NCBI GenBank assembly: GCA_963663385.2
Contig: CAXXXD010000002.1
Coordinates: 1,184,001 to 1,248,000 of the forward strand
Direction of reading: 5' to 3'
Length of the DNA stretch: 64,000 nucleotides
DNA from: Oceanispirochaeta sp.
GTDB lineage: Bacteria; Spirochaetota; Spirochaetia; DSM-2461
A program made the translations under genes and the position numbers. The notes under the pieces are model-generated. The model was not told the DNA's origin. It saw nothing but the letters and a program-made list of their open reading frames with translations, and searched no databases. Positions 1-64,000 of this stretch are shown here, piece by piece. How positions within the stretch are numbered: position 1 is the first letter of the stretch; every line of letters begins with the position of its first letter.

Positions 1-939
1 GTATTATCCGGGAAAAGATCATTGACGATGAAAATGGCACGGGGTCTTAATGCGGGTTTGGGAATTTCTGCGGATATACTGCTGCAGGATATGCCGGTAC
101 AGAATTTTGATGAATTAAGCGGTTTTGATTTTGACAGGTTCCCGATAACCGATATGGAGAACAATGGAGCTTTCCGGTGGTTTCAAATTCAGAATATCAG
201 GGATAAAGCGGAAGAAGTTATTACTCTTATGATTCAGGCTCTCGGGGGGAGAGAGGCTTTGCCGTCAGGGCTATACAGAAAAACCGCATCTCCCCGATTA
301 AGTGCCAAAACAGATTCTTATGCTCTTCTCGGGTGGGAGCTTCAGGTTTTACTTGAAGGGAAGATGAATCCGGTCAAACCGCATTTTTCTCGTGAAAAGC
401 TGACAGAGAAGGTTCTGGGGCAACTGGTCGGTTTGAGCCGTTTACATGAGGGGCCTTTGCTGGCAAAGGAATTCCTTGGCGATTACGGTATCAATCTTGT
501 GATTGTTCCCCATTTAAAGAAAACCTATCTTGACGGGGCTTCCTTTTTGACAAAAGAGGGAAGGGCTATTATCGGGATGTCTCTCCGTTATGATAGAACT
601 GATAATTTCTGGTTTACTTTGTGTCATGAACTGGGGCATTTGATGAAACACCTTTCTCCGGATGATTTTATTATTGATGATTTAAATATGAAAGGATCCG
701 AATCTGATACTGATGTGGAGCAGGATGCCGATAGATTTTCAGAATCAATTCTTTTTCCGGAAGGATTCGGTGAGAAATCATTTGACCTGTGGACTTCCCG
801 GGATGTGAAGATAGAAGCGGAACGGCAGGGGTGTCATTCTGCTCTGATTGCGGGGCATCTTCAGCATGAGCTGGGGAATTACAGGAAGTTCCGGAATCTT
901 GTGGGACAGGGAGAGGTTCGGAAACTGTTTTTGGGGTGA
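1..939 (+). CDS. HigA-like HTH + ImmA/IrrE Zn-metallopeptidase protein (5' end lies before the window)
   Basis: Frame open from base 1 (VLSGKRSLTMKMARGLNAGLGISADILL, end of an XRE HTH); DNFWFTLCHELGH HExxH motif and downstream EQDAD. Confidence 0.85.
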   Translation, partial: VLSGKRSLTMKMARGLNAGLGISADILLQDMPVQNFDELSGFDFDRFPITDMENNGAFRWFQIQNIRDKAEEVITLMIQALGGREALPSGLYRKTASPRLSAKTDSYALLGWELQVLLEGKMNPVKPHFSREKLTEKVLGQLVGLSRLHEGPLLAKEFLGDYGINLVIVPHLKKTYLDGASFLTKEGRAIIGMSLRYDRTDNFWFTLCHELGHLMKHLSPDDFIIDDLNMKGSESDTDVEQDADRFSESILFPEGFGEKSFDLWTSRDVKIEAERQGCHSALIAGHLQHELGNYRKFRNLVGQGEVRKLFLG

Positions 940-1122
940 GGATTTTTATTCTGATATGGGCATTCCCCCAAAAAAATCGACTTTTCTAAAAAGTAAATGG
1001 CTGTTACTATAAATTATCGGGAGTTTTTTTACTCCGGTGATGATGTAAAAATAAGGAAGATGGCATGTATAGCTTGAATACAGAGACGCAGATATGATTT
1101 CAGATTCGCCAGAGGAACCGGT

Positions 1123-2153
1123 ATGACCGGAAAGGATATTGTATCCCCGGATAAAAACTTTTTTGAGGATATTCGGGGCATTCTGAGAACAGCCCGCAGT
1201 CAGGCTTATGCCCAGGTTAATACAACCATGGTGAAGGCTTACTGGCAGATAGGTCAAAGGATTGTAAAACAGGAACAAAAAGGAAAGGACCGTGCTGATT
1301 ATGGTACTTTTCTGATTAGGAATCTTTCCAGAGAACTGGGCAATGAGTTCGGAAAAGGTTTTTCCGTAGCGAATTTGAAAAATTTCCGTCAATTTTATAT
1401 GACTTTTCCTGAAGAAGAAAAAAGCTACGCAGTGTGTAGCCAATTGAATTGGTCTCATATCAGGCTTATTATGCGGCTGGATAATATAGATGAGCGGGAT
1501 TACTACATCACTGAATCGCGGGAGCAGAACTGGAGTGTCCGTCAGCTGGAACGTAATATAAAAAGCGGTTATTTCCAGCGTCTGCTTTCTACGCAGAATA
1601 AAGAAATTACAACCGGTAGCTGCAGGCTATTCAGTCTGAATTTCTTAAAGATCCCTATGTGCTGGAGTTTCTGGGGCTGCCGGAGAGTTCCGATTATAAA
1701 GAATCTGCCCTGGAGCAGGCTATTATCAGTAATCTGCAGAAGTTCCTGCTGGAACTGGGGAAGGGGTTTTCTTTTGTAGGAAGGCAGTTCCGCATCAGTA
1801 CGGAAACGTCACATTTTTATATTGATCTGGTTTTTTACAATTATCTGCTGAAGTGTTTTGTGATTATTGATTTAAAGACTGAAAAGCTGTCGCATCAGGA
1901 TATCGGTCAGATGGATATGTATGTCCGCATGTTTGACGATCTGAAGCGCGGGGAAGACGATAACCCTACCATCGGGATTATTCTCTGTGCTGACAAAGAT
2001 GAAACGGTTGTCAGGTATTCGGTACTGAAAGACAGCGAACAGTTGTTTGCTTCCCGGTATAAAACTATTTTACCTACAGAGGAAGAGCTGGCCCGTGAGC
2101 TGGAGTTTGAGGTGGAAAGGGTTAAGCGGATGCTGGAGGGGTATAATGAGTAG
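1123..2153 (+). pseudogene. YhcG/DUF1016 PD-(D/E)XK nuclease family protein, split by a frameshift near 1600-1640
   Basis: First frame has AYWQIG...NLKNFRQFY...LNWSH...WSVRQLERNI; second frame has FLKDPYVLEFL...FLLELGKGF...IDLVFYN...IDLK...GQMDMY. Confidence 0.8.
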
Positions 2154-2486
2154 GGGGGCTGGATGGAAATGCCAAGCCTTATGCTGCCGGGGTTATTAAA
2201 TAGAGGGGCTGGCTTCGGGACCTGGTGCTTGATGAGCTGGTGGATGGTTTGGTGTTGTTGAGGATTTCATTCGGGTGGATTGAGACTCTGGGGCAGTGGG
2301 TTGTTCGTTGGGGCATAGAATTGTTTGTGAAGGTACTTTAGAGTTGATAAACGTTGTGGTTGAAGCCTACCGGAGGATAGGGCGATGTATAATCCTGTTT
2401 CTATTTTATAAAAAGAACAAAAAATCAAAGATGGATTCCTCGATTTATGGCATTGTTCTATAATACGACGTGAGGACATTCTTAAT

Positions 2487-2933
2487 ATGGACCATTTATC
2501 TAAAGAAAAAAGAAGCTGGAATATGAGTAGAATCAGGTCAAAAGATACAAAACCTGAATTACTAGCACGTTCCGCTCTACATAAGATGGGCTACCGTTTC
2601 CGTTTAAATGGGAAAGTAAGTAAGAATATTTATAAAAAGGGTGTACTGCCTGGGAAACCAGATATAGTACTCGCAAAATACAGGACAGTTATTTTTGTAC
2701 ATGGGTGTTTTTGGCACCGTCATGAAGGATGCAGTCGTTGTACTACTCCCTCTACAAACCAGAATTACTGGCTAGAGAAATTCGAGAAAAACAAATTTCG
2801 TGATAAACTTGTTATCAAAGGATTGAAAGACATGGGATGGCAGGTAATTGTGATCTGGGAATGTGAAGTGAAAAGTGATTTAAAAGACGTGTGTGAATTA
2901 TTAAAACAAAGAATGGAAAAGGATGAAAGATAA
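2487..2933 (+). CDS. vsr: Very short patch repair endonuclease
   Basis: RSWNMSRIRSKDTKPE, LPGKPDIV, FVHGCFWH, VIWECE; overlaps the start of a C5 methyltransferase. Confidence 0.95.
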   Translation: MDHLSKEKRSWNMSRIRSKDTKPELLARSALHKMGYRFRLNGKVSKNIYKKGVLPGKPDIVLAKYRTVIFVHGCFWHRHEGCSRCTTPSTNQNYWLEKFEKNKFRDKLVIKGLKDMGWQVIVIWECEVKSDLKDVCELLKQRMEKDER

Positions 2934-4059
2934 TATTTTTAGATTAGGTGAGCTTTTTTGTGGGCCAGGTGGAATAGCTGTAGGAGCTTCTAAGGCTGAA
3001 GTTGAAGGTTGTAAGATTGAACATGCATGGGCAACTGATTATCATCCTGATACCTGTGAAACTTATAGGAAAAATATCTTTCCAACTACACCTGAAAAAG
3101 TTATTTGTCAGGATATAAGAACATTAGATATGAATGTATTAGGAGAAGTTTCAGATGTTGATGCCCTTGCATTTGGTTTCCCATGTAATGATTTTAGCTT
3201 GGTAGGTGAGCAAAAGGGGGTCAAAGGGGAATATGGACCGCTTTATACATATTGTGCTAAGGCAGTTAGACACTTCAGGCCAAAATGGTTCCTAGCTGAA
3301 AATGTCGGTGGACTGAAAAGTTCTAATGAAGGAAGCGCATTTATCTCCATTCTGAATGAATTTAGAGATTGCGGTTACAATCTTTATCCACATCTTTACA
3401 AATTTGAAGAATATGGTGTTCCTCAGGCAAGACATAGAATCATTATAATAGGGATTCGATATGAGATTGATGTTGAATTTAAAATACCTGCACCAACTGG
3501 AATTACTAAAACTGCAAAAGAAGCATTAAGTAACATTCCTGAGAATGCCCCGAATCAAGTTATCACTAAACAGTCGAATACTGTAATCGAGAGACTCTCA
3601 CATATTAAACCTGGAGAAAATGCATTCAACGCTGATCTCCCTGAACACTTAAAGTTAAAAGTGAAAGGTGCAAAAATCAGTCAGATATATAAACGTTTAG
3701 AACCAGACAAACCTGCATACACTGTTACTGGCAGTGGGGGAGGAGGTACACATATGTATCACTGGGAGGAGCCAAGAGCGTTAACTAACAGAGAGCGTGC
3801 TCGACTTCAAACTTTTCCTGATAATCATGAGTTCTACGGTTCTAAAGAGAGTATCAGAAGACAAATAGGTATGGCAGTTCCAGCAGATGGAGTTAAACAG
3901 ATATTCGACGCATTACTTAAATCTTTTGCAGGTATCCCATATTCATATGTAGAACCAACTTTTGAAATCCTTCGTTATGACCCCGATCATAACACTTTAG
4001 AATTAGAGAAGAGTAAACTGATGGAAGAAATAGCTGCATACGGGAAGGAATTATCCTGA
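2923..4059 (+). CDS. DNA (cytosine-5)-methyltransferase
   Basis: Motif I LFCGPGG, catalytic GFPC, ENV, QARHR, RERARLQTFP, QIGMAV. Confidence 0.95.
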   Translation: MKDNIFRLGELFCGPGGIAVGASKAEVEGCKIEHAWATDYHPDTCETYRKNIFPTTPEKVICQDIRTLDMNVLGEVSDVDALAFGFPCNDFSLVGEQKGVKGEYGPLYTYCAKAVRHFRPKWFLAENVGGLKSSNEGSAFISILNEFRDCGYNLYPHLYKFEEYGVPQARHRIIIIGIRYEIDVEFKIPAPTGITKTAKEALSNIPENAPNQVITKQSNTVIERLSHIKPGENAFNADLPEHLKLKVKGAKISQIYKRLEPDKPAYTVTGSGGGGTHMYHWEEPRALTNRERARLQTFPDNHEFYGSKESIRRQIGMAVPADGVKQIFDALLKSFAGIPYSYVEPTFEILRYDPDHNTLELEKSKLMEEIAAYGKELS

Positions 4060-4100
4060 AAAATATTAAGCATAATTGTAATACTGCACAGGGGTGATAT

Positions 4101-6065
4101 ATGGAAGTTTTTCTTGTAAAAATAACAAATCGGGAAAATGTTGATAAAATTTTGGTTAGTGAAGAGTTTACTCATAAAGGTATTTATAACTTTGAATCTG
4201 AGATAAAAGAAAATTCACCAGTTTTCATAGTTTTTAGCGGTGATAAAGCACATATTGATTGGGAACAAGGAGTTATCGGTTTTGGTCATGTTACTAAAGC
4301 CCCATATGAGAAAGGGTATGATCCATCTAACAAACGATATTTTAAAATAGATATTCAACCTGATTTTATTCTAGAGCATCCACTTGATCCCAAATTTACC
4401 AAATTGCATCCAATATATCAAAATGAGTTATACGATGCACCATATGTTGGAGCCAAGCACTTTCCTAATCAAGCAATTGCTAAAGCTTCTGGTAAAAGTG
4501 CTGAAGCGTTGTATTATTTATTTAAAGATATAAAACCAGAATCTGTTGCTAATCTTAATTATCCATTTTTGAAGAATCTTTCTATGCCTAGTCTAGAGTT
4601 ATTCAGGCTGTATTTAGAGTCACGGATACCGAAGCTAAAAGAGAAATCTATTTCAAATTATATTTCAGGAGTTAAAAGTACATGTTCTTGGATAGGTTTT
4701 AATATTGATGAGCTTTTTTCAATGAGTATTGATGAAGTGAAACAAATTTATAATATAATCTGTAATGATCAGCGTGATAAAACAGGGAAAAAAATGTACA
4801 GTAGCGCTGTTCAAAAAGTTATTGAGTTCTTAATAGAAGAAAATGGAATAACACAAAATAACAGTATAGCTTCTTTAGAAAAATATACACAATTAACCAA
4901 ACCCTTTCTCCTCCTAGCGGGCATCAGCGGTACAGGTAAAACCCGTTTCGTTCGAGCCCAGGCAGCCCGATCAAACGGTTGGTATGCTGACGATTCTCAA
5001 AAGCCGGATAACTACGAACTGGTAGCTGTTCGTCCCGACTGGCATGAACCGTCAGATCTGCTCGGATATGTAAGCCGTATCGATGGAACAAAATATGTTC
5101 CAACCAGCTTTCTGAGATTTCTGGTAAAAGCATGGCAGGATGTATTCGACAATAGCGGTTCTTTGACAGGAATCGGTGAAGGAACACGGCCGTTCTGGTT
5201 CTGTCTAGATGAGATGAACCTAGCTCCAGTTGAGCAGTATTTTGCCGACTATCTTTCCATACTTGAGTCACGAAAATGGACAGATGCCGGGTACAGTTCT
5301 CTACCGATAATCAGTGATAACCTTGAGCACGTTATGGAAGCATTCGGTGGTAATGCAGAAGACGCTCTCTGGAGTGCCTTTCTTGATAATGGAGGGATTC
5401 CCCTGCCTCCGAATCTCATTGTGGCAGGCACAGTGAATATGGACGAGACCACCCACGGCTTTTCCCGGAAAGTAATCGACCGCGCCTTAACACTGGATTT
5501 TCAAGAGTTTTTTCCAAACAGATACAACGAGTTCTTTACTCCTCAAACAGAGCCGAAGCTGTTTGGATTTTCAATGGCATCACAAGTGAGCTCTCCTGAA
5601 GACCTCAGTGAAGCAACCGCTGATCCTAATGGAGAAAAGTCTATCAATTTTCTTTCAGAAGTGAACCGTACGCTCAAATCAACACCATTCGAACTTGCCT
5701 ATCGTGCACTAAATGAACTTTTACTGTCTGTGAAATGCTTCAAGCCGGAAAACAAAGAATCTCTGATTGCTGTATGGGACGACTTCCTAATGCAGAAGGT
5801 GCTGCCGCGTATTGAAGGAGATGCAGAAAAACTCTGCTATACGGGAGAGGAAGAGAGCGGTTTGCTCAATGGTCTGAGTAAATTTATCCGAAATGAGTTT
5901 AAAACCATGTTAAATACAGTCGATAACAGCATTACCAGACCCGATCTTCTTAATCAGAAAGTCGATGGCAGTGATGCAGAACCATGCAGCTGCAAGTCCC
6001 TTGATAAGATTGCCTGGATGCAGAATCGTTTAGAACAGAATCAGTATACTTCATTCTGGGCTTAG
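4101..6065 (+). CDS. McrB-family AAA+ GTPase with variable N-terminal DNA-recognition region
   Basis: Walker A GISGTGKT, VRPDW, Walker B LDEMNLA, McrB signature GTVNMDE, SRKVIDRA. Confidence 0.9.
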   Translation: MEVFLVKITNRENVDKILVSEEFTHKGIYNFESEIKENSPVFIVFSGDKAHIDWEQGVIGFGHVTKAPYEKGYDPSNKRYFKIDIQPDFILEHPLDPKFTKLHPIYQNELYDAPYVGAKHFPNQAIAKASGKSAEALYYLFKDIKPESVANLNYPFLKNLSMPSLELFRLYLESRIPKLKEKSISNYISGVKSTCSWIGFNIDELFSMSIDEVKQIYNIICNDQRDKTGKKMYSSAVQKVIEFLIEENGITQNNSIASLEKYTQLTKPFLLLAGISGTGKTRFVRAQAARSNGWYADDSQKPDNYELVAVRPDWHEPSDLLGYVSRIDGTKYVPTSFLRFLVKAWQDVFDNSGSLTGIGEGTRPFWFCLDEMNLAPVEQYFADYLSILESRKWTDAGYSSLPIISDNLEHVMEAFGGNAEDALWSAFLDNGGIPLPPNLIVAGTVNMDETTHGFSRKVIDRALTLDFQEFFPNRYNEFFTPQTEPKLFGFSMASQVSSPEDLSEATADPNGEKSINFLSEVNRTLKSTPFELAYRALNELLLSVKCFKPENKESLIAVWDDFLMQKVLPRIEGDAEKLCYTGEEESGLLNGLSKFIRNEFKTMLNTVDNSITRPDLLNQKVDGSDAEPCSCKSLDKIAWMQNRLEQNQYTSFWA

Positions 6066-6072
6066 AGTTCTA

Positions 6073-8427
6073 ATGCCTGATATTTTCAATTTAGACTGTG
6101 AACGCTGGGAACTCGTACTCTGGACAAGAAACAACAGTACTCCCCGGGATTTGCTGTCCGCAGTATTAGCTGAACGCGGACAGAAGCTGCCATCTGAAAA
6201 GGTTTGTCTCTCTTTTCAGTTTACAGGAGAAGAAAGTTCTGTATTTGAAGAACAGGTACTGGATGTTATTAAGAATAGTTGTGAACTGAATATTCCGGCT
6301 CCGCTCTGCTATGAGAATCGCGATTATGAGTTTGAGTTCAAATTTAAAAATGGCTTTATCCCGGATAAGGATAACCCAATTATTCATCGGCTTAACGAGA
6401 TAGAAAACGGATTTAGAACTATAGGCCGATGCAGTGTCCGCGGTGTTGTGAATTTCAAAAACAATATTGGCTGGTTTAAGCTCGGCTTGCGGTATCATAA
6501 AGACGGAAAGAACCATCGTGATACAATATCATTCAATGTCTTTCCAACTAAGATGGATATGGAGAATGATCTCGTTACTATCGGTAAAGTTATTGATGAA
6601 ACCTATCCGCTCTGGCGCTTTTCGCTTGCTCAGAAGACAGACTTTCTATTTTCACGATCCAACAGACGTTATGAGTCATTTGAACTGCTCTGGATTGCTC
6701 AATTCAAGGCACTTGCCGGTGAACTTGCTGATGCAGGGAAACTTATATGCCGATCTCCTCACAGTCGCCTGCTGCCGGTTGTAAGAAAGGTAAAAGCTGA
6801 GAGGATAAACGGCAGAATAACCGGTCGGCTTGAAGAACGGATTAAAGAGAACCTCATTGAGAAACAGTACGATAGACGGTATCGAATCGAGAAAAGAAAG
6901 CTCTCTTACGATACACCTGAAAACCGCTTTGTTAAGATGGTGTTGTACTACTCTGTAAAGAGACTGAAACAGTTTACTTCCCGAGTAAAAATGCTTGAGC
7001 AGATACCGGAAAATACAAGGCTTTCAGAATCATTTTATAATGAACTCCATGAATTAGTTATACCCTTCGAGAAACTGTCAGCAGAGCCTCTGTTTAAAGA
7101 AATCGGGAACTATGACGGCCGTATGCGGGAGTCCCTTGTACTGCATCAGCGTGCCGGATATGCCAAGGTGTATCGTATATGGCAGGATCTGAAACTCTAT
7201 CTCGACTTTTTCGGCAGTGATGCATCTGTATCGGTACGGTCAGTAGAACAGCTCTATGAAATATGGTGCCTTCTGGAAGTACGAAAGCAGCTTATTGCGC
7301 TTGGTTTTAACGAGGGCAAGAATCCAGTTCGAAATTTGAAAACTGCGGGATTTGAGAAGAGCCTCAGGAAAACCGATGAGACATTTTACATGTATCGACC
7401 TGATGGGATGGAAGCTCTTCTTATACATGAACCGAATTTCAAAGACCAAAAGCAAAAGCTCTTTGATAGGATTTACTCATGGACAACTTCTCAGCGTCCA
7501 GATATTTTTCTTGAAGTGACAATGCCCTCAGGGGACAAGGTTCGATGGGTATTCGATGCGAAATATCGTATTGACGACAATGAGAAGAAAGAATGGCCGT
7601 GTAAAGGGATTGATACTGTACCCGATGATGCAATAAACCAGATGCACCGTTATCGCGATTCTTTAATTTATATTTCTGAAGCAGATGAAGATGGGGAAAC
7701 GGATAAGAGCCGTCCTATTATTGGTGCTTTTGCTCTTTATCCGGGATGGTTTGAAAATCAGAGCGTGCAGGAGAATCCTTACAGAGATTCTATCGACACG
7801 GTTGGTATAGGAGCTTTTCCTCTGCTTCCGGGACAGGATAACCTCTGGTTTGCAGATTTTTTGAAGAGTCAGCTGGGTGAATATCATCAAACTCAATATA
7901 AACTTAAAGAGGCTGATGAGCTTTATCTGCAGGAGTCTGTGAGAATTGCGCCTTATGGAATGAAACAGTATCGACATAGTGAGTTGATACTTGCTGCAGA
8001 TATCTATGATTCAAAGGGAAGAGTATATATTCAGCCTTTTAAAGATGGTAAAGCTCAGTGGTATCATATTCCTGAAAGCACTGTACAGAATTATAGGATC
8101 TCCCGTCATGTTATGAGAGAAATTAAGTATTGTGCTTTTACAGTCAGATATGATGAAGGAAGGCAATGCAGACACATTTATCCGGTAGTAAAAACTGTAT
8201 TAAAACCCCGCAATGAGATTAATGAATTTGCCGGAGGGAAGAGTAATCGTGGTGGTGATAATAATATGTATTGGCTGATAAAGCTTGGACAGTCATTTGA
8301 ATCATCAGTTGTTTTAACTTCAAAGGAGCAACATAGGCGGTTCAAATTCAGGCTGGTCAAGTTTAGAGATTTTCTAGCAGCAGATTCATGGGACAATATA
8401 CCACGAAAATATACTGTACGAACTTAG
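6073..8427 (+). CDS. McrC-like DUF2357 + PD-(D/E)XK restriction nuclease with C-terminal extension
   Basis: YDTPENRFVK, LYEIWC, RPDI...FDAKYR, INQMHRYRD; directly follows the McrB-like gene. Confidence 0.88.
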   Translation: MPDIFNLDCERWELVLWTRNNSTPRDLLSAVLAERGQKLPSEKVCLSFQFTGEESSVFEEQVLDVIKNSCELNIPAPLCYENRDYEFEFKFKNGFIPDKDNPIIHRLNEIENGFRTIGRCSVRGVVNFKNNIGWFKLGLRYHKDGKNHRDTISFNVFPTKMDMENDLVTIGKVIDETYPLWRFSLAQKTDFLFSRSNRRYESFELLWIAQFKALAGELADAGKLICRSPHSRLLPVVRKVKAERINGRITGRLEERIKENLIEKQYDRRYRIEKRKLSYDTPENRFVKMVLYYSVKRLKQFTSRVKMLEQIPENTRLSESFYNELHELVIPFEKLSAEPLFKEIGNYDGRMRESLVLHQRAGYAKVYRIWQDLKLYLDFFGSDASVSVRSVEQLYEIWCLLEVRKQLIALGFNEGKNPVRNLKTAGFEKSLRKTDETFYMYRPDGMEALLIHEPNFKDQKQKLFDRIYSWTTSQRPDIFLEVTMPSGDKVRWVFDAKYRIDDNEKKEWPCKGIDTVPDDAINQMHRYRDSLIYISEADEDGETDKSRPIIGAFALYPGWFENQSVQENPYRDSIDTVGIGAFPLLPGQDNLWFADFLKSQLGEYHQTQYKLKEADELYLQESVRIAPYGMKQYRHSELILAADIYDSKGRVYIQPFKDGKAQWYHIPESTVQNYRISRHVMREIKYCAFTVRYDEGRQCRHIYPVVKTVLKPRNEINEFAGGKSNRGGDNNMYWLIKLGQSFESSVVLTSKEQHRRFKFRLVKFRDFLAADSWDNIPRKYTVRT

Positions 8428-8459
8428 TAATAAAATCCTGTCAATAATGAGGATTGTTT

Positions 8460-8720
8460 TTTATACTCCACCTCTCCATAACATTATGAAGTGCCAGAAT
8501 CTCAACCTGTTCACAAAAATACCGGAAAATCTCATGCCCCATACCAGATTTTTATTCAGAACTCCCGGTAAGACTCAACATTTCCCTGGAAAACATCTCT
8601 CTTTCCATTTTTATAACACAAATCCCAATATTCCCGAATCCGATTCTCCCGGCTTAACAGAAAAGAACGTTCAGGCAGTCTGTCCCTTTTATTATTATTC
8701 ACATCCTTAGCGGCAGGTTT
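8460..8720 (-). pseudogene. Probable C-terminal remnant of an HNH endonuclease
   Basis: PAAKDVNNNKRDRLP...ENRIREYW resembles the end of an HNH domain; continues after a frameshift and stop as ...FCEQVEILALHNVMERW. Confidence 0.4.
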
Positions 8721-8771
8721 CTGCCGGATTTTCCAATGAGCCAATGAGACATCAATAGATAATAGCTGCTT

Positions 8772-10331
8772 TTATCCCATAGTCCTATTGAAAATCACTT
8801 CTATTGCATCAATTTCTCCATCGGTCAGATCTTTGAACTCTTTTTCTCTCGCTCTGGATGATAGACGGCCTCCATTCTGCTTCAGAAAACGAAAGAGAAG
8901 ATCCACTGTTTTGGAAGGCATATCGACGATCTCTGCCAGGCTCCTTTTAAACTGATCGTACCGTTGCAAAAAGGAGGCTTCTTCCTGCAGATCATAATCG
9001 ATGGTTCTCTGAACACAGGAGTAGAGAAACTCCGCATGGGGAGTGGCATCAAAGTAGCGGTAATAGTCTGCCGTCTCATTTATCACCCGGACATTGTTAT
9101 CTTTTGTCGGTTCCCATTGGATCAGAGGGAGAATCCTTCTGGAATAACCCTGGAGAACCGTTCTGTATTCCTCTATCCTGTCAAGCATAACCGCAGAAAC
9201 AGGGAATACAAGCCCCAGAGGATTGAACCCGTTTTCAGCCAGAACATGATGTATCAGATAGCGGTGCAGCCTCCCATTGCCATCGGCAAAGGGATGAATG
9301 TTGACAAATCCGAAGGCCATGATGGCTGCAGTCATGACCGGATCAAGTTTACCTTTAATAGTATTAATATAATCAATCAAACCCTCCATTAATAGAGGAA
9401 GGTCCTCTGATTTGGCACTGATATGCTCGGGAATCGGCATTCCCGTGTCCCTGTCGTGTTCCCCCACAAAACCGCCCTCCGTTCTGAGTCCGGGTTTGAC
9501 AAACCTCAAATCACCGATAACGATTTTCTGTAGACGTGTAAGCTCTTCCATATCAAGGGGATGGGTTCCCGCCTGACCGATAATCTGGCCCCATCTTTCA
9601 ATCCGTTTATGGGCGGGAGCTTCATTTTCAATGGCATAACTGGCCTTTGAATCCTTCAGCAGAAGAAAGGCGGCTGTCCGGCTTATCACATCCGAAGGGA
9701 TCCGGCTAATGACCTCTGCGGCTCTGTTCTTCAGATCAGATTGCAGATATTCTGTTAAAACAGGGGTTTTGAATACAAGAGGGCAGAACTCTCTTGTCCC
9801 GGGCAGATTATTTATAACTCTCTGACGGGAAACATGTTCCCCCGGGAGGGTAAACTGAATATCCGGGTCAATCACCGGTACATAGTTTCCTGTTTTAAGA
9901 TCAGAAAGGTTGAGAGCTTTATTCATAAGCCATTCGTAAAGGAACCAGATTCTTCTGGCATAGGTTCCCGTGGGGGTGGCTTTTACAATATTTTCAATTT
10001 CCAGGGATTCTATTTTCTGAAAGAGGCATTTCAGAACAGCCAGATCAACACCTTCGTATTTCAGGGCAAAGGTAAGGTGCCCACCCAGAGTGGCTTCGGG
10101 TGTATGGCGGGGAGTAAAATAGGACCAGTTTTCCCGGTATGTCCTTTTATGACTGCTTCCGATACAGCTGAGTGTGTAAGGCAGGGGAGCCGCGAGCTTA
10201 TAAGCTCCGATTAAGGCAGCGTAACCGACGGGTTGAGCCCTTTGGGGAAGTCTTAAACCGTGAAAAACTGTTACCGGTCCTGAAAACTCTTTATTCAAAC
10301 CTGTTCTCCTTGAATAATCATTATAAACCAT
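8772..10331 (-). CDS. Fic family protein
   Basis: Canonical Fic motif HPFADGNGRLHR. Confidence 0.92.
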   Translation of the reverse strand: MVYNDYSRRTGLNKEFSGPVTVFHGLRLPQRAQPVGYAALIGAYKLAAPLPYTLSCIGSSHKRTYRENWSYFTPRHTPEATLGGHLTFALKYEGVDLAVLKCLFQKIESLEIENIVKATPTGTYARRIWFLYEWLMNKALNLSDLKTGNYVPVIDPDIQFTLPGEHVSRQRVINNLPGTREFCPLVFKTPVLTEYLQSDLKNRAAEVISRIPSDVISRTAAFLLLKDSKASYAIENEAPAHKRIERWGQIIGQAGTHPLDMEELTRLQKIVIGDLRFVKPGLRTEGGFVGEHDRDTGMPIPEHISAKSEDLPLLMEGLIDYINTIKGKLDPVMTAAIMAFGFVNIHPFADGNGRLHRYLIHHVLAENGFNPLGLVFPVSAVMLDRIEEYRTVLQGYSRRILPLIQWEPTKDNNVRVINETADYYRYFDATPHAEFLYSCVQRTIDYDLQEEASFLQRYDQFKRSLAEIVDMPSKTVDLLFRFLKQNGGRLSSRAREKEFKDLTDGEIDAIEVIFNRTMG

Positions 10332-11092
10332 GAAAAACGATTATATAAAGCGATATTTGTGAAAAACGATTATTATTTTCCTTGAAGGACAAAAATCCCC
10401 TCGTTTATATAAGTATTTCTTGCACATATACCGCATTAACCGGAAAGTACGATCAGCCTGAATCCTTCGAAAGAACGAACCTATCATCTGAGCCCTGGAA
10501 CGCCGGCCATGGCTGCTGTCAGGATGCTTGTATCCGCAGGACCCTATCCGGCTGATTTGATTGAGTCTTCCATTCAGATGGGAGTACAGGATGTTCACAT
10601 TTCCTTTGATATCACTTTTAAATACAGACCGGAACTGGCAGCCTTTACCCAATCCGTTATAGGACTGACCGGAGGGTTTCCTGAAGATACCGTTGAATTC
10701 AGAGAAATACTGACTCAATCAGAAAACATGGAGCTTATACAGACAAAAGCAAAGAAAGCCGCCGTTGTACAGCAGATGAAATGAAAGATTTCTTTATAAA
10801 AGTTATTAGGGAAATAATACCTGATTCCCTCCAGGCAGACTACAACAGCTATTGCAGTCACCCTTTCTATGAATTCCCCCCCCAACTGACGGAAGCGGTT
10901 TTGATTGTCAAAAATGGTATTGGTGCTTAATAGTCAAATCCTGTCACCACTGTAATTAATAGGCTGTCCAATGGCTGATTTTTTTTATACTTCAATAATA
11001 AATAAGGTTTTGTTTATTCGGATGATGCTGTATATTCAATATACAAAGACACTTACAAGTTTGTTTAAATTACTTATCGCAGGAGAATATGA

Positions 11093-14023
11093 ATGAAGAA
11101 ATCAATTTTTATAATAGTGGTACTTACACTGGTATATTCTTTTTTCTCCTGTAAAAACAATCTTATTTCGCTTGAAGACGATATCCTTGATAAAGCAAAA
11201 GACGGCACTCTTCCCGAGATTGTTGTTGACAGCCCGACTGCAGACTCCGTATTCGGCCAGGCTGTTACAATCAGCGGAACGGTCAGTGATAACGGATCGG
11301 TAATGCCTGTTCTGGCGTATAAGATCTTAAATGATCTTGGAGAGTCGAAAGCCAGCGGGACGGCGGAACTGCAGGCCCTTGAAACAGAGCAGGGGGTCTC
11401 CGGTAGTTTTGCTATCCGCTTTACAACAGAAACCATAAGCTCCGATATCCTGATCAGTCTTACAGCCACAGACTGGAACGGCAATGAGGTAAGTCTGCCC
11501 TCGTTCAGCCTGAAATACCCCGGGAATGCCATCCCTTCTCTGACGATTCTCTCCGGAAACAAAGAGATCTCCCTCAGCTGGGATGCGATCTCCAATGCCA
11601 CAGAGTACAGGATCTATTATACAAAAGACCAGGCAATCTTTAATGAGAACACCGCCTCCTGTGAAGTCATTACCCCCGGTGAAGAGGAGAGCTTCAGCTC
11701 TGTTCTGAACAGTCAAGATCACGGTATTGGAAATAACCGCTTATCCCAGATTCTGCTCAGGGCGGTAACTCCCGATTCGACACTGGATTCATCGCTTTTC
11801 GATGTTGTTCCCCTGAGTTCTGAGACCCTGACACCCCGTGTCTCCGTTGGAAGGAATTCCGCCTATATTGACTGGAATCCTGTTCAGTGCGCCGATGGTG
11901 TTCAGGTGGAATACTCTCTCTGGCGTTCAGAAAGCGGAGAGGAAGATTCCTATACCAGAGTATCCCCTTCGGGTTGGAGCAGCAGCCATTTTGAGGATGA
12001 AAGCATCAGGGAAGGGCAGACCTACTATTACCGGGTTTCTCTGGATGAGGAATCTTCTGTAATGAGCAGAGCGGTGCAGTGTAGGTCGGCAACCTCCATT
12101 CCCGATCTCTACCAGGTCGATTACAATGAACTTATATCCGAGTCAGGTTTTGCTACAGGTGACAGTGTGTTTTTTACTCCCGACGGAAACCGCCTTTTCT
12201 TTATTGACAAATCGGAGGGTACTCTTTCCGAGTTGGATATGGTCAGCGGTGAAATTATCGGAACACCCTTTACTCCAGAAAATAGTCCGTTCATGTACGC
12301 CCTTACAGGTAATAACAGCAATCTGTTTATTCTATCGAGTGAGCCAACTACTTCTGCTAACATGGACAAGCGGATTACTTCTCTTGATATCAGTTCTCAG
12401 GGAAGCATCACACAGCTGGACAGTCTTATTCTCAACTCTGCCAATAAGATATGTCTTAAAGATCAGACTCTCTATCTAAGCAAGTCAACTGACAGCAGTC
12501 ACTATTCCATGGATGTCAGTAATCCTTCAGACCTTCAGGCGGAGGTGGCTATAAATTACGGTGGTACGGTGAGTGTTGAATCCGGATCTGTGAAGGAGCT
12601 GTTTTTTAATGGAGACTATATGTATTCCCTCTGCAAGAAGGATGACGGCTCAGGAAATGAGCAGATACTAATATATGATCCTGCATTGGGAAGCTGGTCT
12701 GAAGAGGCCTTTGTGGCTGATACTGACGGAATCAGTCAGGACGATTTATTTCGAACTTATATGTGTTGTAATGAGGATGCGGGAAAACTGATCATTCTCA
12801 GTGATGCAGGCGGCTCCGCTATCTGTGACCTTAAGCTCTGGGTTTATGATATTCAAAGCGACGGATCCCTTACCCTGATGGAGTTCAAGGTGCTGGAGGA
12901 TCAGGAATACCTTAATATTACCGTCCCCCTTATTATGGGAGATACATTGTATATTTCCAGGTACCAGAAGACCGTGCAGGCCGTAAGCATCGGCAGCCGC
13001 ATTTATCTGAAGGAAAGCCATTCCATTCCCCACTATCCCTATTTCCTTAATCCTGACGGAGACAAACTCTTTGTCTACACCTATGAGAAAGCTGCCGGAC
13101 TGGTTAGCCTTACCGAGGAATCTCCTCTGAGTTATCAGAATGAATGGTCTACAGGAGCGGGCAGCAGTCCGCTTGCCTTTGACGGCGGAAGACTCTTTAC
13201 CCACAATTATTCCGGAGATATCGCCCAGTTTGAGTGCACCCGGACCGACAGCCTCTCTCTTCTGGGAACCGACAGGCTCTCGGGTTGGGGAATCGCTGTT
13301 TATGGCGACACCCTTTACCTGAGAACGGGAGAGAAGAGGATAGAACTGTATCAGATTAACAGTGATGGAACCCTGGGGGAAAAAATTACGGAGATCAGCA
13401 CTGTAAGGGAGGTTCACTCGCTTGGTTTTGCCGGGGATTACCTCATTGCCGGTGAGAATTACCATGTTGAAATATTTGATATTTCCGATCTGTCCGATAT
13501 AAACCGTATCAGCGACTTTGAAGCCAAATACATGGTGAAGGGGGTCAAAGTCTATGAAGATTCCCTTCTTCTCATTGGCGACGGTTTCGGGCTCTGCTGT
13601 TATGATATATCCACTCCCGAATCGCCTGTGCTTCAGGGTTCCTTTTATGACCGCTCCTCTATCAGTAAATCCTTTTATTCTGTGGATGTACAGGACGGGA
13701 TTATCTATCTCGGATCTGATTCGGGACTATTTGTTCTCGATCTGGATCAGGCTTCCTACTGGACAGCCGCGGAGACCCCTGGAGACACAGGTTCTGCGAG
13801 CTGCTGGATTGAAGGTCAAGCCAGGGCGGTAAAGGCGGCCGGTGATTATCTGTTCTTCTCCAATTCCGGTTATCTGGGTGTCTACAGTCTTATTGACCCC
13901 AAAAAACCGGTATCCTTTTATGAAGATCCCGTTCCCCGTTATTTAGAGAGTCTGGCTCTCTGGGGGAACGGATTATTCGGGAAGACAACGGCCACTTTGT
14001 ACGGTTATTATCTGGATAACTGA
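11093..14023 (+). CDS. Large surface lipoprotein with Ig/fibronectin-III-like domains and LVIVD-type beta-propeller repeats
   Basis: RBS AGGAG; lipobox FFSC; FN3-like ISLSW...YRIYY and YYYRV; repeated DISxPxxP / DVSNP segments. Confidence 0.7.
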   Translation: MKKSIFIIVVLTLVYSFFSCKNNLISLEDDILDKAKDGTLPEIVVDSPTADSVFGQAVTISGTVSDNGSVMPVLAYKILNDLGESKASGTAELQALETEQGVSGSFAIRFTTETISSDILISLTATDWNGNEVSLPSFSLKYPGNAIPSLTILSGNKEISLSWDAISNATEYRIYYTKDQAIFNENTASCEVITPGEEESFSSVLNSQDHGIGNNRLSQILLRAVTPDSTLDSSLFDVVPLSSETLTPRVSVGRNSAYIDWNPVQCADGVQVEYSLWRSESGEEDSYTRVSPSGWSSSHFEDESIREGQTYYYRVSLDEESSVMSRAVQCRSATSIPDLYQVDYNELISESGFATGDSVFFTPDGNRLFFIDKSEGTLSELDMVSGEIIGTPFTPENSPFMYALTGNNSNLFILSSEPTTSANMDKRITSLDISSQGSITQLDSLILNSANKICLKDQTLYLSKSTDSSHYSMDVSNPSDLQAEVAINYGGTVSVESGSVKELFFNGDYMYSLCKKDDGSGNEQILIYDPALGSWSEEAFVADTDGISQDDLFRTYMCCNEDAGKLIILSDAGGSAICDLKLWVYDIQSDGSLTLMEFKVLEDQEYLNITVPLIMGDTLYISRYQKTVQAVSIGSRIYLKESHSIPHYPYFLNPDGDKLFVYTYEKAAGLVSLTEESPLSYQNEWSTGAGSSPLAFDGGRLFTHNYSGDIAQFECTRTDSLSLLGTDRLSGWGIAVYGDTLYLRTGEKRIELYQINSDGTLGEKITEISTVREVHSLGFAGDYLIAGENYHVEIFDISDLSDINRISDFEAKYMVKGVKVYEDSLLLIGDGFGLCCYDISTPESPVLQGSFYDRSSISKSFYSVDVQDGIIYLGSDSGLFVLDLDQASYWTAAETPGDTGSASCWIEGQARAVKAAGDYLFFSNSGYLGVYSLIDPKKPVSFYEDPVPRYLESLALWGNGLFGKTTATLYGYYLDN

Positions 14024-14155
14024 TAAAGCCGCTGTGAAAGAGTAATCCGTATGGTCTGAAATATACCTAAATACCGGAATAGAGTTATAGCCGATTGTCG
14101 ATGAGCCTGATATAACCCCCTACAAGCCCCGCCAGGACTTACAAGGGTTATCATC

Positions 14156-15493
14156 CTATAAACTCTCAACCGAAAGAAGAAATTCTATAAACATCACATT
14201 AGCCCAGCTGAACCAGGGCCTTGTAAAATCATCCGGATTATCCTTATTGAAACTCTCATGCATAAGGTAGGTCCCCCCATGAGTCCTCGTCAGCATCTCC
14301 AGAATCTCCCTCTTTCTGCTCTGATCATCGGTGGTCAGACCCTCAATGCACAGAGCAATAGGCCAGATATTACCCGGTTTCGTATGGGCCGATCCAATCC
14401 CTTCCGCACAGCACCCCTGAAAATAGTAGGGATTCGTCCCGCTCAGCAATTTTTCCCGGGTATTCAGATAAATCTCATCATCCGGCCGGCAGTAATTCAG
14501 ATAGGGGAGGCTCATCAGGCTGGGAACGTTGGCATCGTCAGAAAAAAAGCTGTTGCCCAGGCCGTCAACTTCATACATAAGGACCCCGTCAATAATGGCA
14601 AAGTCCTCTATCCCCCGGTTTATTTCTCCCCGGAGCTTTTGAATCTTTTCTTTTAACACATCGCTGCTTTCTTCTGTCATTTCCAGAACCTCAATCATGT
14701 AGCCCAGTATGACAAGGGCATAGCAGTTTGAGGGGACCAGATAATGGTACCGACAGGCGTCATCGCTTGGACGGAACCCGCTCCAGATCATCCCGGTATA
14801 GGCTGTTTTAGTACCCAGCCCCTCCCGGCTCAATGTTTCATTTTCCGGTTTCAGATCAGGGTAAAGATTCATATCCCTCTGGAAGCGGTACTTCGATTCG
14901 CTCTCGTGGTTCTGTTCTGTAATAAACAGACCGACAACAACTTCCATCATCCTTAAAAAATCCCGGTCGAAGATGCCGATGTCCCTGCTTTTCTGATAAT
15001 AAAGGTATGCCAGTTCCATGGGCGCGCATAGGGAATCAATTTCGAACTTTCTTTCCCAGACCCCCTGTTTCATCTCTGTTATATCGTCAAAATGCCCGTC
15101 CTTATTAGGGTACAGGTTAAACGCGTTGGCATAAGGATCGAGCAGGATGGACTGTACCTGCCGCTTAATTACCTTTTTGAAAATTCCATGCAGCTGAACG
15201 TCGTCTTCCGTAAGGTATTTAATTATTGGCTTTAACTGACAGGTCGAGTCCCTGAGCCACATGGCGGGAATATCCCCGGTAATAACAAAGGCATCTGTCT
15301 CGTTTTCCACTATCACCGACTGAATGGTGTTCTTCAGAACATTGAGAGCGAGTTTTTCTGTTTCCGAATTAAGATCTTTCGTCCTGATACTATTTTCTAT
15401 ATTTTGAATGGTCGGGCTATTGGTAATGGGGGTAACGATTTCGGAATAATCGGTAACCTGCAGCCGTCCAAGATAATCCAGCTCCTGATTCAT
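14156..15493 (-). CDS. Glycoside hydrolase family 125 (exo-alpha-1,6-mannosidase-like)
   Basis: VITGDIPAMWLRDS, DPYANAF, WERKFEIDSL, SGFRPSDD, DDANVPSL, HESF, FTRPWFSWAN. Confidence 0.92.
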   Translation of the reverse strand: MNQELDYLGRLQVTDYSEIVTPITNSPTIQNIENSIRTKDLNSETEKLALNVLKNTIQSVIVENETDAFVITGDIPAMWLRDSTCQLKPIIKYLTEDDVQLHGIFKKVIKRQVQSILLDPYANAFNLYPNKDGHFDDITEMKQGVWERKFEIDSLCAPMELAYLYYQKSRDIGIFDRDFLRMMEVVVGLFITEQNHESESKYRFQRDMNLYPDLKPENETLSREGLGTKTAYTGMIWSGFRPSDDACRYHYLVPSNCYALVILGYMIEVLEMTEESSDVLKEKIQKLRGEINRGIEDFAIIDGVLMYEVDGLGNSFFSDDANVPSLMSLPYLNYCRPDDEIYLNTREKLLSGTNPYYFQGCCAEGIGSAHTKPGNIWPIALCIEGLTTDDQSRKREILEMLTRTHGGTYLMHESFNKDNPDDFTRPWFSWANVMFIEFLLSVESL

Positions 15494-15499
15494 ACTATT

Positions 15500-16318
15500 C
15501 TAACCCTTAATCCCCGAATTCATAACCGATTCTACAAAGTTCTTCTGAAAGAAAAGGAACGTCAGCAGTATGGGGATCATGACTAATACCCCTGCTGCAA
15601 TAAGAGCCGGATAGTTGATATAGTTATCGTATCCTTTGGACAACTGGGTTATTACAATCGACAGAGGGCGCATCCTCTCTTTTGATACGACGACCCGTGC
15701 CCAGGCAAACTCACTCCAGATAAAAGTAAAAGCAAGGATAATGAGTCCGGAAACAGCGCTTTTCAGCATGGGAAGCGCCACATGGATCAGGGTCATTATA
15801 TTGCCCGCTCCTTCGATCTTTGCCGCTTCGATCATGGAATCGGGAATATACCTGGAAAACTGCATAATATAAATGATTCCGAAGCCGCTGAAGAGGAAGG
15901 GGAGGAACATGCCTAAATAGGTATTGGTCAGTTTCAGCTTCCGTACAATATCAAAAAGGGGCATGAAGGTTATTTCCATGGGGATCATTACTGTCATCAA
16001 TACAATCAGAATAATAACGTTTTTGAATTTGAAGTCATATTTACAGAATACATACCCTGTTATGGTGCTCAGGAAAACCTGAACAATAATCATCAGTACG
16101 CTGACAATTATGGAAACCTTAAAAGCCGATAGAATTCCGCCGACTTCCATGCTGTAGATATAGTTATCCAGGCCTGGATTACGGGGTATCCAGTTAAAGG
16201 GGACTTTGAAAATCTCTCCCTGTCCCTGAAAGGATGCGGAAATCATCCAGATAATGGGAAATATATAAATGACTGTTATAATAGCTATAAACAGATAGAT
16301 TAAGGATTTTTTGATCAT
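15500..16318 (-). CDS. Carbohydrate ABC transporter permease (MalG-like)
   Basis: Hydrophobic helices; EAA loop EAAKIEGA. Confidence 0.92.
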   Translation of the reverse strand: MIKKSLIYLFIAIITVIYIFPIIWMISASFQGQGEIFKVPFNWIPRNPGLDNYIYSMEVGGILSAFKVSIIVSVLMIIVQVFLSTITGYVFCKYDFKFKNVIILIVLMTVMIPMEITFMPLFDIVRKLKLTNTYLGMFLPFLFSGFGIIYIMQFSRYIPDSMIEAAKIEGAGNIMTLIHVALPMLKSAVSGLIILAFTFIWSEFAWARVVVSKERMRPLSIVITQLSKGYDNYINYPALIAAGVLVMIPILLTFLFFQKNFVESVMNSGIKG

Positions 16319-16319
16319 A

Positions 16320-17207
16320 TTATTCTTCCTTGCTTTTTGTTATCCGCATCTGGATTAGCGATACAATCAGAGTTATCAGAAACAGGACGATGGAAAGCAG
16401 GGAGGAATACCCCACATTTCTGGATTTGAATCCCTGGTCGAACATGTATTTTATTATTGTCTCGGTTGAACGGTAGGGGCCGCCACCTGTCATTACTTCC
16501 ACTGTGACGAAAGTCCTGAGAAAACTGATAGTCGCAAAGATAACCGCAAAGACAGTCGTCGGTTTCAGAGACGGTACGGTAATGGAAAAGAATTTTCTGA
16601 TGAATCCGGCTCCATCCACTTCGGCCGCTTCATATAACTGATTATTTATATTGGAAAGCCCGGCCAGGAATATGACCATATAGTATCCTGTGCCGTTCCA
16701 GATATTGAGCAGAATAAGGCAGAAGAGGGCCAGTTCCGGTTCGGTTAACCAGTTTATCTTGCTGCCGCCCATAGAAACAATCAGGCTGTTCATAAGCCCG
16801 GCTTCCGTTCCAAAGAGCAGTTTGAAAATAACGCTGGCTACCACAAGAGGCACCAGATAGGTAGAGAAAATAGCGCTCCTGAATAACCCCTGATATTTGC
16901 CTATTTTAAACAGTATGACAGACAGGAACAGGGCAATCGCCAGTACAGAGGGAACACTCAATAAGGTTAGTATAAAGGTATTTTTAAGGGAGTTATAAAA
17001 GTATTCGTCTCCCAGGAGTTTCCTGTAATTCTCCAGGCCGGCAAAGTGAGGTTCCTTTATATAGTTATAATCCATAAAGGATAAATAAACATTTCTGAAA
17101 AAGGGATAATAAACAAATATGGCAAAGAATATAAGAGCCGGGAGCACTATACTCCATACAAAGATTTTGTCGTTTAATCCGGATTTCATCTGGATCGGTT
17201 TTTTCAT
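16320..17207 (-). CDS. Carbohydrate ABC transporter permease (MalF-like)
   Basis: GLENY, LYEAAEVDGA, MTGGGP; start chosen from GGAGA RBS. Confidence 0.92.
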   Translation of the reverse strand: MKKPIQMKSGLNDKIFVWSIVLPALIFFAIFVYYPFFRNVYLSFMDYNYIKEPHFAGLENYRKLLGDEYFYNSLKNTFILTLLSVPSVLAIALFLSVILFKIGKYQGLFRSAIFSTYLVPLVVASVIFKLLFGTEAGLMNSLIVSMGGSKINWLTEPELALFCLILLNIWNGTGYYMVIFLAGLSNINNQLYEAAEVDGAGFIRKFFSITVPSLKPTTVFAVIFATISFLRTFVTVEVMTGGGPYRSTETIIKYMFDQGFKSRNVGYSSLLSIVLFLITLIVSLIQMRITKSKEE

Positions 17208-17269
17208 CCGGGTTTCTCCGTAATTAGTCAATAAAATGGTTTTGAATAAGTATCTGGATAATATTTGAT

Positions 17270-17307
17270 ACTCCCCGTCCGGTTTTCAAGTACCCGGGAC
17301 GGGGAGT
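17270..17307 (-). terminator. Intergenic stem-loop after the solute-binding gene (attenuating terminator or mRNA stabiliser)
   Basis: ACTCCCCGTCC ... GGACGGGGAGT 11-bp inverted repeat. Confidence 0.6.
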
Positions 17308-17331
17308 CTGCAGTTTTGCAGAAAGTCAGAT

Positions 17332-18573
17332 TTAATAGTTACTGTTGATTTTTTCGGCAGCCTGTGAAAGGACTGCTTTGGGATCTTCCATATTCATAAA
17401 GATTCTTTCCAGGGCTTCAATGTAAATCGATCTTCCGTCAGGGTATTTATACGGACCGTCCATGTACTGGTATTTAGTTGTTTCAAGCTGTTTCTGCTGA
17501 GCCAGCTTTGCTTCCAGTACGCCCTCTTTTTCCCAGTTTGCCTGCTTTTCCGTATTATTGTAGATGTCCAGGCTGGTAACGCCCCGATCAGCCTGAATCT
17601 GGAACTCGTCGGAATACATGATCTGCAGGAATTCATAAGCCATGGCTTTGTTTTCCGCGCCGGAAAAAACGGCCCAGTCGCATCCGCCTGTAGAGGTTAT
17701 ACTCTTCCCTCCCTTTCCGGCCGGAACAGTCGTAATTCCAACATTCACTCCGGCATCCAGTGTAGCGGGCAGAGTCCATTCTCCTGTGAAATAGGTTGCC
17801 AGCTGACCGTTTAACCAGAGCTGATCCATTGTTCCGTCCGGCATGGGAGCCCATCCTTTTTTGATAAAGGACTGAGCATAACTGTGGGCTTTGACAGAGG
17901 CCGGGGTATCGATCAGGGTCTTTGTCAGATCTTCGTTCATGAAGACACCATCGTTAGACCAGATCCAGGCGCCGATCTCCCAGGGGTGTGTCGTCAGGGT
18001 CGTGGCAAAAATATCTCCGCCTGATGTATTTTTAAGGCCTTTTTCTGCGATTAGGGTGCCGATTTTTTCCAGATCCGTAAAAGAGGTCGGTACGTCTGCG
18101 CCTAACTGGTTCAGGATATCTTTATTGTAGAATAAAAGGAATGTATTTGTATTATAGTTAAGGGCGCAAATTTCATTGCCGTAGCGCATCCTTTCAAGTT
18201 GTCCGGGGGTAAATTTGCTGAAGATTTCCCAGTTTTTCACTTCATCAGTCAAGTCTTCCAGGATCCCTTCCTTATAAAATTCCTGAGCCCATCCGCCTGT
18301 TTTGGCTATATCCGGGATATCATCCATAGATACCAGTACAAGCTGTTTTTCTCTGGTTTCTCCCCAGGGGCTGATAATGTATTCAACTTCTGCATTCGGG
18401 TGTCTCTCCAGAAAAACCTTCTCTGCCATATCGATATTGTCGTCAGTGGTTCCTGTCGTCGAAATCCGCAGGGTAAAAGAATCATCTGCTGAACCGGCAT
18501 CCTGAGAACCGGATGCGAATCCGAATGATACAGCGAGAATGAGTCCTGCAATGGAAAGTACTATTTTTTTCAT
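17332..18573 (-). CDS. Sugar ABC transporter extracellular solute-binding protein
   Basis: Signal peptide FASGSQD; IPDI, LFYNKD; first gene of the permease/GH125 operon. Confidence 0.9.
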   Translation of the reverse strand: MKKIVLSIAGLILAVSFGFASGSQDAGSADDSFTLRISTTGTTDDNIDMAEKVFLERHPNAEVEYIISPWGETREKQLVLVSMDDIPDIAKTGGWAQEFYKEGILEDLTDEVKNWEIFSKFTPGQLERMRYGNEICALNYNTNTFLLFYNKDILNQLGADVPTSFTDLEKIGTLIAEKGLKNTSGGDIFATTLTTHPWEIGAWIWSNDGVFMNEDLTKTLIDTPASVKAHSYAQSFIKKGWAPMPDGTMDQLWLNGQLATYFTGEWTLPATLDAGVNVGITTVPAGKGGKSITSTGGCDWAVFSGAENKAMAYEFLQIMYSDEFQIQADRGVTSLDIYNNTEKQANWEKEGVLEAKLAQQKQLETTKYQYMDGPYKYPDGRSIYIEALERIFMNMEDPKAVLSQAAEKINSNY

Positions 18574-18674
18574 CGTAATAGCTCCTTTGTGTTTGTTTGA
18601 GTGATTATATAGTTGAATGTATTTTTATGTCAAACAAAAAATGTATTAAATAATACAAAAGCAATACATAAATT

Positions 18675-18690
18675 AATGTATGATACAATT
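18675..18690. promoter_or_regulatory. Putative AraR-like operator
   Basis: AATGTATGATACAATT near-palindrome; near-identical copy at 19835-19850. Confidence 0.6.
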
Positions 18691-19819
18691 AAATCTCTTT
18701 AATTGTATCTCCTTCAACCAGACTTGCTGAAAGAACAATTCGTTCAATTTCCTGATCACCCTCTATAACACGATTGAGTTTTTCCATGGCCAGAATGCCC
18801 ATTTCGAATTCATTCTGTTTCAGATGAGTGTAGGCGGATTCCCCTATATACTCCCAGGGCGCATCAAAGCACAACAGGGAAACATCCCCGGGAATCTGAA
18901 GCCCGATTTCCTTTAATACATGGGACGCCAATATTGCCAGGTGATATTCGCAGGCAAAAATCGCTGTTATTCCTCTTTCTGCTGTTAGGTGATCAAGGAG
19001 AAGATTTTTATCTGTTTCAATATTTCCCGGTGTATTTCTTCCCGGCATTGTACTGACAAAATCCAGCAGGAACAGGGAGTCGTCAATTGGCAGATTGTAA
19101 TCCAGAATTGCCGCCTTGACTCCATCAAGCCGATCCTCCAATGCCGAAGTGTTTCGAACCGGAGGAGATAAGTAGAGAATCCGACGGTGTCCTTTATCAA
19201 GGAGATAAGAAGCTCCTTTATATGAGGCTTCCTTATGGTCTGTACCGATAAAGGAAGATTTCAATCCCCTCAGTTCCAAGTCGACAAGAACAAAGGGGAA
19301 GCCCTTCATGGATAATTCCATTATGGCAGGGTTAAAGAACTCATCGTGTTGAGGCTGTATAATAAGGCCCGAAGCCCCAAGGCTGATCAGGTCCCTGATA
19401 GCCTTTTCTTCAAGATCCTGTTTTCCTTTGGTCAGCTTCATGACCAGATAGTAGCCCAGTTTTTCGGCTTCCTTTTCAATGCCTTCCATAATTTTAATCC
19501 CGAAACTGGAGGATATATCGGGCAGTATAAAACCGATAAATTTCTGTTTCTGCCTGAATCTTCTACTGGTGCTCTGAAGGGGGAGGGGATGGCTGCCGGA
19601 AGATCCGGAATAGGAAACAATAGTCCCTTTCCCTCTTATCCGGGTTAAATACCCCTCTTCCACCAGCAGTTCCATAGCTTTACGAACAGTTACTCTGCTC
19701 ACTTCGAACTGCTGGGTAAGCTCCATTTCGGTTTCCACAGTAGATCCATACGTCAGTTCACCGCTTTGTATTCTACTTAAGAGATGATTATAAAGTTTCA
19801 AGTATTTCGGCTCTTCCAT
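18689..19819 (-). CDS. GntR-HTH / LacI-type sensor transcriptional regulator (AraR-like)
   Basis: TEMEL...VSRVTVRKA...RGKGT GntR HTH, then a periplasmic-binding-protein-like domain (IPGDVSLLCFD). Confidence 0.9.
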   Translation of the reverse strand: MEEPKYLKLYNHLLSRIQSGELTYGSTVETEMELTQQFEVSRVTVRKAMELLVEEGYLTRIRGKGTIVSYSGSSGSHPLPLQSTSRRFRQKQKFIGFILPDISSSFGIKIMEGIEKEAEKLGYYLVMKLTKGKQDLEEKAIRDLISLGASGLIIQPQHDEFFNPAIMELSMKGFPFVLVDLELRGLKSSFIGTDHKEASYKGASYLLDKGHRRILYLSPPVRNTSALEDRLDGVKAAILDYNLPIDDSLFLLDFVSTMPGRNTPGNIETDKNLLLDHLTAERGITAIFACEYHLAILASHVLKEIGLQIPGDVSLLCFDAPWEYIGESAYTHLKQNEFEMGILAMEKLNRVIEGDQEIERIVLSASLVEGDTIKEI

Positions 19820-19834
19820 AAGACATTTCCTTAT

Positions 19835-19850
19835 AATGTATCTTACAATT
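19835..19850. promoter_or_regulatory. Putative autoregulatory operator of the AraR-like regulator
   Basis: AATGTATCTTACAATT just upstream of the regulator start. Confidence 0.6.
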
Positions 19851-20015
19851 TATATTAAATGTATCATCCGCTGTATTAGTTTTCAAGCAGTATACGGATT
19901 TTCCATATTTACCAAATCTGAATATAAGTTTTAAATACCTGTAAGAATCCACCTGAATATAAATAACGATATAAAAAGCAGCTCCGGAAGGCAGGAGGAA
20001 TGATAAAAAGTCTTC

Positions 20016-20190
20016 ATAGGCTTGTGGATTGATACAATGTTCTAAACATCGTTTAGAACAGCCAGGTTACTGTTCGCCATTTTTACTGGTCTCCGAGACC
20101 GTACAGGAGAATGAAGAGCCGTGACCGAAACATTCAATGGTCTTCGAGACCGGATAGGAGAATGGAATCAATTCACCGTACAGGCGCTGT
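20016..20190 (+). ncRNA. Predicted bridge/seek RNA of the IS110 element (ends approximate)
   Basis: 10-bp 5' hairpin at 20038-20060, then two similar loop modules around GGTCT-NCG-AGACC hairpins whose flanks match the target and the circle junction. Confidence 0.75.
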
Positions 20191-20212
20191 TTTAGGCAAT
20201 AGGAGCGAAGGT

Positions 20213-21325
20213 ATGAAGATGAGTATCGGAGTGGATCTGCACAAATCCCAGTTAACAGTCTGTTTCCTGAGTGATGATAGAAGCATTTGTGAATCAGGAA
20301 TGTATCCGACCTCTGAGGACGGTTACAGAGCATTTCTTGAGAAAGCAGTGTCCTATACAGAAGAGGGCCTTGATGTTAGGGCTGCAGTGGAATCAACAGG
20401 AAATGCCCGGTTCTTCCGTAACAAGCTATTGCTAGCAGGGATTGAGGTGGTGGTTGTGAATACACTGAAATTCAAAGTTGTAAATGAATCAGTGAAAAAG
20501 ACGGATAAGCATGATGCCAGAACTCTAGCAGAGTTCTTGGAAAAAGATATGCTTCCCGAATCACAGCTTTGTTCTCAGGAGAGTGAGGATATCCGTAGAG
20601 TTCTTAAATCCAGAACTATCCTTGTTAAATCAGTCGTATCTTTGAAGAATCAGGTTCACGGACTGCTTCTAGGGTATGGAATTGAAACAAAAAGAGCTGC
20701 GCTGCAGAGTAAAAAAGAAAGGCAGCGCATCCTCATCGGTCTCGTGGACCATAGGAGTTTCGGAAGCGCTGCCAAAGCGATAGAACCGCTGCTTTCTACG
20801 ATAGATCAGGTTTCGAACCAGGTCAAGCAGTTAGAGAAAGTCCTGCTGGAACTTGTAAAGGAAGATGAGGATGTACAGTTATTGCAGACGATCCCGGGAG
20901 TCGGATTGATAACGGCATCGACTATTAGGGCCTATACGGATGATATCAAGCGGTACGCCAGTGCCAAGAAGTATTCGGCTTATGCCGGTCTTGTACCATG
21001 GGTGCAGAACTCCAATGAGACGATTCATCATGGGCATATAACAAAGAGAGGGGCTGTAGAACTGAGAACGGCATTTGTTCAGTGTGTTATGGGAATGGTT
21101 AGAACTCGGAAAACGACTGGCAATTACCGTATCATGACGAAGTACAGAGCGATGAAGAAGAACAAGGGCAGCGGCACGAGTATTATCGCCTCTGCAAGAA
21201 AGATGAGTACGGTAGTGTACTCCATATTGAAAACCCGTGAACCCTTTGATCCGTTGAAGATGGTTCCGGATGATAAGTACTTGAAGATGCAGGCGGCTGC
21301 ATTCAATGCCGTAAAAACTGGGTAA
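20213..21325 (+). CDS. IS110-family transposase/recombinase
   Basis: RuvC-like DEDD residues GVDLH, VEST, KTDKHDA; IPGVG; GLVPWVQNS serine motif; GHITKRG; RBS AGGAG before ATG 20213. Confidence 0.95.
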   Translation: MKMSIGVDLHKSQLTVCFLSDDRSICESGMYPTSEDGYRAFLEKAVSYTEEGLDVRAAVESTGNARFFRNKLLLAGIEVVVVNTLKFKVVNESVKKTDKHDARTLAEFLEKDMLPESQLCSQESEDIRRVLKSRTILVKSVVSLKNQVHGLLLGYGIETKRAALQSKKERQRILIGLVDHRSFGSAAKAIEPLLSTIDQVSNQVKQLEKVLLELVKEDEDVQLLQTIPGVGLITASTIRAYTDDIKRYASAKKYSAYAGLVPWVQNSNETIHHGHITKRGAVELRTAFVQCVMGMVRTRKTTGNYRIMTKYRAMKKNKGSGTSIIASARKMSTVVYSILKTREPFDPLKMVPDDKYLKMQAAAFNAVKTG

Positions 21326-21385
21326 TCCGGTTCAATTGTAAGCTTGTTAATAGGCTTATGATTGACTTTTTATAGGAGATAAAAA

Positions 21386-21823
21386 ATGGTTTTAAAATGG
21401 TCATACGATCTGAATCAGATAGACTGGAACGAACTGAAGGAACTCTACCGAGTCGCCCCCCTCAGTACAAAAACTGAGGAAAAACTTAAAATCACTTTCA
21501 AAAACAGCATGTTTAAATGCTTTGCCTACGATGGGGACAAACTGATTGCTGCGGGAAGAGCCCTGGCTGACGGGGCATACTGTTCCTATATTTGCGATAT
21601 AGGAGTACATCCCGATTATCAGGGACGGGGCATCGGCAGAAAAACAGTACAGAATCTGATGGATCAGTCCAGAGGGCATAAAAAGATTCTCCTCTATGCC
21701 AATCCGGGAAAAGAGGGGTTCTATGCAAAGCTCGGATTTAAAAAAATGAATACCGCAATGGCTCTTTTTGAAAACCAGGAGGAGATGATTGTTAAAGGAA
21801 TCCTGTCGGGAGAACAGGAATAG
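21386..21823 (+). CDS. GNAT family N-acetyltransferase
   Basis: VHPDYQGRGIG acetyl-CoA motif; FYAKLGF. Confidence 0.9.
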   Translation: MVLKWSYDLNQIDWNELKELYRVAPLSTKTEEKLKITFKNSMFKCFAYDGDKLIAAGRALADGAYCSYICDIGVHPDYQGRGIGRKTVQNLMDQSRGHKKILLYANPGKEGFYAKLGFKKMNTAMALFENQEEMIVKGILSGEQE

Positions 21824-21836
21824 AGTGGAAAACATC

Positions 21837-21910
21837 ATGAAAAATAAAACAATCCTGATAAAAGTGATAGTCTTTATCTCGGGGATCTTTGTTATGTCTC
21901 TGGGGTTACC
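21837..21910 (+). pseudogene. Possible truncated YczE/YitT-like membrane protein (N-terminal helix only)
   Basis: MKNKTILIKVIVFISGIFVMSLG with an RBS, then the similarity stops. Confidence 0.3.
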
Positions 21911-22005
21911 CTGTCGGTTAAAGCGGATAATTATACTGCGACGGACTTCTGTAATACTAAAATGGGAGTAAACTCTTCCATGGTTGTTATGGGGCTGTAT
22001 ATTAA

Positions 22006-22932
22006 TTATTTACTCCGGATATTATCATTGGCATGATTGATAGACGTTCTGACCGCTTCAATATAACTGCGGATATAATCTTTCTCCAGCGCCGATTTAT
22101 GGTAGACCATTCCGCTTGGAAAATTAGCCCTTCTCATATCGGGGTGTATTTCCTTGAGACCGAACTGTTCGGCAATTAAATGGATGGACTGGGGGAGGGA
22201 TGTCAGGTAATTTGTTGAACTGACCACTTCCAGCAGGTTAATCATGGAACCGCTTGTGTATTTGATCCGCCGCCTGTAGCTGGCGCTGATCTGGTGATCA
22301 TCCGGTTTTTCGGCGGAAACAAGATTACTGTGGGAAAATACGGCAAAGTCATATTCGGCCAGGTCCTGTTCTTTAATATTCTGTTTTGAAAAAACCGGAT
22401 GGTTCCAGTTTGCAAAAAAAGAGAAAAACACATTCATCAGGTGCTCCTGAACAACCCCCTCCATCGGGGTCAGAGAACCGATATCACAGAAAATAATATC
22501 AAACTGCCCCATAAGAAACTGATCATAAAGGGTTTGGGAGTAACCGGTAATAACTTTAATCTGAATATCGGGAAACTCATTGATATACTGCTTTACCGCA
22601 TCGGGGAACACTCCGTACTGCCATACAAGGCCGGAGCCGATACGCAGCTGTTTCAGTTTCCGGTTTTTAAGGTAATCGATCTCCTGTATGGCATAACGGA
22701 ATTCATTCCCCATGGAGCAGACCTGTTTGTAAAGAACGTCCCCGTACTCTGTAATTTCAACTCCCTTGTTTTTACGGATAAACAGGGGGGTATCCAGAAT
22801 ATCCTCCAGGAGTTTGATGCTTCTGGACAGGGCCGGCTGGGATATATGAAGCTGTTCCGATGCCCGGAGGATGGATGATGTTTCTGCCACAGCTTTAAAG
22901 TGTTCCAGGTATCTATGAAGCATATTCCCCAT
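22006..22932 (-). CDS. LysR family transcriptional regulator
   Basis: ASEQLHISQPALSRSIKLLE...LFIR...TEYG; divergent from the tct operon. Confidence 0.92.
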   Translation of the reverse strand: MGNMLHRYLEHFKAVAETSSILRASEQLHISQPALSRSIKLLEDILDTPLFIRKNKGVEITEYGDVLYKQVCSMGNEFRYAIQEIDYLKNRKLKQLRIGSGLVWQYGVFPDAVKQYINEFPDIQIKVITGYSQTLYDQFLMGQFDIIFCDIGSLTPMEGVVQEHLMNVFFSFFANWNHPVFSKQNIKEQDLAEYDFAVFSHSNLVSAEKPDDHQISASYRRRIKYTSGSMINLLEVVSSTNYLTSLPQSIHLIAEQFGLKEIHPDMRRANFPSGMVYHKSALEKDYIRSYIEAVRTSINHANDNIRSK

Positions 22933-23099
22933 CCTTTCTGTTTGCTTAAGGTAATTAACCTTAATGATATAAAAAAAACTTATATCAAGCAAGGATAATT
23001 GTATTAGACAGTATATCAAACCTGGTGTTTAATTAGGTCATATCCTAATTGAATTGCAATTCAGAATCAGGAGCATTAATTTCCAATTAAGGAGTTTTC

Positions 23100-24110
23100 T
23101 TGATGAAATCGAATCGAATCCTAATCCTGCTGATATTACTCGGCTGTCTGATGAGTCCCCTGTTTTCAAATGGTCAGGGAGAAGCTGATTTCCCTAAAAG
23201 ACCGATCCAGAATATCTTTCCCTGGGGACCCGGAGCAACCTATGCCGCCAGTCAGGTCGTGGCAACAGCCATGGGTGAAGAACTTGGTGTTAATATGACT
23301 GTGACTTCAACAACCGGTGCTGCCGGAGTTAAAGCAGCCATGACTGTCATGTCAAAACCCGCCGACGGTTATACCGTTTTCGATGGGTATGTAGCCCCCC
23401 TGATCCTTTCTCCTCTGTTTGGTAAAGCCGATTATACCTTTAAGGACTTCAAACCCCTTTATGGTGTGGCATCCAATGCATTTGCCATTGTTGTCCGCAA
23501 GGATGACGACCGGTTTCCCGATCTGACCAGTCTGATCGAATATGCCAAGTCTCACCCGGGGGAACTGAAATACTGCGCCGGCGGCGAAGTTTCGCTTCCG
23601 CATATGGCAGCGGCATCCCTTTTGAAAAACTCCGGAGCCGTTACACGCCACGTTCCCTATAACGATACGAATGAGGGAATCAAGGATATGCTGGCAGGAG
23701 TCCTGGATTTCGATGTTATGAACTCCGGCGGCTACAATACATTCAAGGATGATGTCCGGATCCTGGCTGTCCTCAGCGATCTTCCCCAGCCCGGGTTTCC
23801 CGGACAGCCTCTTGTAAAGGATTTCGGATACTCAATCGGTCTGGATGGACTGGCGGCTACAGGGTGGACCTGGTGGGTTGTTCATAAGGATACCCCCGAT
23901 GAAATTGTTGATATCCTGAGGAGCAGTCTTAAAAAGGCTCTTGATGATCCTGCTGTTCAGAGCAGGCTTTCCGATATGGGGTATCTGCCCATGCCGACCG
24001 ATATCTACAGCCCTGAAAATTACAATGAAGAGTGTACCCTCATGTCCACCCAGCTGGGATCTGCTCTGGCGGCTATCCAGTGGGAAAAGGATGAAGTCAA
24101 AAAGTACTGA
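23100..24110 (+). CDS. tctC: Tripartite tricarboxylate transporter substrate-binding protein (TctC/Bug)
   Basis: FPKRPI...PWGPG, GAAG, KPADGYT, HVPY, TPDEIV. Confidence 0.88.
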   Translation: MMKSNRILILLILLGCLMSPLFSNGQGEADFPKRPIQNIFPWGPGATYAASQVVATAMGEELGVNMTVTSTTGAAGVKAAMTVMSKPADGYTVFDGYVAPLILSPLFGKADYTFKDFKPLYGVASNAFAIVVRKDDDRFPDLTSLIEYAKSHPGELKYCAGGEVSLPHMAAASLLKNSGAVTRHVPYNDTNEGIKDMLAGVLDFDVMNSGGYNTFKDDVRILAVLSDLPQPGFPGQPLVKDFGYSIGLDGLAATGWTWWVVHKDTPDEIVDILRSSLKKALDDPAVQSRLSDMGYLPMPTDIYSPENYNEECTLMSTQLGSALAAIQWEKDEVKKY

Positions 24111-24179
24111 TTATATTGCATCCGGTCAGTCCGGATAAATCCCGTCCCTCCTCATAAGAAGGGCCGGGATGGAGGAACC

Positions 24180-24686
24180 ATGTATCTATCTCAAAAAATG
24201 AAATCCGAACTGGCGGTAGCCTGGTGTTTTGCCATTCCCGCTTTTATTGCTCTGTTTGAAATCCATACCAAATTTGTTGCTCTGGGAATGCATACCGGCG
24301 GGGGAGAACAGAATGCCGCCCTGTTTCCCCGGCTATTATCCTGCCTGCTCCTTTTTCTTGTTGTCCTGAAAACATTAAGCATTGTTATTGAATCGAAAAA
24401 GAATCCCTGTGCTGTCGGAGAGGCTGTCATTGTATTCGAAAAAGACGGACGCCGGCGTCTGGCTCTGATATTCCTTGTGTTTGTCCTATATTTACTGGGA
24501 CTGAATTTTCTGGGATACTATGCAGCCACCCCCCTGGCGCTTGCCGCCTTTTTTATGATTCTGGGTATCAGGAAGGTCCTGCCCCTGGCGCTCCTGTCTC
24601 TGGGGGTCACCATCGCCGTCTGGTACAGCTTCGGTATCCTGCTGAAGGTTATACTTCCCGTAGGCCGTTTCGGCCTGTACTTTTAA
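24180..24686 (+). CDS. tctB: Tripartite tricarboxylate transporter small membrane subunit
   Basis: 4-5 TM helices, LFPR, C-terminal LKVILPVG; lies between tctC and tctA. Confidence 0.85.
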   Translation: MYLSQKMKSELAVAWCFAIPAFIALFEIHTKFVALGMHTGGGEQNAALFPRLLSCLLLFLVVLKTLSIVIESKKNPCAVGEAVIVFEKDGRRRLALIFLVFVLYLLGLNFLGYYAATPLALAAFFMILGIRKVLPLALLSLGVTIAVWYSFGILLKVILPVGRFGLYF

Positions 24687-24695
24687 GGAGTCTTC

Positions 24696-26225
24696 ATGTT
24701 AAGTGAAATCTTACTGGCCGGAGCTCCTCTGTACTTTGGTCCGGCTCAACTGTTCTTTACCGGACTGGGTGTTTTTATGGGGATCGTTATCGGGATACTC
24801 CCCGGACTGGGGCCTCTGCTGGGTCTGACCCTGCTTACCCCTCTGGCTATGAATATGAACCCCTATACGGGGATGGGCCTGCTGATCGGTATCTTTGTGG
24901 GCGGAACAGCCGGAGGGGCCATCTCGGCTATACTGCTTCGTATCCCGGGTACACCGATTGCCGCCGCTACCCTGCTGGACGGTTATCCTCTTGCGCAGAA
25001 AGGCAGGGCTCCCTTTGCTGTTACCCTGGCTATATCAACATCTGCCATAGGCGGGATTATCGGGGGGATCTATCTGATTTTCTTTTCTCCCCTTCTGGCA
25101 AAGTTCGCTCTGGAGTTTTCTCCTCCCGAATACTTTGCCCTGGCCCTTACAGGAGTTGTCTGTATTGCTGTCGTTTCCAGAGAATCCACAACCAAAGGAC
25201 TGATGGTTGGAAGCCTGGGGCTTCTTCTGTCCACAATAGGAATGGATCCCTTTATGAGTAATTTCCGGTTTACCTTCGGAACCATTGCTCTGGCGGGAGG
25301 CCTTGGGATTGTCCCCATGGTTATCGGACTTTTTGCCATAAGCGAAATGTTTACTCAGGTTGAGAAGGGGGACTTTGACAGTTCTCCCCATCTGAAAGCA
25401 TTTATGCCCCCCGTCAAAGCAATCACGGAAAATTTCAGGCAGGGATTCAACCTTTTCCGTTCCAGTACGCTGGGGACATTTATCGGAGCTCTGCCCGGTG
25501 CAGGATCGGTTATAGCCAGCTTCGTCTCCTATGCGGTGGCAAAAAACAGTTCACGGCATTCTGAGAAATTCGGAACCGGAATCCCGGACGGTATAATCGC
25601 CACCGAATCTGCCAATAATGCCTGCTGCGGGGGAACCCTGATCCCTTCACTGACTCTGGCTCTGCCAGGTGACCCCTGCTCGGCCATGCTTCTGGCTGCG
25701 CTGATGCTGCTCGGGTACATCCCCGGCCCCCGCCTTTTTGTACAGAATCAGGATCTGGTGGGCGGAATCTTTCTTGCCTATATCAGTTCAAATATATTCC
25801 TCCTTCTTCTGGGGCTTCTGTTTCTTCCTCTGTTTGTAAAGGTCCTCAATGTAAAGAAGAAATATCTGATACCCGTTATTCTCATTCTCTGTGCCGTAGG
25901 CTCCTACGGGATGGAGACCTCTGTAAACGATCTCTGGATAACTCTTGCCTTTGGGGTTATCGCCTTTATACTCCAGAAGTTTGATTATCCTCTGGCTCCT
26001 TTTGTTATAGCCAATGTTCTCGGTCCCATTATGGAAGAGAACTTTCGCCGATCATTGATTATGTCCGGAGACGATCCTCTGGTGTTTATTGCCAGACCCA
26101 TTTCCGCATCCATCATTGCGGCGAATATTGTCCTGCTGGTCCTAACCCTTCTTCCTGTCAAGGAGTTTTTTAATCAGAGAAAAGCTCTCAGGACACACTC
26201 TACCAAGGAAAATACAAAACAATGA
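24696..26225 (+). CDS. tctA: Tripartite tricarboxylate transporter permease
   Basis: GILPGLG, AILLRIPGTP, LDGYPLA, ESANNA. Confidence 0.92.
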   Translation: MLSEILLAGAPLYFGPAQLFFTGLGVFMGIVIGILPGLGPLLGLTLLTPLAMNMNPYTGMGLLIGIFVGGTAGGAISAILLRIPGTPIAAATLLDGYPLAQKGRAPFAVTLAISTSAIGGIIGGIYLIFFSPLLAKFALEFSPPEYFALALTGVVCIAVVSRESTTKGLMVGSLGLLLSTIGMDPFMSNFRFTFGTIALAGGLGIVPMVIGLFAISEMFTQVEKGDFDSSPHLKAFMPPVKAITENFRQGFNLFRSSTLGTFIGALPGAGSVIASFVSYAVAKNSSRHSEKFGTGIPDGIIATESANNACCGGTLIPSLTLALPGDPCSAMLLAALMLLGYIPGPRLFVQNQDLVGGIFLAYISSNIFLLLLGLLFLPLFVKVLNVKKKYLIPVILILCAVGSYGMETSVNDLWITLAFGVIAFILQKFDYPLAPFVIANVLGPIMEENFRRSLIMSGDDPLVFIARPISASIIAANIVLLVLTLLPVKEFFNQRKALRTHSTKENTKQ

Positions 26226-27742
26226 AAACAATATATCTTCTTTTTGACTCTCTGAACCGGAAGGCCCTGAGTGCCTACGGTAGCAGCGTCCCTACGCCCA
26301 ATTTTGACAGACTTCAGCAAAAGTCTGTGACATTCAACAACCATTATGCCGGAAGTATGCCCTGTATCCCCGCCAGGAGGGATCAGCAGACCGGCCGTTA
26401 TAACTTCTTTCACAGTGCATGGGGACCAATGGAGCCCTATGATAACTCTCTTCCCCGCATCCTGAGAGAAGAGAAAGGTGTTTACAGCCATATTTCCACA
26501 GATCATGCCCACTATTACGAAGATGGGGGGGCTTTCTATTGTACCAATTTCAATACCTGGGAATTTCACAGAGGTCAGGAATATGATCCCTGGATCCCGG
26601 AGATTCAGCCGGATATGGTTAAACTGCAGAGACAGTATGACCCCAGGCATTATGATTTTGCAAAAGGATCCCGAAGCGGTCATAAACTGCAGTTTGCCAG
26701 GAATAAGAACTACCGGATGAAAGAGGCCGCAGACTTTCCCATGACACGCTGTTTTGATTCGGCTCTGCAGTTTCTGGATATTAACAGAGGAGTGGATAAC
26801 TGGTTTCTGCAGCTTGAGTGCTTTGACCCTCATGAACCCTTTGATGTTCCCCCGGAATATCAGGAGAAATTCCAGCTGGACAAGGAGGCCGTTCTTAACT
26901 GGCCCAACTATGCCCGCCCTGTCGAAAACGAGGAAGAGGTTGAGTATATCCGCCGGATGTATTCTGCTCTGGTGGCTTTTTGTGATGATCAGCTGGGACG
27001 TCTGCTGGATAGAATGGATGCTGATAATATGTGGGAGGATACCGCTCTTATCATGACAACCGATCATGGTTTCCTGCTATCGGAGCACGACTGGTGGGCA
27101 AAGGTTATTATGCCCAATTATCAGGAAATCTCCCATATCCCTCTTATGATTTACCATCCGGACTATAAAGAGAAAGCCGGAGAATTCCGGAACGATACAT
27201 CTTCGGTTATCGATCTGATGCCAACTGTTCTGGACTGGTACGGATGCGAAATCCCCAAAGAAGTTACCGGACACTCCCTGACTCCTGTTTTGAACCGTGA
27301 CAGAGAAGAGGAGCGGGTTGTGAGCTGCGGTGTTTTCGGAGGGACCGCCCTGATTACAGACGGACGGTATGCTTATCATTTATGCCCCGAACACCTGGAC
27401 AGTACCGATCTGTATGAATACCGTATTCATCCCTGTCATATGAGAGGGCAGTTCTCTCTTGAGGAAATGAGGGATACATCCCTGCATGAAGGTTTCAGCT
27501 TTACCAAGGGGATCCCTTTGATGAAAATCAAGGGGCGGGATGATTCGGCGCGTGTTCCCAATCATGATGCTCTGGGATTTCAGGATACGGAAACACGGTT
27601 ATTCGATCTTCTGAATGATCCTGAAGAGCAGAATCCCATACGGAATCCCCAGGTGGTAAATCGGCTGAAAGAGCGGTTCAGGACGATTATGGTGGAGCAT
27701 GACGCCCCGAAAGAGATGTACCGGAGGTTTGCTCTGGACTGA
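26222..27742 (+). CDS. Cys-type (formylglycine-dependent) sulfatase
   Basis: LFDSL, TPNFD, CIPAR (CxPxR), DPHEPF, TTDHG, EH. Confidence 0.9.
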   Translation: MKTIYLLFDSLNRKALSAYGSSVPTPNFDRLQQKSVTFNNHYAGSMPCIPARRDQQTGRYNFFHSAWGPMEPYDNSLPRILREEKGVYSHISTDHAHYYEDGGAFYCTNFNTWEFHRGQEYDPWIPEIQPDMVKLQRQYDPRHYDFAKGSRSGHKLQFARNKNYRMKEAADFPMTRCFDSALQFLDINRGVDNWFLQLECFDPHEPFDVPPEYQEKFQLDKEAVLNWPNYARPVENEEEVEYIRRMYSALVAFCDDQLGRLLDRMDADNMWEDTALIMTTDHGFLLSEHDWWAKVIMPNYQEISHIPLMIYHPDYKEKAGEFRNDTSSVIDLMPTVLDWYGCEIPKEVTGHSLTPVLNRDREEERVVSCGVFGGTALITDGRYAYHLCPEHLDSTDLYEYRIHPCHMRGQFSLEEMRDTSLHEGFSFTKGIPLMKIKGRDDSARVPNHDALGFQDTETRLFDLLNDPEEQNPIRNPQVVNRLKERFRTIMVEHDAPKEMYRRFALD

Positions 27743-27782
27743 TAGTAAGGCCCGGTATACTATTGGAAACAGGGGGAAATCC

Positions 27783-28325
27783 TTGAAACCGATTAATCTG
27801 CTTGAAAAATCAGCAACCCGGAAGACTGCTCTGATTCTGCTGGCCACAACCGCCGTATCAGCCAGCTGCCTTATCACTGGTTTCTATGGGCTGCTGAATC
27901 TTGATCCCGGGGCCACTCTGGATCCTTTAAGCTGTTACGGGAGAGAAATCTTCTACTCCTTTCTGGATATACAGGGGGAAGCGGGCAGGCAGTCCTACCT
28001 GCTCCTCCATCTGGTTGATTACCTGTTTATCACTCAGTTTTATCCCCTCCTGACAATTGCGGTATACAAAGCAGCCGGTAAAACCGGCCGGAGTCGTATT
28101 GTATCCTTTCTGGTCTGGCTTCCCCTTGTTTCTGCTGCCGCGGATCTTATGGAAAATATCCTGATTGATGTAGCCATTCTGCTTTACCCCGGCAGAATAG
28201 AGGTTATGGGTACATTATCAGGGCTGTCTACCTCTTGTAAGATGTACACTATTTATGCTGTGTTTCTGACTATTGCCGTACTGCTTGCACGGAGAGGCAT
28301 TATGGCTATTGTTAAAAGGGAATAG
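27783..28325 (+). CDS. Hypothetical membrane protein
   Basis: TTG start after a purine-rich RBS; about 4 hydrophobic helices; ADLMEN motif. Confidence 0.6.
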   Translation: MKPINLLEKSATRKTALILLATTAVSASCLITGFYGLLNLDPGATLDPLSCYGREIFYSFLDIQGEAGRQSYLLLHLVDYLFITQFYPLLTIAVYKAAGKTGRSRIVSFLVWLPLVSAAADLMENILIDVAILLYPGRIEVMGTLSGLSTSCKMYTIYAVFLTIAVLLARRGIMAIVKRE

Positions 28326-28334
28326 TGTTTCCCT

Positions 28335-28802
28335 TTAAACCAGATCGCATATTTCCGCATCTATCAGATCGGCAAGGGCATCCGCTTTAAGATTTACCTG
28401 CAGCCCCCGGACTCCGGCGCTGACAAAAATGCTCTCGTACAGAAGGCAGGTTTCATCAATAAAAGCAGGGTAGTGCTTTTTCATCCCTATGGGAGAACAG
28501 CCGCCTCTGATATAGCCGGTAAGGGATAGAATCTCTTTTACGGGAATAAGGTCCACCTTTTTAAAACCGGCGGTCTTCGCAGCCTTTTTCAGATCCAGTT
28601 CACAGGCCCCCGGGATAACGCAGACGAATATCTCATTTGTATTACTCCGCAGAACCAGGGTTTTGAATATGCGGTCTATATCGAGTCCGGTTTTAGACGC
28701 AACCGCAACCGCGCTCAGATCGGATTCGTCCACTTCGTAACTTTCAATTTCAAAAGGAACTTTTTTCTGTTCCAGTATTCTAACGGCGTTTGTCTTTTCC
28801 AT
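28335..28802 (-). CDS. ybaK: Cys-tRNA(Pro) deacylase
   Basis: KTNAVR, IFKTLV, LDLKK, TGYIRGGCSPIG, SAGVRG. Confidence 0.93.
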   Translation of the reverse strand: MEKTNAVRILEQKKVPFEIESYEVDESDLSAVAVASKTGLDIDRIFKTLVLRSNTNEIFVCVIPGACELDLKKAAKTAGFKKVDLIPVKEILSLTGYIRGGCSPIGMKKHYPAFIDETCLLYESIFVSAGVRGLQVNLKADALADLIDAEICDLV

Positions 28803-28849
28803 GAATGGATTGTATCGGTTCCATTCGAAAAAGTCCAAAAACTTTTAAT

Positions 28850-29065
28850 TCAGTTTTTTGTAAAACTCTTATCCATGGTCTCCCTGGATTTTACCGTTTT
28901 ACAGGTTTCACAGAAGAAACTGACCGATCCGCAGCTGGAAATTACCTCCGGTGTGCTTCCGCATTTTTCACAGGTAAAGCTAATCTCCCAGCTTGTTCCG
29001 CATCCGCTGCAGGTATAGCTGTTTCCCGCACCATTGAGTTTCCCTTTGCATTCAGGACAATCCAT
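28850..29065 (-). CDS. YfgJ-like double zinc-ribbon protein
   Basis: CPEC, CSGC, CEKC, SCG, FCETC...SR pattern. Confidence 0.75.
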   Translation of the reverse strand: MDCPECKGKLNGAGNSYTCSGCGTSWEISFTCEKCGSTPEVISSCGSVSFFCETCKTVKSRETMDKSFTKN

Positions 29066-29149
29066 TTTTTATCTCCTGCTGATTAACATATGTTACTAAA
29101 ATACTCATTTATCTCTCTACAGGAAACTTTAACTTATCAATATTTGTAC

Positions 29150-29177
29150 TTGACAAAATGTAACCAATTGGTAACAT
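29150..29177 (+). promoter_or_regulatory. sigma70 promoter overlapped by a TetR operator
   Basis: TTGACA (29150)-N16-TAACAT (29172); palindrome ATGTAACCAATTGGTAACAT at 29158-29177. Confidence 0.65.
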
Positions 29178-29765
29178 ATGGGTATGCACGACAGGAAGGC
29201 AACAGAAGACGCCATAATTACAGCCGTTGACAACCTTATCAGCAGGAAAGGATTTGTCGGGCTGGGGATTAACGCCATCGCCAGGGAAGCGGGTATTTCC
29301 AAAGTTCTGATCTACCGCTACTTCGGGGATTTTGATGGTCTGCTGGAAGCATGGGCATTAAAGAACAGTTACTGGCTGTCCATGGATACGACGATTCTGA
29401 AGGCCGGGAGCCTTTCGAAAAGTGTACAGGATGCCGTTCTTGGTATGTCGAAGGATCTGATGAATCAGCCTGTAAAGCGGGAGGTTCTCAGATGGCTTCT
29501 GTCAGAAGAGAGTCAGGCGGGAACCCGGGTTATGGAAAAACTGGAGGAACGGGGTGTTCAGCTGACAGAGAATTTTATAAAAGAGAATAATATTTCCCCT
29601 GATCTGGATATGGAAGCCCTGTTCGCCGTTCTTACGGCGGGGATAAACTACCTGGCTCTCCTAAGCGACAGAGCCGATGTATACAATGGTATTTCCCTTC
29701 AGGGAGAGGACGGTTGGGAGCGGATTGCCCTTTGTCTATCTGAGTTAATGAATAATCGGAAGTAA
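29178..29765 (+). CDS. TetR/AcrR family transcriptional regulator (start may be 29184)
   Basis: GINAIAREAGISKVLIYRYFG HTH. Confidence 0.92.
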   Translation: MGMHDRKATEDAIITAVDNLISRKGFVGLGINAIAREAGISKVLIYRYFGDFDGLLEAWALKNSYWLSMDTTILKAGSLSKSVQDAVLGMSKDLMNQPVKREVLRWLLSEESQAGTRVMEKLEERGVQLTENFIKENNISPDLDMEALFAVLTAGINYLALLSDRADVYNGISLQGEDGWERIALCLSELMNNRK

Positions 29766-29788
29766 CCGATTTATATTTTTTTATCAGA

Positions 29789-29808
29789 ATGTTACCAATA
29801 GGTAACAT
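29789..29808. promoter_or_regulatory. Second TetR operator
   Basis: ATGTTACCAATAGGTAACAT, 18/20 identical to the site at 29158, just before the RBS of the next gene. Confidence 0.7.
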
Positions 29809-29816
29809 CGGGAGGT

Positions 29817-30548
29817 ATGAAGATGTTCAGGAAGAAAAAAAGAGTTGTTTCTCTCATTCTGTCAGCTCTGCTGGTTCTGGAAATCATATCCTGTAACGGG
29901 ATATCCGAGCAGGTTCAGAGCGGGGATCTGGTTATCAGTCTTGAAACGGGGAGTGAGTGGTTTCATGATTTTTCCGCTTTTAAGAAGAATCCGCCCCAGT
30001 TTGTCTTATGGATGGAAGATGAAGAGGGGAATTATATATCCACTATCTTTGCCACCAGAAAGGTTGCCACGGAAGGATGGATATTCAACGGGGGCAACCG
30101 CCGCCTGGAATCTTTGCCGTACTGGATGCATAAAAGGAACAGGCAGGATGATAAGGGAGTTCTTCTGCCTTCGAAAGATAATCCCCTTACAGACAGCATC
30201 AGCGGCGCTACTCCGAAAAACGATATAGAGATTCTGTTCAGACCGAAAAGCAACCTTCAGGGATTTATACTTTTCCTTGAGCTTAATCACTCAACAGACT
30301 TCAATTCAAACTGGCCGAAGGGAGCGGAAAAGGGTGACCCCGACTGGTCCGGCGGAGAGTGGGGCAGCGGACAGCCGGCTGTTGTCTATTCGGTCAGGGT
30401 TGACCTTACTCAGGATGATTCCCGTGTTTTCACCCTGAAAGGACACAGCAGCGCCGATGGCTCGGATGGGAAACTGTATGAGGATACATCTTCTCTAACC
30501 ACAGCTCTGGATATTCTGGGATCTGCTTCGGTGAGCCTGATACCATGA
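29817..30548 (+). CDS. DUF2271-like lipoprotein
   Basis: Lipobox IISC; PQFVLWMED..GNYI.T; LPYW; DSISGAT; GQPAVVY. Confidence 0.65.
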   Translation: MKMFRKKKRVVSLILSALLVLEIISCNGISEQVQSGDLVISLETGSEWFHDFSAFKKNPPQFVLWMEDEEGNYISTIFATRKVATEGWIFNGGNRRLESLPYWMHKRNRQDDKGVLLPSKDNPLTDSISGATPKNDIEILFRPKSNLQGFILFLELNHSTDFNSNWPKGAEKGDPDWSGGEWGSGQPAVVYSVRVDLTQDDSRVFTLKGHSSADGSDGKLYEDTSSLTTALDILGSASVSLIP

Positions 30549-31060
30549 AAAGAGTGCTGAAAGTTATTTTTCTACTAGCGGCTGTACCCTGTTATCTCTA
30601 CTCAATTGAATTCAGCGGCGGATTAATCGTCTCATCGGATGCTCTCATGGCCTCGTTCGGTGTGTCCCCTGTCAAACCGGTCCGTTTTGTTCTGGAAGGG
30701 GGGCCGGCCTTTGAGCGGGAAGCGGATCTCCGGGTAAACGACAGCTGCTGGCACCTGGGGGTAGAGTATACGCCCCGGCCCGAAGGCCGCTGGGATCCGT
30801 ATCTCAGTATGGCCTATGAAATCTTTCTGGTAGATACCTCCTATGCCGAAACAGTGGCACAGGGAGTTCTTCTGGGAGGAGGAGTAGCCTGGCATATTAC
30901 AGAGGGACACTCTTTAACTCTTGAAGGGGGATGGCGGAGTACAAAAGGGGATATTCACAGCCATTATGACACCCCGGATTTTACAGTATTTTATGATGAA
31001 GTGTGGAGAGCTCCGACATTCTGTATGGAACTGGGGTGGCGGATCCGGTTTAAAAGGTAA
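30545..31060 (+). CDS. Exported protein, probable small outer-membrane beta-barrel
   Basis: Signal peptide; alternating beta-strand pattern; C-terminal ELGWRIRF. Confidence 0.55.
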   Translation: MKRVLKVIFLLAAVPCYLYSIEFSGGLIVSSDALMASFGVSPVKPVRFVLEGGPAFEREADLRVNDSCWHLGVEYTPRPEGRWDPYLSMAYEIFLVDTSYAETVAQGVLLGGGVAWHITEGHSLTLEGGWRSTKGDIHSHYDTPDFTVFYDEVWRAPTFCMELGWRIRFKR

Positions 31061-31245
31061 AAGGAGATGGGAGACGAAGAGAATACGTGAAGACCTCCCC
31101 CTTGGGGGCAGACTCTCCGGGAGAGAAATATTTCTGTTTGAAAAAAAACACACACTTATAAAGGGGATCTTGATATATTATCATAATACGCCAGTCAAAG
31201 GAGATCTGTCCTATTCTAAAACCTGTACCCTTTATCCTGTTTATA

Positions 31246-33483
31246 TTGTTGATTATGGCAGCTTTTGCCGGCTGTTATTCTGATCATTCGGATTCTCCTC
31301 CCATGCCCCGTGCCGAAAAAGGTGTACTCGACCTGAGTTCCTGGAATTTTCCGGATGACGGGAGTGTCAGTCTGGAAGGAGAGTGGGTCTTCTGGTGGAA
31401 AGAGATCAGAGATCCTGATGACCCTTTCTTTTCTGATCCGGCGGTATATGTCAATGTTCCTGATGTCTGGACCAATTATGAAATCGATGGTCAGGCTCTT
31501 AGTGCGGAAGGGTATGCGACCTACTCCCTTATCCTGATTCCACCGGATGAACTGCAAACCTATGGATTGTATATTGAGGGAGAGGGGAGCGCTTTTGCCT
31601 TGTGGCTGAATGACAGATTGCTGATCCGGAAAGGGCGGGTTGCTTCAGATTCCCACTCTCGTTTAAGAGACAAAGGCCCTCTAACTCTTTATTTCGAATC
31701 CAACGGGGAACCCCTCCGTTTTCTTGTTCAGATGTCAAATGACCAGCATCGCAAGGGAGGCTTCAGGAACAGTTTCCTGCTCGGTCTGGTAGAACCGATT
31801 CATCACTATCAGCTTGTAAACTGGTTTATAGAGGCATTCTCCTTAGGGGTTCTTTTTATAATGGGACTCTATCATCTGATAATTTATCATTTCAGAAGAA
31901 CAGGTAAGGCTCCCCTGTATTTTGCCCTATTGTGTTTTCTGGCCGCCCTGCGTCACGGAGTGACAGACCAGTGCATATTGCCGACTCTTTTTCCGTTAAT
32001 CACATGGTCCGGTGCGATCCGGATGGAGTACTTTGTTTTTTATATCTCCCCGGCTGTTTTTGTCCTGTTTTTTAAAAATCTTTTTCCTGATGATATTAAT
32101 AAGTGGTTTGCCCGTGTGGTAATCGGAATCAGTCTTGTTTTTTCCACTCTGGTATTCATCTTCAATACAATGATCCTCAGTCATACTGTTACTTTCTACC
32201 AGGTCGTGTGGAATATTGAAATTCCCTACTATATCTATTTTATAATAAGAATTGCCCGAAAAAAACGGGCGGGTTCTTCCTATTTTGCACTTGCCACTCT
32301 TATCTTTTTTTCCACTGTTGTAATCGAAACCCTGGTTATAAATAAAATCTCCGATCCGATTCGTATCAACTATCTGTATCCCCTGGAGATGATTACATCA
32401 TTCGGATTTCTGGCTTATATTTTTGTACAGGCTATCTATCTGGCTTCCCGGTATTCCAGCGCCTTTGCCCGGGCTGAATCTCTGGCTGTAAAATTGAGAG
32501 AAACAAACAGGGACCTTGAATACAGTGAAAAAAAATACCGTACCATCTTTGAAGAATCAAAGGATATGATTTTTATTACCGGGGTATTAAGCCGGGTACA
32601 GGACTTTAATCCGGTGTGTACCGAGATTCTGGGATATACGAGAGAAGAGCTTCTAAGCTTATTCATGAAAGACATCCTTGCTGAATCTGATGATTTCTAC
32701 CGGCTTAAAAATAAAATTATGGAACAGGGGTATATCAAGAATCTTGAGACCATTTTACTCAGTAAAAGCGGAAGACCGGTCAATGTTCTGGTTAATGTGG
32801 TTCAAAGAAAAGGTGAGGACGGCCAGTTAAGAAGTTTTCAGTGGGTCGCCAAAGATATAACAGCCATGAAACAGGCTGAAGCTGAAAGACTGCGGGCTCA
32901 GGAATTTGAACAGATGTCCATTACAGATCCGCTGACAAAAATCCATAACAGACGTTTTTTCAATGAAGCCATAAAAAAGGAAGAAGCCCGGACCAGAAGA
33001 ATTTTTAAACCCTTGTCCGTTATAATTTTTGATATAGATAACTTCAAAACGGTGAATGATACATTCGGACATTTTATCGGAGATCAGGTCCTTCAAAAAC
33101 TGGCTGCCCTTTGCAGGGATACAATGAGGGACAGTGATCTGTTTGCCCGTTTCGGAGGGGAAGAGTTCATAATCCTGACACCTGAAACGGATTCTCATAC
33201 TGCTATGGATATCGCAGAAAGGTTACGTGCCGTTGTTAATGAAACCATAATGGCTCGCTGTAATGAAGGCGATATCCTGATTTCTATCAGTCTGGGGGTC
33301 GCCAGCTGGAACCCTGCCGAATCTCCTGATATTTCAGCTGTACTGGATAGAGCTGACCGGGCACTGTATGACGCCAAGAACACAGGAAGAAACAAGGCTG
33401 TGCTCTGGGAGGATTTGGGTAATAAAGGGATGGTAATAAAGGGACGGAGGATTAATTTTATAGAAACTGAATCAGCCTTGTAA
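31246..33483 (+). CDS. Diguanylate cyclase (7TM-DISM sensor, PAS, GGDEF)
   Basis: GVLDL..W...LEGEW.F.W extracellular domain, 7 TM helices, PAS, DPLT..NRR, DIDNFK.VND.FGH..GD, RFGGEEF, RxxD I-site (RDSD). Confidence 0.92.
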   Translation: MLIMAAFAGCYSDHSDSPPMPRAEKGVLDLSSWNFPDDGSVSLEGEWVFWWKEIRDPDDPFFSDPAVYVNVPDVWTNYEIDGQALSAEGYATYSLILIPPDELQTYGLYIEGEGSAFALWLNDRLLIRKGRVASDSHSRLRDKGPLTLYFESNGEPLRFLVQMSNDQHRKGGFRNSFLLGLVEPIHHYQLVNWFIEAFSLGVLFIMGLYHLIIYHFRRTGKAPLYFALLCFLAALRHGVTDQCILPTLFPLITWSGAIRMEYFVFYISPAVFVLFFKNLFPDDINKWFARVVIGISLVFSTLVFIFNTMILSHTVTFYQVVWNIEIPYYIYFIIRIARKKRAGSSYFALATLIFFSTVVIETLVINKISDPIRINYLYPLEMITSFGFLAYIFVQAIYLASRYSSAFARAESLAVKLRETNRDLEYSEKKYRTIFEESKDMIFITGVLSRVQDFNPVCTEILGYTREELLSLFMKDILAESDDFYRLKNKIMEQGYIKNLETILLSKSGRPVNVLVNVVQRKGEDGQLRSFQWVAKDITAMKQAEAERLRAQEFEQMSITDPLTKIHNRRFFNEAIKKEEARTRRIFKPLSVIIFDIDNFKTVNDTFGHFIGDQVLQKLAALCRDTMRDSDLFARFGGEEFIILTPETDSHTAMDIAERLRAVVNETIMARCNEGDILISISLGVASWNPAESPDISAVLDRADRALYDAKNTGRNKAVLWEDLGNKGMVIKGRRINFIETESAL

Positions 33484-33503
33484 TAATGACTGTTTCTACA
33501 GGT

Positions 33504-34001
33504 ATGAGAAAAGCAAGAATTATCCAGGAAGGCGCGACCTACCATGTAACGGGAAAGACCAATAGAGGCGAGTTTATCCTCTACTCCGATGAAGTTAAGG
33601 ATCTGTTTTTATCGGTGATCAGAGAGGCAAAGAATAAGTATGATTTCAAACTGATCAATTTCTGTATTATGAGCAATCATTTTCATCTGCTCATTGAACC
33701 AGGCCGAGGTACAAACCTTTCGAAGCTTATGCAGTGGATTTTGAGTGTTTTTGCCATAAGATTTAATAAAATCTATAAATTGATTGGTCATGTATGGTAC
33801 GACCGGTTTAAAAGCGTAATCGTCAGAACGTTTCAACACTATGTAAATGCCTTTCACTATATTTCTGACAATCCTGTAAAAGCTGGAATCTGTAAAAATG
33901 CCGGGGACTATTATTACAGCGGGTTATATGAATTAAAGAGACAAATCCGGAGGGTAATAAGCCCTCCGGATGACTGGATTAAACTGATAATCAGATTTTG
34001 A
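33504..34001 (+). CDS. REP-associated tyrosine transposase (RAYT, HUH/Y1 family)
   Basis: YHVT, CIMSNHFHLL (HUH), GHVWYDRFKS, YISDNPVKAG, YYYS. Confidence 0.9.
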   Translation: MRKARIIQEGATYHVTGKTNRGEFILYSDEVKDLFLSVIREAKNKYDFKLINFCIMSNHFHLLIEPGRGTNLSKLMQWILSVFAIRFNKIYKLIGHVWYDRFKSVIVRTFQHYVNAFHYISDNPVKAGICKNAGDYYYSGLYELKRQIRRVISPPDDWIKLIIRF

Positions 34002-34140
34002 TAGAACACGCGTTTGCTATATATAAATCTCAATACTTTTCTTTATGGGAAGTATATCCTTTGAGTTGAAGAAATCGTATAAATAACCGGATTGATCATG
34101 GTAAAATCCAGATAATAGCGGTATTCAATTCAAATCATGT

Positions 34141-34247
34141 ACTTACTGTTAAATAATACTGATAAGGAATGCCATTTATGCCTGTATCTCTTATGATTTT
34201 CATGTAAAAAAGCCGTAATAAAGAGAAAATCAAACCTCCGTCCCCTG
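34141..34247 (+). repeat. ~100-bp RAYT right-flank sequence, copy 1
   Basis: ACTTACTGTTAAATAATACTGATAAG...ATTTTCATGTAAAAAAGCCGTAATAAAGAGAAAATCAAACCTCCGTCCC; homologous to 40812-40909. Confidence 0.85.
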
Positions 34248-34395
34248 ATCTTAACAATAAAATAGTATTGCCTAACAATCTTATTTCATGCTAATTATAA
34301 GTTGGTAAAAAATAAACACGGATAAAAAATGTCAACACTTATTAATTTCTAATGTTATTAGATAGGTTTTGTACATTTTTGATGTAGGGGACAAT

Positions 34396-35148
34396 ATGAG
34401 AAAAATAGCCCTGTACGGAAAGGGGGGGATCGGAAAATCCACTGTAACCAGTTCTCTTGCTGCGGCCATTGCAAGCAAGGGATACCGGGTTATGCAGATT
34501 GGTTGTGATCCTAAAGCGGATTCCACATTGAATCTAACCGGCGGGAAGGAAACTGTATCTGTCATCCAGTATTTACAGGACCATGGAGGATGTGACGCGC
34601 TGGATGAAATTGCCAATATAGGTTTCAAAAATATTGTCTGTTTTGAAGCAGGAGGGCCTACTCCCGGTATAGGCTGTGCCGGTCGGGGAATTGTCACAAC
34701 TTTTGAACTGCTTGACGAACTGGAGGCATTTGATGTCTATCAGCCCGATTTTGTCTTTTATGATGTTCTGGGCGATGTGGTCTGCGGGGGATTCGCCATG
34801 CCGATGAGAAACGGTTATGCCGATGAAGTTGTGATTGTCACCTCGGGAGAAAAAATGGCGCTTTTTGCTGCCGGGAACATCCAGACTGCGGTTGAAAATT
34901 TCCGGGAACGGAACGGCGTTGAACTTCTAGGGGTCATTTTGAACAAACGGAATGTGGCCGATGAAGAACAAATTGTCCGGGATTTTGTAAAGCAGAGCGG
35001 TACGGAACTGATTGGAATCGTTGAAAGGGACGGTAATATCCAAACCTATGAAAACCGCTGTCAGACTGTAATCCAGGGCGATCCTACCCTGCCCATTTCC
35101 CTCAACTTCATGGAGATCGCTGATCGGATTATCGGAGACAAATCATGA
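34396..35148 (+). CDS. Nitrogenase iron-protein-like reductase (NifH/BchL/CfbC family)
   Basis: YGKGGIGKST, GCDPKADST, GGPTPGIGCAGRG, DVLGDVVCGGFAMP with both cluster Cys. Confidence 0.93.
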   Translation: MRKIALYGKGGIGKSTVTSSLAAAIASKGYRVMQIGCDPKADSTLNLTGGKETVSVIQYLQDHGGCDALDEIANIGFKNIVCFEAGGPTPGIGCAGRGIVTTFELLDELEAFDVYQPDFVFYDVLGDVVCGGFAMPMRNGYADEVVIVTSGEKMALFAAGNIQTAVENFRERNGVELLGVILNKRNVADEEQIVRDFVKQSGTELIGIVERDGNIQTYENRCQTVIQGDPTLPISLNFMEIADRIIGDKS

Positions 35149-36455
35149 CGGACGAATCTTCTCTCTACACGATTCCCGTTACACGCCTTATGGAAGAAAC
35201 GGAGAAAAGGAATTATCGGATCAACAGAGAAAGTTTTCCCCATTACTGCCCTCCCGGAGCGGGACATTGGGGGATGGTGAAAATGGCCTTTCAGGTTCCG
35301 GACGTTGCAGTAGTATTCGTTATCCCCATGGGCTGTGGCAGGCATGGAGGTATTGCTAACATGATGGACGGACTTCAGGGGATTCTGGCTTATCTGCCAA
35401 TAGCCGAAGTCGATATTGTCACGGGAGAGCATCTTCAGAAAACCGAAGATGCTCTGGCAGAACTGATTGAAGAGGATTCCCCCAAGGGGATTCTGCTGTT
35501 TACGACCTGTATTGACGAACTGCTGGGTTCGGATTTTGACAGTGTTATGGAACGTACGGAACAACAATACGGGATTCCTGTCAGGCGGGCCAAGATGAAT
35601 CCTTTAATGATGCTCTCCAGAAAATCGCCAGATTTGATGATCTATGTTTCCATGCATGATTTTCTGATTCCCGCAGAAAAAGAAGAAACCCTTTACAATC
35701 TTATCGGAACACCCTGCCCGGTAGATTCTGAATCGGAGCTGTATTGCCTGATAGAAAATGCCGGGTTCCAGCCCCTGCAGCATATTGCCGGTTTCAGGGA
35801 TTTTGAATCCCACTATTCCATGGGACGGGCCAGGGGGAATCTGCTTATCGGGATTGCCGGTATCCGGGCTGTGGAACACCTGGAAAAGAAGCTGGGTCAG
35901 TCCTGGATTGCTGTTTACGGCCTGTTCCGTCCTGAAGGGATTGCTGAGAATTACCAGGCCATGGAATCCTATCTCGGATGTGCTCTGGACTGGCAGCCTT
36001 ACGAAGAGGAACTTCATGTCTTTCTGGAGCAGGTCCGTCCGGCTCTGAAAGGAAAAACCTGTGTAATAGGAACAACATTGCAGGCCGCCCCTTTTGAATT
36101 AGCCCGTTTTCTAACGGAAATGGGGATGGAGGTCCGCTATATTACCGCCGGTTTAGTGCGTCCCTACGAACGGAAACACATGTCCTGGCTGGAAGAAAAG
36201 TCCCCGCAGATCAAAGTTATTCCCAGCGTGGATCCTTCACTCTCCATGACCGGAGGAATAGTGGATACGGTGGACTTCGGTTTCGGTCTGGATACTCCGG
36301 CCTATTTTAAAATTGGCAGTCTGGTAGATATTTCCGTTGATGATAACCTTTACGGATTCAGTGGAACGAGAAAGCTGATAGAGAAGATTCTGACCGCAGA
36401 ATCCTTTACCAAAACAATTAAAGAACACGTTTACAGCCTAAGCCTGGTTGTCTAG
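35145..36455 (+). CDS. Nitrogenase component-1-like subunit (D/N/Y type)
   Basis: Three spaced Cys (HYCPP, MGCGRH, TTCIDELLGSD); EVDIVTG; YGFSG; ATGA overlap with the nifH-like gene. Confidence 0.82.
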   Translation: MTDESSLYTIPVTRLMEETEKRNYRINRESFPHYCPPGAGHWGMVKMAFQVPDVAVVFVIPMGCGRHGGIANMMDGLQGILAYLPIAEVDIVTGEHLQKTEDALAELIEEDSPKGILLFTTCIDELLGSDFDSVMERTEQQYGIPVRRAKMNPLMMLSRKSPDLMIYVSMHDFLIPAEKEETLYNLIGTPCPVDSESELYCLIENAGFQPLQHIAGFRDFESHYSMGRARGNLLIGIAGIRAVEHLEKKLGQSWIAVYGLFRPEGIAENYQAMESYLGCALDWQPYEEELHVFLEQVRPALKGKTCVIGTTLQAAPFELARFLTEMGMEVRYITAGLVRPYERKHMSWLEEKSPQIKVIPSVDPSLSMTGGIVDTVDFGFGLDTPAYFKIGSLVDISVDDNLYGFSGTRKLIEKILTAESFTKTIKEHVYSLSLVV

Positions 36456-36464
36456 GAGAATTAT

Positions 36465-37616
36465 ATGAAAGGATTGATGCGTCATCTACCTCCTTTGGCG
36501 CCCGATTATTCCGGGGCCGTTTCGGTACTCTTTACTCTGGGGGGAGGAATAATTATCAATGGAGCCGACGGGTGTATCGGAAATGTTACAGGTTATGATG
36601 AACCCCGTTTCTTCGATCACCCTGTCCATATTTATAGTTCCGGGCTCAGGGAGATTAAAGCTGTAGCCGGTGATGAAGAAGTACTCCAGCGTAAGGTGGA
36701 AAATTCCGTGGGCGACAAGGATGTGCCCTTTATTGTATTACTGGGAACTCCCAATTCGGCAGTTATAGCCAGTGATCACCGGGGGGTCGCAAATATCTTG
36801 CGGAAAGGCCGCAGGATTCCTGTTTTAACCGTCAACACCACAGGAATCGATACATATGAAATCGGCGCTGCTAATGCCTACCTGGAACTTGCCAAAACCT
36901 TTTCCGAACCCATGGATGAACAATCGGGAATAAATATCATTGGCGCTTCCCCTATGGATTACTGGAGCTCTCGGCAGGTTGACGCCATGACGGAAGCCCT
37001 GGCCGGACAGGGAATCCATGTCCGGTCTGTCTGGGGAGCCGATAACTCCCTGGATAATATCCGTCGGTCTGCCGGTGCAAAAGCAAATCTGGTAGTATCC
37101 TGGTCGGGATTAAAAGCGGCTCGATGGATGGAGCGGCGCTATAAGATTCCTTTTGTTACCGGTGTTCCTCTGGGCAGGCAGTTAACAGAGGAATTATCAT
37201 ATGAATTAATGCATCTGGGTTCTGAAAGGCCGAAGAAAAGAAATCTCTTGAACGAAAGAAGAATGCCATCGGATTCACGGCAGGAACGGGTTCTGGTGAT
37301 TGGTGATCAGATCTGGGCTGATTCAGTCCGCCGGTATCAGCAATTGGAGCAGAACCGGAACGATGTCTACACAGCCAGCTTCTTTTCCCTTCATAAGTCA
37401 TTGAAGGGAGACAGGGATTTTTTTATTGAATCGGAAAAGCATCTGAAAGAACTGATAGCCGATTTAAAACCGGATATCCTCATGGCTGATCCATTATGTC
37501 AAATTTTTCTGGAAGATGAAAAAACGGAATTTGTCGCCCTGCCTCATCTGGCCGTTTCCAGCAGGCTTCACTGGGACCATGATCGTTGCTATACCGGATT
37601 AAATCCCGATTTTTAA
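36465..37616 (+). CDS. Nitrogenase component-1-like subunit (K/B/Z type)
   Basis: APDYSGA, ADGC, SSGLRE..AVAGDE, INIIG, NLVV..SG..AA.WME..Y.IPF. Confidence 0.8.
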   Translation: MKGLMRHLPPLAPDYSGAVSVLFTLGGGIIINGADGCIGNVTGYDEPRFFDHPVHIYSSGLREIKAVAGDEEVLQRKVENSVGDKDVPFIVLLGTPNSAVIASDHRGVANILRKGRRIPVLTVNTTGIDTYEIGAANAYLELAKTFSEPMDEQSGINIIGASPMDYWSSRQVDAMTEALAGQGIHVRSVWGADNSLDNIRRSAGAKANLVVSWSGLKAARWMERRYKIPFVTGVPLGRQLTEELSYELMHLGSERPKKRNLLNERRMPSDSRQERVLVIGDQIWADSVRRYQQLEQNRNDVYTASFFSLHKSLKGDRDFFIESEKHLKELIADLKPDILMADPLCQIFLEDEKTEFVALPHLAVSSRLHWDHDRCYTGLNPDF

Positions 37617-37622
37617 TCCTCT

Positions 37623-37701
37623 GAACATCTGTAATCCCTCAGATGTTTCTTTATAGGGAGAGAATAGCGGGGATCTCCAAAATATCGGCAGATTCCCCGC
37701 T
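37623..37701. terminator. Two stem-loops between convergent operons
   Basis: GAACATCTG/CAGATGTTC and AGCGGGGA/TCCCCGCT inverted repeats. Confidence 0.5.
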
Positions 37702-37754
37702 CTTCCAACGACCTGTAACCGCTTTAGCTTGAGTAAATCGGAAGAGCTTTCCGT

Positions 37755-38501
37755 TTATCCGAATACTGGTATGATCGCCTGACGCACCGACATTTCATGC
37801 TCGAAGTTTAACTTTCTGATTTCCAATTCGTACAGGCGGCGCAGACTTTCGTCACTCAATGATTTCTCTGCTTTATCAAATATATATTTGCCGGAAGAAT
37901 ACATTAGAAGCGCTTTATCTGCGGCGAATACGGCCTGGTTCGGGGAATGAGTGGTAAATAGTACGGTCATACCCTCCTTCCTGCTCAGGCGGACAAGAGT
38001 CTGCAGAACTTTATTCTGATTCTTGAAGTCGAGAGCTGAAGTCGGTTCATCCAGAATCAGAATGGAACAATCCGAGGCCAGAGCCCGGGCAATGAGTATC
38101 ATCTGCCTCTCTCCGCCGCTTATTTCAGTGAAAGAACGGTTTCTGAATTCAGACAGCCCCAGTTTTTCAAGAATTGCTTCCGCAATTTCGTAGTCCCGTC
38201 TCCCGGGAGATGAAAAGGGAGCAATATGACGGGCTCGTCCCATTACCACCATATCCAGGGTGGAATAGGCAAAGGTGGATGTCACCTGCTGTGGGACATA
38301 ACCTGCGGCTCCTCCTAAAGTAACAGATCCACAGGATAGAGGAAGAATTCCCAGTAAGCACTTGAGCAACGTGGTTTTTCCCGTTCCGTTCCTGCCTAAA
38401 ATAGCCCCGATTTCTCCTTTTTCCAGGTGAAAGGACAGATCTTTGAATAAAGAATCTCCTTCAGGGGAGTAGGAAAAACGGATATCCTTTCCCTTAACCA
38501 T
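37755..38501 (-). CDS. Metal-chelate (FecE/BtuD-type) ABC transporter ATP-binding protein
   Basis: GRNGTGKTT, ISGGERQ, ILDEPTSALD, TTH. Confidence 0.92.
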   Translation of the reverse strand: MVKGKDIRFSYSPEGDSLFKDLSFHLEKGEIGAILGRNGTGKTTLLKCLLGILPLSCGSVTLGGAAGYVPQQVTSTFAYSTLDMVVMGRARHIAPFSSPGRRDYEIAEAILEKLGLSEFRNRSFTEISGGERQMILIARALASDCSILILDEPTSALDFKNQNKVLQTLVRLSRKEGMTVLFTTHSPNQAVFAADKALLMYSSGKYIFDKAEKSLSDESLRRLYELEIRKLNFEHEMSVRQAIIPVFG

Positions 38502-39522
38502 TGCCCCATCCTTTGCCGCCGGTTTTTTTGAGAAGATAGGCAAAAAGGGGCGCTCCGATGATTGCCGTGATAATGCCTATGGGGATTTCAGCCGGTGTGG
38601 CGGCACGAGCCAGATTATCAATCCACAAAAGGTAAGTCCCGCCGATAAGAGCCGACGCGGGGAGCATCCGCCGATGATCGGGACCGACCAGCATCCTGGC
38701 GATATGGGGAACGACCAGTCCGACCCACCCGATGATTCCAGCCACGGAAACGACAGCCGAAGCGATAATCGCCACAGCAGTTAAGGCCAATCCCCTGATC
38801 TTTGCAGGATTGATCCCTATGGCCAGGGAGTCTTCGTCTCCCAGGCTAAGGATATTGATGCGGAAACGGAGCAGCATAAGAAATAGCATCCCCGTAATAA
38901 TAGGAGCCAGAGCGATAAGAAGCTGTTTATATGTGGCAGAGGAAAAGCTGCCCATAAGCCATATCACAATAGCCGGAAGCTTATCATAAGGATCAGCGGT
39001 ATATTTCATAAGCGATGTTAATGCTGTGAAGAAAGCGTTGGCAATAACTCCCGCTAATACAAGCATGAGGATGGAAGATCTTTTTCCGGAGCGGCCGATC
39101 CCGCAGACTAGAAGCAGGGATAAGATACCAAAGGCAAAGGCCAAACCCATCGTTGCAATTTGCGAATTCAGCAAAGAAATCGCCAGGGCGCCTCCGAAGC
39201 CGCTTCCCGATGTTACACCGATTACCTGGGGACTAACCAGAGGATTTTTAAATATCCCCTGAAGGGCTGCCCCCGCCATGGCAAGGGAGGCTCCGGAAAG
39301 AAGAGCCAGGGCCGCTCTGGGCATTCTTATTAATGTAACAACCCGAAAGTCCGTACTGCTCCAGAAAGAATCAATCGGGATCAGGAAAGATGAGAGGATC
39401 CCCAGAACTTTATGCGGCGAAACACGATACCTCCCGATCCCCAGGGAAAGAACTACCGAGATTATGAGTAGAATAAACAATAACACTGTCAACGAGGGAA
39501 ATCCTGTCTTTTTCATTTTCAT
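38494..39522 (-). CDS. FecCD/BtuC family ABC permease
   Basis: IRMPRA, QGIFKNPL, WLMGS, GIIGWVGLVVPHIAR, EIPIG. Confidence 0.93.
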   Translation of the reverse strand: MKMKKTGFPSLTVLLFILLIISVVLSLGIGRYRVSPHKVLGILSSFLIPIDSFWSSTDFRVVTLIRMPRAALALLSGASLAMAGAALQGIFKNPLVSPQVIGVTSGSGFGGALAISLLNSQIATMGLAFAFGILSLLLVCGIGRSGKRSSILMLVLAGVIANAFFTALTSLMKYTADPYDKLPAIVIWLMGSFSSATYKQLLIALAPIITGMLFLMLLRFRINILSLGDEDSLAIGINPAKIRGLALTAVAIIASAVVSVAGIIGWVGLVVPHIARMLVGPDHRRMLPASALIGGTYLLWIDNLARAATPAEIPIGIITAIIGAPLFAYLLKKTGGKGWGNG

Positions 39523-39561
39523 CTCTGTCGCTGTTTTCCTGGCTTAACCCTGAACGGATTA

Positions 39562-40689
39562 TTATTTAAACATTTCGTAACTGGAGGAATCTCCGTTAAG
39601 ATCGATACGGAGAATGGAGTCCAATTGAGAATCGGATGGGACTTTCCCGTAAATCCATTTGTAATTACTTCTGATTTCTTCACGGATGTCCCAGCTGAAA
39701 CGGGACGGATGATTGACCATGGTCATCCATTTCCACATTAGGGGAGATTCCTGATTAGGGGGATCCCAGCGATACCCTCCCAGGGGAAGTTTATAAACTT
39801 TCCGTTCCTTCACAGCACTGACATCGGCCAGTTTGGGATTACTGTAGACGTCCTCGGGAGTCAAACTGGATTCAAATCCGTTTAAATAGATAATTTGAGG
39901 ATCCCAGGATATTATCTGTTCTTCGTTCACTTCGGTGAAGCCTTTAACATCCGCCGCTACGTTGGTTCCTCCGGTAAAGTTCAGGTAGAAATCATTATAT
40001 GTTCCCGATCCTGCAACCATCCTGGAAGAAAGGTAACGGAGAAAATAGAGTACCCGTGGTTTTTCTTCTGTTGGAATGGTATGGGTCAATCCATTGATTT
40101 CATCTAAGCTCTCTTTATGCCAATCGATGATTTTCCGGGCTTTTTCTTCCTTTCCGAGAATCTTTCCAAAGGAAGTAATCCAGCTTTCCAGATCTTCCTG
40201 GGTTCCGTACATTAAGAGAAAAGTGGTCAATCCCGCATTTTCAAGAGGTCCGATGACATTTACTCCCAGATGCCCCCATTGAAAAACAAGATCCGGGTTT
40301 ATAGTAAGCAGTGATTCTATGTTCGGAACAAAACCGTCACCCACAACATCGGAGTTGATATTCAGAGCTTCGGGGAAAAAGTCACCCAGTATGCCTTCAG
40401 CAAGGGCTGCTTTAGAAGACGAGTGCATTCCGGCAAGATGATCGGTTCCACCGTCAACGGCTATCATCAGACTGGCCGCGGGTATCGGGATTGTGACAAT
40501 ACTGTTGATCGGCTTTGGGATTATTACGGTTCTACCAGTCTGGTCTGTAAGTTCAAATGAAGAGGTGGTTGCCGCCTCTTCCGGCTGTGTCTCCCGGGAT
40601 CCCGTGCACCAGAGTCCGGTATTCAGACCCAGTAAAAGAAGGGAAAGCAAAAGAAATCTTGATGCGGCATTGTTAATCTGTTGTTTCAT
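39562..40689 (-). CDS. Iron-chelate/cobalamin-type ABC substrate-binding protein
   Basis: TDQTGRTV.IP, NIESLL..NPDLV, EQI..WDP, AVK..KVY..P. Confidence 0.88.
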   Translation of the reverse strand: MKQQINNAASRFLLLSLLLLGLNTGLWCTGSRETQPEEAATTSSFELTDQTGRTVIIPKPINSIVTIPIPAASLMIAVDGGTDHLAGMHSSSKAALAEGILGDFFPEALNINSDVVGDGFVPNIESLLTINPDLVFQWGHLGVNVIGPLENAGLTTFLLMYGTQEDLESWITSFGKILGKEEKARKIIDWHKESLDEINGLTHTIPTEEKPRVLYFLRYLSSRMVAGSGTYNDFYLNFTGGTNVAADVKGFTEVNEEQIISWDPQIIYLNGFESSLTPEDVYSNPKLADVSAVKERKVYKLPLGGYRWDPPNQESPLMWKWMTMVNHPSRFSWDIREEIRSNYKWIYGKVPSDSQLDSILRIDLNGDSSSYEMFK

Positions 40690-40811
40690 GATTGACTCCT
40701 GTTTTTCTGTAAGTTAGCTAAAGCAAATAATATTTGTATTAACTACATTAATGAATTAAAATGTCAAGACAATTGGAATGATTAAATAATGAAAGTAGAA
40801 ACGCATTTTAA

Positions 40812-40909
40812 ACTCACTGTTAAACAATCCTGATAAGCACTGTCTGTGTATCTTCCAATTTTCATGTAAAAATGCCGTAATAAAGAAAAAAAACAAACCT
40901 CCGTCCCTG
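40812..40909 (+). repeat. ~100-bp RAYT right-flank sequence, copy 2
   Basis: ACTCACTGTTAAACAATCCTGATAAG...ATTTTCATGTAAAAATGCCGTAATAAAGAAAAAAAACAAACCTCCGTCCC. Confidence 0.85.
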
Positions 40910-40926
40910 CTATAAAGGAAAAAGTA

Positions 40927-41727
40927 ATGAAATACAGAGTTATAAAGGATTACAGCGAAGCTCCTTCCAATCCCATTATGATCACTGCTGGTGAAAAACT
41001 TGCTGCTATTAAGGAATCCGATCCTTCCGGAGACTGGCCTGATTGGATTTTCTGCAAAGGTGAGGGTAAAGAGGGCTGGGTTCCCCGGCAGATATTGACT
41101 ATTACGGGGACGGAGGCTGTTACTTCGGCTGTTTCTTCAGAAGATTATTGCGCCCGGGAGTTAAACCTGACGCGGGGAGAGGTTCTGACAGCGGAAAGGC
41201 AGTTGAACGGCTGGATCTGGGGAGCAAAAGAGATCGCTCCCTGTGAGAAGGGATGGGCTCCCCTGAACTGCCTGGAGCAGGTTGACCATCCGGATTATAC
41301 GATCCGAACCATGAAGATGGAGGATTATGAGGAAGTTTACCGATTATGGACCGAAACTGAGGGGATGGGTCTGCGTTCTCTGGATGACTCGGAAGAGGGG
41401 ATAGGCAGATTCCTCAAACGGAATCCTGCCACCTGTTTTCTCTGCCGGTCCGGGGAGAAACTGGCCGGTGTTATCCTCTGCGGCCATGACGGCAGGAGAG
41501 GGTATATCTACCATGCCGCTGTAGATAAAGCCTTCCGCAGACGGGGCATCGGAAAGGCTCTTGTAAATAAGGTCTTAACCGCTCTTGAGAAGGAGGGTAT
41601 TAATAAGACGGCTCTGGTTGTATTTGACTCCAACACTGCCGGTAATAGTTTCTGGGAATCCCTCGGTTTTACGGAACGATGCGATTTGATTTACAGGAAC
41701 AGGGCTGTCAACGAGTCAAATACATGA
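40927..41727 (+). CDS. SH3-like domain(s) fused to a GNAT N-acetyltransferase
   Basis: WIFC...EGWVP and GWIW...KGWAP SH3-type motifs; C-terminal GHDGRRGYIYH.AV..FRRRGIG, FWESLGF. Confidence 0.8.
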   Translation: MKYRVIKDYSEAPSNPIMITAGEKLAAIKESDPSGDWPDWIFCKGEGKEGWVPRQILTITGTEAVTSAVSSEDYCARELNLTRGEVLTAERQLNGWIWGAKEIAPCEKGWAPLNCLEQVDHPDYTIRTMKMEDYEEVYRLWTETEGMGLRSLDDSEEGIGRFLKRNPATCFLCRSGEKLAGVILCGHDGRRGYIYHAAVDKAFRRRGIGKALVNKVLTALEKEGINKTALVVFDSNTAGNSFWESLGFTERCDLIYRNRAVNESNT

Positions 41728-41807
41728 TGTGCAGCAGTGTTTGATTAATAGCCGCTCTCTTGTGTATCCTGTATGAAAATCTTTAATAATTGAGAAGGAA
41801 AGATAGC

Positions 41808-42095
41808 ATGATTGGGATAATGGCCGAGTTTGATATTAAAAGTGATTGTATTGATAAATTCCTTGAAGAGGTAAAACCTCTGGTTAAAGCATCTAACGAA
41901 GAAGCCGGTTGTATTAAATATGAGCTTCACAAGGCTTTGGGATCGGACAATATCTTTGTTATGGTGGAAGAGTGGAAAGATCAGGCAGCTATTGATTTTC
42001 ATAACAGTTCGGAACACTTTACAACAATCGTACCCAGGCTGGGGGCTCTGTCGGCTAAGGAAACCAAAGTGACTCTTATGGAAAGAGTCCTGTAA
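41808..42095 (+). CDS. Antibiotic biosynthesis monooxygenase (ABM) family protein
   Basis: EAGCIKYEL, FVMVEEW, H..SEHF. Confidence 0.85.
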   Translation: MIGIMAEFDIKSDCIDKFLEEVKPLVKASNEEAGCIKYELHKALGSDNIFVMVEEWKDQAAIDFHNSSEHFTTIVPRLGALSAKETKVTLMERVL

Positions 42096-42142
42096 TCTAT
42101 ACTTAACAGAACTAAATTGTTAGATACCAGATATTCTCTCCT

Positions 42143-42946
42143 CTATATCCAATCCCGGAAATACCCCATCCGGGACGTTCTTATTTTCATAACGTCCTCC
42201 GGTTCAATCCGGAAGCTGCAAAATGACTCTTCCATTCCCGCTGCTTCCGCCAGGATATCTCCCCTCGGGTTTATAATCAGGGAGGCCGCCGGGCTCCTCC
42301 CTTTATCCGGCCGGTCCCATATCTGATTGCAGCTGGCTATAAAACAGGTGTTGTCATACGCTCTGGCGGGCAGGTATTTCTTCATCCTCATCAGCTTCTC
42401 AGCCCCTGTTTCCCGGGGAGAGGCGAAGGGCATAAGCAGTAAACCGGCTCCCTTGTCAGCCAGTCTGCCGCTGATTTCGGGAAAATGGGTTTCGGCGCAA
42501 ATCTGGATGCCTATATGAAAGGGGAGTTTAAAGGGCAGCCGGTCATTTCTTAACACCTCGGCCGTCTTCCCCGGTGAAAAGACTGATCTCTCCGAAGGAC
42601 CGGGGATGTTTTTTTCATGTATATGGAGTATTTCCCCTCTGTATAAAACGTAATGGGCTATTATGATATTGCCGCCTCTGAAAAGAGGCGCTCCCGCCAG
42701 GACGATCCCCTGATAACCTGTTTCCCGTGTAAGAACCGCTAAATCATCCAGGGTCTGCTGAATCATTTTTCTATGGCTTAACAGCCACTCCCGGTTTTTA
42801 ACATATCCAGTCAGACTGAGTTCCGGGAACAGGAGTATCCGGGTATCTCCGGTTTTCTCCAGCCATTTCCGGTGTCCCGACAGGTTCTGACTCAGATCTC
42901 CGGGGCGGCAGGCGAGGTTTACAGTTGTAAGCTTGATCAGACTCAT
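42143..42946 (-). CDS. Carbon-nitrogen hydrolase (nitrilase superfamily)
   Basis: Catalytic triad motifs FPEL, HEK, ICAE; ARAYDN. Confidence 0.88.
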   Translation of the reverse strand: MSLIKLTTVNLACRPGDLSQNLSGHRKWLEKTGDTRILLFPELSLTGYVKNREWLLSHRKMIQQTLDDLAVLTRETGYQGIVLAGAPLFRGGNIIIAHYVLYRGEILHIHEKNIPGPSERSVFSPGKTAEVLRNDRLPFKLPFHIGIQICAETHFPEISGRLADKGAGLLLMPFASPRETGAEKLMRMKKYLPARAYDNTCFIASCNQIWDRPDKGRSPAASLIINPRGDILAEAAGMEESFCSFRIEPEDVMKIRTSRMGYFRDWI

Positions 42947-43177
42947 CTGTTTAACCGCTGAATTCTGCCGCAATATACGGTATCCGTGTGTTTTCCTGCA
43001 TGGTAGTATTAATGCACTGTTTTTTAAAAAAGTAAAATATCCGGAAGCAGGTTGAGCCTCTCTGTGTGCGGCTGTTAACTTATATTGCGGTTTATCTGTA
43101 TACAGTTGTCTGACTTTTTAACAATATTCCAACAATCATTGACACATGCCTGAACATAGTTTTACCATTATATATCT

Positions 43178-44323
43178 ATGACAGGTATAAGCCTTCCAGG
43201 GGAAGGACGGTATTTTAAAGCGGTATTTTCCATTTCCATTCTTTTACTGAATGCTCTTATTATAATGGTATCGAATTCCCTTTTTTTTCAGGATCGATAT
43301 TTTACACAGCAGTTTGTTTTCGGGCGTATCCTGGAGGTTTCATCTGACAATCTGGATTCGGACCCCTATATCCCGGGCAGCAGTCTGGGCAAGCAGTCCC
43401 TGAAGGTGGAGATCCTGTCCGGCAGGGATAAAGGTTCAGTGTATGATATTTTCAATACACTCTCCAGATCCCATAATATCCGGGCGGAAAAGGGAAAAAA
43501 GTATGTCTTCTCCATAAGGGAAGAGGACGGGCGGGATAAGGTCGTCTGGCTTTACAATTATAACCGTCTGCCTGTCCTTCTCACTGTAGCGGCGCTGTTT
43601 ATCCTCTTCATAATACTGGTGGCCGGCAAACAGGGGTTCCGGTCTCTGGTCTCGCTCAGTTTTACAGCTGTTGTTATCCTGTTTGTAATTGTTCCCATGA
43701 TCCTGCGGGGGTATGACCCCATTCCCCTGGCTATTATCTGTCTGAGTATTATCACTCTGGTGAGCTTCCTTCTTCTGACAGGATGGAGCCGAAAAACCCT
43801 TATTGCCCTTCTGGGAACCATGGGGGGGATTATGGCAGCAGGTCTTATCAGTCTTGCCGCTTCCCGGGCCGCCCATCTGTCGGGGATTCACCTTGAGAAA
43901 GGGGAGCAGATTCTGTATATTGCCCAGGATTACGGGATCCGGATACACGGTTTCCTGTTTATTTCCATTCTGATTGCTTCACTGGGTGCCGTAATGGATG
44001 TGGCTATGAGTCTGGCGTCCTCCATGGAAGAGATTAAAAAACACAATCTCTCCCTGACTCCCCGGGAACATTTCCACTCCGGCATGGTTATAGGACGGGA
44101 TTTGATAGGAACAATGGTAAACACGCTGATACTGGCTTTTACCGGCAGTTCGTTTACTCTGATTCTCATGATCGCGGGACTATCTATGACATTCAGGCAG
44201 TTTATCAACATACCCCTGATTGCCATAGAAATTATACAGGCTTTGGCCGGGAGTATCGGAATTATCCTTTCAGTACCCCTTACCAATATAATAGCTACAT
44301 TATTACACACAAAGGAGACGTGA
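43178..44323 (+). CDS. YibE/F family membrane protein
   Basis: LGAVMDVAMSLAS, SGM.IGRD.IGTM.NTLILAF.G. Confidence 0.88.
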   Translation: MTGISLPGEGRYFKAVFSISILLLNALIIMVSNSLFFQDRYFTQQFVFGRILEVSSDNLDSDPYIPGSSLGKQSLKVEILSGRDKGSVYDIFNTLSRSHNIRAEKGKKYVFSIREEDGRDKVVWLYNYNRLPVLLTVAALFILFIILVAGKQGFRSLVSLSFTAVVILFVIVPMILRGYDPIPLAIICLSIITLVSFLLLTGWSRKTLIALLGTMGGIMAAGLISLAASRAAHLSGIHLEKGEQILYIAQDYGIRIHGFLFISILIASLGAVMDVAMSLASSMEEIKKHNLSLTPREHFHSGMVIGRDLIGTMVNTLILAFTGSSFTLILMIAGLSMTFRQFINIPLIAIEIIQALAGSIGIILSVPLTNIIATLLHTKET

Positions 44324-44326
44324 GTA

Positions 44327-46195
44327 ATGAAAAGAAGAATCTCTTATTCCATGGCAGGACTTGTCCTGCTCGTCATGCTGGTATTTGTCGGATGCGCCAA
44401 CAATACGGTAGCCCCCTCTGCGGCAAAAACGGAGAGTTCCGAACTCAGCCTATACGACAGCCAGAAAGATCTGGTAGAAGTTATAGGCGGAAAAGAACTG
44501 ACCGAGCAGACAATCGCCATCGGTGCGACTGCCGATATCCATGGAAGAATCTATGCCTATGATTATGCCATTGATTCACCCGATTCCGATGCAGGTCTGA
44601 CCAAAATCTATACCGCCATCATCCAGGAGAAAGCTGTCAATCCCGACATGATTCTGATGGATGTGGGCGATACGGTTCAGGACAACTCAGCCGAGCTGTT
44701 TAACGATCTGGATACTCATCCTGTTATTCAGGCTCTGAATAAAATGGATTATGATCTCTGGGTTCTGGGGAACCATGAATTCAATTTTGAAAAATCCTTT
44801 GTAGACAGGAATCTGCTGAATTTTGACGGTGCTGTCGTAACAGCCAATATCCGTGAATCCGCCGACGGCAGCCACTATGCCATGCCCTACAAGTTTTTTA
44901 ATGTAAACGGATGCCGGGTCGGGGTTATCGGTCTGATTCCTCCCCATATCCCCGAATGGGAAGCTTCTTCACCCTCTCACTTCAAAGGTCTGGAATTCAA
45001 GGGAACACTGGCTTCTGTTAAAGAAACCATGATGGAAATGGACGGTAAATACGATGTTCTGGTGGGAGCCTTTCACCTGGGCCGTACAGACGACAGAGGC
45101 GCTGAAGCTGTAAAGGATATTGCCAATGCCATCCCCGAATTCGATGTCATCTTCGGCGGACACGAACACGCCAAATATGTGGAAGAAGTAAACGGCGTTG
45201 CCATTATCGAACCCGGTGCCTACGGATGGGCTCTGGCCCGTGCGGATATTCAGGTTAAAAAAGAAGGGGACGAATGGAAGGTTCTGGACGTTAAGGCTTT
45301 CAATGTGGAAACAAGCCCTCTTCAGGAAAACCCTGTTCTTATGAACGATTTTGCTTTTGTTCACGAACAGTCAGTTGCCGATGCCAATGTGGTAGTGGGT
45401 AAAGTCAGCGGTGAATTCGTTGACGGTGTTGACTTCCTGACAGGTGAGGATGATGTTACAACCATGCCCCGTGCCCAGATTGAAGATACAGCCGTCATCG
45501 ATCTGATTAATGAAGTTCAGATGTTCTATACCGGTTCAGATGTTTCATCCGCCGCTCTGTTCAAATTCGGTTCCACCCTGCATGAGGGGGAATTCAAGAA
45601 AAAAGATGTGGCCTATATCTATATGTATCCCAATACTCTGGTTGGTGTGAATATTACCGGTAAAAACCTGAAAGCCTATATGGAATGGTCCGCTTCCTAC
45701 TACAACAGTGTAAAAGACGGGGATCTGACCATCAGCTTCAACAAGGATATCCGCGGATACAACTACGATATGTTTGCCGGTCTGGAATACGAAATCGATC
45801 TGACAAGACCGGCCGGAGACAGGGTCGTCAATGTTATGAAAGACGGCGCTCCCCTGGATATGGGAAAAACCTATAAACTGGCAATTAACAACTACCGGTT
45901 CGGTACGCTGATCGGTCTGGAACTGGTTACCCCCGATGATAAATACTTTGACTCCTATGAGGTAATGCAGGATGCCGGAAGAATCCGCAGCCTGATTGTC
46001 CAGTATGTACAGGAAGAGAAGGGCGGTGTTGTCGATCCCGTTGTGGATAACAACTGGGAACTGGTCGGTTTCGACTTCGACAATCCCATGATCGATACGG
46101 TTATTGAACGGATTAAAGCCGGAACTCTGACTATCCCCGCTTCCGAAGACGGAAGAACCCTGAATGTCAGATCTGTAACCGCTGCCGATCTCTAA
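44327..46195 (+). CDS. Bifunctional 2',3'-cyclic-nucleotide phosphodiesterase / 5'-nucleotidase lipoprotein
   Basis: Lipobox FVGC; ADIHG, DVGD, GNHEFN, GGHEH; C-terminal 5'-nucleotidase domain (INNYR). Confidence 0.9.
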   Translation: MKRRISYSMAGLVLLVMLVFVGCANNTVAPSAAKTESSELSLYDSQKDLVEVIGGKELTEQTIAIGATADIHGRIYAYDYAIDSPDSDAGLTKIYTAIIQEKAVNPDMILMDVGDTVQDNSAELFNDLDTHPVIQALNKMDYDLWVLGNHEFNFEKSFVDRNLLNFDGAVVTANIRESADGSHYAMPYKFFNVNGCRVGVIGLIPPHIPEWEASSPSHFKGLEFKGTLASVKETMMEMDGKYDVLVGAFHLGRTDDRGAEAVKDIANAIPEFDVIFGGHEHAKYVEEVNGVAIIEPGAYGWALARADIQVKKEGDEWKVLDVKAFNVETSPLQENPVLMNDFAFVHEQSVADANVVVGKVSGEFVDGVDFLTGEDDVTTMPRAQIEDTAVIDLINEVQMFYTGSDVSSAALFKFGSTLHEGEFKKKDVAYIYMYPNTLVGVNITGKNLKAYMEWSASYYNSVKDGDLTISFNKDIRGYNYDMFAGLEYEIDLTRPAGDRVVNVMKDGAPLDMGKTYKLAINNYRFGTLIGLELVTPDDKYFDSYEVMQDAGRIRSLIVQYVQEEKGGVVDPVVDNNWELVGFDFDNPMIDTVIERIKAGTLTIPASEDGRTLNVRSVTAADL

Positions 46196-46221
46196 AATCA
46201 GTTATTCTAACTGATATGTGT

Positions 46222-46268
46222 TAAACCGCCCCCGGTTCCTCGAGCGAAGTCGAGAGGGGGCGGTTTTT
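46222..46268 (+). terminator. Rho-independent terminator
   Basis: AAACCGCCCCC ... GGGGGCGGTTTTT stem with T tract. Confidence 0.75.
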
Positions 46269-46484
46269 GATATCTGTGCATATATATAAACTTGACGATG
46301 CAGATTGCAGGGGGTTATTGTATGGATAGGATTCTTCAAGTGGAATTATTCACATTTGATAAACATTTCTTTTTGATGAAGGATCTGCATTCCCTGAACT
46401 TATTCATATAAACAATCTTCCCAAACTCCGCTTGCTCCCCTTCGTATTATGGCTATAATGGAGGAGATCTGAGGAGGTACCGGA

Positions 46485-47096
46485 ATGGACAGATGGGTTA
46501 AACCGGAACAGAGAAGAAAATTTATGGCTGATCAGGGTATCGTTTATCTGGAACGGGCCGTATTCTCCGCTCTTCCCGCTTTCAAACGGGCGCTTGCTGA
46601 ATCTCCCTACTATCTTGAGAACCGGGAAGAATTCGATCACCTTTCTGCCCTGTACGGACCTTCTATAAAGAATCACTCCCTGGCTCCCGTTTCCATTCGC
46701 TTTATCAGCAAAGAAGTAGGGTACGGCCTTTTTACGGAGGAGGACCTGGAGGCGGGTACTTTTATCGGTGAATATACGGGAATTGTTCAGGAGGGTCTGG
46801 ATCTGCCTCCCGAAAACCCCGACGCCGGGAGTTTTGATACCGATTATACCTGGGACTATCCCGATGCCTGGTACGATGATATCCTTTATGAAATCAACGC
46901 CCTGAAAAAAGGGAATGAACTGCGCTATGTCAATCACAGTTTCGAACCCAATCTGGCAGTAGAGCATACCCTGCTGGATAACCGATGGGTGATATTTTTT
47001 GTCTGTGAGCATCCTTTGAAAGCCGGTACTCAGTTAACAGTGGATTACGGGGAAGAGTACTGGTCCGGAGGATTCCGGGAACTGATCCTTTTTTAA
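46485..47096 (+). CDS. SET domain protein-lysine methyltransferase
   Basis: GYGLF, FIGEYTG, RYVNHS.EPN, LTVDYG..YW. Confidence 0.9.
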   Translation: MDRWVKPEQRRKFMADQGIVYLERAVFSALPAFKRALAESPYYLENREEFDHLSALYGPSIKNHSLAPVSIRFISKEVGYGLFTEEDLEAGTFIGEYTGIVQEGLDLPPENPDAGSFDTDYTWDYPDAWYDDILYEINALKKGNELRYVNHSFEPNLAVEHTLLDNRWVIFFVCEHPLKAGTQLTVDYGEEYWSGGFRELILF

Positions 47097-47129
47097 TTTA
47101 GAAAACTACAGCTGGAGGAACAACTTAAG

Positions 47130-47978
47130 ATGAACGCCGGATGGATGAATGGAAAAATTCTGGATGAAAAGGAGATGGTTCTTCCCGTAAGGGATCTGGG
47201 AGTGCTCCGGGGGTACGGGGTTTTTGACTTTCTTCGGACTTATAAGAAAAGGCCCTTTCATCTGGAGGACCATATGGTTCGTCTGCAGCACTCTGCCCGT
47301 GAGATCGGAATGACTATCCCCTATAGCCTGGAAGAGCTTGAAAAGGCCATGATCGACCTGCTGGAATATTCGGATCAGGATGAAGTGGGACTCCGGATTG
47401 TCTGTACGGGAGGCTTCAGCCGGGACAGTCTGACTTCGAAGGATGGCTGCAACCTTTTTATTCTGATGGATCCTCTCAAGAAATTTCCTCCTATGTACTA
47501 TGAGGATGGAGTTAAAATAATTACCTATAGGCACATGAGATTTCAGCCGGAAGCCAAAAGCCTTAACTACATCCCTGCCATGGAAGCCATGCAGGAAGCC
47601 GATGATAAGGGCGCTGTGGAAGCTCTCTACTGCGACGAAAAAGGGCGCCTTCTGGAAGGGACAACATCCAATGTCTTTATCAGGAAGCAGGGGTTCTGGA
47701 TCACCCCCGGGAGGGATGTTCTGAAAGGGGTAACCCGTCAGGTAATCATGAATCTGATCGATCCTGCCGAACTTAAGGCCGAGGATATTTATATCAGTGA
47801 TCTGGATGGCGCGGAAGAGGTCTTTATCACATCCTCCTCCAAGGAGATAGTCCCCGTTACTCAGGTGGATGAACTCCGCTTTGGCGATGGGGCGGGACCG
47901 GAAACAAAAAAACTGATGAAGTTGTTCCGGCATTATGTCGATTCGCCCGAAAAATGGGGATTCAATGGTTCTTTATAA
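47130..47978 (+). CDS. PLP-dependent aminotransferase class IV (D-amino acid/branched-chain type)
   Basis: D.G..RGYGVF, H..RL..SA, KSLNY, EGTTSNVF, LKGVTR, EEVFITSS. Confidence 0.9.
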   Translation: MNAGWMNGKILDEKEMVLPVRDLGVLRGYGVFDFLRTYKKRPFHLEDHMVRLQHSAREIGMTIPYSLEELEKAMIDLLEYSDQDEVGLRIVCTGGFSRDSLTSKDGCNLFILMDPLKKFPPMYYEDGVKIITYRHMRFQPEAKSLNYIPAMEAMQEADDKGAVEALYCDEKGRLLEGTTSNVFIRKQGFWITPGRDVLKGVTRQVIMNLIDPAELKAEDIYISDLDGAEEVFITSSSKEIVPVTQVDELRFGDGAGPETKKLMKLFRHYVDSPEKWGFNGSL

Positions 47979-48984
47979 TCCCGAAGCCGTAATCTCGTTC
48001 AGCCGGTACGGTATAGGCATCCCATCTCTGGACAGCCGTAAATCCAATACAATCAAAGCCCTCCTGGAAAATCCCCTTCTGGGCGGACTGTCCGGTCAGT
48101 GGTACAGAAGCGAAATCCCTTCTCTCATCGAAAGGGAAGATCTGGAAAGGGCGCACACACCGGAATATATCAATGCACTGTACGGGAGTCAGCTGGAGGA
48201 CAAACTGATTCAGGCCTATGAATTGATCGATGATACGGGACAGTATCATCGTTACAATCCGGATACCGCCGAAAAGCCCCTTTCCGGTCTTCTGGAGGAT
48301 GTTTTAAGAATCATTTCCGGATCCTGTCTGAATATCAAGCAGGCCCTGACAGAGGGGTTTTCCTATTACCTGGGAGGAGGTATGCACCACGCCCATCCCG
48401 GGTTCGGTCACGGTTTCTGTCTTTTGAACGATATCTGCATAGCCCTGCTGAAGGCTCAGTCCGAAGGGCTTTTTCAGACTGCCTGGGTTGTGGATGTTGA
48501 TGCCCACAGAGGGGACGGGACGGCGGAGATCCTGTCCGGTAGGAGTTCAATTACCAGTTTAAGTATACATATGGCGGAAGGCTGGCCTCTGGATACACCG
48601 GAATTCAATGAAGAGGGGATGCTGAATCCGGGTTGGTTCCCCGGGGATGTGGATATCCCTGTTCATTCCGGAGAAGAGGACAGCTATGTTCCCCGTCTGC
48701 TGAAAGCCCTTAAGGGGCTGGCCGCAAATGGTCTCCCCGATCTTGTTCTTGTCGTGGGCGGTGTTGATCCTTACGAAAAGGATGAACTGGCATCTACGGC
48801 TCCCATCGGTATGACAAAGGAACAGATGCTGGAACGGGACAGTTCCATCTATGACTTCTTTGATTCCCGCAGGGTCGCTCAGGCCTGGGTAGCCGCCGGA
48901 GGGTACGGGAGGTCATCCTGGGAGATTCACACACAGTTTCTCCAGCAGACCCTGCTGAAAAGATTGGGCTGTTCTCCGGAATGA
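47965..48984 (+). CDS. Histone deacetylase family Zn-dependent deacylase
   Basis: GGMHHA, GFC, DVDAHRGDGT, GVD, GGY. Confidence 0.9.
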   Translation: MVLYNPEAVISFSRYGIGIPSLDSRKSNTIKALLENPLLGGLSGQWYRSEIPSLIEREDLERAHTPEYINALYGSQLEDKLIQAYELIDDTGQYHRYNPDTAEKPLSGLLEDVLRIISGSCLNIKQALTEGFSYYLGGGMHHAHPGFGHGFCLLNDICIALLKAQSEGLFQTAWVVDVDAHRGDGTAEILSGRSSITSLSIHMAEGWPLDTPEFNEEGMLNPGWFPGDVDIPVHSGEEDSYVPRLLKALKGLAANGLPDLVLVVGGVDPYEKDELASTAPIGMTKEQMLERDSSIYDFFDSRRVAQAWVAAGGYGRSSWEIHTQFLQQTLLKRLGCSPE

Positions 48985-50528
48985 AGGATAAACTGCTTGC
49001 AGTTGACTGCGGAACCCAGAGTCTCAGAACCATTATCTTTAACAAAGCCGGGGAAATCCTTGATAAGGAGAAAATAGAGTACGACCCCTATCAGTCTCCC
49101 GAGCCGGGATGGGCCGAACAGCACCCCGATCTTTTCTGGGATGCTCTGGTTCAGGGGTGTGGTGCTCTGAAAAGCCGGAGCCCAGGTTTATTTGATCAGA
49201 TCGGCGGTATCGGTGTAACTTCCCAGAGGGATACAATGATTAATCTGGACAGTGACGGCCGTGTCCTGAGACCGGCTATAACCTGGCTGGATACCAGAAA
49301 GGCCGATGGCCCTTACCACCCCCGTTTCCCCATGAATCTGGCCTATAAGGCTGTAAAAAAAGATAAGGTTATCCTCAAAACCATGAGGGACGGGAAGAGT
49401 AACTGGATACGGGAGAATCAGAGGGAAATCTGGGAAAATACCTGGAAATATGTACAGGTTTCGGGATTTTTGAACCACCGCCTCTGCGGAGAGCCCGTAG
49501 ATTCGGTTGCCTCCATGGTAGGGCATATCCCTATGGATACAAAGCATCGCCGCTGGTCCGGAAAAAACAGCCTTAAAGGAAAAATGTTTCCCATCGAAAA
49601 GGAGAAGCAGTACCGCCTGACGGAAGCCGGGGAAGTGGCTGGAGCGGTTACCCGGGAAGCTTCGGAGGCAACCGGACTGCCTGCGGGGCTGCCTGTCGTG
49701 GCCTGCGGCAGTGATAAAAGCTGTGAAACCCTCGGTATGGGGTGTCTTGATACTTCCCTGGCATCTCTCAGTTTTGGAACAACCGCTACGGTGGAGGTGT
49801 GCAGCAAGCGTTATTTCGAACCCCTGCCGTTTCTGCCGGCCTATTGCGCTGCTTACCCGGGCGCCTGGGTGCCTGAGGTTGAAATCTACCGGGGATACTG
49901 GATGATCAGCTGGTTCCGGGATGAACTGGGACACCGGGAGATGGATGAAGCGCGCCGCATGGGAATCCTGCCTGAAAAGCTTCTGGACAGGCTTCTGGAG
50001 ACAGACCCTCCCGGCTGCCGGGGGCTGATGATGCAGCCTTACTGGGGGCCCAGTCTGAAAGATCCCTATGCCAAGGGTTCCCTGATCGGGTTCGGGGATG
50101 TTCATACAAGGAGTTCCATCTATCGGGCAACCGTGGAAGGTCTGGGTTATGCCCTCAGGGACGGTCTGGAAACCCTTGAAAAGAGGGGGCATTTCCATGC
50201 TCCCCGGGTAGCCGTTTCCGGCGGTGCCAGCAGGAGTGATCTGGTTTGTCAGATCAGTGCGGATATATTCGGAAGGCCTCTTGTCCGGGGCCGGACATAC
50301 GAAACTTCCGCTCTGGGAGCTGCCATTCTGACGGCTTCCGCCCTGGGACAGCATCCATCCATAGACCGGGCTGTCGAAAAAATGGTCGGGTATGAAAAAA
50401 CATTCGAGCCGGATAAAAAGAATGCCGGACTCTACTCAAAACTGTTCAGGGTATACAGGGGAATCTATCCGCGTATGCAGCATATGTACCGGGATATTCA
50501 GGAAATTACCGGGTATCCTGAAATATAA
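48981..50528 (+). CDS. FGGY-family carbohydrate kinase
   Basis: AVDCGTQS, PGWAEQ, TSQR, W.D.R, GSD, SFGT, SGGA, ETSALGAA. Confidence 0.9.
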   Translation: MKDKLLAVDCGTQSLRTIIFNKAGEILDKEKIEYDPYQSPEPGWAEQHPDLFWDALVQGCGALKSRSPGLFDQIGGIGVTSQRDTMINLDSDGRVLRPAITWLDTRKADGPYHPRFPMNLAYKAVKKDKVILKTMRDGKSNWIRENQREIWENTWKYVQVSGFLNHRLCGEPVDSVASMVGHIPMDTKHRRWSGKNSLKGKMFPIEKEKQYRLTEAGEVAGAVTREASEATGLPAGLPVVACGSDKSCETLGMGCLDTSLASLSFGTTATVEVCSKRYFEPLPFLPAYCAAYPGAWVPEVEIYRGYWMISWFRDELGHREMDEARRMGILPEKLLDRLLETDPPGCRGLMMQPYWGPSLKDPYAKGSLIGFGDVHTRSSIYRATVEGLGYALRDGLETLEKRGHFHAPRVAVSGGASRSDLVCQISADIFGRPLVRGRTYETSALGAAILTASALGQHPSIDRAVEKMVGYEKTFEPDKKNAGLYSKLFRVYRGIYPRMQHMYRDIQEITGYPEI

Positions 50529-50542
50529 GATCCTTATCCTTT

Positions 50543-51532
50543 TTATACCGGAAATTCAGCAAAAGGGAACGTCTTTAGAAATAGCCCCAGATCCTTTTCC
50601 AGGTTCTCAGTGAATTTCCTGCCCTCCGGTGAATCGGGGAACCGGAGACGGTGGTTCCGTTTTTTACGAAGGGACTCCGCCATCTTCAGATAATCCGCAA
50701 GGGCGGAGGATCCCGCCGCCAGGCAGAATCGTTTCATAATGTAATGGACAGCCTGATCCGAGGGATGGGTCAGATCATCCGCATACCAGCGGTAATCCCG
50801 CAGCTCATCCAGCATGATTTCGTATGAGGGAAAGTAGTCTGCTTCAGCCCGGGTACGGCAGACGGCATCCAGACCGCAGCGGAGCAGAGCTTTGCTCAGG
50901 GAATTCTCCTCGGCGCTGTCTCTGAGGTGCCTGACAGGGCTGAGGGTGAAGATAATATGTATTTCCGGAAGAGAGCGGGTCAGTGTCCGGCACAGGTCTT
51001 CCAGAATCCTGTTTATTTCACTATAGGAAAGACAGACTCTTTCAAAATGGGAAGAAGGTCTCTTGTGGCAGTTGTTGACAGTGCTGCCTGTGGTTTCCTC
51101 TCTGTATACCCAGGCAGTACCCAGCGTAATAACGGCTGTTTCGCATTTCTGTAAATAGTCTCTGTGATTCCTCAGCCGCGTGTTCAGTTCATTCAGCAGT
51201 TCCTCTTTACCCGCTCCGGTTCCGCAGCTGTCAAACAGGCTGTGCCGCCATAGCCCCTTGTGAAAAAAGAGTTCTCTCTCTTCAATGGCTCTGTCTGAGA
51301 GGAGGAGGGCGAAGGTCTCCTTCAGGCTTTCGGGGTTATAGATATTCCCGAAGGGGGCGATCCTTCCGGGCAGAAAATGGTCCTTCCAGAAATGGTACAG
51401 GTTCGCGGCAAAGCAGGATCCGGCGAAATACACTTTACCGGAAGGTTCAATCAGCCTGGGTAACGGCAGTATGTCAACAGGAGTAAAGCTGCCTCTCCAG
51501 AATTCATCCGCCCCTGTGGTTTCCACTTTCAT
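50543..51532 (-). CDS. GSCFA domain-containing protein
   Basis: GSCFA, PFGNIYNP, TLGTA, TLSPVRH, YFPSYEI..DELRDYR. Confidence 0.92.
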   Translation of the reverse strand: MKVETTGADEFWRGSFTPVDILPLPRLIEPSGKVYFAGSCFAANLYHFWKDHFLPGRIAPFGNIYNPESLKETFALLLSDRAIEERELFFHKGLWRHSLFDSCGTGAGKEELLNELNTRLRNHRDYLQKCETAVITLGTAWVYREETTGSTVNNCHKRPSSHFERVCLSYSEINRILEDLCRTLTRSLPEIHIIFTLSPVRHLRDSAEENSLSKALLRCGLDAVCRTRAEADYFPSYEIMLDELRDYRWYADDLTHPSDQAVHYIMKRFCLAAGSSALADYLKMAESLRKKRNHRLRFPDSPEGRKFTENLEKDLGLFLKTFPFAEFPV

Positions 51533-52875
51533 AATCCCAGAATCTTTTTTGACACTTCAAAGAAGATGGTGAGACCGCAGACATCAATCACGGTAGACAT
51601 CAGGGGGCCCGCCGCAACAGTCGGGTCAAATCCGAGGCGGTGAATAAACATGGGGACCAGGGCGCCCAGCACTGTCGCAAACATAACAACACTGCACAAA
51701 GAAATGGCAATGGCGACAGCCGGCAGCAGTTCAATCCCCGGCGGGGTAAAATAGGCTCTTGTCAGAATCACCGCACCCGTGATAAACCCGATCAGCAGGC
51801 CTACCAGCAGTTCTTTCGTCAGCACTTTCCAGATATCCCGGAAGTGGAGTTCTCCCGTCGCCAGTCCCCGTATCATCAGGGTGGAGGACTGGGTTCCCGA
51901 GTTGCCCCCGGTCTGGGTAATAACCGGTATAAAGAGGGTAAGGAAGGCCGCTGTCAGATAGAGGGGCTCGTAGGAGCTTAAAACATTTGTGGTTATGGTT
52001 CCCGCTACCAGCAGAATGATCAGCCAGGGGAGCCGTTTTTTCACCAGGCCCCAGATGGATGTCTCCATATAGCTGAGGGTATCACCTACCATGGCACCCA
52101 TTTTGTAAATATCCTCGGTCTGTTCCTCCCGGATAACATCTATCACATCATCGAAGGTGATGATACCCAGGAGCCGGTTGAAACGGTCCACTACGGGAAG
52201 AGCCAGAAGATCATGGTTTTCCAGAACCCGTGCCGACTCTTCCTGGTCCGTATTATCGTTTACATAGATTACATTCCGGATCATAATATCGTCTATTTTA
52301 TCGTTATCCCTCGCCCGGAGTATATCCTTCAATGAAACAACGCCGATCAGCCTTTTCAGCTGGTCCACCACATAGATGTAGTAGACCGTTTCCAGGGTAT
52401 CCATGGAACTGCGTATAAAGTGGAGAGCCTGGGCTACTGTGATATCCGCCAGAATAGCCGCGTAACGCGGTGTCATCAGTCCGGCCGCATCATCCTCGTC
52501 AAAGCGGAGGAGAAAGGTCGTTTCCTTTCTGGCTTCTTCGCTCATGTTCTCCCAGACAGAACTGCGCAGTTCCGGGCTGAGGTCCTGTATAAGGTCTACC
52601 AGGTCATCCGGTTCCATGTCTTCCAGCAGGTCCCTGGCGGCCTGTTCGGATAGTTCGCTGATAAGGTGCTCCTGTTCAAAAAGGGGAAGCTCATGGAGAA
52701 GGTCTCCCCGGTTTTCGGGCAGGATAACCAGAAACAGGCGGAGTTTTTCCTCGGGAGTGAATTTATCCCAGACCTCTACAAGTTCCGCTGCGCTGAGGGA
52801 GCGGATCAGGTTCTTCAATGCCTCATCGTGGAGGGGATCCATATACTCTTTCAGGTTGTTAATCAGGTTTTCCAT
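51529..52875 (-). CDS. mgtE: Magnesium transporter MgtE
   Basis: AAGLMT, CBS pair, GIITFDD, RLPWL, GGNSGTQ, DPTVAAGP. Confidence 0.95.
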   Translation of the reverse strand: MENLINNLKEYMDPLHDEALKNLIRSLSAAELVEVWDKFTPEEKLRLFLVILPENRGDLLHELPLFEQEHLISELSEQAARDLLEDMEPDDLVDLIQDLSPELRSSVWENMSEEARKETTFLLRFDEDDAAGLMTPRYAAILADITVAQALHFIRSSMDTLETVYYIYVVDQLKRLIGVVSLKDILRARDNDKIDDIMIRNVIYVNDNTDQEESARVLENHDLLALPVVDRFNRLLGIITFDDVIDVIREEQTEDIYKMGAMVGDTLSYMETSIWGLVKKRLPWLIILLVAGTITTNVLSSYEPLYLTAAFLTLFIPVITQTGGNSGTQSSTLMIRGLATGELHFRDIWKVLTKELLVGLLIGFITGAVILTRAYFTPPGIELLPAVAIAISLCSVVMFATVLGALVPMFIHRLGFDPTVAAGPLMSTVIDVCGLTIFFEVSKKILGL

Positions 52876-52904
52876 AATCCGTCTCCTCAGTCCGTTTTCT
52901 GCTG

Positions 52905-53840
52905 TCAGTCCCATTCTCCGATTTTCAGGACCTCCGGTTCCAGCAGGAATCCGGTTTCTCTCAGTACTGTTTTCTGAACGAGTTCGATCAGCTCCGCGAT
53001 CTCTGCAGAACTGGCATCTTTTTCATTAATAAGAATGTTTCCGTGCCACTCAGAAACTGCTGCACCTCCCAGGCGGGTTCCTTTCAGCCCGGCTCTCTCA
53101 ATAAGAACCCCCGATGGGGCTCCGAAGTCCCGGTTATTCTTAAAGGTTGAGCCGGCGCAGGGAGCCCTGAAGTGGCCCTTGGCGGCTCTGTCTTCCCGGA
53201 TCTGAGCCATTTTTTTCAGCAGCTCGACCCTGTTCCCTTTACTGACCCGGAAGGCCGCGGACAGTATAACACAGTCCCTGTCCTGAAAGGGGGACTTTTT
53301 ATACGCCCAGTCTTCCTCCGTAAAGAAAATCCTCTCCACTTCCAGCTTTTTATTCAAAATATCGGCCCAGCAGAAAATATGGGATATTTCTCCCCCGTAG
53401 CAGCGGGCATTCATCCAGAGGGCCCCGCCCACGGAACCGGGCATGGCGTATATAAATTCAATCCCTTCAAGACCCCAGCTGGCGGCTTTTTCCGCCCCCC
53501 GGGAAATGCCGAGTCCGGCCTCCATGATCAGGGTGTCCCCGGAGCAGGGATTATGGTCCAGTGCTATCCGGTTCAGCCGTTTCATATTGATTACAGCACC
53601 GCGGAAACCTCTATCCGAAATCAGTATATTGGCTCCTCCTCCCAGTATGAACCAGGGTATATTCTCTTCCCTGAAAGCCTTTAGTAGATGCAGCAGTTCC
53701 TTCCGGTTCACCGGTTCCGCATAGATGTCGGCTTTTCCGCCGGTCTGAAAGGTATTGTAGGTATTCAGGGGCTCATCTTCCCGTAAAATACCATTAATAT
53801 TGATTTTTCTGTTTAAATTCACTAATTTGTACACATACAT
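52905..53840 (-). CDS. murB: UDP-N-acetylenolpyruvoylglucosamine reductase
   Basis: LGGGANIL, PGSVGGALWMNA, AGSTFKN, HGN, LEPEV. Confidence 0.95.
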   Translation of the reverse strand: MYVYKLVNLNRKININGILREDEPLNTYNTFQTGGKADIYAEPVNRKELLHLLKAFREENIPWFILGGGANILISDRGFRGAVINMKRLNRIALDHNPCSGDTLIMEAGLGISRGAEKAASWGLEGIEFIYAMPGSVGGALWMNARCYGGEISHIFCWADILNKKLEVERIFFTEEDWAYKKSPFQDRDCVILSAAFRVSKGNRVELLKKMAQIREDRAAKGHFRAPCAGSTFKNNRDFGAPSGVLIERAGLKGTRLGGAAVSEWHGNILINEKDASSAEIAELIELVQKTVLRETGFLLEPEVLKIGEWD

Positions 53841-53887
53841 ATGATAATTGCCCTGTATCCGAGTGGCAACATGGTTAAGGAGAAATT

Positions 53888-55303
53888 GTGAAGGTTAAAT
53901 TATTTAATTCCGATGGACGGGAACTGCAGGAGTTCGAGCCAATAGAAAATGGAAAAGCCGGACTGTACTGCTGTGGTCCCACCGTATACAACTACGCCCA
54001 TATCGGAAATATGCGCCCCTATACCTTTGAAGATGTTCTCAGACGAACCCTGGAGTATGCCGGATACAAAGTAACCCATGTTATGAATGTAACAGATGTG
54101 GGGCACCTGACCGACGATGGTGACGAGGGTGAAGATAAAATGATTAAAAGCGCCCGGGAACAGGGGATGACCGTATGGGAAATCGCCGAGTTCTTTACGA
54201 AGGCGTTTTTCCGGGATACGGAGCGTTTGAATATACACGTGCCTCACCAGGTATGTCTGGCTACCAAACATATTCAGGAAATGATAGATATGGTCAAGAC
54301 GCTTGAAGAGAAGGGGTATACCTATACTTCCGGGGGAAATGTCTATTTCGATACGTCAAAATTTCCTGAATATGGAAAAATGGCCGGACTGGATAAGCAG
54401 GAACTTCAGCATGGCGCCCGAACTGACGTGGACGAAAACAAGAAAAATGCCCAGGACTTTGTCTTATGGTTTACAAACAGCAAGTTTGAAAATCAGGCTA
54501 TGACATGGGAATCTCCCTGGGGTGTAGGCTACCCGGGGTGGCATCTTGAATGCAGTGCCATGAGCAGCAAATACCTTGGCCCCCATTTCGATATTCACTG
54601 TGGTGGAATCGATCATGTTCCGGTTCATCATACAAACGAGATTGCCCAGTCCGAAGCGGCAAACGGCTGCAAATGGGTCAACTACTGGCTTCATAATGAG
54701 TTTATCATTATGAAAAACGGTAAGATGTCCAAATCCAAGGGAGGTTTCCTGACTCTTCAGGATCTGGTTGATAAAGGCTATGATGCCATGGACTACCGTT
54801 ATTTTCTCCTGGCGGGACACTACCGCTCCCAGCTGATTTTCACCTGGGAATCTCTGGATGCCGCCCGTACGGCACGGGAAGGGCTGCTGAAAAAAACAGC
54901 TCAGCTGAAAGCGAAATGCAGCCCTGTCGATCCAGAGGATTTTACTGATGCCGCTGTCAGGGTGCGTCAGGACTTCCAGGATCATATCTCCCAGGACCTG
55001 AATACACCCCGCTGTCTGGCTGATATCTGGAGCGCCCTGAAGAACAATGAACTCACCGACGGGGAAAAACTGGGACTCCTGCTGGATATGGACAGGATAA
55101 TGGGGCTTAAGCTGGCTGATGCGGAGCTGGAAGAAGAAAATGCCGAACCCCTTGACAGTGAGATTGAACAGTTGATTCTTAAAAGGCAGGAAGCCCGTAA
55201 AAACAGGGATTTTGCCCTCTCCGACAAGATCCGGGACGATCTTCTGGCCAGGGGGATCCAGATCATAGATTCTCCCGATGGGCCTAAATGGAAAAAAAGT
55301 TGA
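53888..55303 (+). CDS. cysS: Cysteine--tRNA ligase
   Basis: CGPTVY, HIGN, PGWHLEC, HHTNE, KMSKS. Confidence 0.97.
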   Translation: MKVKLFNSDGRELQEFEPIENGKAGLYCCGPTVYNYAHIGNMRPYTFEDVLRRTLEYAGYKVTHVMNVTDVGHLTDDGDEGEDKMIKSAREQGMTVWEIAEFFTKAFFRDTERLNIHVPHQVCLATKHIQEMIDMVKTLEEKGYTYTSGGNVYFDTSKFPEYGKMAGLDKQELQHGARTDVDENKKNAQDFVLWFTNSKFENQAMTWESPWGVGYPGWHLECSAMSSKYLGPHFDIHCGGIDHVPVHHTNEIAQSEAANGCKWVNYWLHNEFIIMKNGKMSKSKGGFLTLQDLVDKGYDAMDYRYFLLAGHYRSQLIFTWESLDAARTAREGLLKKTAQLKAKCSPVDPEDFTDAAVRVRQDFQDHISQDLNTPRCLADIWSALKNNELTDGEKLGLLLDMDRIMGLKLADAELEEENAEPLDSEIEQLILKRQEARKNRDFALSDKIRDDLLARGIQIIDSPDGPKWKKS

Positions 55304-55310
55304 ATTTTCC

Positions 55311-55340
55311 TGTAACAAACTTTGTAGAACCATGTTTTAA
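55311..55340 (+). promoter_or_regulatory. Possible ECF-type autoregulatory promoter
   Basis: TGTAAC then TGTTT about 16 nt downstream, directly before the ECF sigma gene. Confidence 0.4.
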
Positions 55341-55358
55341 TGTTAAAGGGTAAGATGC

Positions 55359-55871
55359 GTGTCGATAGAATTTGAACAGACTTACAACGAGCTATACCCC
55401 CTATTGATGCGTGTAGCCTACAGAATTACCGGTTCTACTTCCGTCAGTGAAGACTTATGTCAGGAAGCTTTTATCCGGTATTTCGAAAGGATTGATAAGA
55501 TCCCTCCCGGAGACCAGGCCAAATACTGGCTGATCAGGGTTATTAAAAACCTTGCGTTCAATCATGAAAAGCGTAAGGGGCGGGAGAGGAATGCTTATCA
55601 GAAGTACTACTACGAACCCAAACCCGAGATTACAAATCAGGGAGAAAAGGGTTTAATGGAGGACGAATCCAAACGGATGGTCCAGGATGCGTTAATGCAG
55701 CTGCCCTATAAAATGCGGGTAGTGCTTACACTGAAAGAGTATGGTGGTCTCAATTATAAACAAATCGGTGAGATTCTGAAAATCTCGGAAGGAAATGTAA
55801 AGATCCGTGTTTTCAGAGCCAGACAGAAAATAAGTGAAATCCTGAGAAAGGGGGAAGTCTATGTGCCCTGA
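55359..55871 (+). CDS. ECF RNA polymerase sigma factor
   Basis: EDLCQEAF, WLIRV..N, LP...R.VL.L....GL.Y..I..IL....G.VK.R..RAR. Confidence 0.92.
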   Translation: MSIEFEQTYNELYPLLMRVAYRITGSTSVSEDLCQEAFIRYFERIDKIPPGDQAKYWLIRVIKNLAFNHEKRKGRERNAYQKYYYEPKPEITNQGEKGLMEDESKRMVQDALMQLPYKMRVVLTLKEYGGLNYKQIGEILKISEGNVKIRVFRARQKISEILRKGEVYVP

Positions 55872-56433
55872 CAACACACTGTTGTCTGCTTTTTTTGACG
55901 GAGAGGTTTCCAGTCCCTGGAAAGAACAGATTGAAGAACATCTTGTAATCTGTGAGAAATGCCGTTCCATCGTAGACGGATATGCCGGACAGAGCCGTCT
56001 GCTTCAAAGTGAACCCGAACCGGCTTATATATCAACTTTCTCGGATCTGGAACATCTGATCCGCCATAAAAGTACGGTACATGTGGCAGAGTCTCTCTGG
56101 TCGGGTATCAAATGGCCGGCTATTCCCGCTGCCGCGGCGGCGGCAGCCGTTTTCGCCTTTGTCATGGGTTTTGTTCTGGCTGGAAACAACGGCGCTGCCG
56201 GAAGCTATATAGGCCAACCCATTGCTGTCTCCGAGGGATGGTCAATTCCTCAGGGAGATCTGACGGTTCCCGGAGAGGATATTAATGCTCTACTGTCGCT
56301 TCTTGAACCTTCAGACAGTCAATTATTCAACCAGGAATCCAGTATGGAACTACCTGTCGGTCTGAATCTGGAACTGTACGGGGATTCCCAGTTACTGAAA
56401 TCCGCCGGCCTAAGCGGGGGCTCATCGCGTTGA
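55861..56433 (+). CDS. Zinc-binding (zf-HC2) membrane anti-sigma factor
   Basis: CP...LSAFFDGE...EHL..C..C; one TM helix; overlaps the sigma gene. Confidence 0.85.
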   Translation: MCPDNTLLSAFFDGEVSSPWKEQIEEHLVICEKCRSIVDGYAGQSRLLQSEPEPAYISTFSDLEHLIRHKSTVHVAESLWSGIKWPAIPAAAAAAAVFAFVMGFVLAGNNGAAGSYIGQPIAVSEGWSIPQGDLTVPGEDINALLSLLEPSDSQLFNQESSMELPVGLNLELYGDSQLLKSAGLSGGSSR

Positions 56434-56990
56434 TCAAAAAGCCCCTGACCCTCGGAATACTTCTCTGCCTGCTTACCGTAGCAATGGTGAGCGGACAGGA
56501 GCTGAAAGAGCCTTCCATAGAAGAAATTCTGAAAGAGGCTCTGTCCATTAATATTCATGCCAATCTGTCCCAGGACAAAAGAGAAATCATGTGGGAGTCC
56601 GAAGTCAGGAAACTGACAATACCCGGACGTCCCGTAACAATTCATCTGCAGAATCAGCAGGCGAAGCTTTCTGTGCATTTTACACCCTACAGGAAAAATG
56701 ACGGAGGTCTGATTCTTGTCGCTCAAAGCGAAATATGGCTGGTTCAGAATAAATCGGAAACTTCCGCAGAGGGAATCCGTTATTATACAAGCATGAAGAG
56801 CATTCCTCTTGAATTCGGCGAAACGGTACTTTTCTTTCCTCTGGGAAAAATGGATAATCTTACTAATCCTGAAAAACTGCATATTGAAATGGCAGTAATG
56901 ATCAGTCCCTATCATACGAATGATGATGGTGCATCAGTGGATGCTGCTCCTGAGAGCGGTGAAAATCCATCGGACGAATCGGTTAATTGA
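56430..56990 (+). CDS. Exported hypothetical protein of the ECF operon
   Basis: Signal peptide; translationally coupled to the anti-sigma gene. Confidence 0.7.
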   Translation: MIKKPLTLGILLCLLTVAMVSGQELKEPSIEEILKEALSINIHANLSQDKREIMWESEVRKLTIPGRPVTIHLQNQQAKLSVHFTPYRKNDGGLILVAQSEIWLVQNKSETSAEGIRYYTSMKSIPLEFGETVLFFPLGKMDNLTNPEKLHIEMAVMISPYHTNDDGASVDAAPESGENPSDESVN

Positions 56991-57022
56991 ACCGTTTCGC
57001 TTGCCGGAAGGTAAGTTAATCA

Positions 57023-58645
57023 ATGAAAAGAAGCGTCTTTCTCTATCATGTTGTTCCTCTATCCCTGTACGCTTGTCTGATGCTGCTTTTTCTGCTCAGC
57101 CTTTCCGTTTCGAAACGGCAGCCGGAAATTTCATCCATCTCTCCTGAGCAGGTCCGCTCGGGAGATCTGATGGTTATTTCGGGGCGTAACTTCGGTTTAA
57201 CCCGAAATAAATCAAAGGTATGGCTCGATCAGTCCCCCATGCCGGCGTCGGCCATCGAATTCTGGTCCGATACCAGTGTGAAAGTACGGATACCCTCCCT
57301 CTCCGGTTCAGGGCTTGTCTTTCTGGAAACAACTGGAGGCAGGAGCAATGGCGCTCTGTATATCCTTTCGGAAAGACTGCCTGACCGCTCCTCCGGTGCG
57401 TTCCTTCCGGGGAAGCCCTATCTGTCAAGGATTAACAGCAGCTTGTTCAAACCGGGAGAGCTGGTCGTTCTGGATGGCGATAAGCTTGGTACAAGAAAGA
57501 AGAACAGCGAGATTCTGGTTAACCTGACAGGAAAAGCTCCCGAAAGCATGCTGGATGAACCGGATACGGGAGACTATGTAGTCGTACCCCCGGAAAATAT
57601 CGCCGGATGGACCGATAACAGGATTTCCTTCTATCTCCCCGAGGAAGCCAACTGCGGGCCTGTTTATATTAAAACCACTGCCGGATACAGTAATCCGGTT
57701 TCCATAGAAGTAGAGCGAAGCGGAAGGGTTGTGCTTTCAGAACCCCGTTCATTGAAGATCCTGCAGGAAATCCTGGTAACCAGGGTAGGGGCTCTTCCGG
57801 GGAATAACCTTGTTCTCTGGGTGCCTCAGCCTTCTGACGGTCCCGGTCAGAAAACAGTAAATTACCAGTCGAATCGGGAAGCTGTCCGTGAAGACGGCCT
57901 GCTTAAGGTCTATAAACTGGATGAACTGGCCAGCGGATTTGAATACGATGTTCGTTCTGAGTATGAACTCTCCCTGAACAGTGTTGAGTATCAGCCTGTT
58001 CTATCTGAAATTCCCGACTACTACGAAAACGGGGAAATGCTGGAATCCTTTCTGAAGGATGAAGAAGATATCCCGGCTTCCTATTTTACAAGAACTGCTT
58101 CTGCCGTAATAAAAAGGGAAAAGAATCCTTATCAGAAGGCGCTGCTCCTGTTTGATTATATTCAGTGGAAGATGGATCCTGTCCCCGGATATCCGGATCA
58201 GGATTATACAAAATGGCTTACAGACCGGAAAGCCGATTCCTTCGGCTATGCCTCTCTGTTTGTCAGTTTGTGCAGGTCCGCAGGAGTCCCCTCACGGATT
58301 ATTTCGGGTTTATGGTTTCCAGATAGGGGAGAAAAAGGTATTATTCATTACTGGTCTGAGATTTACCTACCCGGATTTGGCTGGTTTGCTGCTGATCCGG
58401 GAGCGGCGGATGGTATTCTGGAATCCGTTCTGCCCGAAGGGGCTGAATCTCCGGGAGGTTGGGGAAGGCTGAATAACGGATACGTGGCTTTCTCCAGAGG
58501 ATCATTGCAAGGAACTCCCTACAGTGATCGTTCGATAAGGATTGACTTTAGGTCCTACAGTCAGCAGAATATATTTGAAGAGTGGATAGGAAATCTTGAA
58601 AGTTGTTCCATTTTTTGGGAAAACATTGCTATAATAGCGGAATAG
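57023..58645 (+). CDS. IPT/TIG-domain transglutaminase-like protein
   Basis: PEISSISP...ISGRNFG...WSDT IPT repeats; FVSLCRSAGVPSR, HYWSEIY, W...DP. Confidence 0.8.
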   Translation: MKRSVFLYHVVPLSLYACLMLLFLLSLSVSKRQPEISSISPEQVRSGDLMVISGRNFGLTRNKSKVWLDQSPMPASAIEFWSDTSVKVRIPSLSGSGLVFLETTGGRSNGALYILSERLPDRSSGAFLPGKPYLSRINSSLFKPGELVVLDGDKLGTRKKNSEILVNLTGKAPESMLDEPDTGDYVVVPPENIAGWTDNRISFYLPEEANCGPVYIKTTAGYSNPVSIEVERSGRVVLSEPRSLKILQEILVTRVGALPGNNLVLWVPQPSDGPGQKTVNYQSNREAVREDGLLKVYKLDELASGFEYDVRSEYELSLNSVEYQPVLSEIPDYYENGEMLESFLKDEEDIPASYFTRTASAVIKREKNPYQKALLLFDYIQWKMDPVPGYPDQDYTKWLTDRKADSFGYASLFVSLCRSAGVPSRIISGLWFPDRGEKGIIHYWSEIYLPGFGWFAADPGAADGILESVLPEGAESPGGWGRLNNGYVAFSRGSLQGTPYSDRSIRIDFRSYSQQNIFEEWIGNLESCSIFWENIAIIAE

Positions 58646-58714
58646 ATCAATTATTGTATGTTTTTTTAATGATATTGTAAAAATATTGTTTTAGAAATGC
58701 AAAGGAGAGTAATT

Positions 58715-60001
58715 ATGACTGAGTTGAAGGGGTTTGATCCCGAACTGTTCGAGGCCATGCAGAGAGAGCTGAAGCGTCAGAAGGGCAATCTGGAACTGAT
58801 TGCTTCGGAAAATATTGTTTCTAAAGCTGTTCTGGAAGCTGCCGGATCCGTTTTGACAAACAAGTATGCAGAAGGCTATCCCTCCAAACGCTATTACGGT
58901 GGATGTGAATTTGTTGATGAGGCGGAAGTCCTTGCCATCAACAGGGCAAAAGAGATATTCAACTGTGAATACGCCAATGTTCAGCCCCATTCAGGCAGCC
59001 AGGCTAATATGGGTGTGTATTTTACCGTATGTAAACCCGGTGATACTGTTCTTGGTATGAATCTGGCCCATGGCGGTCACCTGACTCACGGCTCTCCCGT
59101 TAATTTTTCCGGTCAGCTATATAATATTGTCAGTTATGGCGTCGATCCCGAAACAGAAACCATTGATTATGACAATCTGCTGAAAGTGGCTAAAGAGTGC
59201 AAACCTAAAATGATTGTCGCCGGTGCGTCCGCCTATCCCCGTATCCTGGATTTTAAGAAATTCAGAGCCATTGCAGACGAAGTCGGGGCTTTTCTGATGA
59301 CGGATATGGCTCATATCGCCGGTCTTGTTGCCGCAGGTTGTCATCCTTCTCCTCTGGCGGATTCTCACTTTACCACAACCACAACCCATAAAACCCTCAG
59401 GGGGCCGCGAGGCGGTATGATTCTTATGGGAAAAGACGGAGAAAACACTCTTGGTGCTGTCGCTCCCAAAAGCGGAAGGGTTAAAAACTGGTCCGAACTG
59501 GTAAACGGCGCCATATTCCCCGGCTGTCAGGGCGGCCCCCTTATGCATATCATAGCGGCAAAGGCTGTGGCCTTCAAGGAAGCCCTTCAGCCCTCCTTTA
59601 AAGAGTATCAGCAGCAGGTAGTTAAAAATGCCGCTGTGCTGGCAGCCGAGCTGGAAGCCGGCGGTGTACGAATTGTTTCAGGCGGAACCGACAACCACCT
59701 GATGCTGGTGGATCTGACAAATCTGGGCACAACCGGTAAAGATGCCGAAGCATGGCTGGATGAAGCCAGTATCACGGTAAATAAAAACGGAATCCCCTTT
59801 GACAAGAAGAGTCCTTTTATTACTTCCGGCGTCAGAATCGGAACGCCCGCTGTTACATCCCGCGGTATGAAAGAGAAGGAAATGAAGCTGATCGCCCAGT
59901 ATGTAACGGAAGTATTGAAAAGCGGCGGAGAGAAAAATAAAATTGACGAAATCCAGAAAAAGGTTCAATCTTTATGTGGGGATTTCCCGATATATAATTA
60001 A
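58715..60001 (+). CDS. glyA: Serine hydroxymethyltransferase
   Basis: [37 protein letters not shown]. Confidence 0.97.
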
Positions 60002-60015
60002 ATCCGGATAATTTT

Positions 60016-60050
60016 TTCCGGTGAAGGGCAGGAAATCTTCACCGGAATTT
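60016..60050 (+). terminator. Stem-loop after glyA
   Basis: TTCCGGTGAAG / CTTCACCGGAA inverted repeat. Confidence 0.6.
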
Positions 60051-60074
60051 CTTATAGTATAAATGGGAGATAGG

Positions 60075-61307
60075 ATGAACAATCCGTTGCAGCTTGGACT
60101 GGTAAGTTTTAAAAAAGGCTCATACATCACAGTTGAAGGAAAAAACTCTGACCAATTCTATATAATTCGAAGCGGCAATGTTCATTGCGGTAAGGAATTT
60201 GAGATCGAAGAGGAAACCGGCGGTGAGGTTTTCAAGCCGGGGGATTTTTTCGGTGTAGTTTCCACCATGTCTTCGCATAATCATCTGGAAACGGCAAGGG
60301 CTCTATCGGATGTTACCCTGATTTCTGTAAACAGGGAGCAGTATCCCCTTCTTATAGAGCGGAATACTCCGGTCGCCATGAAGATTATCAATGTATTCTC
60401 CCGCAAGGTAAGGATGCTGGATCAGGCTCTGACAAGGATGACCTTTAAAAATGCTGCAGAAATCGAACCGCCTCACCTGTTTCAGGTGGCTGAATACTAT
60501 ATCAAACAGAATCAGTATAACCAGGCCTACTATTCCTATTATCAATATCTGAAGCACTGTCCCCAGGGGGACAATGTCAAAATCGCCAGGGCTAAAATGG
60601 ATAAAATCAAACCTTATGCCACTGTAGCCTACCTGGATGTTGAAAAATCTTCCGAGTTTATCCGTCAGTATCCCAGGGATACCATGGTGTTCAGTGAAGG
60701 CGAGTTCGGTCCCGAGTTGTATATTATCCAGAAAGGGAGCATACGCATAACTAAAATTGTGGATAACAATGAGGTAATGCTGGCTCTGCTGAAACCGGGT
60801 GATATATTCGGAGAGATGGCTCTTCTGGAAAACAAACCCCGCAGTGCTTCAGCCATAGCTCACGAGGATTCCATACTGATGGCTGTAAACAGAACCAATT
60901 TCAAAAGCATGGTAGTGGAACAGCCCAAGATCATCTCCCGTCTGACTATTCTGCTGGCCGAGAGAATCTGGTCGATCTACAAGCAGCTTGAAAATACCAT
61001 GATCAGCGATCCCGCCGGACGGATGTGGGATACCCTTCTGCTGGAACTGGAAAAAAACAGAATCGACAGCAATATGAAGCGGTCCTATTCCTATCCCTAC
61101 GGTCCCAAGGAGCTGATCAATATTGTAGGGCTTACCAAGGAGGTAGGCGCTGTATCCCTCCGGAAACTGATGGAGAACAAGAAATTCAAGGTTGTGGATA
61201 ACAAGTTCTTTATTGATGATATCAGGGAAGTAAAGAAAAATGCGGACTACTTTAAAACCATGGAAAAGCTGAACCGTTCAAGACAGGCTGGCCGTCAGCA
61301 GGTGTAG
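60075..61307 (+). CDS. Tandem cyclic-nucleotide-binding domain protein (Crp/Fnr-like) with TPR-like linker
   Basis: FYIIRSG.V...PGDFFG and LYIIQKG...PGDIFGEMALL...PRSASA; helical linker. Confidence 0.85.
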   Translation: MNNPLQLGLVSFKKGSYITVEGKNSDQFYIIRSGNVHCGKEFEIEEETGGEVFKPGDFFGVVSTMSSHNHLETARALSDVTLISVNREQYPLLIERNTPVAMKIINVFSRKVRMLDQALTRMTFKNAAEIEPPHLFQVAEYYIKQNQYNQAYYSYYQYLKHCPQGDNVKIARAKMDKIKPYATVAYLDVEKSSEFIRQYPRDTMVFSEGEFGPELYIIQKGSIRITKIVDNNEVMLALLKPGDIFGEMALLENKPRSASAIAHEDSILMAVNRTNFKSMVVEQPKIISRLTILLAERIWSIYKQLENTMISDPAGRMWDTLLLELEKNRIDSNMKRSYSYPYGPKELINIVGLTKEVGAVSLRKLMENKKFKVVDNKFFIDDIREVKKNADYFKTMEKLNRSRQAGRQQV

Positions 61308-61327
61308 TATAGGTTAACCAGCGAGAT

Positions 61328-61356
61328 AGAAAAGCCGCATTACGCGGCTTTTTTCT
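61328..61356. terminator. Bidirectional Rho-independent terminator
   Basis: AAAAGCCGC-ATTAC-GCGGCTTTTTT between convergent genes. Confidence 0.75.
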
Positions 61357-61517
61357 GGCCTGGCAGCAAGTTCTGGTTTTTATGCTGCAACATGGCCTTT
61401 TTTTTACTCTCCCGATCTTTATGAAGGGCAAAACAAGCAGTTCCTCTCTCCAAACCCCACTGAATCTCCCCTCAGGGGAGACATCCATTAAGGATTCACA
61501 CCATTTGGAGGGGGAGG

Positions 61518-63101
61518 CTATGCTACTATATTTCCCTCGGAATCAATCTCTTTTCCAAGGTATCTGATCAGAACAACAACTGCCGCTCCTCCCAGGATAA
61601 GGCTGATCCAGGCGGGGCATCCCAGTCCGGCAGGGAGGGTCCCCAGCAGGAGGGCAATGCCGGCTGCTGTCAGGGCATAGGGTGCCTGTGTCCGCACGTG
61701 GTCGATATGGTCCGAACCGGAAGCTGAAGAGGAAAGTATGGTTGTATCGGAGATAGGAGAGCAATGGTCCCCGAATACCGCTCCTGTCAGAACACTTCCG
61801 ATGCAGGCCAGGATGAGGGGGGTAACCGAACCGCTTGCTGCGGATACATTGGCTGCCACAGGGATAACGATAGGCATCAGGATAGAGTTGGTTCCCCAGG
61901 ATGTTCCTGTAGAGAAAGCCACAAACATGGCTGTGATAAACACAAGGGTGGGAAGCAGGATGACAGCAAGGCCTCCTTCGTTAAAAGGAATAACTGCCAC
62001 AAGCCATTCAGCCAGCTGCATTTCAGAAATAACGGCTTTCAGGGCAAAAGCAAGGGCCAGGATGATGACGGCAACCAGCATGGATTTGGCCCCGCCGATC
62101 CAGGCGTCAACTGCCCCGGTGATGCTGAACTTCTTTGAGATCAGCCCCTGGATACCTGCTGCCATTGAGCTGATAAAGGCTGCCCAGGTCAATACGACAG
62201 AAGCGTCGGCATTTCCCATGGCATCCCGGAAACTCATTCCCTCTTCGTAACCGTTGTACCAGAGGCCGAAAAATGTAATAAGGATAAAAATCCCGATGGG
62301 GATAATTACTTCCAGGACAGATCCTTTCGTCCCGTCAGTCGGCATAAGAGCCTTATCTTCGGTAATCATGGGGTTGGAACCGGCCCGGCATACTTCTCCG
62401 GTCTTTCTGGCCCGGATTTCCGCTTTCAGCATGGGGCCGAAATCCCTCTTCATTCCAATCACCGCAAACAGAAGGATAAGGGAAAAGATGGAGTAGAACC
62501 GGTAGGGGATGGTCTGGAAAAATACCAGCATGGAGTTCCCTTCGATATTCAGTGCCTGCAGTCCGGCCGCAATCAGTCCCAGTTCCATGGCAATCCAGGT
62601 TGAGATGGGAGCCATGGAGGAAACGGGAGCGGCTGACGAGTCTACGATATAGGAGAGTTTTTCACGGGATATCTTCTGTTTATCCGTAATGGGGCGCATG
62701 GTGTTTCCCACGATAATGGAGTTGGCGTAGTCGTCGAAGAAGATGGCTACTCCCATCAGGGCCGTGGCCAGCTGGGTGGACCGCACGTCCCTGGCTTTAG
62801 TGGAAATGCTGTCCGCAATGGCTTTGGTTCCTCCCATTTTGCTGATCATGCCGATCATACCGCCGACGGCCAGAAGGAATACGATAATACCGATATTCCA
62901 GGAATCCGCCAGGGATTGACCCACAATATAGTTTGAAAAGGTTTCAAGGAGTCCCTTCAGAGGATTCCAGTTATTGATTATGGTGGCTCCGCCCCAGATA
63001 CCGGCCAGCAGAGAAACGATTACCTGTTTTTTCCACATGGCAAATAGGATGGCTACCAGAGGCGGCAGCAGAGCCAGGGCTCCGTATGTCAATTCTTCCA
63101 T
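61518..63101 (-). CDS. NhaC family Na+/H+ antiporter / amino-acid transporter
   Basis: FFDDYAN, REKL.Y.VDS.AAP, FSTGTSWGT, GAVFGDHCSPISDTT. Confidence 0.9.
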   Translation of the reverse strand: MEELTYGALALLPPLVAILFAMWKKQVIVSLLAGIWGGATIINNWNPLKGLLETFSNYIVGQSLADSWNIGIIVFLLAVGGMIGMISKMGGTKAIADSISTKARDVRSTQLATALMGVAIFFDDYANSIIVGNTMRPITDKQKISREKLSYIVDSSAAPVSSMAPISTWIAMELGLIAAGLQALNIEGNSMLVFFQTIPYRFYSIFSLILLFAVIGMKRDFGPMLKAEIRARKTGEVCRAGSNPMITEDKALMPTDGTKGSVLEVIIPIGIFILITFFGLWYNGYEEGMSFRDAMGNADASVVLTWAAFISSMAAGIQGLISKKFSITGAVDAWIGGAKSMLVAVIILALAFALKAVISEMQLAEWLVAVIPFNEGGLAVILLPTLVFITAMFVAFSTGTSWGTNSILMPIVIPVAANVSAASGSVTPLILACIGSVLTGAVFGDHCSPISDTTILSSSASGSDHIDHVRTQAPYALTAAGIALLLGTLPAGLGCPAWISLILGGAAVVVLIRYLGKEIDSEGNIVA

Positions 63102-63289
63102 TTTTTAGAATTACTCCTGCAATAGCAATAAGATGTATGCGGTCGATTCTACCTGTAGAGACGCGGCAAGGCAAGTAGGTTTTCGGTAAGAATCGTTATT
63201 TCGCATAAGGAAGATATAAATGTAGAAATGCAGAGGCCAGGATAAATGAAATTATCAGGGAGATTGAAACATCCTGAAAACAAAACCAC

Positions 63290-63370
63290 ACCCCCTTCTC
63301 CCCGGTTGCCTGGGCGAGCAGTACGCGCAGCGTACGACCAGTCCTTTTGGAGAAGGGCCGGGGATGAGGG
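63290..63370. repeat. REP-like palindromic intergenic element
   Basis: CCCTTCTCC ... GGAGAAGGG outer stem, inner GTACGC/GCGTAC hairpin, trailing CCGGGGATGAGGG. Confidence 0.5.
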
Positions 63371-63371
63371 A

Positions 63372-64000
63372 TTAATCCCGGGTAAGATTCCTGTATTTGA
63401 TCCGGTGGGGCTGATCCGCGTCAATGCCCAGCCTTTTCTTTTTATTCTCTTCGTACTCGGAGAAGTTTCCTTCAAACCAGTAGGCGCTGCTGTCTCCCTC
63501 AAAAGCCAGGATATGCGTGGCGATTCTGTCCAGGAACCAGCGGTCATGGCTGATAACAACCGCGCAGCCTGCAAAGTTCAAAAGTCCCTCTTCCAGGGCC
63601 CGGATGGTGTTGACGTCCAGGTCGTTGGTGGGCTCATCCAGAAGCAGTACGTTGGCCTCTTCCTTGAGCATCATGGCCAGGTTGATCCTGTTCCGCTCTC
63701 CCCCGGAAAGGACCCCCACTTTTTTCTGCTGATCCGCTCCCAGAAAGTTGAACTGGGAGACGAAGGCCCGGGAGTTCATCTCCCGTTTGCCCAGTTTGAC
63801 AATATCCAGACCGTCGGAAATCTGTTCCCAGACCGTTTTTTCCGGATCCAGATTGGCCCTGGTCTGCTCTACATAGGCCAGCTTCGCCGTTTCTCCCAGT
63901 TTCAGAGTTCCCGAATCGGGGGTGTCTTCGCCGGTAATCATCTTGAACAGGGTGGTTTTACCCGCACCGTTTGCCCCGATAATCCCGATAATTCCTCCGG
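63372..64000 (-). CDS. ettA: ABC-F energy-dependent translational throttle protein (3' part; gene runs off the window)
   Basis: [40 protein letters not shown]-terminal QPHRIKYR. Confidence 0.92.

Follow-up and report, generated by a model that had tools for sequence, protein, structure and literature searches.

No guides other than bridge or seek RNAs are known to specify both partners of a recombination reaction, and these RNAs are under development as genome-writing tools. Bridge RNAs have been predicted in 85.7% of IS110 elements and 93.0% of IS1111 elements (Durrant 2024, PMC11208160), and a 2026 survey lists 86 covariance models and 32,190 loci with 12 to 40 programmable nucleotides, many of the models deviating from the structure of IS621 (bioRxiv 10.64898/2026.10.21.760802). 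In the reports on IS621/ISEc21 (PMC11208160, PMC11208158, PMC11187229), the RNA lies in a long left end, upstream of a recombinase with DEDD and Tnp domains. It contains a pseudo-symmetric pair of internal loops that serve target and donor, respectively, and the guides of each loop read both DNA strands and end at a common core dinucleotide, the bottom-strand match (left guide) being 5' and the top-strand complement (right guide) 3'. IS1111-type elements (ISEc11, ISPa11, and ISKpn4) are described with the opposite arm order, an RNA region downstream of the recombinase gene, and recombinases of 330 to 350 amino acids with the Ser motif GL-P----S(t)G (PMC11187229), and with subterminal inverted repeats of 7 to 17 bp (Durrant 2024, PMC11208160). 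ISMtsp17 is noted as an IS1111-type exception with an upstream non-coding region (Siddiquee 2024, PMC11187229).

The window analyzed here is a 64,000-nucleotide stretch of an Oceanispirochaeta sp. genome (contig CAXXXD010000002.1, positions 1,184,001 to 1,248,000), and all coordinates refer to it. The region described is a genuine two-loop guide ("bridge") RNA system, of a known kind and of unusual layout. Positions 20024 to 20195 (approximately 170 nt) very probably encode the bridge (seek) RNA of a 1381-bp IS110-family insertion sequence; we put the probability of this reading at about 0.88. A preliminary description had proposed a bispecific bridge RNA with target and donor loops in the left end, and covariation across approximately 100 elements together with 10 insertion sites argues for that proposal.

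The locus resembles the published account of IS621 in the position of the RNA, in its two pseudo-symmetric loops, and in the reading of both strands up to a common core dinucleotide. The 3'-arm guide is likewise followed by two unpaired nucleotides, at the place of the IS621 handshake guide, and a promoter would be rebuilt across the circle junction, as predicted here from sequence alone. The RNA domain is also of comparable size, at approximately 170 nt against a numbering of the IS621 donor-binding loop (DBL) that extends to nucleotide 177. However, the arm order is reversed relative to IS621, a point that the preliminary description had missed, with the top-strand complement 5' and the bottom-strand match 3' in both loops, and the core reads CT only on the strand opposite the recombinase gene. 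The inverted repeat is subterminal and 10 bp long, compared with 2 to 3 bp in IS110-type elements, and the guides are short, the informative 3' arm being 7 nt and its partner either 5 nt (donor) or of low information (target). A further difference from IS621 is the target, a Shine-Dalgarno sequence that gives way to the right end of the element. With the IS1111-type elements as described, the locus shares the arm order, a repeat within the 7- to 17-bp range, and terminal extensions beyond the repeat. It differs from them in that the RNA region is upstream of the recombinase gene, the recombinase has 370 amino acids, and its Ser motif is GLVPWVQNSN. Like the surveyed systems, it has a two-loop RNA beside an IS110-type recombinase that covaries with target and donor, its guide content (7 plus about 5 to 8 nt for the target, 7 plus 5 nt for the donor) falling in the lower part of the reported 12- to 40-nt range. 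The large surveys may already contain this family.

Extent, copies, and empty site of the element

The element occupies positions 19998 to 21378 on the forward strand (1381 bp), with a boundary that slides within a common AGGAG. Its left junction reads GCAGGAG/GAATG (19991-19997/19998-20002) and its right junction ATAGGAG/ATAAA (21372-21378/21379). Ten copies of the IS110 element in this genome agree at 100% (rounded) over the span from approximately 19992 to 21378-21388, and the nine that were placed by exact anchors all measure 1381 bp and have identical ends. An empty site was found on a 13,946-nt contig from public run X6, which joins 19992 to 21374 and skips exactly 1381 bp (...GGCAGGAG/ATAAAAAATGG); five letters (AGGAG) at this joint are assignable to either side. 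A search with the right flank for an empty site in the genomes of 20 relatives gave no usable match, the sole hit being 51 nt (E = 7.6e-4). The element ends had been reconstructed correctly in the preliminary description, and its hairpin, module, and junction strings were all found in place, correct to the base.

The left target half of this copy, GCAGGAG (19991-19997), is defined by the junctions, the copies, and the empty-site contig, and its last two nucleotides, AG, would be the core. Prior to the insertion it was the Shine-Dalgarno sequence of the downstream gene. The right target half (ATAAAAA) and the ATG (21386) of the downstream GNAT acetyltransferase gene lie at 21379 to 21388. Within the element, the first 5 nt of the left end (GAATG, 19998-20002) form the right-donor segment for the DBL 5' arm, and the last 7 nt of the right terminus (ATAGGAG, 21372-78) form the left-donor segment plus core. 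Subterminal inverted repeats of 10 nt, at 20003-20012 (ATAAAAAGTC) and 21364-21373, are 100% complementary, lie 5 nt inside each element end, and are nearly invariant across the family. The non-coding ends comprise 215 nt on the left, before the recombinase ATG, and 53 nt on the right, past the stop codon.

The recombinase gene (20213-21325, forward strand) encodes 370 amino acids, most homologs being of this same length. Profile matches identify a DEDD RuvC-like domain and a Tnp domain (PF01548, 8.7e-21; PF02371, 4.6e-19), and the match to NF033542, "IS110 family RNA-guided transposase," scores 228 bits against a cutoff of 140. Across 30 homologs, residues D8, E60, D98, D101, and S267 do not vary. 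The protein is related only distantly to the IS621 recombinase (E = 9e-16, mostly over residues 202 to 349), the catalytic Ser aligning with the ES(G) of IS621. The locus had been called compact, but with 370 amino acids against 328 in IS621 (chain 8wt6_A) it is not more compact than that system. Among the plasmid matches at E <= 1e-5, Escherichia, Klebsiella, and Salmonella were absent from the ten leading genera.

Structure and covariation of the RNA region

Approximately 100 related elements were compared overall, and 75 left ends no more than 93% alike were used for structure counts. The fold model was built from RNAalifold and pair counts on these 75 left ends, together with the minimum free energy (MFE) fold of this copy. 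It was found that 90.0% of cells were paired, compared with 80.3% in shuffled alignments (0/500) and 31 to 47% when the model was slid. The covariation analysis that had been suggested as a check thus finds the structure kept by compensatory changes. Two modules have an identical architecture in the homologs, consisting of a closing helix, a 10x10-nt internal loop, and a 5-bp hairpin, and the hairpins of both are 100% paired, with double-sided changes. The modules are identical at 30 of 41 positions in register. Of the earlier suggestion that the two loops are one duplicated unit, the resemblance stands, but such similarity of the loops is common to bridge RNAs in general (Hiraizumi 2024, PMC11208158).

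Module 1, the target-binding loop (TBL), spans 20065 to 20126, and its closing helix is 98.3% paired. Its basal stems join 20065-72 with 20117-26, in two registers, and 20073-76 with 20112-15, followed by the 5' arm (20077-86), the hairpin (20087-20101), and the 3' arm (20102-11). The outer stem was left ambiguous because both registers covary. Module 2, the DBL, spans 20125 to 20165 and consists of a closing helix (20125-27 with 20163-65), a 5' arm (20128-37), a hairpin (20138-52), and a 3' arm (20153-62). Two pairs of this hairpin occur as GC:42/AU:33 and UA:41/CG:29.

Upstream of the modules lies a 5' hairpin (20038-20060) with a 10-bp stem, formed by TGTTCTAAAC (20038-20047) and GTTTAGAACA (20051-20060), and a 3-nt loop; its duplex energy is -8 kcal/mol or lower in 68 of 75 homologs. 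In the MFE fold, hairpin 1, the TBL, and the DBL are enclosed by a long-range helix between GTGGATTGA (20024-20032) and 20168-20176, which is 68% paired, with double changes at 8 of 9 pairs, in a part where the alignment is poor. A second long-range helix, between 20053-20062 and 20186-20195, is 86.9% paired with double changes at 9 of 10 pairs, and reaches -8 kcal/mol or lower in 73/75 homologs versus 20/75 shuffled. The 3' half of the 5' hairpin therefore has an alternative partner in 20186-20195, and the two pairings compete; the latter strand may serve as a marker of the 3' side of the RNA domain. An Rfam scan of 19800 to 21500 (E <= 10) returned four sub-threshold chance matches and no bridge-RNA family, meaning that the library contains no fitting model.

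Donor-binding loop and element ends

Module 2 reads CATTC-AAT-GGTCTTCGAGACC-GG-ATAGGAG-AATG (20131-20164). The guide in its 5' arm, CAUUC (20131-20135), is the reverse complement of left-end positions 1 to 5. Across the family, 98.9% of these cells are paired and compensatory changes occur at three of the five positions, with states that include AU64/UA5/CG3 and UA64/CG9. Watson-Crick matches numbered 58 of 70, compared with 46.6 after shuffling (1/10000), a control that, like that used for the target below, ignores kinship among elements. Mismatches are confined to few elements (CGAAC/GTCTG, CATCC/GTATG, and CATTC/GTATG). The guide in the 3' arm, AUAGGAG (20154-20160), is identical to the terminal 7 nt on the right in 97 of 99 elements, three of which have ATAGAAG in both places, while 2/99 differ. 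The exact match of module 2 to the circle junction that was noted previously was borne out, and both arms agree with the termini across the family, apart from these exceptions.

In this copy, CAUUC and GAAUG are also able to pair with each other in the MFE fold. As a plain RNA stem this was rejected: the 3' partner varies (GAAUG, GAUUG, GAGUG, and GACUG) independently of the 5' arm, and the left end does follow that arm.

Target-binding loop and insertion sites

Module 1 reads TTTTT-ACT-GGTCTCCGAGACC-GT-ACAGGAG-AATG (20080-20113). The guide in its 3' arm, ACAGGAG (20103-20109), has the same sense as the left flank plus core and is predicted to pair with the bottom strand. The comparison of arms with left flanks covered 69 distinct arm/flank pairs and 29 arms, the flanks being host DNA and dereplicated. 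Identity of the arm with its own flank at positions -7 to -1 was.84,.91,.96,.96,.99, 1, and 1, and 266 of 345 positions matched at -8 to -4, compared with 190.8 after shuffling (0/10000). The top three pairs by mutual information (MI) were 20103/-7, 20104/-6, and 20105/-5. In a subgroup re-targeted to CACGGAG, CACAAAG, AGGGGAG, and TAGGGAG, the TBL arms are exactly those sequences. As each of the 29 distinct 3' arms goes with its own flank, reprogrammability of the RNA is plausible on the strength of natural re-targeting.

In this genome, the left flanks are exactly ACAGGAG in 8 of the 10 copies. The 10/12 match of module 1 to the empty site of this copy had been counted correctly, and its left half fits the other copies better. 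An exception is one family (L011), in which 8 of 12 left flanks are ATAGGAG and agree at -7 with the DBL arm, not with the TBL arm UUAGGAG.

The U-rich part of the TBL 5' arm, UUUUUACU (20080-20087), is a candidate guide for the top strand, covering core and right flank. Sequence comparisons weakly support UUUUU as a right-target guide. At 9 occupied sites in this genome, the first six right-flank positions (RF1-6) are 65% A, compared with 34% at 173 free Shine-Dalgarno-like ACAGGAG sites, and complementarity to UUUUUACU is greater at the occupied than at the free sites (MWU, p 1e-5 to 3e-4). Register scans of the right target gave z values of 3.6 to 5.3, spread across three registers, and no signal (z 0.9) at offset -3, the register analogous to the donor loop. 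No MI peak was found between RNA columns and right-flank positions across the family. Furthermore, multi-copy relatives with the same arm lack the predicted flank, RF1 being T at 2 of 12 sites. Thus, of the target match claimed for module 1, the left half (ACAGGAG) holds, while for the right half (TTTTT pairing with AAAAA) the data point weakly to an A-rich preference only, seen in this genome. As for a handshake guide, the variable base after the 3'-arm guides (GAG-A-x-UG) was absent among the right-flank MI pairs and, by eye, tracks the second base of neither the left end nor the right flank.

Alternative explanations

In the seeker-RNA-only proposal made for IS1111-type elements, the RNA selects the target only and the protein would read the element ends through the 10-bp subterminal repeats; module 2 would then be a structural copy, its agreement with the ends an incidental result of conserved termini. 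The perfect, nearly invariant repeat 5 nt from each end and the IS1111-like arm order fit this, as does the near-constancy of the right end and the DBL 3' arm (ATAGGAG in 94/99 elements), which therefore gives little covariation power for that arm. However, the DBL 5' arm covaries with left-end positions 1 to 5, with seven non-standard states that are fully Watson-Crick (those listed are GTATG, GAACG, GCACG, GCATG, GTACG, and GAGTG, against the standard GAATG), the three elements ending in ATAGAAG carry ATAGAAG in the arm, and the covarying termini sit outside the inverted repeat. We consider this explanation improbable.

Two further explanations dispense with DNA guiding or with a functional RNA. 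A structured 5' leader could control translation or transcription of the recombinase, with AGGAG-A-AUG acting as a decoy ribosome site or attenuator; both 3' arms read AGGAGAAUG, which resembles a ribosome site plus AUG, conservation extends to both of the mutually exclusive pairings of 20051-62, as would suit a switch, and terminator-like patterns occur within the region. Such a leader would have no reason to copy each host flank at -7 to -5, nor to copy the element's own first 5 nt, upstream of the inferred start site, and its AUGs share the recombinase frame in 25/75 and 23/75 homologs, as at random, making it very unlikely. Less credible still is that the region is coding and supplies an N-terminal extension of the recombinase. 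A 404-aa open reading frame, the longest, does run from 20111, and a 100% identical 387-aa database protein starts inside module 2, but the phases of the module 2 AUG relative to the recombinase AUG divide 25/23/27, the frame is open in only 18/75 homologs, most homologs have 370 amino acids, and what is conserved is base-pair compensation, not codons.

Core, ribosome-binding sites, and proposed transposition cycle

AG closes every left flank and every right end, and both 3' arms end in AG, while the 5' arms span the AG core in some members only (CU in this copy). Only AG is common to the flank of element L128 (CACGGAG) and its right end (ATAGAAG). A start codon follows the element at a distance of 3 to 12 nt, most commonly 6 nt, at 66 of 86 distinct sites. 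After insertion, ATAGGAG would take over as Shine-Dalgarno sequence for the gene that follows.

IS900 of Mycobacterium avium subsp. paratuberculosis and related IS110-family elements reportedly insert between a ribosome-binding site and a start codon. The present element resembles them in its site-specific insertion, in one orientation, between ribosome site and start codon. The hed ORF on the complementary strand of IS900 is without a ribosome-binding site or start codon of its own. The IS900 transposase is said to be antisense to the target gene; in contrast, the recombinase here is co-directional with it, and the element brings a replacement ribosome site. Aside from the 86 models of the 2026 survey, our literature search for a ribosome-site-targeting bridge RNA found nothing relevant. 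ISfinder-style names of spirochaete elements do not occur in the available parts of the Durrant 2024 supplements.

The ends, copies, and empty site of the element, the covariation of the RNA structure, and that of the guides with flanks and termini were demonstrated by sequence comparison. The cycle that we infer, including transcription, RNA ends, protein binding, and strand-exchange chemistry, would begin with excision of the element as a circle with the predicted junction ...TTTTTATAGGAG/GAATGATAAAAAG. Joining of the right and left ends would create a promoter for transcription of the RNA followed by the recombinase gene, and the RNA would fold into two equal modules, each with its 10x10-nt internal loop between closing helix and 5-bp hairpin. 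The U-rich 5' arm of the TBL would pair loosely with the A-rich top strand on the right, and the DEDD/Ser recombinase would swap strands at the common dinucleotide (AG in the top strand, CT in the bottom strand). Insertion would favor a Shine-Dalgarno sequence followed by an A-rich spacer, and the element would land between Shine-Dalgarno sequence and start codon, oriented in gene direction, and its own end, ATAGGAG, would supply a replacement Shine-Dalgarno sequence with spacing unchanged. Homing to ribosome-binding sites and restoring them may explain how 10 copies sit before start codons without destruction of these sites.

Tentatively, and at slightly less than an even chance, the spirochaete family may constitute a third layout of RNA-guided IS110-family elements, with an upstream RNA, IS1111 polarity, and short guides that home to Shine-Dalgarno sequences. 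If so, an upstream, IS110-like bridge RNA would be combined with IS1111-type polarity and a 10-bp subterminal repeat, and the CT core would lie opposite the genes, which in effect amounts to an inversion of the cargo with respect to the recombination frame. The guides, very short at 5+2 nt, would home to Shine-Dalgarno/A-rich spacers, and since the element end replaces the ribosome site, insertion need not abolish downstream translation. The donor and target left halves are one base apart, which could allow the two loops to substitute for each other. The mixture of IS110 and IS1111 traits (RNA position, arm order, and subterminal repeats) bears on the relation of the two groups and on a possible link between arm order and RNA-gene position. 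The whole design is readable from sequence, with two equal 10x10-nt loops and 7- and 5-nt guides, and the family displays approximately 29 natural re-targetings of a single arm. As it stands, the system would be a poor tool, because its guides are short and of low complexity.

The halves of the predicted junction promoter are a -35 box, TTGACT (21362-67), and an extended -10, TG-n-TAAAAA (20001-09; TG at 20001-02 and TAAAAA at 20004-09), which would be separated by 17 nt in the circle. The former belongs to the right terminus TTGACTTTTTATAGGAG (21362-21378), which also holds the inverted repeat and ATAGGAG, and the latter lies within 20001 to 20012 and overlaps the left repeat. The right-end TTGAC motif was found at 102 of 113 loci, and left ends of the TGATAAAA type, G...(G/A)ATAAAA, at 113 of 132. 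By pattern match, a terminator-like hairpin followed by a T-run lies 3' of the recombinase gene at 21332 to 21365.

Ends, copies and relatives of the element

The termini proposed in the preliminary description, GCAGGAG|GAATG (19997|19998) and ATAGGAG|ATAAA (21378|21379), are the true ends of the insertion sequence and fit both its other copies and an empty site; every string quoted there was found in place on checking the sequence. Ten copies with a rounded identity of 100% are present in this genome. Nine were placed by exact anchors, each 1381 bp with identical termini, and the tenth (L010) has the same ends. In the public sequencing run X2, the depth of the element contig was 411 versus 42.8 for the flanks, consistent with about ten copies. 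In run X6, from another sample, a single 13,946-nt Logan contig links 19992 directly to 21374. As this contig omits exactly 1381 bp, with the five letters AGGAG assignable to either side, the previously reconstructed empty site ...GGCAGGAG|ATAAAAAATGG exists. At one homologous locus, L030, a partial second right-end copy (TTGAGCTCACGGTTGACTTTTTAT...) adjoins the right end of the element.

The recombinase ORF (20213-21325, 370 aa) matches DEDD_Tnp_IS110 (8.7e-21) and Transposase_20 (4.6e-19) and scores 228 bits against NCBIfam NF033542, "IS110 family RNA-guided transposase" (cutoff, 140). Residues D8, E60, D98, D101, and S267 did not vary among 30 homologs. The protein is distant from the solved IS621 and ISCro4 recombinases (E values of 9e-16 and 1e-15), with similarity mainly in residues 202 to 349. 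When 8000 candidates were scored, 3236 proteins were homologs at an E value of ≤1e-20, the majority being 370 aa. For comparative analyses, 48 loci were taken from genomes, chiefly Spirochaetia MAGs plus Marispirochaeta, Treponema, and Rectinema, together with 80 of 268 metagenome loci. In a plasmid search, the sole close relative (75%) was on a Thiospirochaeta perfilievii plasmid; the rest, among the matches listed, were below 33%.

Structure of the candidate bridge RNA

RNAalifold and explicit pair counts were applied to an alignment of 75 left ends that were mutually ≤93% alike; eight loci with large indels or N, left ends outside 195 to 245 nt, and those with >93% identity to a retained one were left out. 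The covariation analysis that the preliminary description had called for favored a two-module fold: over 45 pairs, 90.0% of cells were paired, compared with 80.3% after shuffling (0/500 attained the observed value) and 31 to 47% in slid controls. The 10-bp 5' hairpin (20038-20047/20051-20060), module 1, the target-binding loop (20080-20113), and module 2, the donor-binding loop (20131-20164), lie at the coordinates first given. Both modules share one design, in which a 5-bp hairpin with a U.G closing pair is flanked by 5' and 3' arms of 10 nt each, above a closing helix. In module 1 these are the helix 20073-76/20112-15, to which an outer stem (20065-72/20117-26) adds two possible registers, the 5' arm 20077-86, the hairpin 20087-20101, and the 3' arm 20102-11 (U-ACAGGAG-AA). 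Module 2 consists of the helix 20125-27/20163-65, the 5' arm 20128-37 (AAA-CAUUC-AA), the hairpin 20138-52, and the 3' arm 20153-62 (G-AUAGGAG-AA). The hairpins of both modules were 100% paired across the 75 left ends, with many double-sided changes. The resemblance between the two loops noted earlier also held, as the modules are identical at 30 of 41 positions in the window copy and share a mean identity of 64% in 65 of the 75 homologs.

A further helix, 20053-62/20186-95, covaries (86.9% paired, with double changes in 9 of 10 pairs) and is mutually exclusive with the 5' hairpin, so that the 3' half of this first hairpin has two conserved partners. The 5' hairpin is energetically maintained in 68/75 homologs and the alternative helix in 73/75, versus 20/75 after shuffling. 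The two exclusive pairings could represent a switch, or the helix could close the mature RNA.

The region was also considered as coding sequence. In one database protein (P0001, 387 aa), the gene caller began the recombinase at the 3'-arm AUG of the donor loop (window 20111/20162). This reading was ruled out, as the arm AUGs share the recombinase frame in just 25/75 and 23/75 homologs. This random frame relation and the family-wide length of 370 aa indicate that the true recombinase start is 20213, not the donor-loop AUG.

Several left ends depart from this arrangement. That of L047 (Rectinema subterraneum) has one module, made up of the module 1 5' arm and the module 2 hairpin and 3' arm, which looks like a deletion between two near-identical modules; the deletion in L052 is larger. 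In L094, L095, and L097 a 21-nt hairpin-like insert splits the donor-loop 3' arm (GAATAGGA-TTCTCAGCGAAGCTTCGAGAG-GAATG), and in L069 an 18-nt insert lies within the target-loop hairpin; these four elements otherwise seem intact. Within the recombinase gene, 20730-20752 (TCCTCATCGGTCTCGTGGACCAT), coding for the conserved ILIGLVDH, is 77 to 78% complementary over 22 to 23 nt to 20087-20108 and 20137-20159, spanning in each module the hairpin plus its 3' arm. This may be chance, owing to the palindromic hairpin, or RNA-mRNA pairing.

Donor guide and core

Pairing of left-end positions 1 to 5 with 20135-20131 held in 98.9% of cells, with compensatory states at three positions (AU64/UA5/CG3, AU68/GU5/GC1, and UA64/CG9). 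The left end and arm vary together as GAATG/CATTC, GTATG/CATAC, GAACG/CGTTC, GCACG/CGTGC, GCATG/CATGC, GTACG/CGTAC, and GAGTG/CACTC. Mismatched states are few, with 58/70 matches compared with 46.6 after shuffling (1/10000). The right end was located through its conserved motif, independently of the guide; its last 7 nt equal the module 2 3' arm in 97 of 99 elements, including three with ATAGAAG in both. AG, the predicted core, closes all left flanks and all right ends. The L128 flank, CACGGAG, and its right end, ATAGAAG, have nothing beyond this AG in common.

Target guide

Arms and flanks were compared in the 101 of 113 elements for which a 13-nt arm and 8 nt or more of flank were available, giving 69 distinct pairs and 29 arms. 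The module 1 3' arm equals the element's own left flank in 84, 91, 96, 96, 99, 100, and 100% at positions -7 to -1, falling to 19% at -8. At -8 to -4, 266 of 345 positions matched, compared with 190.8 ± 6.2 for shuffled flanks (0/10000). The three strongest couplings between an RNA column and a target position were 20103/-7, 20104/-6, and 20105/-5. In this genome the left flank is ACAGGAG in 8 of the 10 copies, GCAGGAG in the window copy, and AAAGGAG in L002. In elements not targeting AGGAG, the arms match their own targets CACGGAG, CACAAAG, AGGGGAG, and TAGGGAG. These matches, together with those at the donor end, exceed their shuffled controls and argue, at the level of sequence, that the bridge RNA originally proposed was read correctly.

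The non-AGGAG subgroup with targets CACGGAG, CACAAAG, or TAGGGAG comprises the metagenome loci L107, L111-L113, L115-L117, L121, L127, L128, L131, and L133. Here the two arms of the target loop are complementary to each other, and the right flanks repeat the left-flank motif in imperfect tandem, e.g., CACACGGAG|ACACGGAGGAGG, in units of 7 to 9 nt. L107 is a tandem pair of element copies with GCACAGAG between them. Among the 12 copies of one Spirochaetia MAG (L011-L022), eight have the left flank (T)ATAGGAG, a closer fit to the arm of the donor loop than to that of the target loop (UUUAGGAG); these left flanks share up to 12 nt with the element's own right terminus, TTTTTATAGGAG. The DNA upstream of these elements is not a right-end remnant, and the flanks suggest targets that mimic the left half of the donor.

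For the right half, where the support is weak, no strong coupling between an RNA column and any right-flank position was found, and register scans gave z values of 3.6 to 5.3 distributed over three registers. The signal was clearer within this genome than across the family. Composition would give 597 ACAGGAG sites in this genome, and 1462 were counted: 8 carry the element, 173 free ones have a crude ribosome-site context, and the remaining 1281 were classed as other. The A content of the first six right-flank bases was 65% at the 9 occupied sites found and 34% at the 173 free sites. Complementarity to UUUUUACU in register -2 was 5.78 of 8 at occupied versus 3.92 at free sites (P = 3e-4), and occupied sites also exceeded free ones in register -1 (P = 1e-5). 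When U.G pairs are counted, the arm is fully paired with 4 of the 10 right flanks: TAAAAA (twice), TGAAAA, and TAGAGA. The odds that the target 5' arm serves as a guide of low information content, directed to an A-rich spacer, are about even.

Comparison with known systems

IS621 is described as having a 2-nt handshake guide and a CT core (PMC11208160; PMC11208158). Relative to gene direction, the arm roles are swapped here; only on the strand complementary to the recombinase gene does the geometry resemble that of IS621, with a CT core on the 5' arm adjoining the hairpin and, past the 3'-arm guide, two spare bases. According to Siddiquee et al. (PMC11187229), IS1111-type seekRNAs have the order "top-strand complement first" and are encoded 3' of the transposase, in elements bearing subterminal inverted repeats, and the IS110-type ISEc21 has the reverse arm order; exceptions are described, such as ISMtsp17, with its noncoding region upstream. 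Judged from its upstream RNA, top-strand-complement-first arms, and subterminal repeats, the present spirochaete family therefore unites an IS110 layout with arm order and repeats of the IS1111 type. Large surveys report predicted bridge RNAs in most family members and numerous structures unlike that of IS621 (PMC11208160; bioRxiv 10.64898/2026.10.21.760802). The element and its predicted bridge RNA are probably a new, cleanly readable form of a known system and introduce no new principle.

Insertion site and predicted circle-junction promoter

A start codon that opens an ORF follows the element at a distance of 3 to 12 nt (mode, 6 nt) in 66 of the 86 distinct insertion sites; nine of the 20 sites without one are from the non-AGGAG subgroup. 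This spacing places the element between a Shine-Dalgarno sequence and the start codon, in the same direction as the gene. The original ribosome site is replaced by ATAGGAG, the last seven bases of the element. The gene that follows in the window (21386-21823) encodes a GNAT acetyltransferase. IS900 and its relatives are reported to insert between the ribosome site and start codon, their transposase lying antisense to the targeted gene.

The right end closes with TTGACTTTTTATAGGAG in 102 of 113 loci, and the left end opens with GAATGATAAAAAG. Joined in a circle, these ends would form a promoter (TTGACT, 17 nt, TG-n-TAAAAA) with a predicted transcription start near 20016, 3' of the left-end bases read by module 2. 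A perfect 10-bp subterminal inverted repeat (20003-12/21364-73) is made of the same bases as the promoter halves. In the integrated copy, a pattern search for plus-strand promoter-like sites upstream of the RNA region returned none. A long hairpin at the right end (21332-21365), followed by CTTTTTAT, is terminator-like and sits immediately 3' of the recombinase gene, overlapping the -35 box; if active, it would isolate the downstream gene from upstream transcription. Its sequence varies among homologs, with pairing, as judged by eye, retained.

Follow-up and report, generated by a model that had tools for sequence, protein, structure and literature searches.

How an insertion sequence can lie between the ribosome-binding site (RBS) of a gene and its start codon, with a Shine-Dalgarno (SD) sequence at the same distance from that start codon as before, is the question raised by a locus in a 64,000-nucleotide stretch of Oceanispirochaeta sp. 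DNA, here called the window. The locus holds an IS110-family element of 1381 bp on the plus strand (19998-21378, the right-hand AGGAG being counted as the element's own). AGGAG occurs twice, on the host side at 19993-19997 and in the right end of the element at 21374-21378. The left flank reads GGCAGGAG and the element starts at 19998 with GAATGATAAAAAG; on the right, ATAGGAG (21372-21378) is followed by ATAAAAA and then, at 21386, by the start codon ATG of a GNAT gene. A preliminary description had noted AGGAG on both sides, ATAGGAG at the right end and an ACAGGAG guide, all of which are present in the sequence, but its limits for the element (19985..21390) were too wide and have been redrawn. 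What was found points, with high probability, to an active bridge-RNA element of the IS110 family whose target-binding loop reads the translation initiation region of host genes.

The recombinase has the domain structure of the IS110 family, with an N-terminal RuvC-like DEDD domain and a C-terminal Tnp domain with a catalytic Ser. It matched PF01548 (8.7e-21) and PF02371 (4.6e-19) and scored 228 bits against NF033542, 'IS110 family RNA-guided transposase', for which the cut-off is 140. When aligned to IS621 (8wt6, E=9e-16) it was mainly the C-terminal domain that aligned. All five catalytic residues (D, E, D, D and Ser) are conserved; E (AVEST), D..D (KTDKHD) and Ser (QNS) are in register with IS621, and the first D (GVDLH) was located by inspection of the sequence. 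A search of plasmids with the recombinase gave matches labelled only with the generic 'IS110 family', plus ISLin1 at 30% identity. The manner of insertion is also that of the family, in that neither classical terminal inverted repeats nor a target duplication was found in the element and orientation and kind of site are uniform in 10/10 genomic copies, which indicates site- and orientation-specific insertion. Since the donor arm of the RNA likewise contains AGGAG, the motif on the two flanks is taken to be a common core together with an arm, not a duplication.

Table 1. Features of the element and its flanks (window positions)
Feature	Position	Strand	Remarks
Host-side SD heptamer GCAGGAG (left target)	19991..19997	+	AGGAG at 19993-19997 in common with the right end
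Left end, non-coding	19998-20212		215 nt; RNA-encoding, upstream of the recombinase gene, as in the IS110 group in the sense of IS621
Extended -10 box TG-A-TAAAAA	20001..20009	+	Putative, read from the sequence
Left subterminal inverted repeat ATAAAAAGTC	20003..20012	+	Partner GACTTTTTAT at 21364-21373
Bridge RNA core	20024..20176	+	Long-range closing stem, 20024-20028 with 20172-20176
Target loop 5' arm CAT-TTTTA-CT	20078..20087	+	Complementary to the gene-sense strand at the host spacer and ATG
Target loop 3' arm ACAGGAG	20103..20109	+	Sense of the host SD heptamer
Donor loop 5' arm CATTC	20131..20135	+	Reverse complement of GAATG, the first 5 nt of the element
Donor loop 3' arm ATAGGAG	20154..20160	+	Same as the right terminus of the element
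DEDD/Ser recombinase (transposase), 370 aa	20213..21325	+	Preceded by its own RBS, AATAGGAG-N7-ATG
Right end, non-coding	21326-21378		53 nt
Imperfect hairpin, then T run, terminator-like	21332..21365	+	Predicted
Right terminus TTGACTTTTTATAGGAG	21362..21378	+	Contains -35 box, right inverted repeat and replacement SD
Host spacer ATAAAAA (21379-21385) and GNAT acetyltransferase gene (PF00583, ATG 21386)	21379..21823	+	AGGAG of the element at 7-nt spacing

Comparison of left ends across the family revealed a bridge RNA with two loops and four helices comprising 26 pairs. Across these pairs 97.3% of cells were paired, against 20-44% in slid controls, and compensatory changes were found at 12 of the 26 (0/500 shuffles). 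The plus strand was taken as the RNA strand because of the G-U pairs. An Rfam search of window positions 19900-21500 at E up to 1 matched no family. Each loop has a 5' arm antisense to the sequence that follows the core on the right and a 3' arm in the sense of the sequence on its left. Variants of the donor 5' arm are compensatory with the first five nucleotides of the element (GCACG/CGTGC, GCATG/CATGC, GTATG/CATAC and GAGTG/CACTC), and it was this covariation that set the left boundary of the element; the donor 3' arm is identical in all 27 left ends aligned. The sequence CCATTTTT, at 20077-20084, had been described as lying just 5' of the guide, but it belongs to the facing 5' arm of the internal loop that also contains ACAGGAG, the two being separated by a 5-bp hairpin. 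The CT that closes this arm is complementary to the AG core. Within the RNA the CA of CAT is predicted to pair with the UG of an invariant 3' extension, AAUGA (pairs 106/142 and 107/141, both invariant). AAUGA was also considered as a handshake guide to the left end, an idea that was dropped because it is unchanged in lineages whose left ends are GCACG, GCATG or GTATG.

The genome contains 10 copies of the 1381-bp element with mutual mismatches of 0-1, which must therefore be recent, and since so many near-identical copies occur in one genome the rules of targeting can be read directly. Host xxAGGAG directly precedes the element in 10/10 copies. In eight of them the heptamer reads ACAGGAG and so matches the 3' target arm exactly; the window copy (GCAGGAG) has a single mismatch between target and guide. 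All 10 right ends are ATAGGAG with an ATG 6-8 nt after GGAG, and the ORFs behind them, of 98-689 aa, are co-oriented with the element in every case and contain Pfam domains. By comparison, an ATG stands 5-8 nt after ACAGGAG at 140 of 1444 genomic sites (9.7%), and is followed by an ORF of at least 80 aa at 87 (6.0%), so that the pattern of the 10 copies is far above chance. The same background bears on the earlier view of ACAGGAG plus an A-rich tail as essentially a generic RBS, which was not borne out, only ~10% of such sites in the genome being RBSs. As ACAGGAG alone is mostly not an RBS, the specificity cannot be explained without an arm that recognises both spacer and ATG.

Similar regularity was found beyond this genome. 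In a Spirochaetia metagenome-assembled genome (MAG), with a transposase 79% identical, 15/15 copies lie at an RBS with an ATG downstream, and among CAT-bearing family members an ATG lies 4-9 nt after the right-end GGAG at 57 of 63 unique sites (pooled). The distance from right end to start codon, proposed earlier as the check on RBS targeting, thus agrees with it in the home genome, in the MAG and in the pooled set. Of 37 guide variants, 34 carry CAT. No ATG was found at 4-9 nt at the three sites of the variants that lack CAT (0/3), and at the level of lineages the count is 28/34 with CAT versus 0/3 without (Fisher p=0.011), the non-CAT class consisting of three lineages only, of which L095 mismatches its own left guide and L129 its own right guide. 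At the RBS-like sites the start codon is ATG in 57 of 58, against 81% among ~900 native AGGAG RBSs (p=7e-5), and the spacing is 6 nt at 33 of 57 sites against 31% (p=2e-5), both backgrounds being drawn from this genome alone by a crude ORF-based gene call.

Covariation of the two target arms with the flanks was then the evidence that the site is specified by the RNA. Across 24 element lineages the target 3' arm matched the left flank at position -6 in 23 and at -7 in 19 (permutation p<1e-4); positions -8 and -9 showed no pattern of left-flank matches in the same lineages. The pentamer next to CAT in the 5' arm covaries, in reverse-complement form, with the five nucleotides that precede the host ATG (61.6/130 versus 44.8 when shuffled, with 0/5000 shuffles as high as the observed score), and none of the three control readings (sense, reversed and unreversed complement) was significant. 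The arm is nevertheless loose, the pentamer matching at ~47% of positions. Within the genome the pentamer fit is 3.2/5 at occupied sites versus 1.46/5 at 87 free ACAGGAG RBSs (p=2e-5); of sites with the exact heptamer, those with a pentamer score of at least 3 comprise 6 occupied and 17 free, and those scoring 2 or less comprise 2 occupied and 70 free. Occupancy thus increases with the fit to both guide arms. The idea that the 5' arm pairs without a break from the core onward (+1..+5) was not supported (p=0.28), nor was its extension at position -6 from the ATG (p=0.74) or at the base after the ATG (p=0.87); the last is the extra G of 'ATGG' that had been suggested to pair with the C before CAT, and it has no family-wide support. 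The loop arms covary with both target flanks and element ends, the hallmark of a bridge RNA or seekRNA. Since both guide arms covary with the flanks the word 'programmed', used of the insertion in the preliminary description, is justified, and its interpretation of RBS targeting is supported.

In the mechanism that we propose, the 3' arm of the target loop (NN-AGG-AG) would pair with the strand opposite the SD heptamer, and the 5' arm, made up of CAT, a pentamer and CT, with the gene-sense strand, taking in the start codon, the preceding 5 nt and the AG core, usually with one nucleotide beside the core unpaired. The spacing of the ATG at family sites spans 4 to 9 nt, and this variability would require a flexible bulge, undescribed for IS621. 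Recombination at AG (CT on the other strand), the chemistry being modelled on that of IS621, would then insert the element between SD and ATG, in every case in the same orientation as the gene. The host's own SD would remain before the left end of the element, and because the donor right end carries ATAGG beside the core the gene would keep an AGGAG at unchanged spacing.

Could the pattern arise without any reading of the start codon? An RNA specifying only an SD-like heptamer (xxAGGAG) might give it, if insertions that break genes were lost and those that restore an SD were nearly neutral. The heptamer arm alone has near-perfect matches, the 5' arm fits about half its positions, and insertion sequences are generally depleted where they are harmful, according to Plague (2010, PMC2942039). 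Yet copies that differ by 0-1 mismatch have had 10/10 and 15/15 of their number found at RBSs, though ~90% of heptamer sites are not RBSs. Selection predicts neither the covariation of pentamer and spacer, nor the better pentamer fit of occupied over free RBSs in the same genome, nor the near absence of GTG and TTG starts, and it is very improbable as the explanation. An equally slight chance is given to the idea that RNA folding or protein contacts, and not the reading of DNA, account for the conservation of CAT and of the A/T-rich 5' arm, the A-rich spacers merely allowing easy melting of the DNA beside the core. T-rich guides and A-rich spacers are both many, and conservation of CAT is not proof of DNA reading because CAT may pair with the AUG of AAUGA in the RNA; with the CA and UG both invariant, the data cannot separate the two roles there. 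The covariation, however, holds for the antiparallel complement and for none of the sense, reversed or unreversed-complement readings, and the three non-CAT variants retain AAUGA at sites without an ATG. One of these, L095, has an altered arm that fits its own non-RBS right flank at 7/8 positions if one flank base is left unpaired.

A different doubt concerns the AGGAG of the right end, which might be of mechanistic use only, through a preference of the recombinase for CTCCT round the core or a requirement for homology, and would then restore no SD, the downstream genes being silenced. The donor and target arms are near-identical family-wide (ATAGGAG versus NNAGGAG), as paralogous loops might be, and the terminator-like hairpin of the right end favours silenced genes. 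Against this the enzyme tolerates target arms that are not SD sequences, the variants including ACGGAG, ACAGAG and TGAGAG, and all 10 downstream ORFs are intact, although this is weak evidence because the insertions are recent. We regard a purely mechanistic role as unlikely. With the right-end AGGAG taken as a replacement SD, as we prefer, the downstream gene would stay expressed, and the integrated element would have its bridge RNA and recombinase transcribed from the host promoter.

The start of the left end and the right end are both conserved across the family, although in the metagenome subset invariance of the right end is by construction, the loci there having been picked by the right-end 17-mer. 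An exact scan of metagenomes with this 17-mer found at least 117 stretches. TTGACT in the right end, as a -35 box, and the -10 box in the left end would form a promoter with a 17-nt spacer if the ends were joined in a circle, and at the predicted circle junction GACTTTTTAT and ATAAAAAGTC make a perfect 10-bp inverted repeat around AGGAGGAATG. The terminator-like hairpin of the right end argues against free read-through into the host gene. Relatives have hairpins of differing sequence at the equivalent position; a plain terminator role may not hold, the T run in relatives lying several nucleotides past the stem.

As reconstructed for the window copy, the site without the element would read GGCAGGAG joined directly to ATAAAAAATG; searches for such an empty allele found none. 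No match to the left flank (DNA of 19600-19997) was found in 40 related genomes, nor any orthologue of the GNAT gene at E<=1e-20 in 10 congeners. For the proton-pyrophosphatase gene, which lies behind another copy, a 64%-identical orthologue (G007) reads AAAAGGAG-ATTCT-ATG without the element; it has a native AGGAG-type SD at this gene but is not an empty allele. None of the 14 public runs listed was of RNA. In four public runs, all as contigs, neither a joint across the element nor a circle junction was seen, and one run contained the element at further junctions of this type.

The lineage was found on long contigs in at least Spirochaetota and Desulfobacterota; similar targeting of SD and start codon is seen in a second clade, from Lentisphaerota and rumen Clostridia, whose protein identity is ~33%. 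A copy on plasmid NZ_CP035808.1 has an unannotated 39-codon ORF behind the element. To our knowledge the natural bridge RNAs described to date are tied to repeats or single sites. The guide described here is aimed at a signal that stands upstream of hundreds of genes in every bacterium that uses SD sequences, and targeting of so universal a signal may explain why recombinases 71-72% identical occur in different phyla. The right-end signature also marks real start codons and is thus an aid to annotation, the 39-codon ORF being an example. For the engineering of bridge recombinases, interest attaches to arms of reversed polarity, long inverted repeats and an apparent tolerance for gaps beside the core.

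Bridge RNAs, or seekRNAs, have been described for IS110-family elements including IS621 (Durrant 2024, PMC11208160; Hiraizumi 2024, PMC11208158; Siddiquee 2024, PMC11187229), and the window element resembles them in several respects. Its recombinase combines a DEDD RuvC-like domain with a Ser Tnp domain, the gene is preceded by a long left end that does not code for protein and followed by a short right end, and the two loops of the RNA have arms that match, and covary with, target and donor. As in these elements, a predicted -35 box in the right end would be brought next to a -10 box in the left end if a circle formed. The core, when the other strand is read, is CT as in IS621. Unlike IS621, to which its recombinase is only distantly related in sequence, the window element targets a functional motif at hundreds of genes and not a repeat element, and the pairing of its 5' arm is apparently discontinuous, with variable spacing. 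In IS621 as described (PMC11208160, PMC11208158) the 5' arm is the left guide, whereas the window element has the reverse order in both loops. Reversed arm order is reported for IS1111-type elements, in which the RNA lies downstream of the gene (Siddiquee 2024, PMC11187229). The subterminal inverted repeats of 10 bp compare with 2-3 bp given for the IS110 group and 7-17 bp for the IS1111 group (PMC11208160).

IS900 and IS901 of Mycobacterium avium, also of the IS110 family, likewise insert between SD and start codon, as stated by Plague (2010, PMC2942039) with reference to Doran 1997 and Inglis 2003. In PMC8141618 the motif targeted by IS900 is CATGNNNNNNTCTCCTT, and its layout, CAT-N6-CTCCT, is that of the target of the window family on the strand opposite the gene. 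Because this motif follows the orientation of IS900 itself, IS900 lies opposite to the gene that it targets. In the published account IS900 is proposed to use host signals for an antisense ORF, hed, said to be without its own RBS or start codon. Unlike IS900, the window element is co-oriented in 10/10 copies, has no long antisense ORF (the longest minus-strand ORF inside it being 88 aa) and gives the host gene a new AGGAG. A literature search found nothing tying the site preference of IS900 to a bridge RNA, and the guide described here offers a mechanistic reading of the IS900 and IS901 observations of 1997-2003. The widest interpretation, which we advance tentatively and at a little under an even chance, is of a deep lineage of bridge-RNA insertion sequences that crosses phyla, with the SD and start codon as a portable landing pad, recognised by an anti-start-codon guide with a variable unpaired gap by the crossover. 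With loop polarity opposite to that of IS621, such elements would land co-oriented in the 5' UTR, borrow the host promoter and give a replacement SD. IS900 and IS901 on one side and this lineage on the other would be two orientations of one ancient targeting solution, the flip in polarity having made a gene-uncoupling insertion nearly silent. Insertion between SD and start codon was already known from IS900 and IS901; what is new is the co-orientation, the restored SD, the anti-start-codon guide and the reversal of arm order relative to IS621.

The preliminary description had recognised an IS110 element that inserts into a Shine-Dalgarno (SD) sequence and restores it. The observation was borne out, and the interpretation was supported and extended by ten copies in the genome, by covariation in the RNA and by sites across the family. 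The account of the locus stands but the limits, put at 19985..21390, do not, the element being slightly narrower. AGGAG is doubled as claimed: one copy is on the host side, and the other closes the element and is followed on the right by ATAAAAA and the ATG of the GNAT gene; a GntR-type regulator gene lies upstream of the element on the opposite strand. The recombinase matches NCBIfam NF033542 ('IS110 family RNA-guided transposase'; 228 bits, cut-off 140). Its relationship to the recombinases with solved structures, IS621 and ISCro4, is only distant (E about 1e-15), yet its E, D..D and Ser align with IS621, the first D lying in GVDLH near the N-terminus. Its frame is open back to an ATG within the bridge RNA (ACAGGAG-A-ATG), which is probably not a start because the 79% identical relative has ATT there. 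There is also a direct subterminal repeat, the left-end unit of which is the 5' strand of the closing stem of the RNA.

Features of the element and its flanks (window positions)
Feature	Position	Strand	Remarks
Host-side AGGAG	19993-19997		
Element	19998-21378		1381 bp
Left end		+	215 nt, non-coding
Direct subterminal repeat, left end	20010-20036		CATAGGCTTGTGGATTGA
Long-range closing stem	20024-20028 with 20172-20176	+	covariation
Basal stem of first loop	20065-20070 with 20121-20126	+	covariation
Target (first) loop, 5' arm	20078-20087	+	CAT-TTTTA-CT
Target (first) loop, 3' arm	20103-20109	+	ACAGGAG
Donor (second) loop, 5' arm	20131-20135	+	CATTC
Donor (second) loop, 3' arm	20154-20160	+	ATAGGAG
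Two distal hairpins		+	covariation
Recombinase frame from upstream ATG	20111-21325	+	404 aa
Recombinase ribosome-binding site	20198-20215		AATAGGAG-N7-ATG
Recombinase ORF	20213-21325	+	370 aa; PF01548 (DEDD_Tnp_IS110) and PF02371
Right end		+	53 nt
Direct subterminal repeat, right end	21349-21367		AATAGGCTTATGATTGA
Terminal AGGAG of element	21374-21378		
ATG of GNAT gene	21386		PF00583

The genome holds 10 copies of 1381 bp that differ from the first by 0-1 mismatch. The element's activity is therefore recent. Eight have the left flank ACAGGAG, the window copy has GCAGGAG and one has AAAGGAG. The distance from the right end to the next start codon, proposed as a check, was 6-8 nt in every copy (GGAG to ATG 6 nt in five, 7 nt in three and 8 nt in two). 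The ATGs open ORFs of 98-689 aa, all of which carry Pfam domains: GNAT, H+-pyrophosphatase, URO-D, DUF6588, GDPD, alpha/beta hydrolase, zinc alcohol dehydrogenase, GFO/IDH/MocA oxidoreductase, MCP and MdcD-type ACP. An empty allele was not found when the left flank was compared with 40 related genomes and GNAT orthologues were sought in 10 congeners. Contigs of the public sequencing run X10, with loose ends at window 19992 and 21383, join the element ends to other flanks (…AACA before CAGGAG; ATAAAG-ATGG after GGAG) and show that in a related population the element occupies further sites of this type.

A common fold emerged when the left end of the window element was aligned with those of relatives at 51-79% protein identity (27 left ends in all). 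Paired cells amounted to 97.3%, against 20-44% with the partners slid by 1-3 columns, and compensatory changes were found at 12 of 26 pairs, a number reached by none of 500 shuffles. The G-U pairs place the RNA in the sense of the recombinase gene. No Rfam family matched in the element region of the window. The sequence CCATTTTT, said to lie just 5' of the ACAGGAG guide, is not adjacent to it and forms the opposite arm of the same loop.

What each arm reads could be determined from covariation. The element's first five bases recur as their reverse complement in the donor loop 5' arm, and the two vary together (element start/arm GAATG/CATTC, GCACG/CGTGC, GCATG/CATGC, GTATG/CATAC and GAGTG/CACTC), while the right terminus is identical to the donor loop 3' arm in every sequence. 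When the target loop 3' arm was compared with the left flank in 24 lineages by permutation test, positions -6 and -7 matched in 23 and 19 lineages (both p<1e-4) and positions -8 and -9 in 8 and 4 (not significant), and the paired part is therefore the seven bases NN-AGG-AG. The 5' arm contains CAT, antisense to the host ATG, in 34 of 37 guide variants. The site set comprised the 66 unique insertion sites at which the right flank could be read, 7 of the 88 parsed entries having been removed as false left-end picks and one locus (L140) re-parsed by hand. The proposed complementarity to the start codon was supported: an ATG lies 4-9 nt after GGAG at 57/63 sites with a CAT guide and at 0/3 with another triplet, or by lineage 28/34 against 0/3 (Fisher p=0.011, with a small non-CAT class of three lineages). 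The six CAT exceptions are one tandem right end, three sites with ATG at 10-14 nt, one with TTG at 6 nt and one with nothing. The pentamer, the five bases beside CAT, matches as reverse complement the five bases upstream of ATG with a score of 61.6 of 130 against 44.8 when shuffled, none of 5000 shuffles reaching this; the sense (p=0.20), reversed (p=0.96) and unreversed complement (p=0.26) readings gave nothing. With the pentamer anchored on the SD instead, +1..+5 gave p=0.28 and +2..+6 gave p=0.008, so the register is set by the ATG with one core-adjacent base usually unpaired. Neither of the two bases that flank the stretch of CAT plus pentamer showed covariation.

Outside the element, only 140 of 1444 ACAGGAG sites (9.7%) have an ATG at 5-8 nt, and 87 (6.0%) have in addition an ORF of at least 80 aa; an A/T-rich tail as a further condition raises the background only to about 10%. 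Since just 6-10% of ACAGGAG sites resemble a ribosome-binding site, the heptamer alone would not yield 10/10. Recognition of the start codon region as well agrees with the pentamer fit, which averages 3.2/5 at the 10 occupied sites and 1.46/5 at the 87 free ACAGGAG-N5-8-ATG sites (Mann-Whitney p=2e-5); with the exact heptamer, scores of at least 3 were found at 6 occupied and 17 free sites and scores of 2 or less at 2 occupied and 70 free sites. About 900 native AGGAG ribosome-binding sites of this genome, crudely selected, have 6-nt spacing in 27% overall (31% of those at 4-9 nt) and an ATG start in 81%. Against this background from one genome, family sites favour 6-nt spacing (33/57, p=2e-5; by lineage 16/28, p=0.003) and ATG (57/58 RBS-like sites, p=7e-5).

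A protein search with one genome per species yielded 76 loci. The Spirochaetia MAG OY776510.1 carries 15 copies with 79% identity, and in all 15 the right end is that of the window element, followed by 5-7 nt and ATG; its target arm is TTTAGGAG and its left flanks are TTATAGGAG or TTTAGGAG. Five of these sites (L015, L016, L021, L022, L029) share a conserved motif roughly 20-90 nt ahead of the left junction, a palindrome of type CCTGCATCCATGCAGG with a second hairpin before it; this may represent a 5' leader or regulatory element that recurs in that genome. Long contigs labelled Spirochaetota and Desulfobacterota, among them a 160-kb Desulfobacterales and a 602-kb delta-proteobacterial contig (71-72%), carry relatives with 51-75% identity. 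Bins assigned to Gracilibacteria, WWE3 and Dehalococcoidales also contain matches, on contigs of only 1.7-2.7 kb, and these assignments may therefore be binning errors. A plasmid search found a copy with 74.9% identity on plasmid NZ_CP035808.1 of Thiospirochaeta perfilievii (left TAAAGGAG; right ATAGGAG-ACTATT-ATG). There (L216:1827-1946) the ATG 6 nt behind the element opens an unannotated 39-codon Gly/Pro-rich ORF, and the next annotated gene begins about 185 nt beyond it. A metagenome scan with the right-end 17-mer gave at least 117 stretches; among 80 loci taken from these the recombinase is present in 33 and the left-end RNA in 26. A second IS110 clade (32-35% protein identity; Lentisphaeria chromosome CP091727.1 and rumen MAGs, L072-L085, L067-L070, L084) has different ends (left ATGGTATGATAAAT, right TTTATCATAGGAG), with left flanks ending in AGGAG in 12/14 and ATG within 10 nt of the right end in 13/14.

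At three loci of the first clade, L061, L095 and L129, both CAT and the SD-type arm are gone (their target arms read TGAGAG, ACGGAG and ACAGAG) and there is no ATG nearby, as if these members had been naturally reprogrammed to sites other than ribosome-binding sites. The new 5' arm of L095 matches its own right flank at 7/8 positions with one flank base unpaired, but the left flank does not match its 3' arm; in L129 conversely the left flank fits and the right does not. These one-sided fits are reminiscent of half-matched insertions. Five metagenome loci (L096, L105, L109, L130, L154) are elements of ~190 bp without a recombinase gene, with a left-end-like start TGTAA(G/A)ATAAAA, the family end TTGACTTTTTATAGGAG and an internal inverted copy TAAAAAGTCAA, placed between xxAGGAG and spacer-ATG; they may be non-autonomous miniature derivatives that are mobilised in trans. 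L107, still before an ATG, is a deletion derivative: the recombinase gene, the left terminus and part of the target loop are missing, and the donor loop and right end remain. At L039:2599-2680 (approximately) tandem right ends (…GACTTTTTATAGGAG, 12 nt, …TTGACTTTTTATAGGAG) precede 6 nt and ATG, and because the right junction resembles a target, this site may have received more than one insertion or undergone a partial deletion.

At the level of sequence, the target loop is shown to read the SD heptamer with one arm and ATG plus the five preceding bases with the other, and the donor loop to read both element ends. By analogy with IS621, the recombinase-RNA complex would pair the target with the circularised element and exchange strands at a dinucleotide core. 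This core would be the last AG of AGGAG, the sole position fitting both arms; the opposite strand reads CT there, as it does in IS621. The expected product, host NNAGG-AG-left end ... right end ATAGG-AG-spacer-ATG, agrees with the observed junctions, and because the donor has AGG beside the core the gene keeps AGGAG at its old spacing. Restoration of the SD can be read directly from the sequence; that it is the reason for the right-end sequence is a candidate reading. The recombinase's own ribosome-binding site and the right junction each deviate from the guide heptamer only at the C, which may guard against self-insertion; in the 79% relative the recombinase's own site is TTGGAG. At the circle junction TTGACT, 17 nt and TG-A-TAAAAA would form a good predicted extended -10 promoter, the sequences of which are conserved in the family. 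In the integrated element no complete promoter for the RNA or recombinase was seen, the nearest candidates being weak consensus matches, and the promoter of the host gene therefore likely transcribes the left end. If so, selection would favour insertion into 5' UTRs in the orientation of the gene. The right end has a hairpin and then a T run, which would argue against free read-through.

By all features tested, subgroup layout excepted, this is an IS110-family bridge-RNA (seekRNA) element. The RNA lies upstream of the recombinase gene as in the IS110 group, whereas the arm order of both loops is reversed relative to that reported for IS621; IS1111-type RNAs are reported to have the reversed order and to be located downstream of the gene (Siddiquee et al., PMC11187229). 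The subterminal inverted repeat is 10 bp, against reported values of 2-3 bp in the IS110 group and 7-17 bp in IS1111 (PMC11208160), a comparison of layout only. No paper linking bridge RNA guides to SD or start-codon targeting was found in the literature searched, and the words 'ribosome' and 'Shine-Dalgarno' are absent from the main text of Durrant 2024 (PMC11208160), the supplementary target-motif tables of which could already contain AGGAG-type motifs. IS110 elements aimed at translation signals, and guidance by bridge RNA, are already known. The guide arm with an anti-start-codon, the flexible spacing beside the core, the reversed polarity giving co-oriented, SD-restoring insertion and the cross-phylum spread appear to be new. 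IS900 and IS901 are reported to insert between SD and start codon (Plague 2010, PMC2942039, citing Doran 1997 and Inglis 2003). The target motif reported for IS900, CATGNNNNNNTCTCCTT (PMC8141618), is the target of the present family read on the strand opposite the gene, and IS900 is therefore oriented opposite to its target gene, with an antisense ORF, hed, proposed to be fed from host signals. The present element, in contrast, is co-oriented with the gene, has no hed-like ORF and gives the SD back to the gene.

Follow-up and report, generated by a model that had tools for sequence, protein, structure and literature searches.

Organization of the locus

The locus raises the question of what a three-gene nitrogenase-like set does beside an ABC importer of the kind that carries metal chelates. 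The window, i.e. the whole stretch of Oceanispirochaeta sp. DNA that was analysed, is 64,000 nucleotides long; its relevant features are collected in Table 1. The genes nflH, nflD and nflK (34396–37616, forward strand) converge on an importer operon of ATPase, FecCD-type permease and binding-protein genes (37755–40689, reverse strand), and the two are separate transcription units. The nflH stop and the nflD start overlap by 4 nt and a gap of 9 nt separates nflD from nflK. Coordinates, gene content and Pfam-type matches agree with the preliminary description of a tightly coupled operon, encoding a NifH-type protein with both Cys residues and two distinct component 1 subunits, that converges on the importer. 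The hairpin between the operons is a weak terminator-like match on the minus strand. No Fur-like box was found at the window locus, nor any riboswitch or other Rfam element even at E ≤ 1.

Table 1. Features of the nfl locus (positions in the window).
Feature	Position	Strand	Remarks
REP-associated tyrosine transposase (RAYT)	33486..34001	+	NF047646, 92 bits vs cut-off 80; adjoins left repeat
86-nt imperfect direct repeat, left copy	34179..34264		132 nt 5' of nflH
nflH	34396..35148	+	NifH-type ATP-dependent Fe protein; Fer4_NifH 281 bits
nflD	35145..36455	+	D/E-like catalytic subunit, 436 aa; Oxidored_nitro 99.8 bits
nflK	36465..37616	+	K/N/BchB-like subunit, 383 aa; Oxidored_nitro 93.8 bits
Imperfect hairpin, possible terminator	37657..37705		Between convergent operons; sequence reading, low weight
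ABC importer ATPase	37755..38543	-	ABC_tran 94 bits
FecCD/BtuC-type permease (type II ABC importer)	38494..39522	-	FecCD 289.8 bits
Substrate-binding protein, signal peptide	39562..40689	-	Peripla_BP_2 family
86-nt imperfect direct repeat, right copy	40841..40926		Ends at SH3-GNAT start codon
SH3-GNAT acetyltransferase	40927..41727	+	Possible accessory gene; weak association

Both operons had been placed inside one repeat-bounded segment. An 86-nt direct repeat does lie on each side, and its copies, 72% identical over 86 nt and 85% over 66 nt (BLAST), are the only two in the 5.3-Mb genome; the congeners, with only about 70% identity and no synteny at the locus, do not show the segment to be an insertion. 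The 13-mer core of the repeat occurs three times in the window (0.08 expected) and a short inverted piece of it lies at 33436–33459. The SH3-GNAT gene and nflH have the repeat leader in common. In Treponema saccharophilum pTS1 and in one further relative (L063), the importer ATPase gene is likewise followed by a GNAT gene.

Relation to nitrogenase and to characterized families

NflHDK is not a nitrogenase, because the genome has no NifB (best match 20 bits; cut-off 344), NifE or NifN, and the six-Cys P-cluster set is present neither in NflD and NflK nor in the family alignment. The only Oxidored_nitro genes in the genome are four, making up two D/K pairs, and the D/K family sequences lack a conserved Cys or His at a FeMo-co site. 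The earlier claims that nifB/E/N are missing nearby, that FeMo-co-ligand motifs are absent and that the system does not fix N2 are thus borne out, the first of them genome-wide.

By sequence comparison, NflD and NflK fall outside every characterized clade. They score 20–46 bits against curated models with cut-offs of 324–1229, about one tenth of what is needed, and the identity of NflD to solved structures is 13–19%; membership in a characterized clade with a known substrate was not found. In a set of 100 representatives from the wider D family, no named family was matched better than nifE (E = 8.7e-21), and NifE was the top curated model in 80 of the 100, weakly. The CfbD model was matched weakly by two of these representatives, and that model (TIGR03282) gave no match to the window NflD at E ≤ 1e-3. 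The family comprises 385 clusters (50% identity) at E ≤ 1e-30, which makes NflHDK, on these matches, part of a large branch of nitrogenase-like reductases without a characterized member.

NflH has the P-loop GKGGIGKS and both [4Fe–4S] Cys residues, in CAGRG and VCGGF. Among solved structures it is best matched by Clostridium pasteurianum NifH (238 bits); MarH scores 214 bits and BchL 138 bits. It falls under the curated cut-offs for nifH (297 against 394 bits) and for the second-best model, CfbC (287 against 402 bits). The genome has only two strong NifH-type genes. Relatives are annotated automatically as ‘nitrogenase iron protein NifH’.

Sets of this kind linked to ABC transporters are already in print: Dos Santos et al. 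(2012) (BMC Genomics 13:162, PMC3464626) described ‘NifHEN-like’ sets beside ABC transporters in Clostridium, Methanocorpusculum and others, which have no FeMo-co ligands and no known function. Their D/E-like subunit keeps the α-C88 and α-C154 positions and their K/N-like subunit β-C95, a pattern of two Cys in D and one in K that is also the family-wide pattern here. From that description only, we would place these sets (Mlab_1040, Dhaf_1539, CLM_0808) in the same clade as Nfl. The accessible text of that paper does not report the conserved Asp found here, nor that the importer is of the FecCD/BtuC type, how far the linkage extends or the riboswitch described below.

Cluster ligands and predicted structure

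The motifs quoted in the preliminary description were all located: YCPP (C35), MGCG (C64) and TTCI (C122) in NflD, and PDY (D14), DGC (C37) and TPN (P96/N97) in NflK, which also has a DEPR motif. In HMM alignments with solved NifD and NifE, D-C122 and K-P96 align to the third P-cluster Cys position and K-C37 to the middle one. K-Y15 is matched with residue 38 of a NifE chain, so that K-D14 lies one residue ahead of the aligned stretch; its assignment to the first ligand position depends on NifE Cys37, which we take to be the residue concerned. D-C64 is conserved in 165 of 172 family sequences and D-C122 in 170, with D-C35 in only 38, and K-D14 and K-C37 are each conserved in 53 of 54 (a count that includes 24 D–K fusions). 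The family-wide ligand set predicted from this conservation is therefore three Cys and one Asp (D-C64, D-C122, K-C37 and K-D14), divided 2+2 between the subunits. The residues of the ‘3+1’ Cys pattern described earlier are present in the window proteins, the D subunit having three of the Cys residues, but the pattern is not conserved as a family trait.

NflD and NflK were modelled with pLDDT values of 86.4 and 79.5, respectively. NflD is equidistant from NifE/N/D/K, BchN/B and MarD (TM-scores of 0.58–0.67). NflK has its highest TM-scores with BchB (0.74–0.78), which is also its best match among solved structures in a single-sequence query (E = 1.9e-9); in a profile query BchB is no closer (66.6 bits, against 87.5 for NifE and 69.5 for NifD). 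The D–K complex model scored 0.88 against 0.43 for the best control. Of 157 solved complexes 116 attained that mark, as did two of 215 mismatched pairs; likeness to the solved NifDK and BchNB complexes may be the cause of this pass. The contacts agree between runs to at least 92%, with a partner pLDDT of at least 85. The predicted interface comprises residues 30–35, 60–70 and 121–123 of NflD and 8–14, 34–36 and 38–45 of NflK, and in this model the conserved ligand residues sit at it. Outside the interface set, the family alignment has no conserved Cys or His able to hold a second cluster.

The importer, its linkage to nflHDK and the paralogous set

Type II importers such as BtuCDF and HmuTUV transport corrinoids and haem. 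The window importer has the make-up of these and of FecBCDE (an FecCD permease, a Peripla_BP_2 protein and an ABC ATPase), and lies under every curated equivalog cut-off. The permease is best matched by BtuC (PRK09535; 229 bits against 461) and the top named models for the ATPase are haem, zinc and corrinoid ATPases. The closest solved relative of the binding protein is 4ovk_A (E = 1e-61), a periplasmic binding protein without a named ligand, of which no mention was found in the literature searched. Weaker solved matches are MolA, Helicobacter pylori CeuE, FhuD, BtuF and haem binders, and the likeness to CeuE and MolA is about equal to that to the haem and B12 binders. With all of the cut-offs missed, the curated models assign no ligand.

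The importer accompanies the reductase in its relatives. At 20 well flanked loci (3.5 kb or more on each side), an FecCD-type importer is present at 18, within 2.5 kb and on the same strand at 17 of them and divergent at one more; the remaining two (L007 and L060) have a Nik/Opp-type importer in its place. The complete H-D-K-SBP-FecCD-ATPase set occurs in ten of 13 other spirochaete genomes, with one more cut by a contig end. In one congener SBP-FecCD-ATPase-H-D-K forms a single tight operon of all six genes, a layout repeated in T. saccharophilum pTS1. The gene order differs between clades and the linkage is kept, so that homologues are consistently linked to chelate-type importers, in keeping with the preliminary description.

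A second, paralogous set in the same genome, U2-FecCD-ATPase-H2-D2-K2, has no terminator-like site that we could find between its ATPase gene and H2, and lies downstream of a riboswitch that matches the cobalamin class (92.4 bits, E = 2.6e-21). Rfam scans of 31 sources gave this one cobalamin riboswitch. The identity between D and D2 is only 26%. The riboswitch match favours a tetrapyrrole or cobalt link; B12 riboswitches also regulate cobalt importers and B12-independent isozymes.

Proposed function

The branch almost always adjoins an importer of the B12, haem or siderophore type, and NflHDK thus probably reduces an imported metal chelate. We infer the type of cluster, the direction of electron flow, what the cargo is and that the enzyme acts on it, as follows. 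NflH would be an Fe protein, a homodimer bridged by a [4Fe–4S] cluster and reduced by ferredoxin or flavodoxin, and its ATP hydrolysis would drive low-potential electrons into NflDK. NflDK would hold one [4Fe–4S] cluster at the D–K interface, ligated by D-Cys64, D-Cys122 and K-Cys37 plus K-Asp14 and/or D-Cys35, and would have neither a P-cluster nor an FeMo-co-type cofactor. The adjacent BtuCDF/FecCD-type importer would deliver an organometallic chelate, cytoplasmic reduction of which would yield metal or cofactor usable under anoxia. As cargo, a metallo-tetrapyrrole (corrinoid-like or haem-like) would be the likeliest class. We give a probability of about one half to this reading, an ATP-driven reductase of an imported chelate that is most likely a metallo-tetrapyrrole.

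To our knowledge, the characterized NFLs with a simple [4Fe–4S] cluster and without NifB (DPOR, COR and CfbCD) are all tetrapyrrole reducers. A [4Fe–4S] cluster has been proposed for isethionate reductase, which has a non-tetrapyrrole substrate (PMC13474568), so that a simple cluster does not imply a tetrapyrrole.

NflHDK resembles DPOR (dark-operative protochlorophyllide oxidoreductase, BchL–BchNB, Group V NFL) in its ATP-driven Fe protein and heterotetrameric catalytic component, in a single interface [4Fe–4S] cluster of three Cys and one Asp (here predicted from sequence), in having no NifB requirement and in the structural closeness of BchB to NflK. It differs in the origin of the ligands (three from N and the Asp from B in DPOR; 2+2 in Nfl, or 3+2 in the window protein), in NflK being without the long C-terminal part of BchB, in NflH being closer to NifH than to BchL and in its context of an importer instead of photosynthesis genes; the subunits miss the cut-offs of the curated BchN model (32 bits; cut-off 420) and BchB model (46 bits; cut-off 490). 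CfbCD likewise reduces a metallated tetrapyrrole using a NifH-like ATPase and a simple Fe–S cluster, and the nickel-related neighbours of Nfl relatives are a further likeness. However, CfbD operates without a K subunit, which is always present in the Nfl family (fused to D in 24 cases), and cfbABE are absent from the Nfl context. Group VI NFLs of Elusimicrobia, also reported in Gracilibacteria and Myxococcales (Meheust et al., 2020, bioRxiv 10.1101/765248; reviewed in Chem Rev 2026, PMC13474568), are similarly described as uncharacterized H-D-K or H-D sets with no more than four of the six P-cluster Cys residues, no NifB and proposed tetrapyrrole substrates. They are set apart from Nfl by published description, not by sequences: radical SAM genes surround them, whereas none were found in the Nfl neighbourhoods scanned, and their NifH is sister to BchL/BchX, whereas NflH scores much nearer to NifH.

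A rather unlikely alternative, although the one that survives best, is reductive metal release, in which very low-potential electrons from NflHDK reduce the metal or the ligand of an imported ferric siderophore or Ni/Co metallophore and free the metal. Siderophores are the classic cargo of FecCD/Peripla_BP_2 systems, the binding protein matches the nickel-binding CeuE at 43 bits and the riboswitch could equally govern the import of chelated cobalt in a genome that encodes CbiD, CobS and a riboswitch-controlled CbiK. Nickel-type and iron-type neighbours in relatives keep non-tetrapyrrole chelates in play: a CooC/MinD-like ATPase with the Nik/Opp-type importers of L007 and L060, an NicO-like protein in L007, LarC adjoining the importer in L006, FeoB with flavodoxin and SufBD/C near L064 and L065, and an Fur-like box 47 nt 5' of the operon in L013. 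Against this, we know of no characterized nitrogenase-like enzyme that uses a siderophore or opine-type chelate, and one-electron reduction of a metal would call for less than two catalytic subunits and a buried pocket. The TonB-dependent receptor directly 5' of H in L010 is closest to the haem/haemoglobin receptor subfamily (254 bits against a cut-off of 317), and a protein adjoining the genes in L038 has three DUF4430 domains, which we take to be transcobalamin-like.

That NflDK is an NifEN-like scaffold, on which a metallocluster or metal cofactor is built with metal supplied by the importer, was suggested by Dos Santos et al. (2012) (PMC3464626) and seems improbable. The weak NifE matches of the D family, the molybdate/tungstate binder HI_1472 among the solved relatives of the binding protein and an FmdE-domain protein near LarC in L006 are consistent with it. 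Against it, neither a client enzyme nor a maturase, such as a NifB-like radical SAM protein, recurs in the Pfam-scanned neighbourhoods. The interface set leaves no conserved Cys or His over for a second cluster, and chelates rather than free ions are the usual cargo of type II importers that have Peripla_BP_2 proteins.

We find it very improbable that the substrate has nothing to do with the cargo (it might be an organosulfur compound, as in Mar/Isr), with the importer adjacent to supply the Fe–S enzyme with iron or by chance. The separate transcription of the window operons, the ties of other function-unassigned NFLs to sulfur metabolism (PMC13474568) and the recurrence of CUT1-type sugar ABC genes near L005, L012 and L015/L016 could be read in this way. 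However, H-D-K and importer genes are interleaved in single operons, in several orders and in distant clades, which neither chance nor general iron supply explains; sulfur-assimilation genes do not recur in the neighbourhoods examined and an NifB/MarB/IsrB-type partner is absent. An unusual N2-fixing nitrogenase can be given almost no credence, despite the likeness of NflH to NifH and the annotation of relatives as NifH, given the missing NifB/E/N, six-Cys set and FeMo-co-site residues and nifD-model scores for the window subunits of ∼20 bits against cut-offs above 480.

If the reading of NflHDK as a reductase of imported chelates is true, the locus would encode a nitrogenase-like enzyme wired to chelate uptake, for the use of metals or cofactors under anoxia.

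Gene organization

The gene map of the preliminary description was borne out by the ORF listing and by Pfam and NCBIfam scans, and its Cys motifs agree with the translations: nitrogenase-like subunit D carries YCPP, MGCG and TTCI, and subunit K carries PDY, DGC and TPN. The stop codon of nflH overlaps the start of nflD by 4 nt and the spacing from nflD to nflK is 9 nt; the H translation has the P-loop and both cluster cysteines. The type II ABC importer set in the window is complete, with a FecCD permease, a Peripla_BP_2 binding protein and an ABC ATPase.

Features of the nitrogenase-like locus and its surroundings (window coordinates)
Feature	Coordinates	Strand	Remarks	Source
nflH, NifH-type	34396–35148	+	Longer TTG-started ORF from 34369	ORF listing, Pfam/NCBIfam
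nflD, Oxidored_nitro, 436 aa	35145–36455	+		Pfam/NCBIfam
nflK, Oxidored_nitro, 383 aa	36465–37616	+		Pfam/NCBIfam
ABC ATPase	37755–38543	−	Convergent on H-D-K	Pfam/NCBIfam
FecCD permease	38494–39522	−	Convergent on H-D-K	Pfam/NCBIfam
Peripla_BP_2 binding protein with signal peptide	39562–40689	−	Convergent on H-D-K	Pfam/NCBIfam
86-nt direct repeat	34179–34264 and 40841–40926		Flanks both operons; two copies in the 5.3-Mb genome	
REP-associated tyrosine transposase gene	33486–34001		Short inverted repeat piece before the gene	
IS110-family transposase	20111–21325			

Both operons had been described as lying within a repeat-bounded segment. The 86-nt direct repeat is indeed present on both sides, but its role as an insertion boundary could not be demonstrated, as the five congeners in which the flanks were searched are ∼70% identical and are not syntenic at the window locus. 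The right copy stops at the start codon of an SH3-GNAT gene. One congener has RAYT-like sequence in several copies. Beyond the locus, the window is a mosaic of restriction-modification and defence genes, the IS110 transposase and transport operons, and no tetrapyrrole or B12 genes are found in its 64 kb. The defence and restriction-modification island (1123–10331) includes DUF1016, a Vsr endonuclease, a C5 cytosine methylase, DUF2357/PD-(D/E)XK and a Fic-domain protein. Three ORFs (243, 171 and 208 aa; 29817–31060 and 27699–28325) between a TetR regulator and a 7TMR-DISM/PAS/GGDEF protein have no Pfam or NCBIfam match.

Cluster ligands and the predicted D–K interface

Of 172 D-like sequences, 165 have C64 and 170 have C122, but only 38 have C35. 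The 54 non-identical K-like sequences (30 free-standing and 24 fused D–K proteins) retain D14 and C37 in 53 cases each, and a DEPR motif is present in 51–52 of them. The conservation of D-C64, D-C122, K-C37 and K-D14 defines a family ligand set of three Cys and one Asp, split 2+2 between the subunits, to which C35 of the window D is an extra. The Cys pattern of the preliminary description thus holds for the motifs of the window proteins but not, at D-C35, for the family. In profile alignments to solved NifD and NifE chains, D-C122 falls on the third P-cluster Cys position, K-C37 on the middle position and K-P96 on the third. K-Y15 pairs with residue 38 of a NifE chain, which places K-D14 one residue ahead of the aligned stretch; we take K-D14 to be at the first ligand position, presumably that of NifE Cys37.

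Prediction of the D+K complex with a 4Fe-4S cluster included gave a score of 0.88 (best control 0.43), a level attained by 116 of 157 solved complexes and by two of 215 mismatched pairs. The runs have a contact agreement of at least 92% and a partner pLDDT of at least 85. The predicted interface includes D residues 30–35, 60–70 and 121–123 and K residues 8–14, 34–36, 38–45 and 96–97; the conserved ligands lie within or next to these segments. The high score may perhaps reflect just the likeness to solved NifDK and BchNB complexes. By analogy with DPOR, we would naturally infer a single [4Fe-4S] cluster at the D–K interface. About 22–24 relatives (among database relatives P0061–P0132) are single D–K fusion proteins of 770–1000 aa, which supports an obligate D–K pair. 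The extra domains of long relatives mostly reflect D–K fusion; two chimeras (SBP_bac_6 and Crp-like) are probably gene-call artefacts.

Comparison with nitrogenases and nitrogenase-like families

The families were compared by curated HMM scores and fold comparison. The earlier conclusion that the system does not fix N2 stands: the P-cluster Cys set, the FeMo-co ligands and the NifB/NifEN maturation genes are all missing. Of the six P-cluster Cys of NifDK, VnfDK or AnfDK (three in each subunit), four are present in the window proteins, three in D and one in K, and two in D and one in K are conserved family-wide. As to the FeMo-co ligands (α-Cys275 and α-His442), C64 and C122 are the only conserved Cys of D, and the best NifB match in the whole genome is 20 bits (cut-off 344). 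The genome has four Oxidored_nitro genes in total, forming two D/K pairs, and two strong NifH-type genes.

The best curated model for D is nifE (40 bits, cut-off 505); K scores 41 bits with the same model, and H scores 297 bits with nifH (cut-off 394). Against solved structures, D and K give 30–40 bits as single sequences and 76–88 bits as family profiles. The D model (pLDDT 86.4) stands at a similar distance from AnfK, NifN, NifE, NifK, BchB and MarD (TM-scores of 0.58–0.67, 13–19% identity), and the K model (pLDDT 79.5) has its top TM-scores with BchB (0.74–0.78), with NifN and NifK at 0.68–0.73. The bit scores of H are 238 with NifH, 214 with MarH and 138 with BchL.

Dos Santos et al. (2012; PMC3464626) describe 'NifHEN-like' nitrogenase-like sets in Firmicutes and Archaea with a two-Cys D/E-like subunit and a one-Cys K/N-like subunit, some of them beside ABC transporters, and suggest metal transport tied to cofactor assembly. 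Compared by that description, the ABC-linked sets share with the present system the Cys pattern, the lack of FeMo-co ligands and the adjacent ABC transporter, so that the bare observation is not new. We found no literature on the clade beyond that paper, and nothing on FecCD linkage, the conserved Asp or a riboswitch for this nitrogenase-like family in the literature searched.

A 2026 review in Chem. Rev. (PMC13474568) lists a verified or proposed function for Groups IV-A, IV-B, IV-C, IV-F and V, and treats Group VI (Meheust et al., 2020) as uncharacterized, having up to four Cys and a gene context of the radical-SAM/tetrapyrrole kind. Compared by description, the present system resembles Group VI in having no more than four of the six Cys and no NifB. 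It differs in that Group VI has radical-SAM-rich neighbourhoods, whereas no Radical_SAM domain is found in the neighbours scanned here, and in that the Group VI NifH is described as sister to Group V, whereas H favours NifH over BchL by bit score, used as a proxy for a tree.

DPOR binds its interface [4Fe-4S] cluster by three Cys and one Asp; the conserved residues of the present family, at the predicted interface, may form a comparable site, with a split between the subunits unlike that of DPOR. DPOR membership is rejected by scores under the equivalog cut-offs (D with BchN, 32 bits against 420; K with BchB, 46 against 490, its best curated model). The BchB Asp presumably maps onto K-D14. CfbCD is rejected on the CfbC score of H (287 bits, cut-off 402), the lack of a TIGR03282 match for D and the presence of K, CfbCD having a single D-type subunit without a K; the CfbD model matches two of 100 relatives weakly. 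COR (BchYZ) is rejected as the BchY and BchZ models do not match the window proteins at E ≤ 1e-3; the BchY model matches six of 100 relatives (best E = 2.3e-10). The Mar, Nfa and Isr systems (Groups IV-A, IV-C and IV-F) are dismissed on the lack of a NifB-like gene and of sulfur genes in the neighbourhoods, with Isr set apart by context; MarD scores 20 bits against D as a single sequence and 57.5 bits with a profile. We regard the system as an uncharacterized variant within the nitrogenase-like reductases, one whose strong connection with chelate import can be tested.

Family size and distribution

A word-based search with D gave 24 relatives, and an exhaustive profile search gave 1560, 831 and 385 cluster representatives at E ≤ 1e-3, ≤ 1e-10 and ≤ 1e-30, respectively; the best 150 of these all score at least 246 bits. 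None of 100 representatives is near a curated family, the best match being to nifE (E = 8.7e-21). A profile search with 100 family members gave 26 matches, with no new named proteins and no Elusimicrobia labels, and a cluster look-up of ten representatives gave one named cluster, that of Ruminococcus flavefaciens. Named members come from R. flavefaciens, Paramaledivibacter, Fusobacterium, a Spirochaetales MAG and Treponema saccharophilum, and their annotations go no further than 'nitrogenase component 1', 'NifE' or 'hypothetical'. The nearest clusters in a language-model atlas are mainly from Bacillota. Anaerobes of the gut, rumen and oral type commonly carry the family, with sources including Treponema, Ruminococcus, Fusobacterium and human-gut contigs.

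Linkage to importers in homologues

The loci collected comprise 36 from metagenomes, one from a MAG, 13 from genomes of the phylum, one from a congener and one from an annotated plasmid; the family was found in 13 of 400 other genomes of the phylum. Where at least 3.5 kb is present on both flanks, a FecCD gene lies within 2.5 kb of D on the same strand in 17 of 20 loci. The 20 include six near-identical contigs from the human gut and several other loci from congeneric treponemes, so that the number of independent loci is nearer to 13–15. Of the remaining three, the closest relative (L006) has FecCD in divergent orientation and two distant relatives (L007 and L060) are without it. The consistent linkage to chelate importers foreseen in the preliminary description is therefore what the neighbourhood survey found (FecCD in 18 of the 20 well flanked loci), and the lack of linkage named there as counting against the idea is not what the surveyed loci show. 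Across all 50 loci, 34 have at least one FecCD-type component within 2.5 kb; the 16 without one are mostly on short contigs, although L015/L016 and L070 have longer flanks yet still lack it.

The gene order varies (H-D-K-SBP-FecCD-ATPase, SBP-FecCD-ATPase-H-D-K and SBP-H-D-K-FecCD-ATPase) and the reductase–importer linkage is kept across these clade-to-clade rearrangements. The window-type genes of the congener form a tight six-gene operon, SBP-FecCD-ATPase-H-D-K, and plasmid pTS1 of T. saccharophilum carries genes annotated as NifH, two 'nitrogenase component 1' proteins, an SBP, an 'iron ABC transporter permease', an ATPase and a GNAT gene. The two distant relatives (L007:218–8099 and L060:323–8262) have a divergent Nik/Opp-type importer instead of the FecCD importer, consisting of an SBP_bac_5 protein, a fused permease–ATPase, a CooC/MinD-like P-loop protein and a ∼610-aa membrane protein, which is NicO-like in L007.

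L006, in which D is 67% identical to that of the window, has by its importer (564–2839) LarC, the nickel-insertion protein of the nickel-pincer cofactor, and a TrmO_N–FmdE fusion. Downstream of the genes, two distant clades have a class I SAM methyltransferase: L006, where it comes directly after K, and the human-gut group. Two further loci (L090:14779–15705 and L058:7322–8176) have a gene for a PHP-domain phosphoesterase close to the cassette, and the copy in the congener is directly upstream on the same strand.

Regulatory signals and the paralogous operon

At the window locus, an Rfam scan of 33400–41100 gave no match even at E ≤ 1, no Fur-like box was found, and promoter and terminator scans were not above shuffled controls. 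The sole 9-mer common to the upstream regions is a TTGACA-type −35 box. In L013 a Fur-box-like 19-mer (L013:4–22), differing from the consensus by three mismatches, precedes the SBP-FecCD-ATPase-H-D-K operon by 47 nt, and among the 31 sources scanned this site is unique to L013.

The same genome has a paralogous set on contig 4 (L005:6590–13519), with six genes on one strand in the order U2-FecCD-ATPase-H2-D2-K2. D2 is 26% identical to D and K2 is 33% identical to K. The U2 protein, of 451 aa, is lipoprotein-like and has a dockerin-like segment; the dockerin-like match is weak, as is its profile match to a binding-protein alignment (probability 34%), and its gene position makes it the putative binding protein of the operon. 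The U2 gene is preceded, at a distance of 112 nt, by a cobalamin riboswitch (RF00174; 92.4 bits, E = 2.6e-21), and the stretch from the ATPase gene to H2 gave no terminator-like site, so the paralogous reductase is placed in the B12 regulon of the organism. The other 29 loci scanned with Rfam gave no riboswitch. A PF00756 esterase gene is convergent, downstream of the operon.

The genome has seven cobalamin riboswitches (including those of loci L080–L085), five of which, by our reading of the downstream genes, precede FecCD-type importer genes; two of these five operons include CbiK (one with a small TrmO_N-domain protein in addition) and one includes CbiZ. CbiD and CobS are also encoded, and the B12/cobalt uptake regulon is unusually large for an organism with both. 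With D2 as the query at E ≤ 1e-20, a match was obtained in one of ten other genomes of the genus and in none of 50 other relatives. Both cassettes are accessory.

Cargo and function

The main reading, that the enzyme reduces the chelate brought in by the importer, most likely a tetrapyrrole, we put at about one chance in two. The first interpretation is partly supported: the tie to an ABC importer and the separation from nitrogenase are kept, and the ligand pattern is refined to three Cys and one Asp. Towards tetrapyrroles point the B12 riboswitch of the paralogous operon, BtuC as the best model for the permease and the top TM-scores of K with BchB. Locus L010 has a TonB-dependent receptor gene directly upstream of H, the nearest subfamily being the haem/haemoglobin receptors (254 bits, cut-off 317), and in L038 a protein with three DUF4430 domains, which we take to be cobalamin-binding-like, adjoins the genes. 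To our knowledge, the simple-cluster, NifB-independent nitrogenase-like enzymes (DPOR, COR and CfbCD) are all tetrapyrrole reducers.

Other metals are indicated as well. Nickel or cobalt is suggested by the Nik-type replacement importers, by LarC and the TrmO–FmdE fusion beside the L006 importer, and by the resemblance of the binding protein to Helicobacter pylori CeuE and to MolA; no literature was found on the nearest solved binding protein, '4OVK'. Iron is suggested by FeoB with flavodoxin and SufBD/C adjoining treponeme loci, and by the Fur-like box in L013. Metallo-tetrapyrroles are ranked first because haem and corrinoids are the sole class that fits Fur control, B12 control and the importer type.

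It is a more tentative thought, and a rather doubtful one, that the family as a whole is a general anaerobic tool for tetrapyrrole salvage. On this salvage reading, an ATP-driven, nitrogenase-like enzyme would act reductively on imported chelates of the haem and corrinoid type, at the macrocycle or at the metal, and anaerobes could thereby remove or recycle the metal, or alter the cofactor, in an oxygen-free manner. Paralogues would be tuned to different cargos under matching control, which would be a B12 riboswitch in the case of one set, Fur-type in some other lineages and a further signal for the window copy.

Significance

The Chem. Rev. review (PMC13474568) counts the function of orphan nitrogenase-like systems among the greatest challenges of the field, with gene context of little help so far. 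Here gene context does help, with a near-obligate link to a BtuCDF/FecCD-type importer and a Nik-type importer in two loci. Together, the importer link, the B12 riboswitch of the paralogue and the conserved three Cys and one Asp narrow the substrate to imported metal chelates, and the candidate ligands (corrinoids, haem, and Ni/Co or Fe chelates) make a short, testable list. Routine labelling of such genes as 'nitrogenase' or 'NifE' inflates diazotroph counts. Haem and corrinoids are processed anaerobically by radical-SAM ring opening and by reverse chelatases; the salvage reading, if true, would add a third route. As the family occurs commonly among anaerobes of the gut, rumen and oral type, its function bears on the competition for metals and cofactors within microbiomes.
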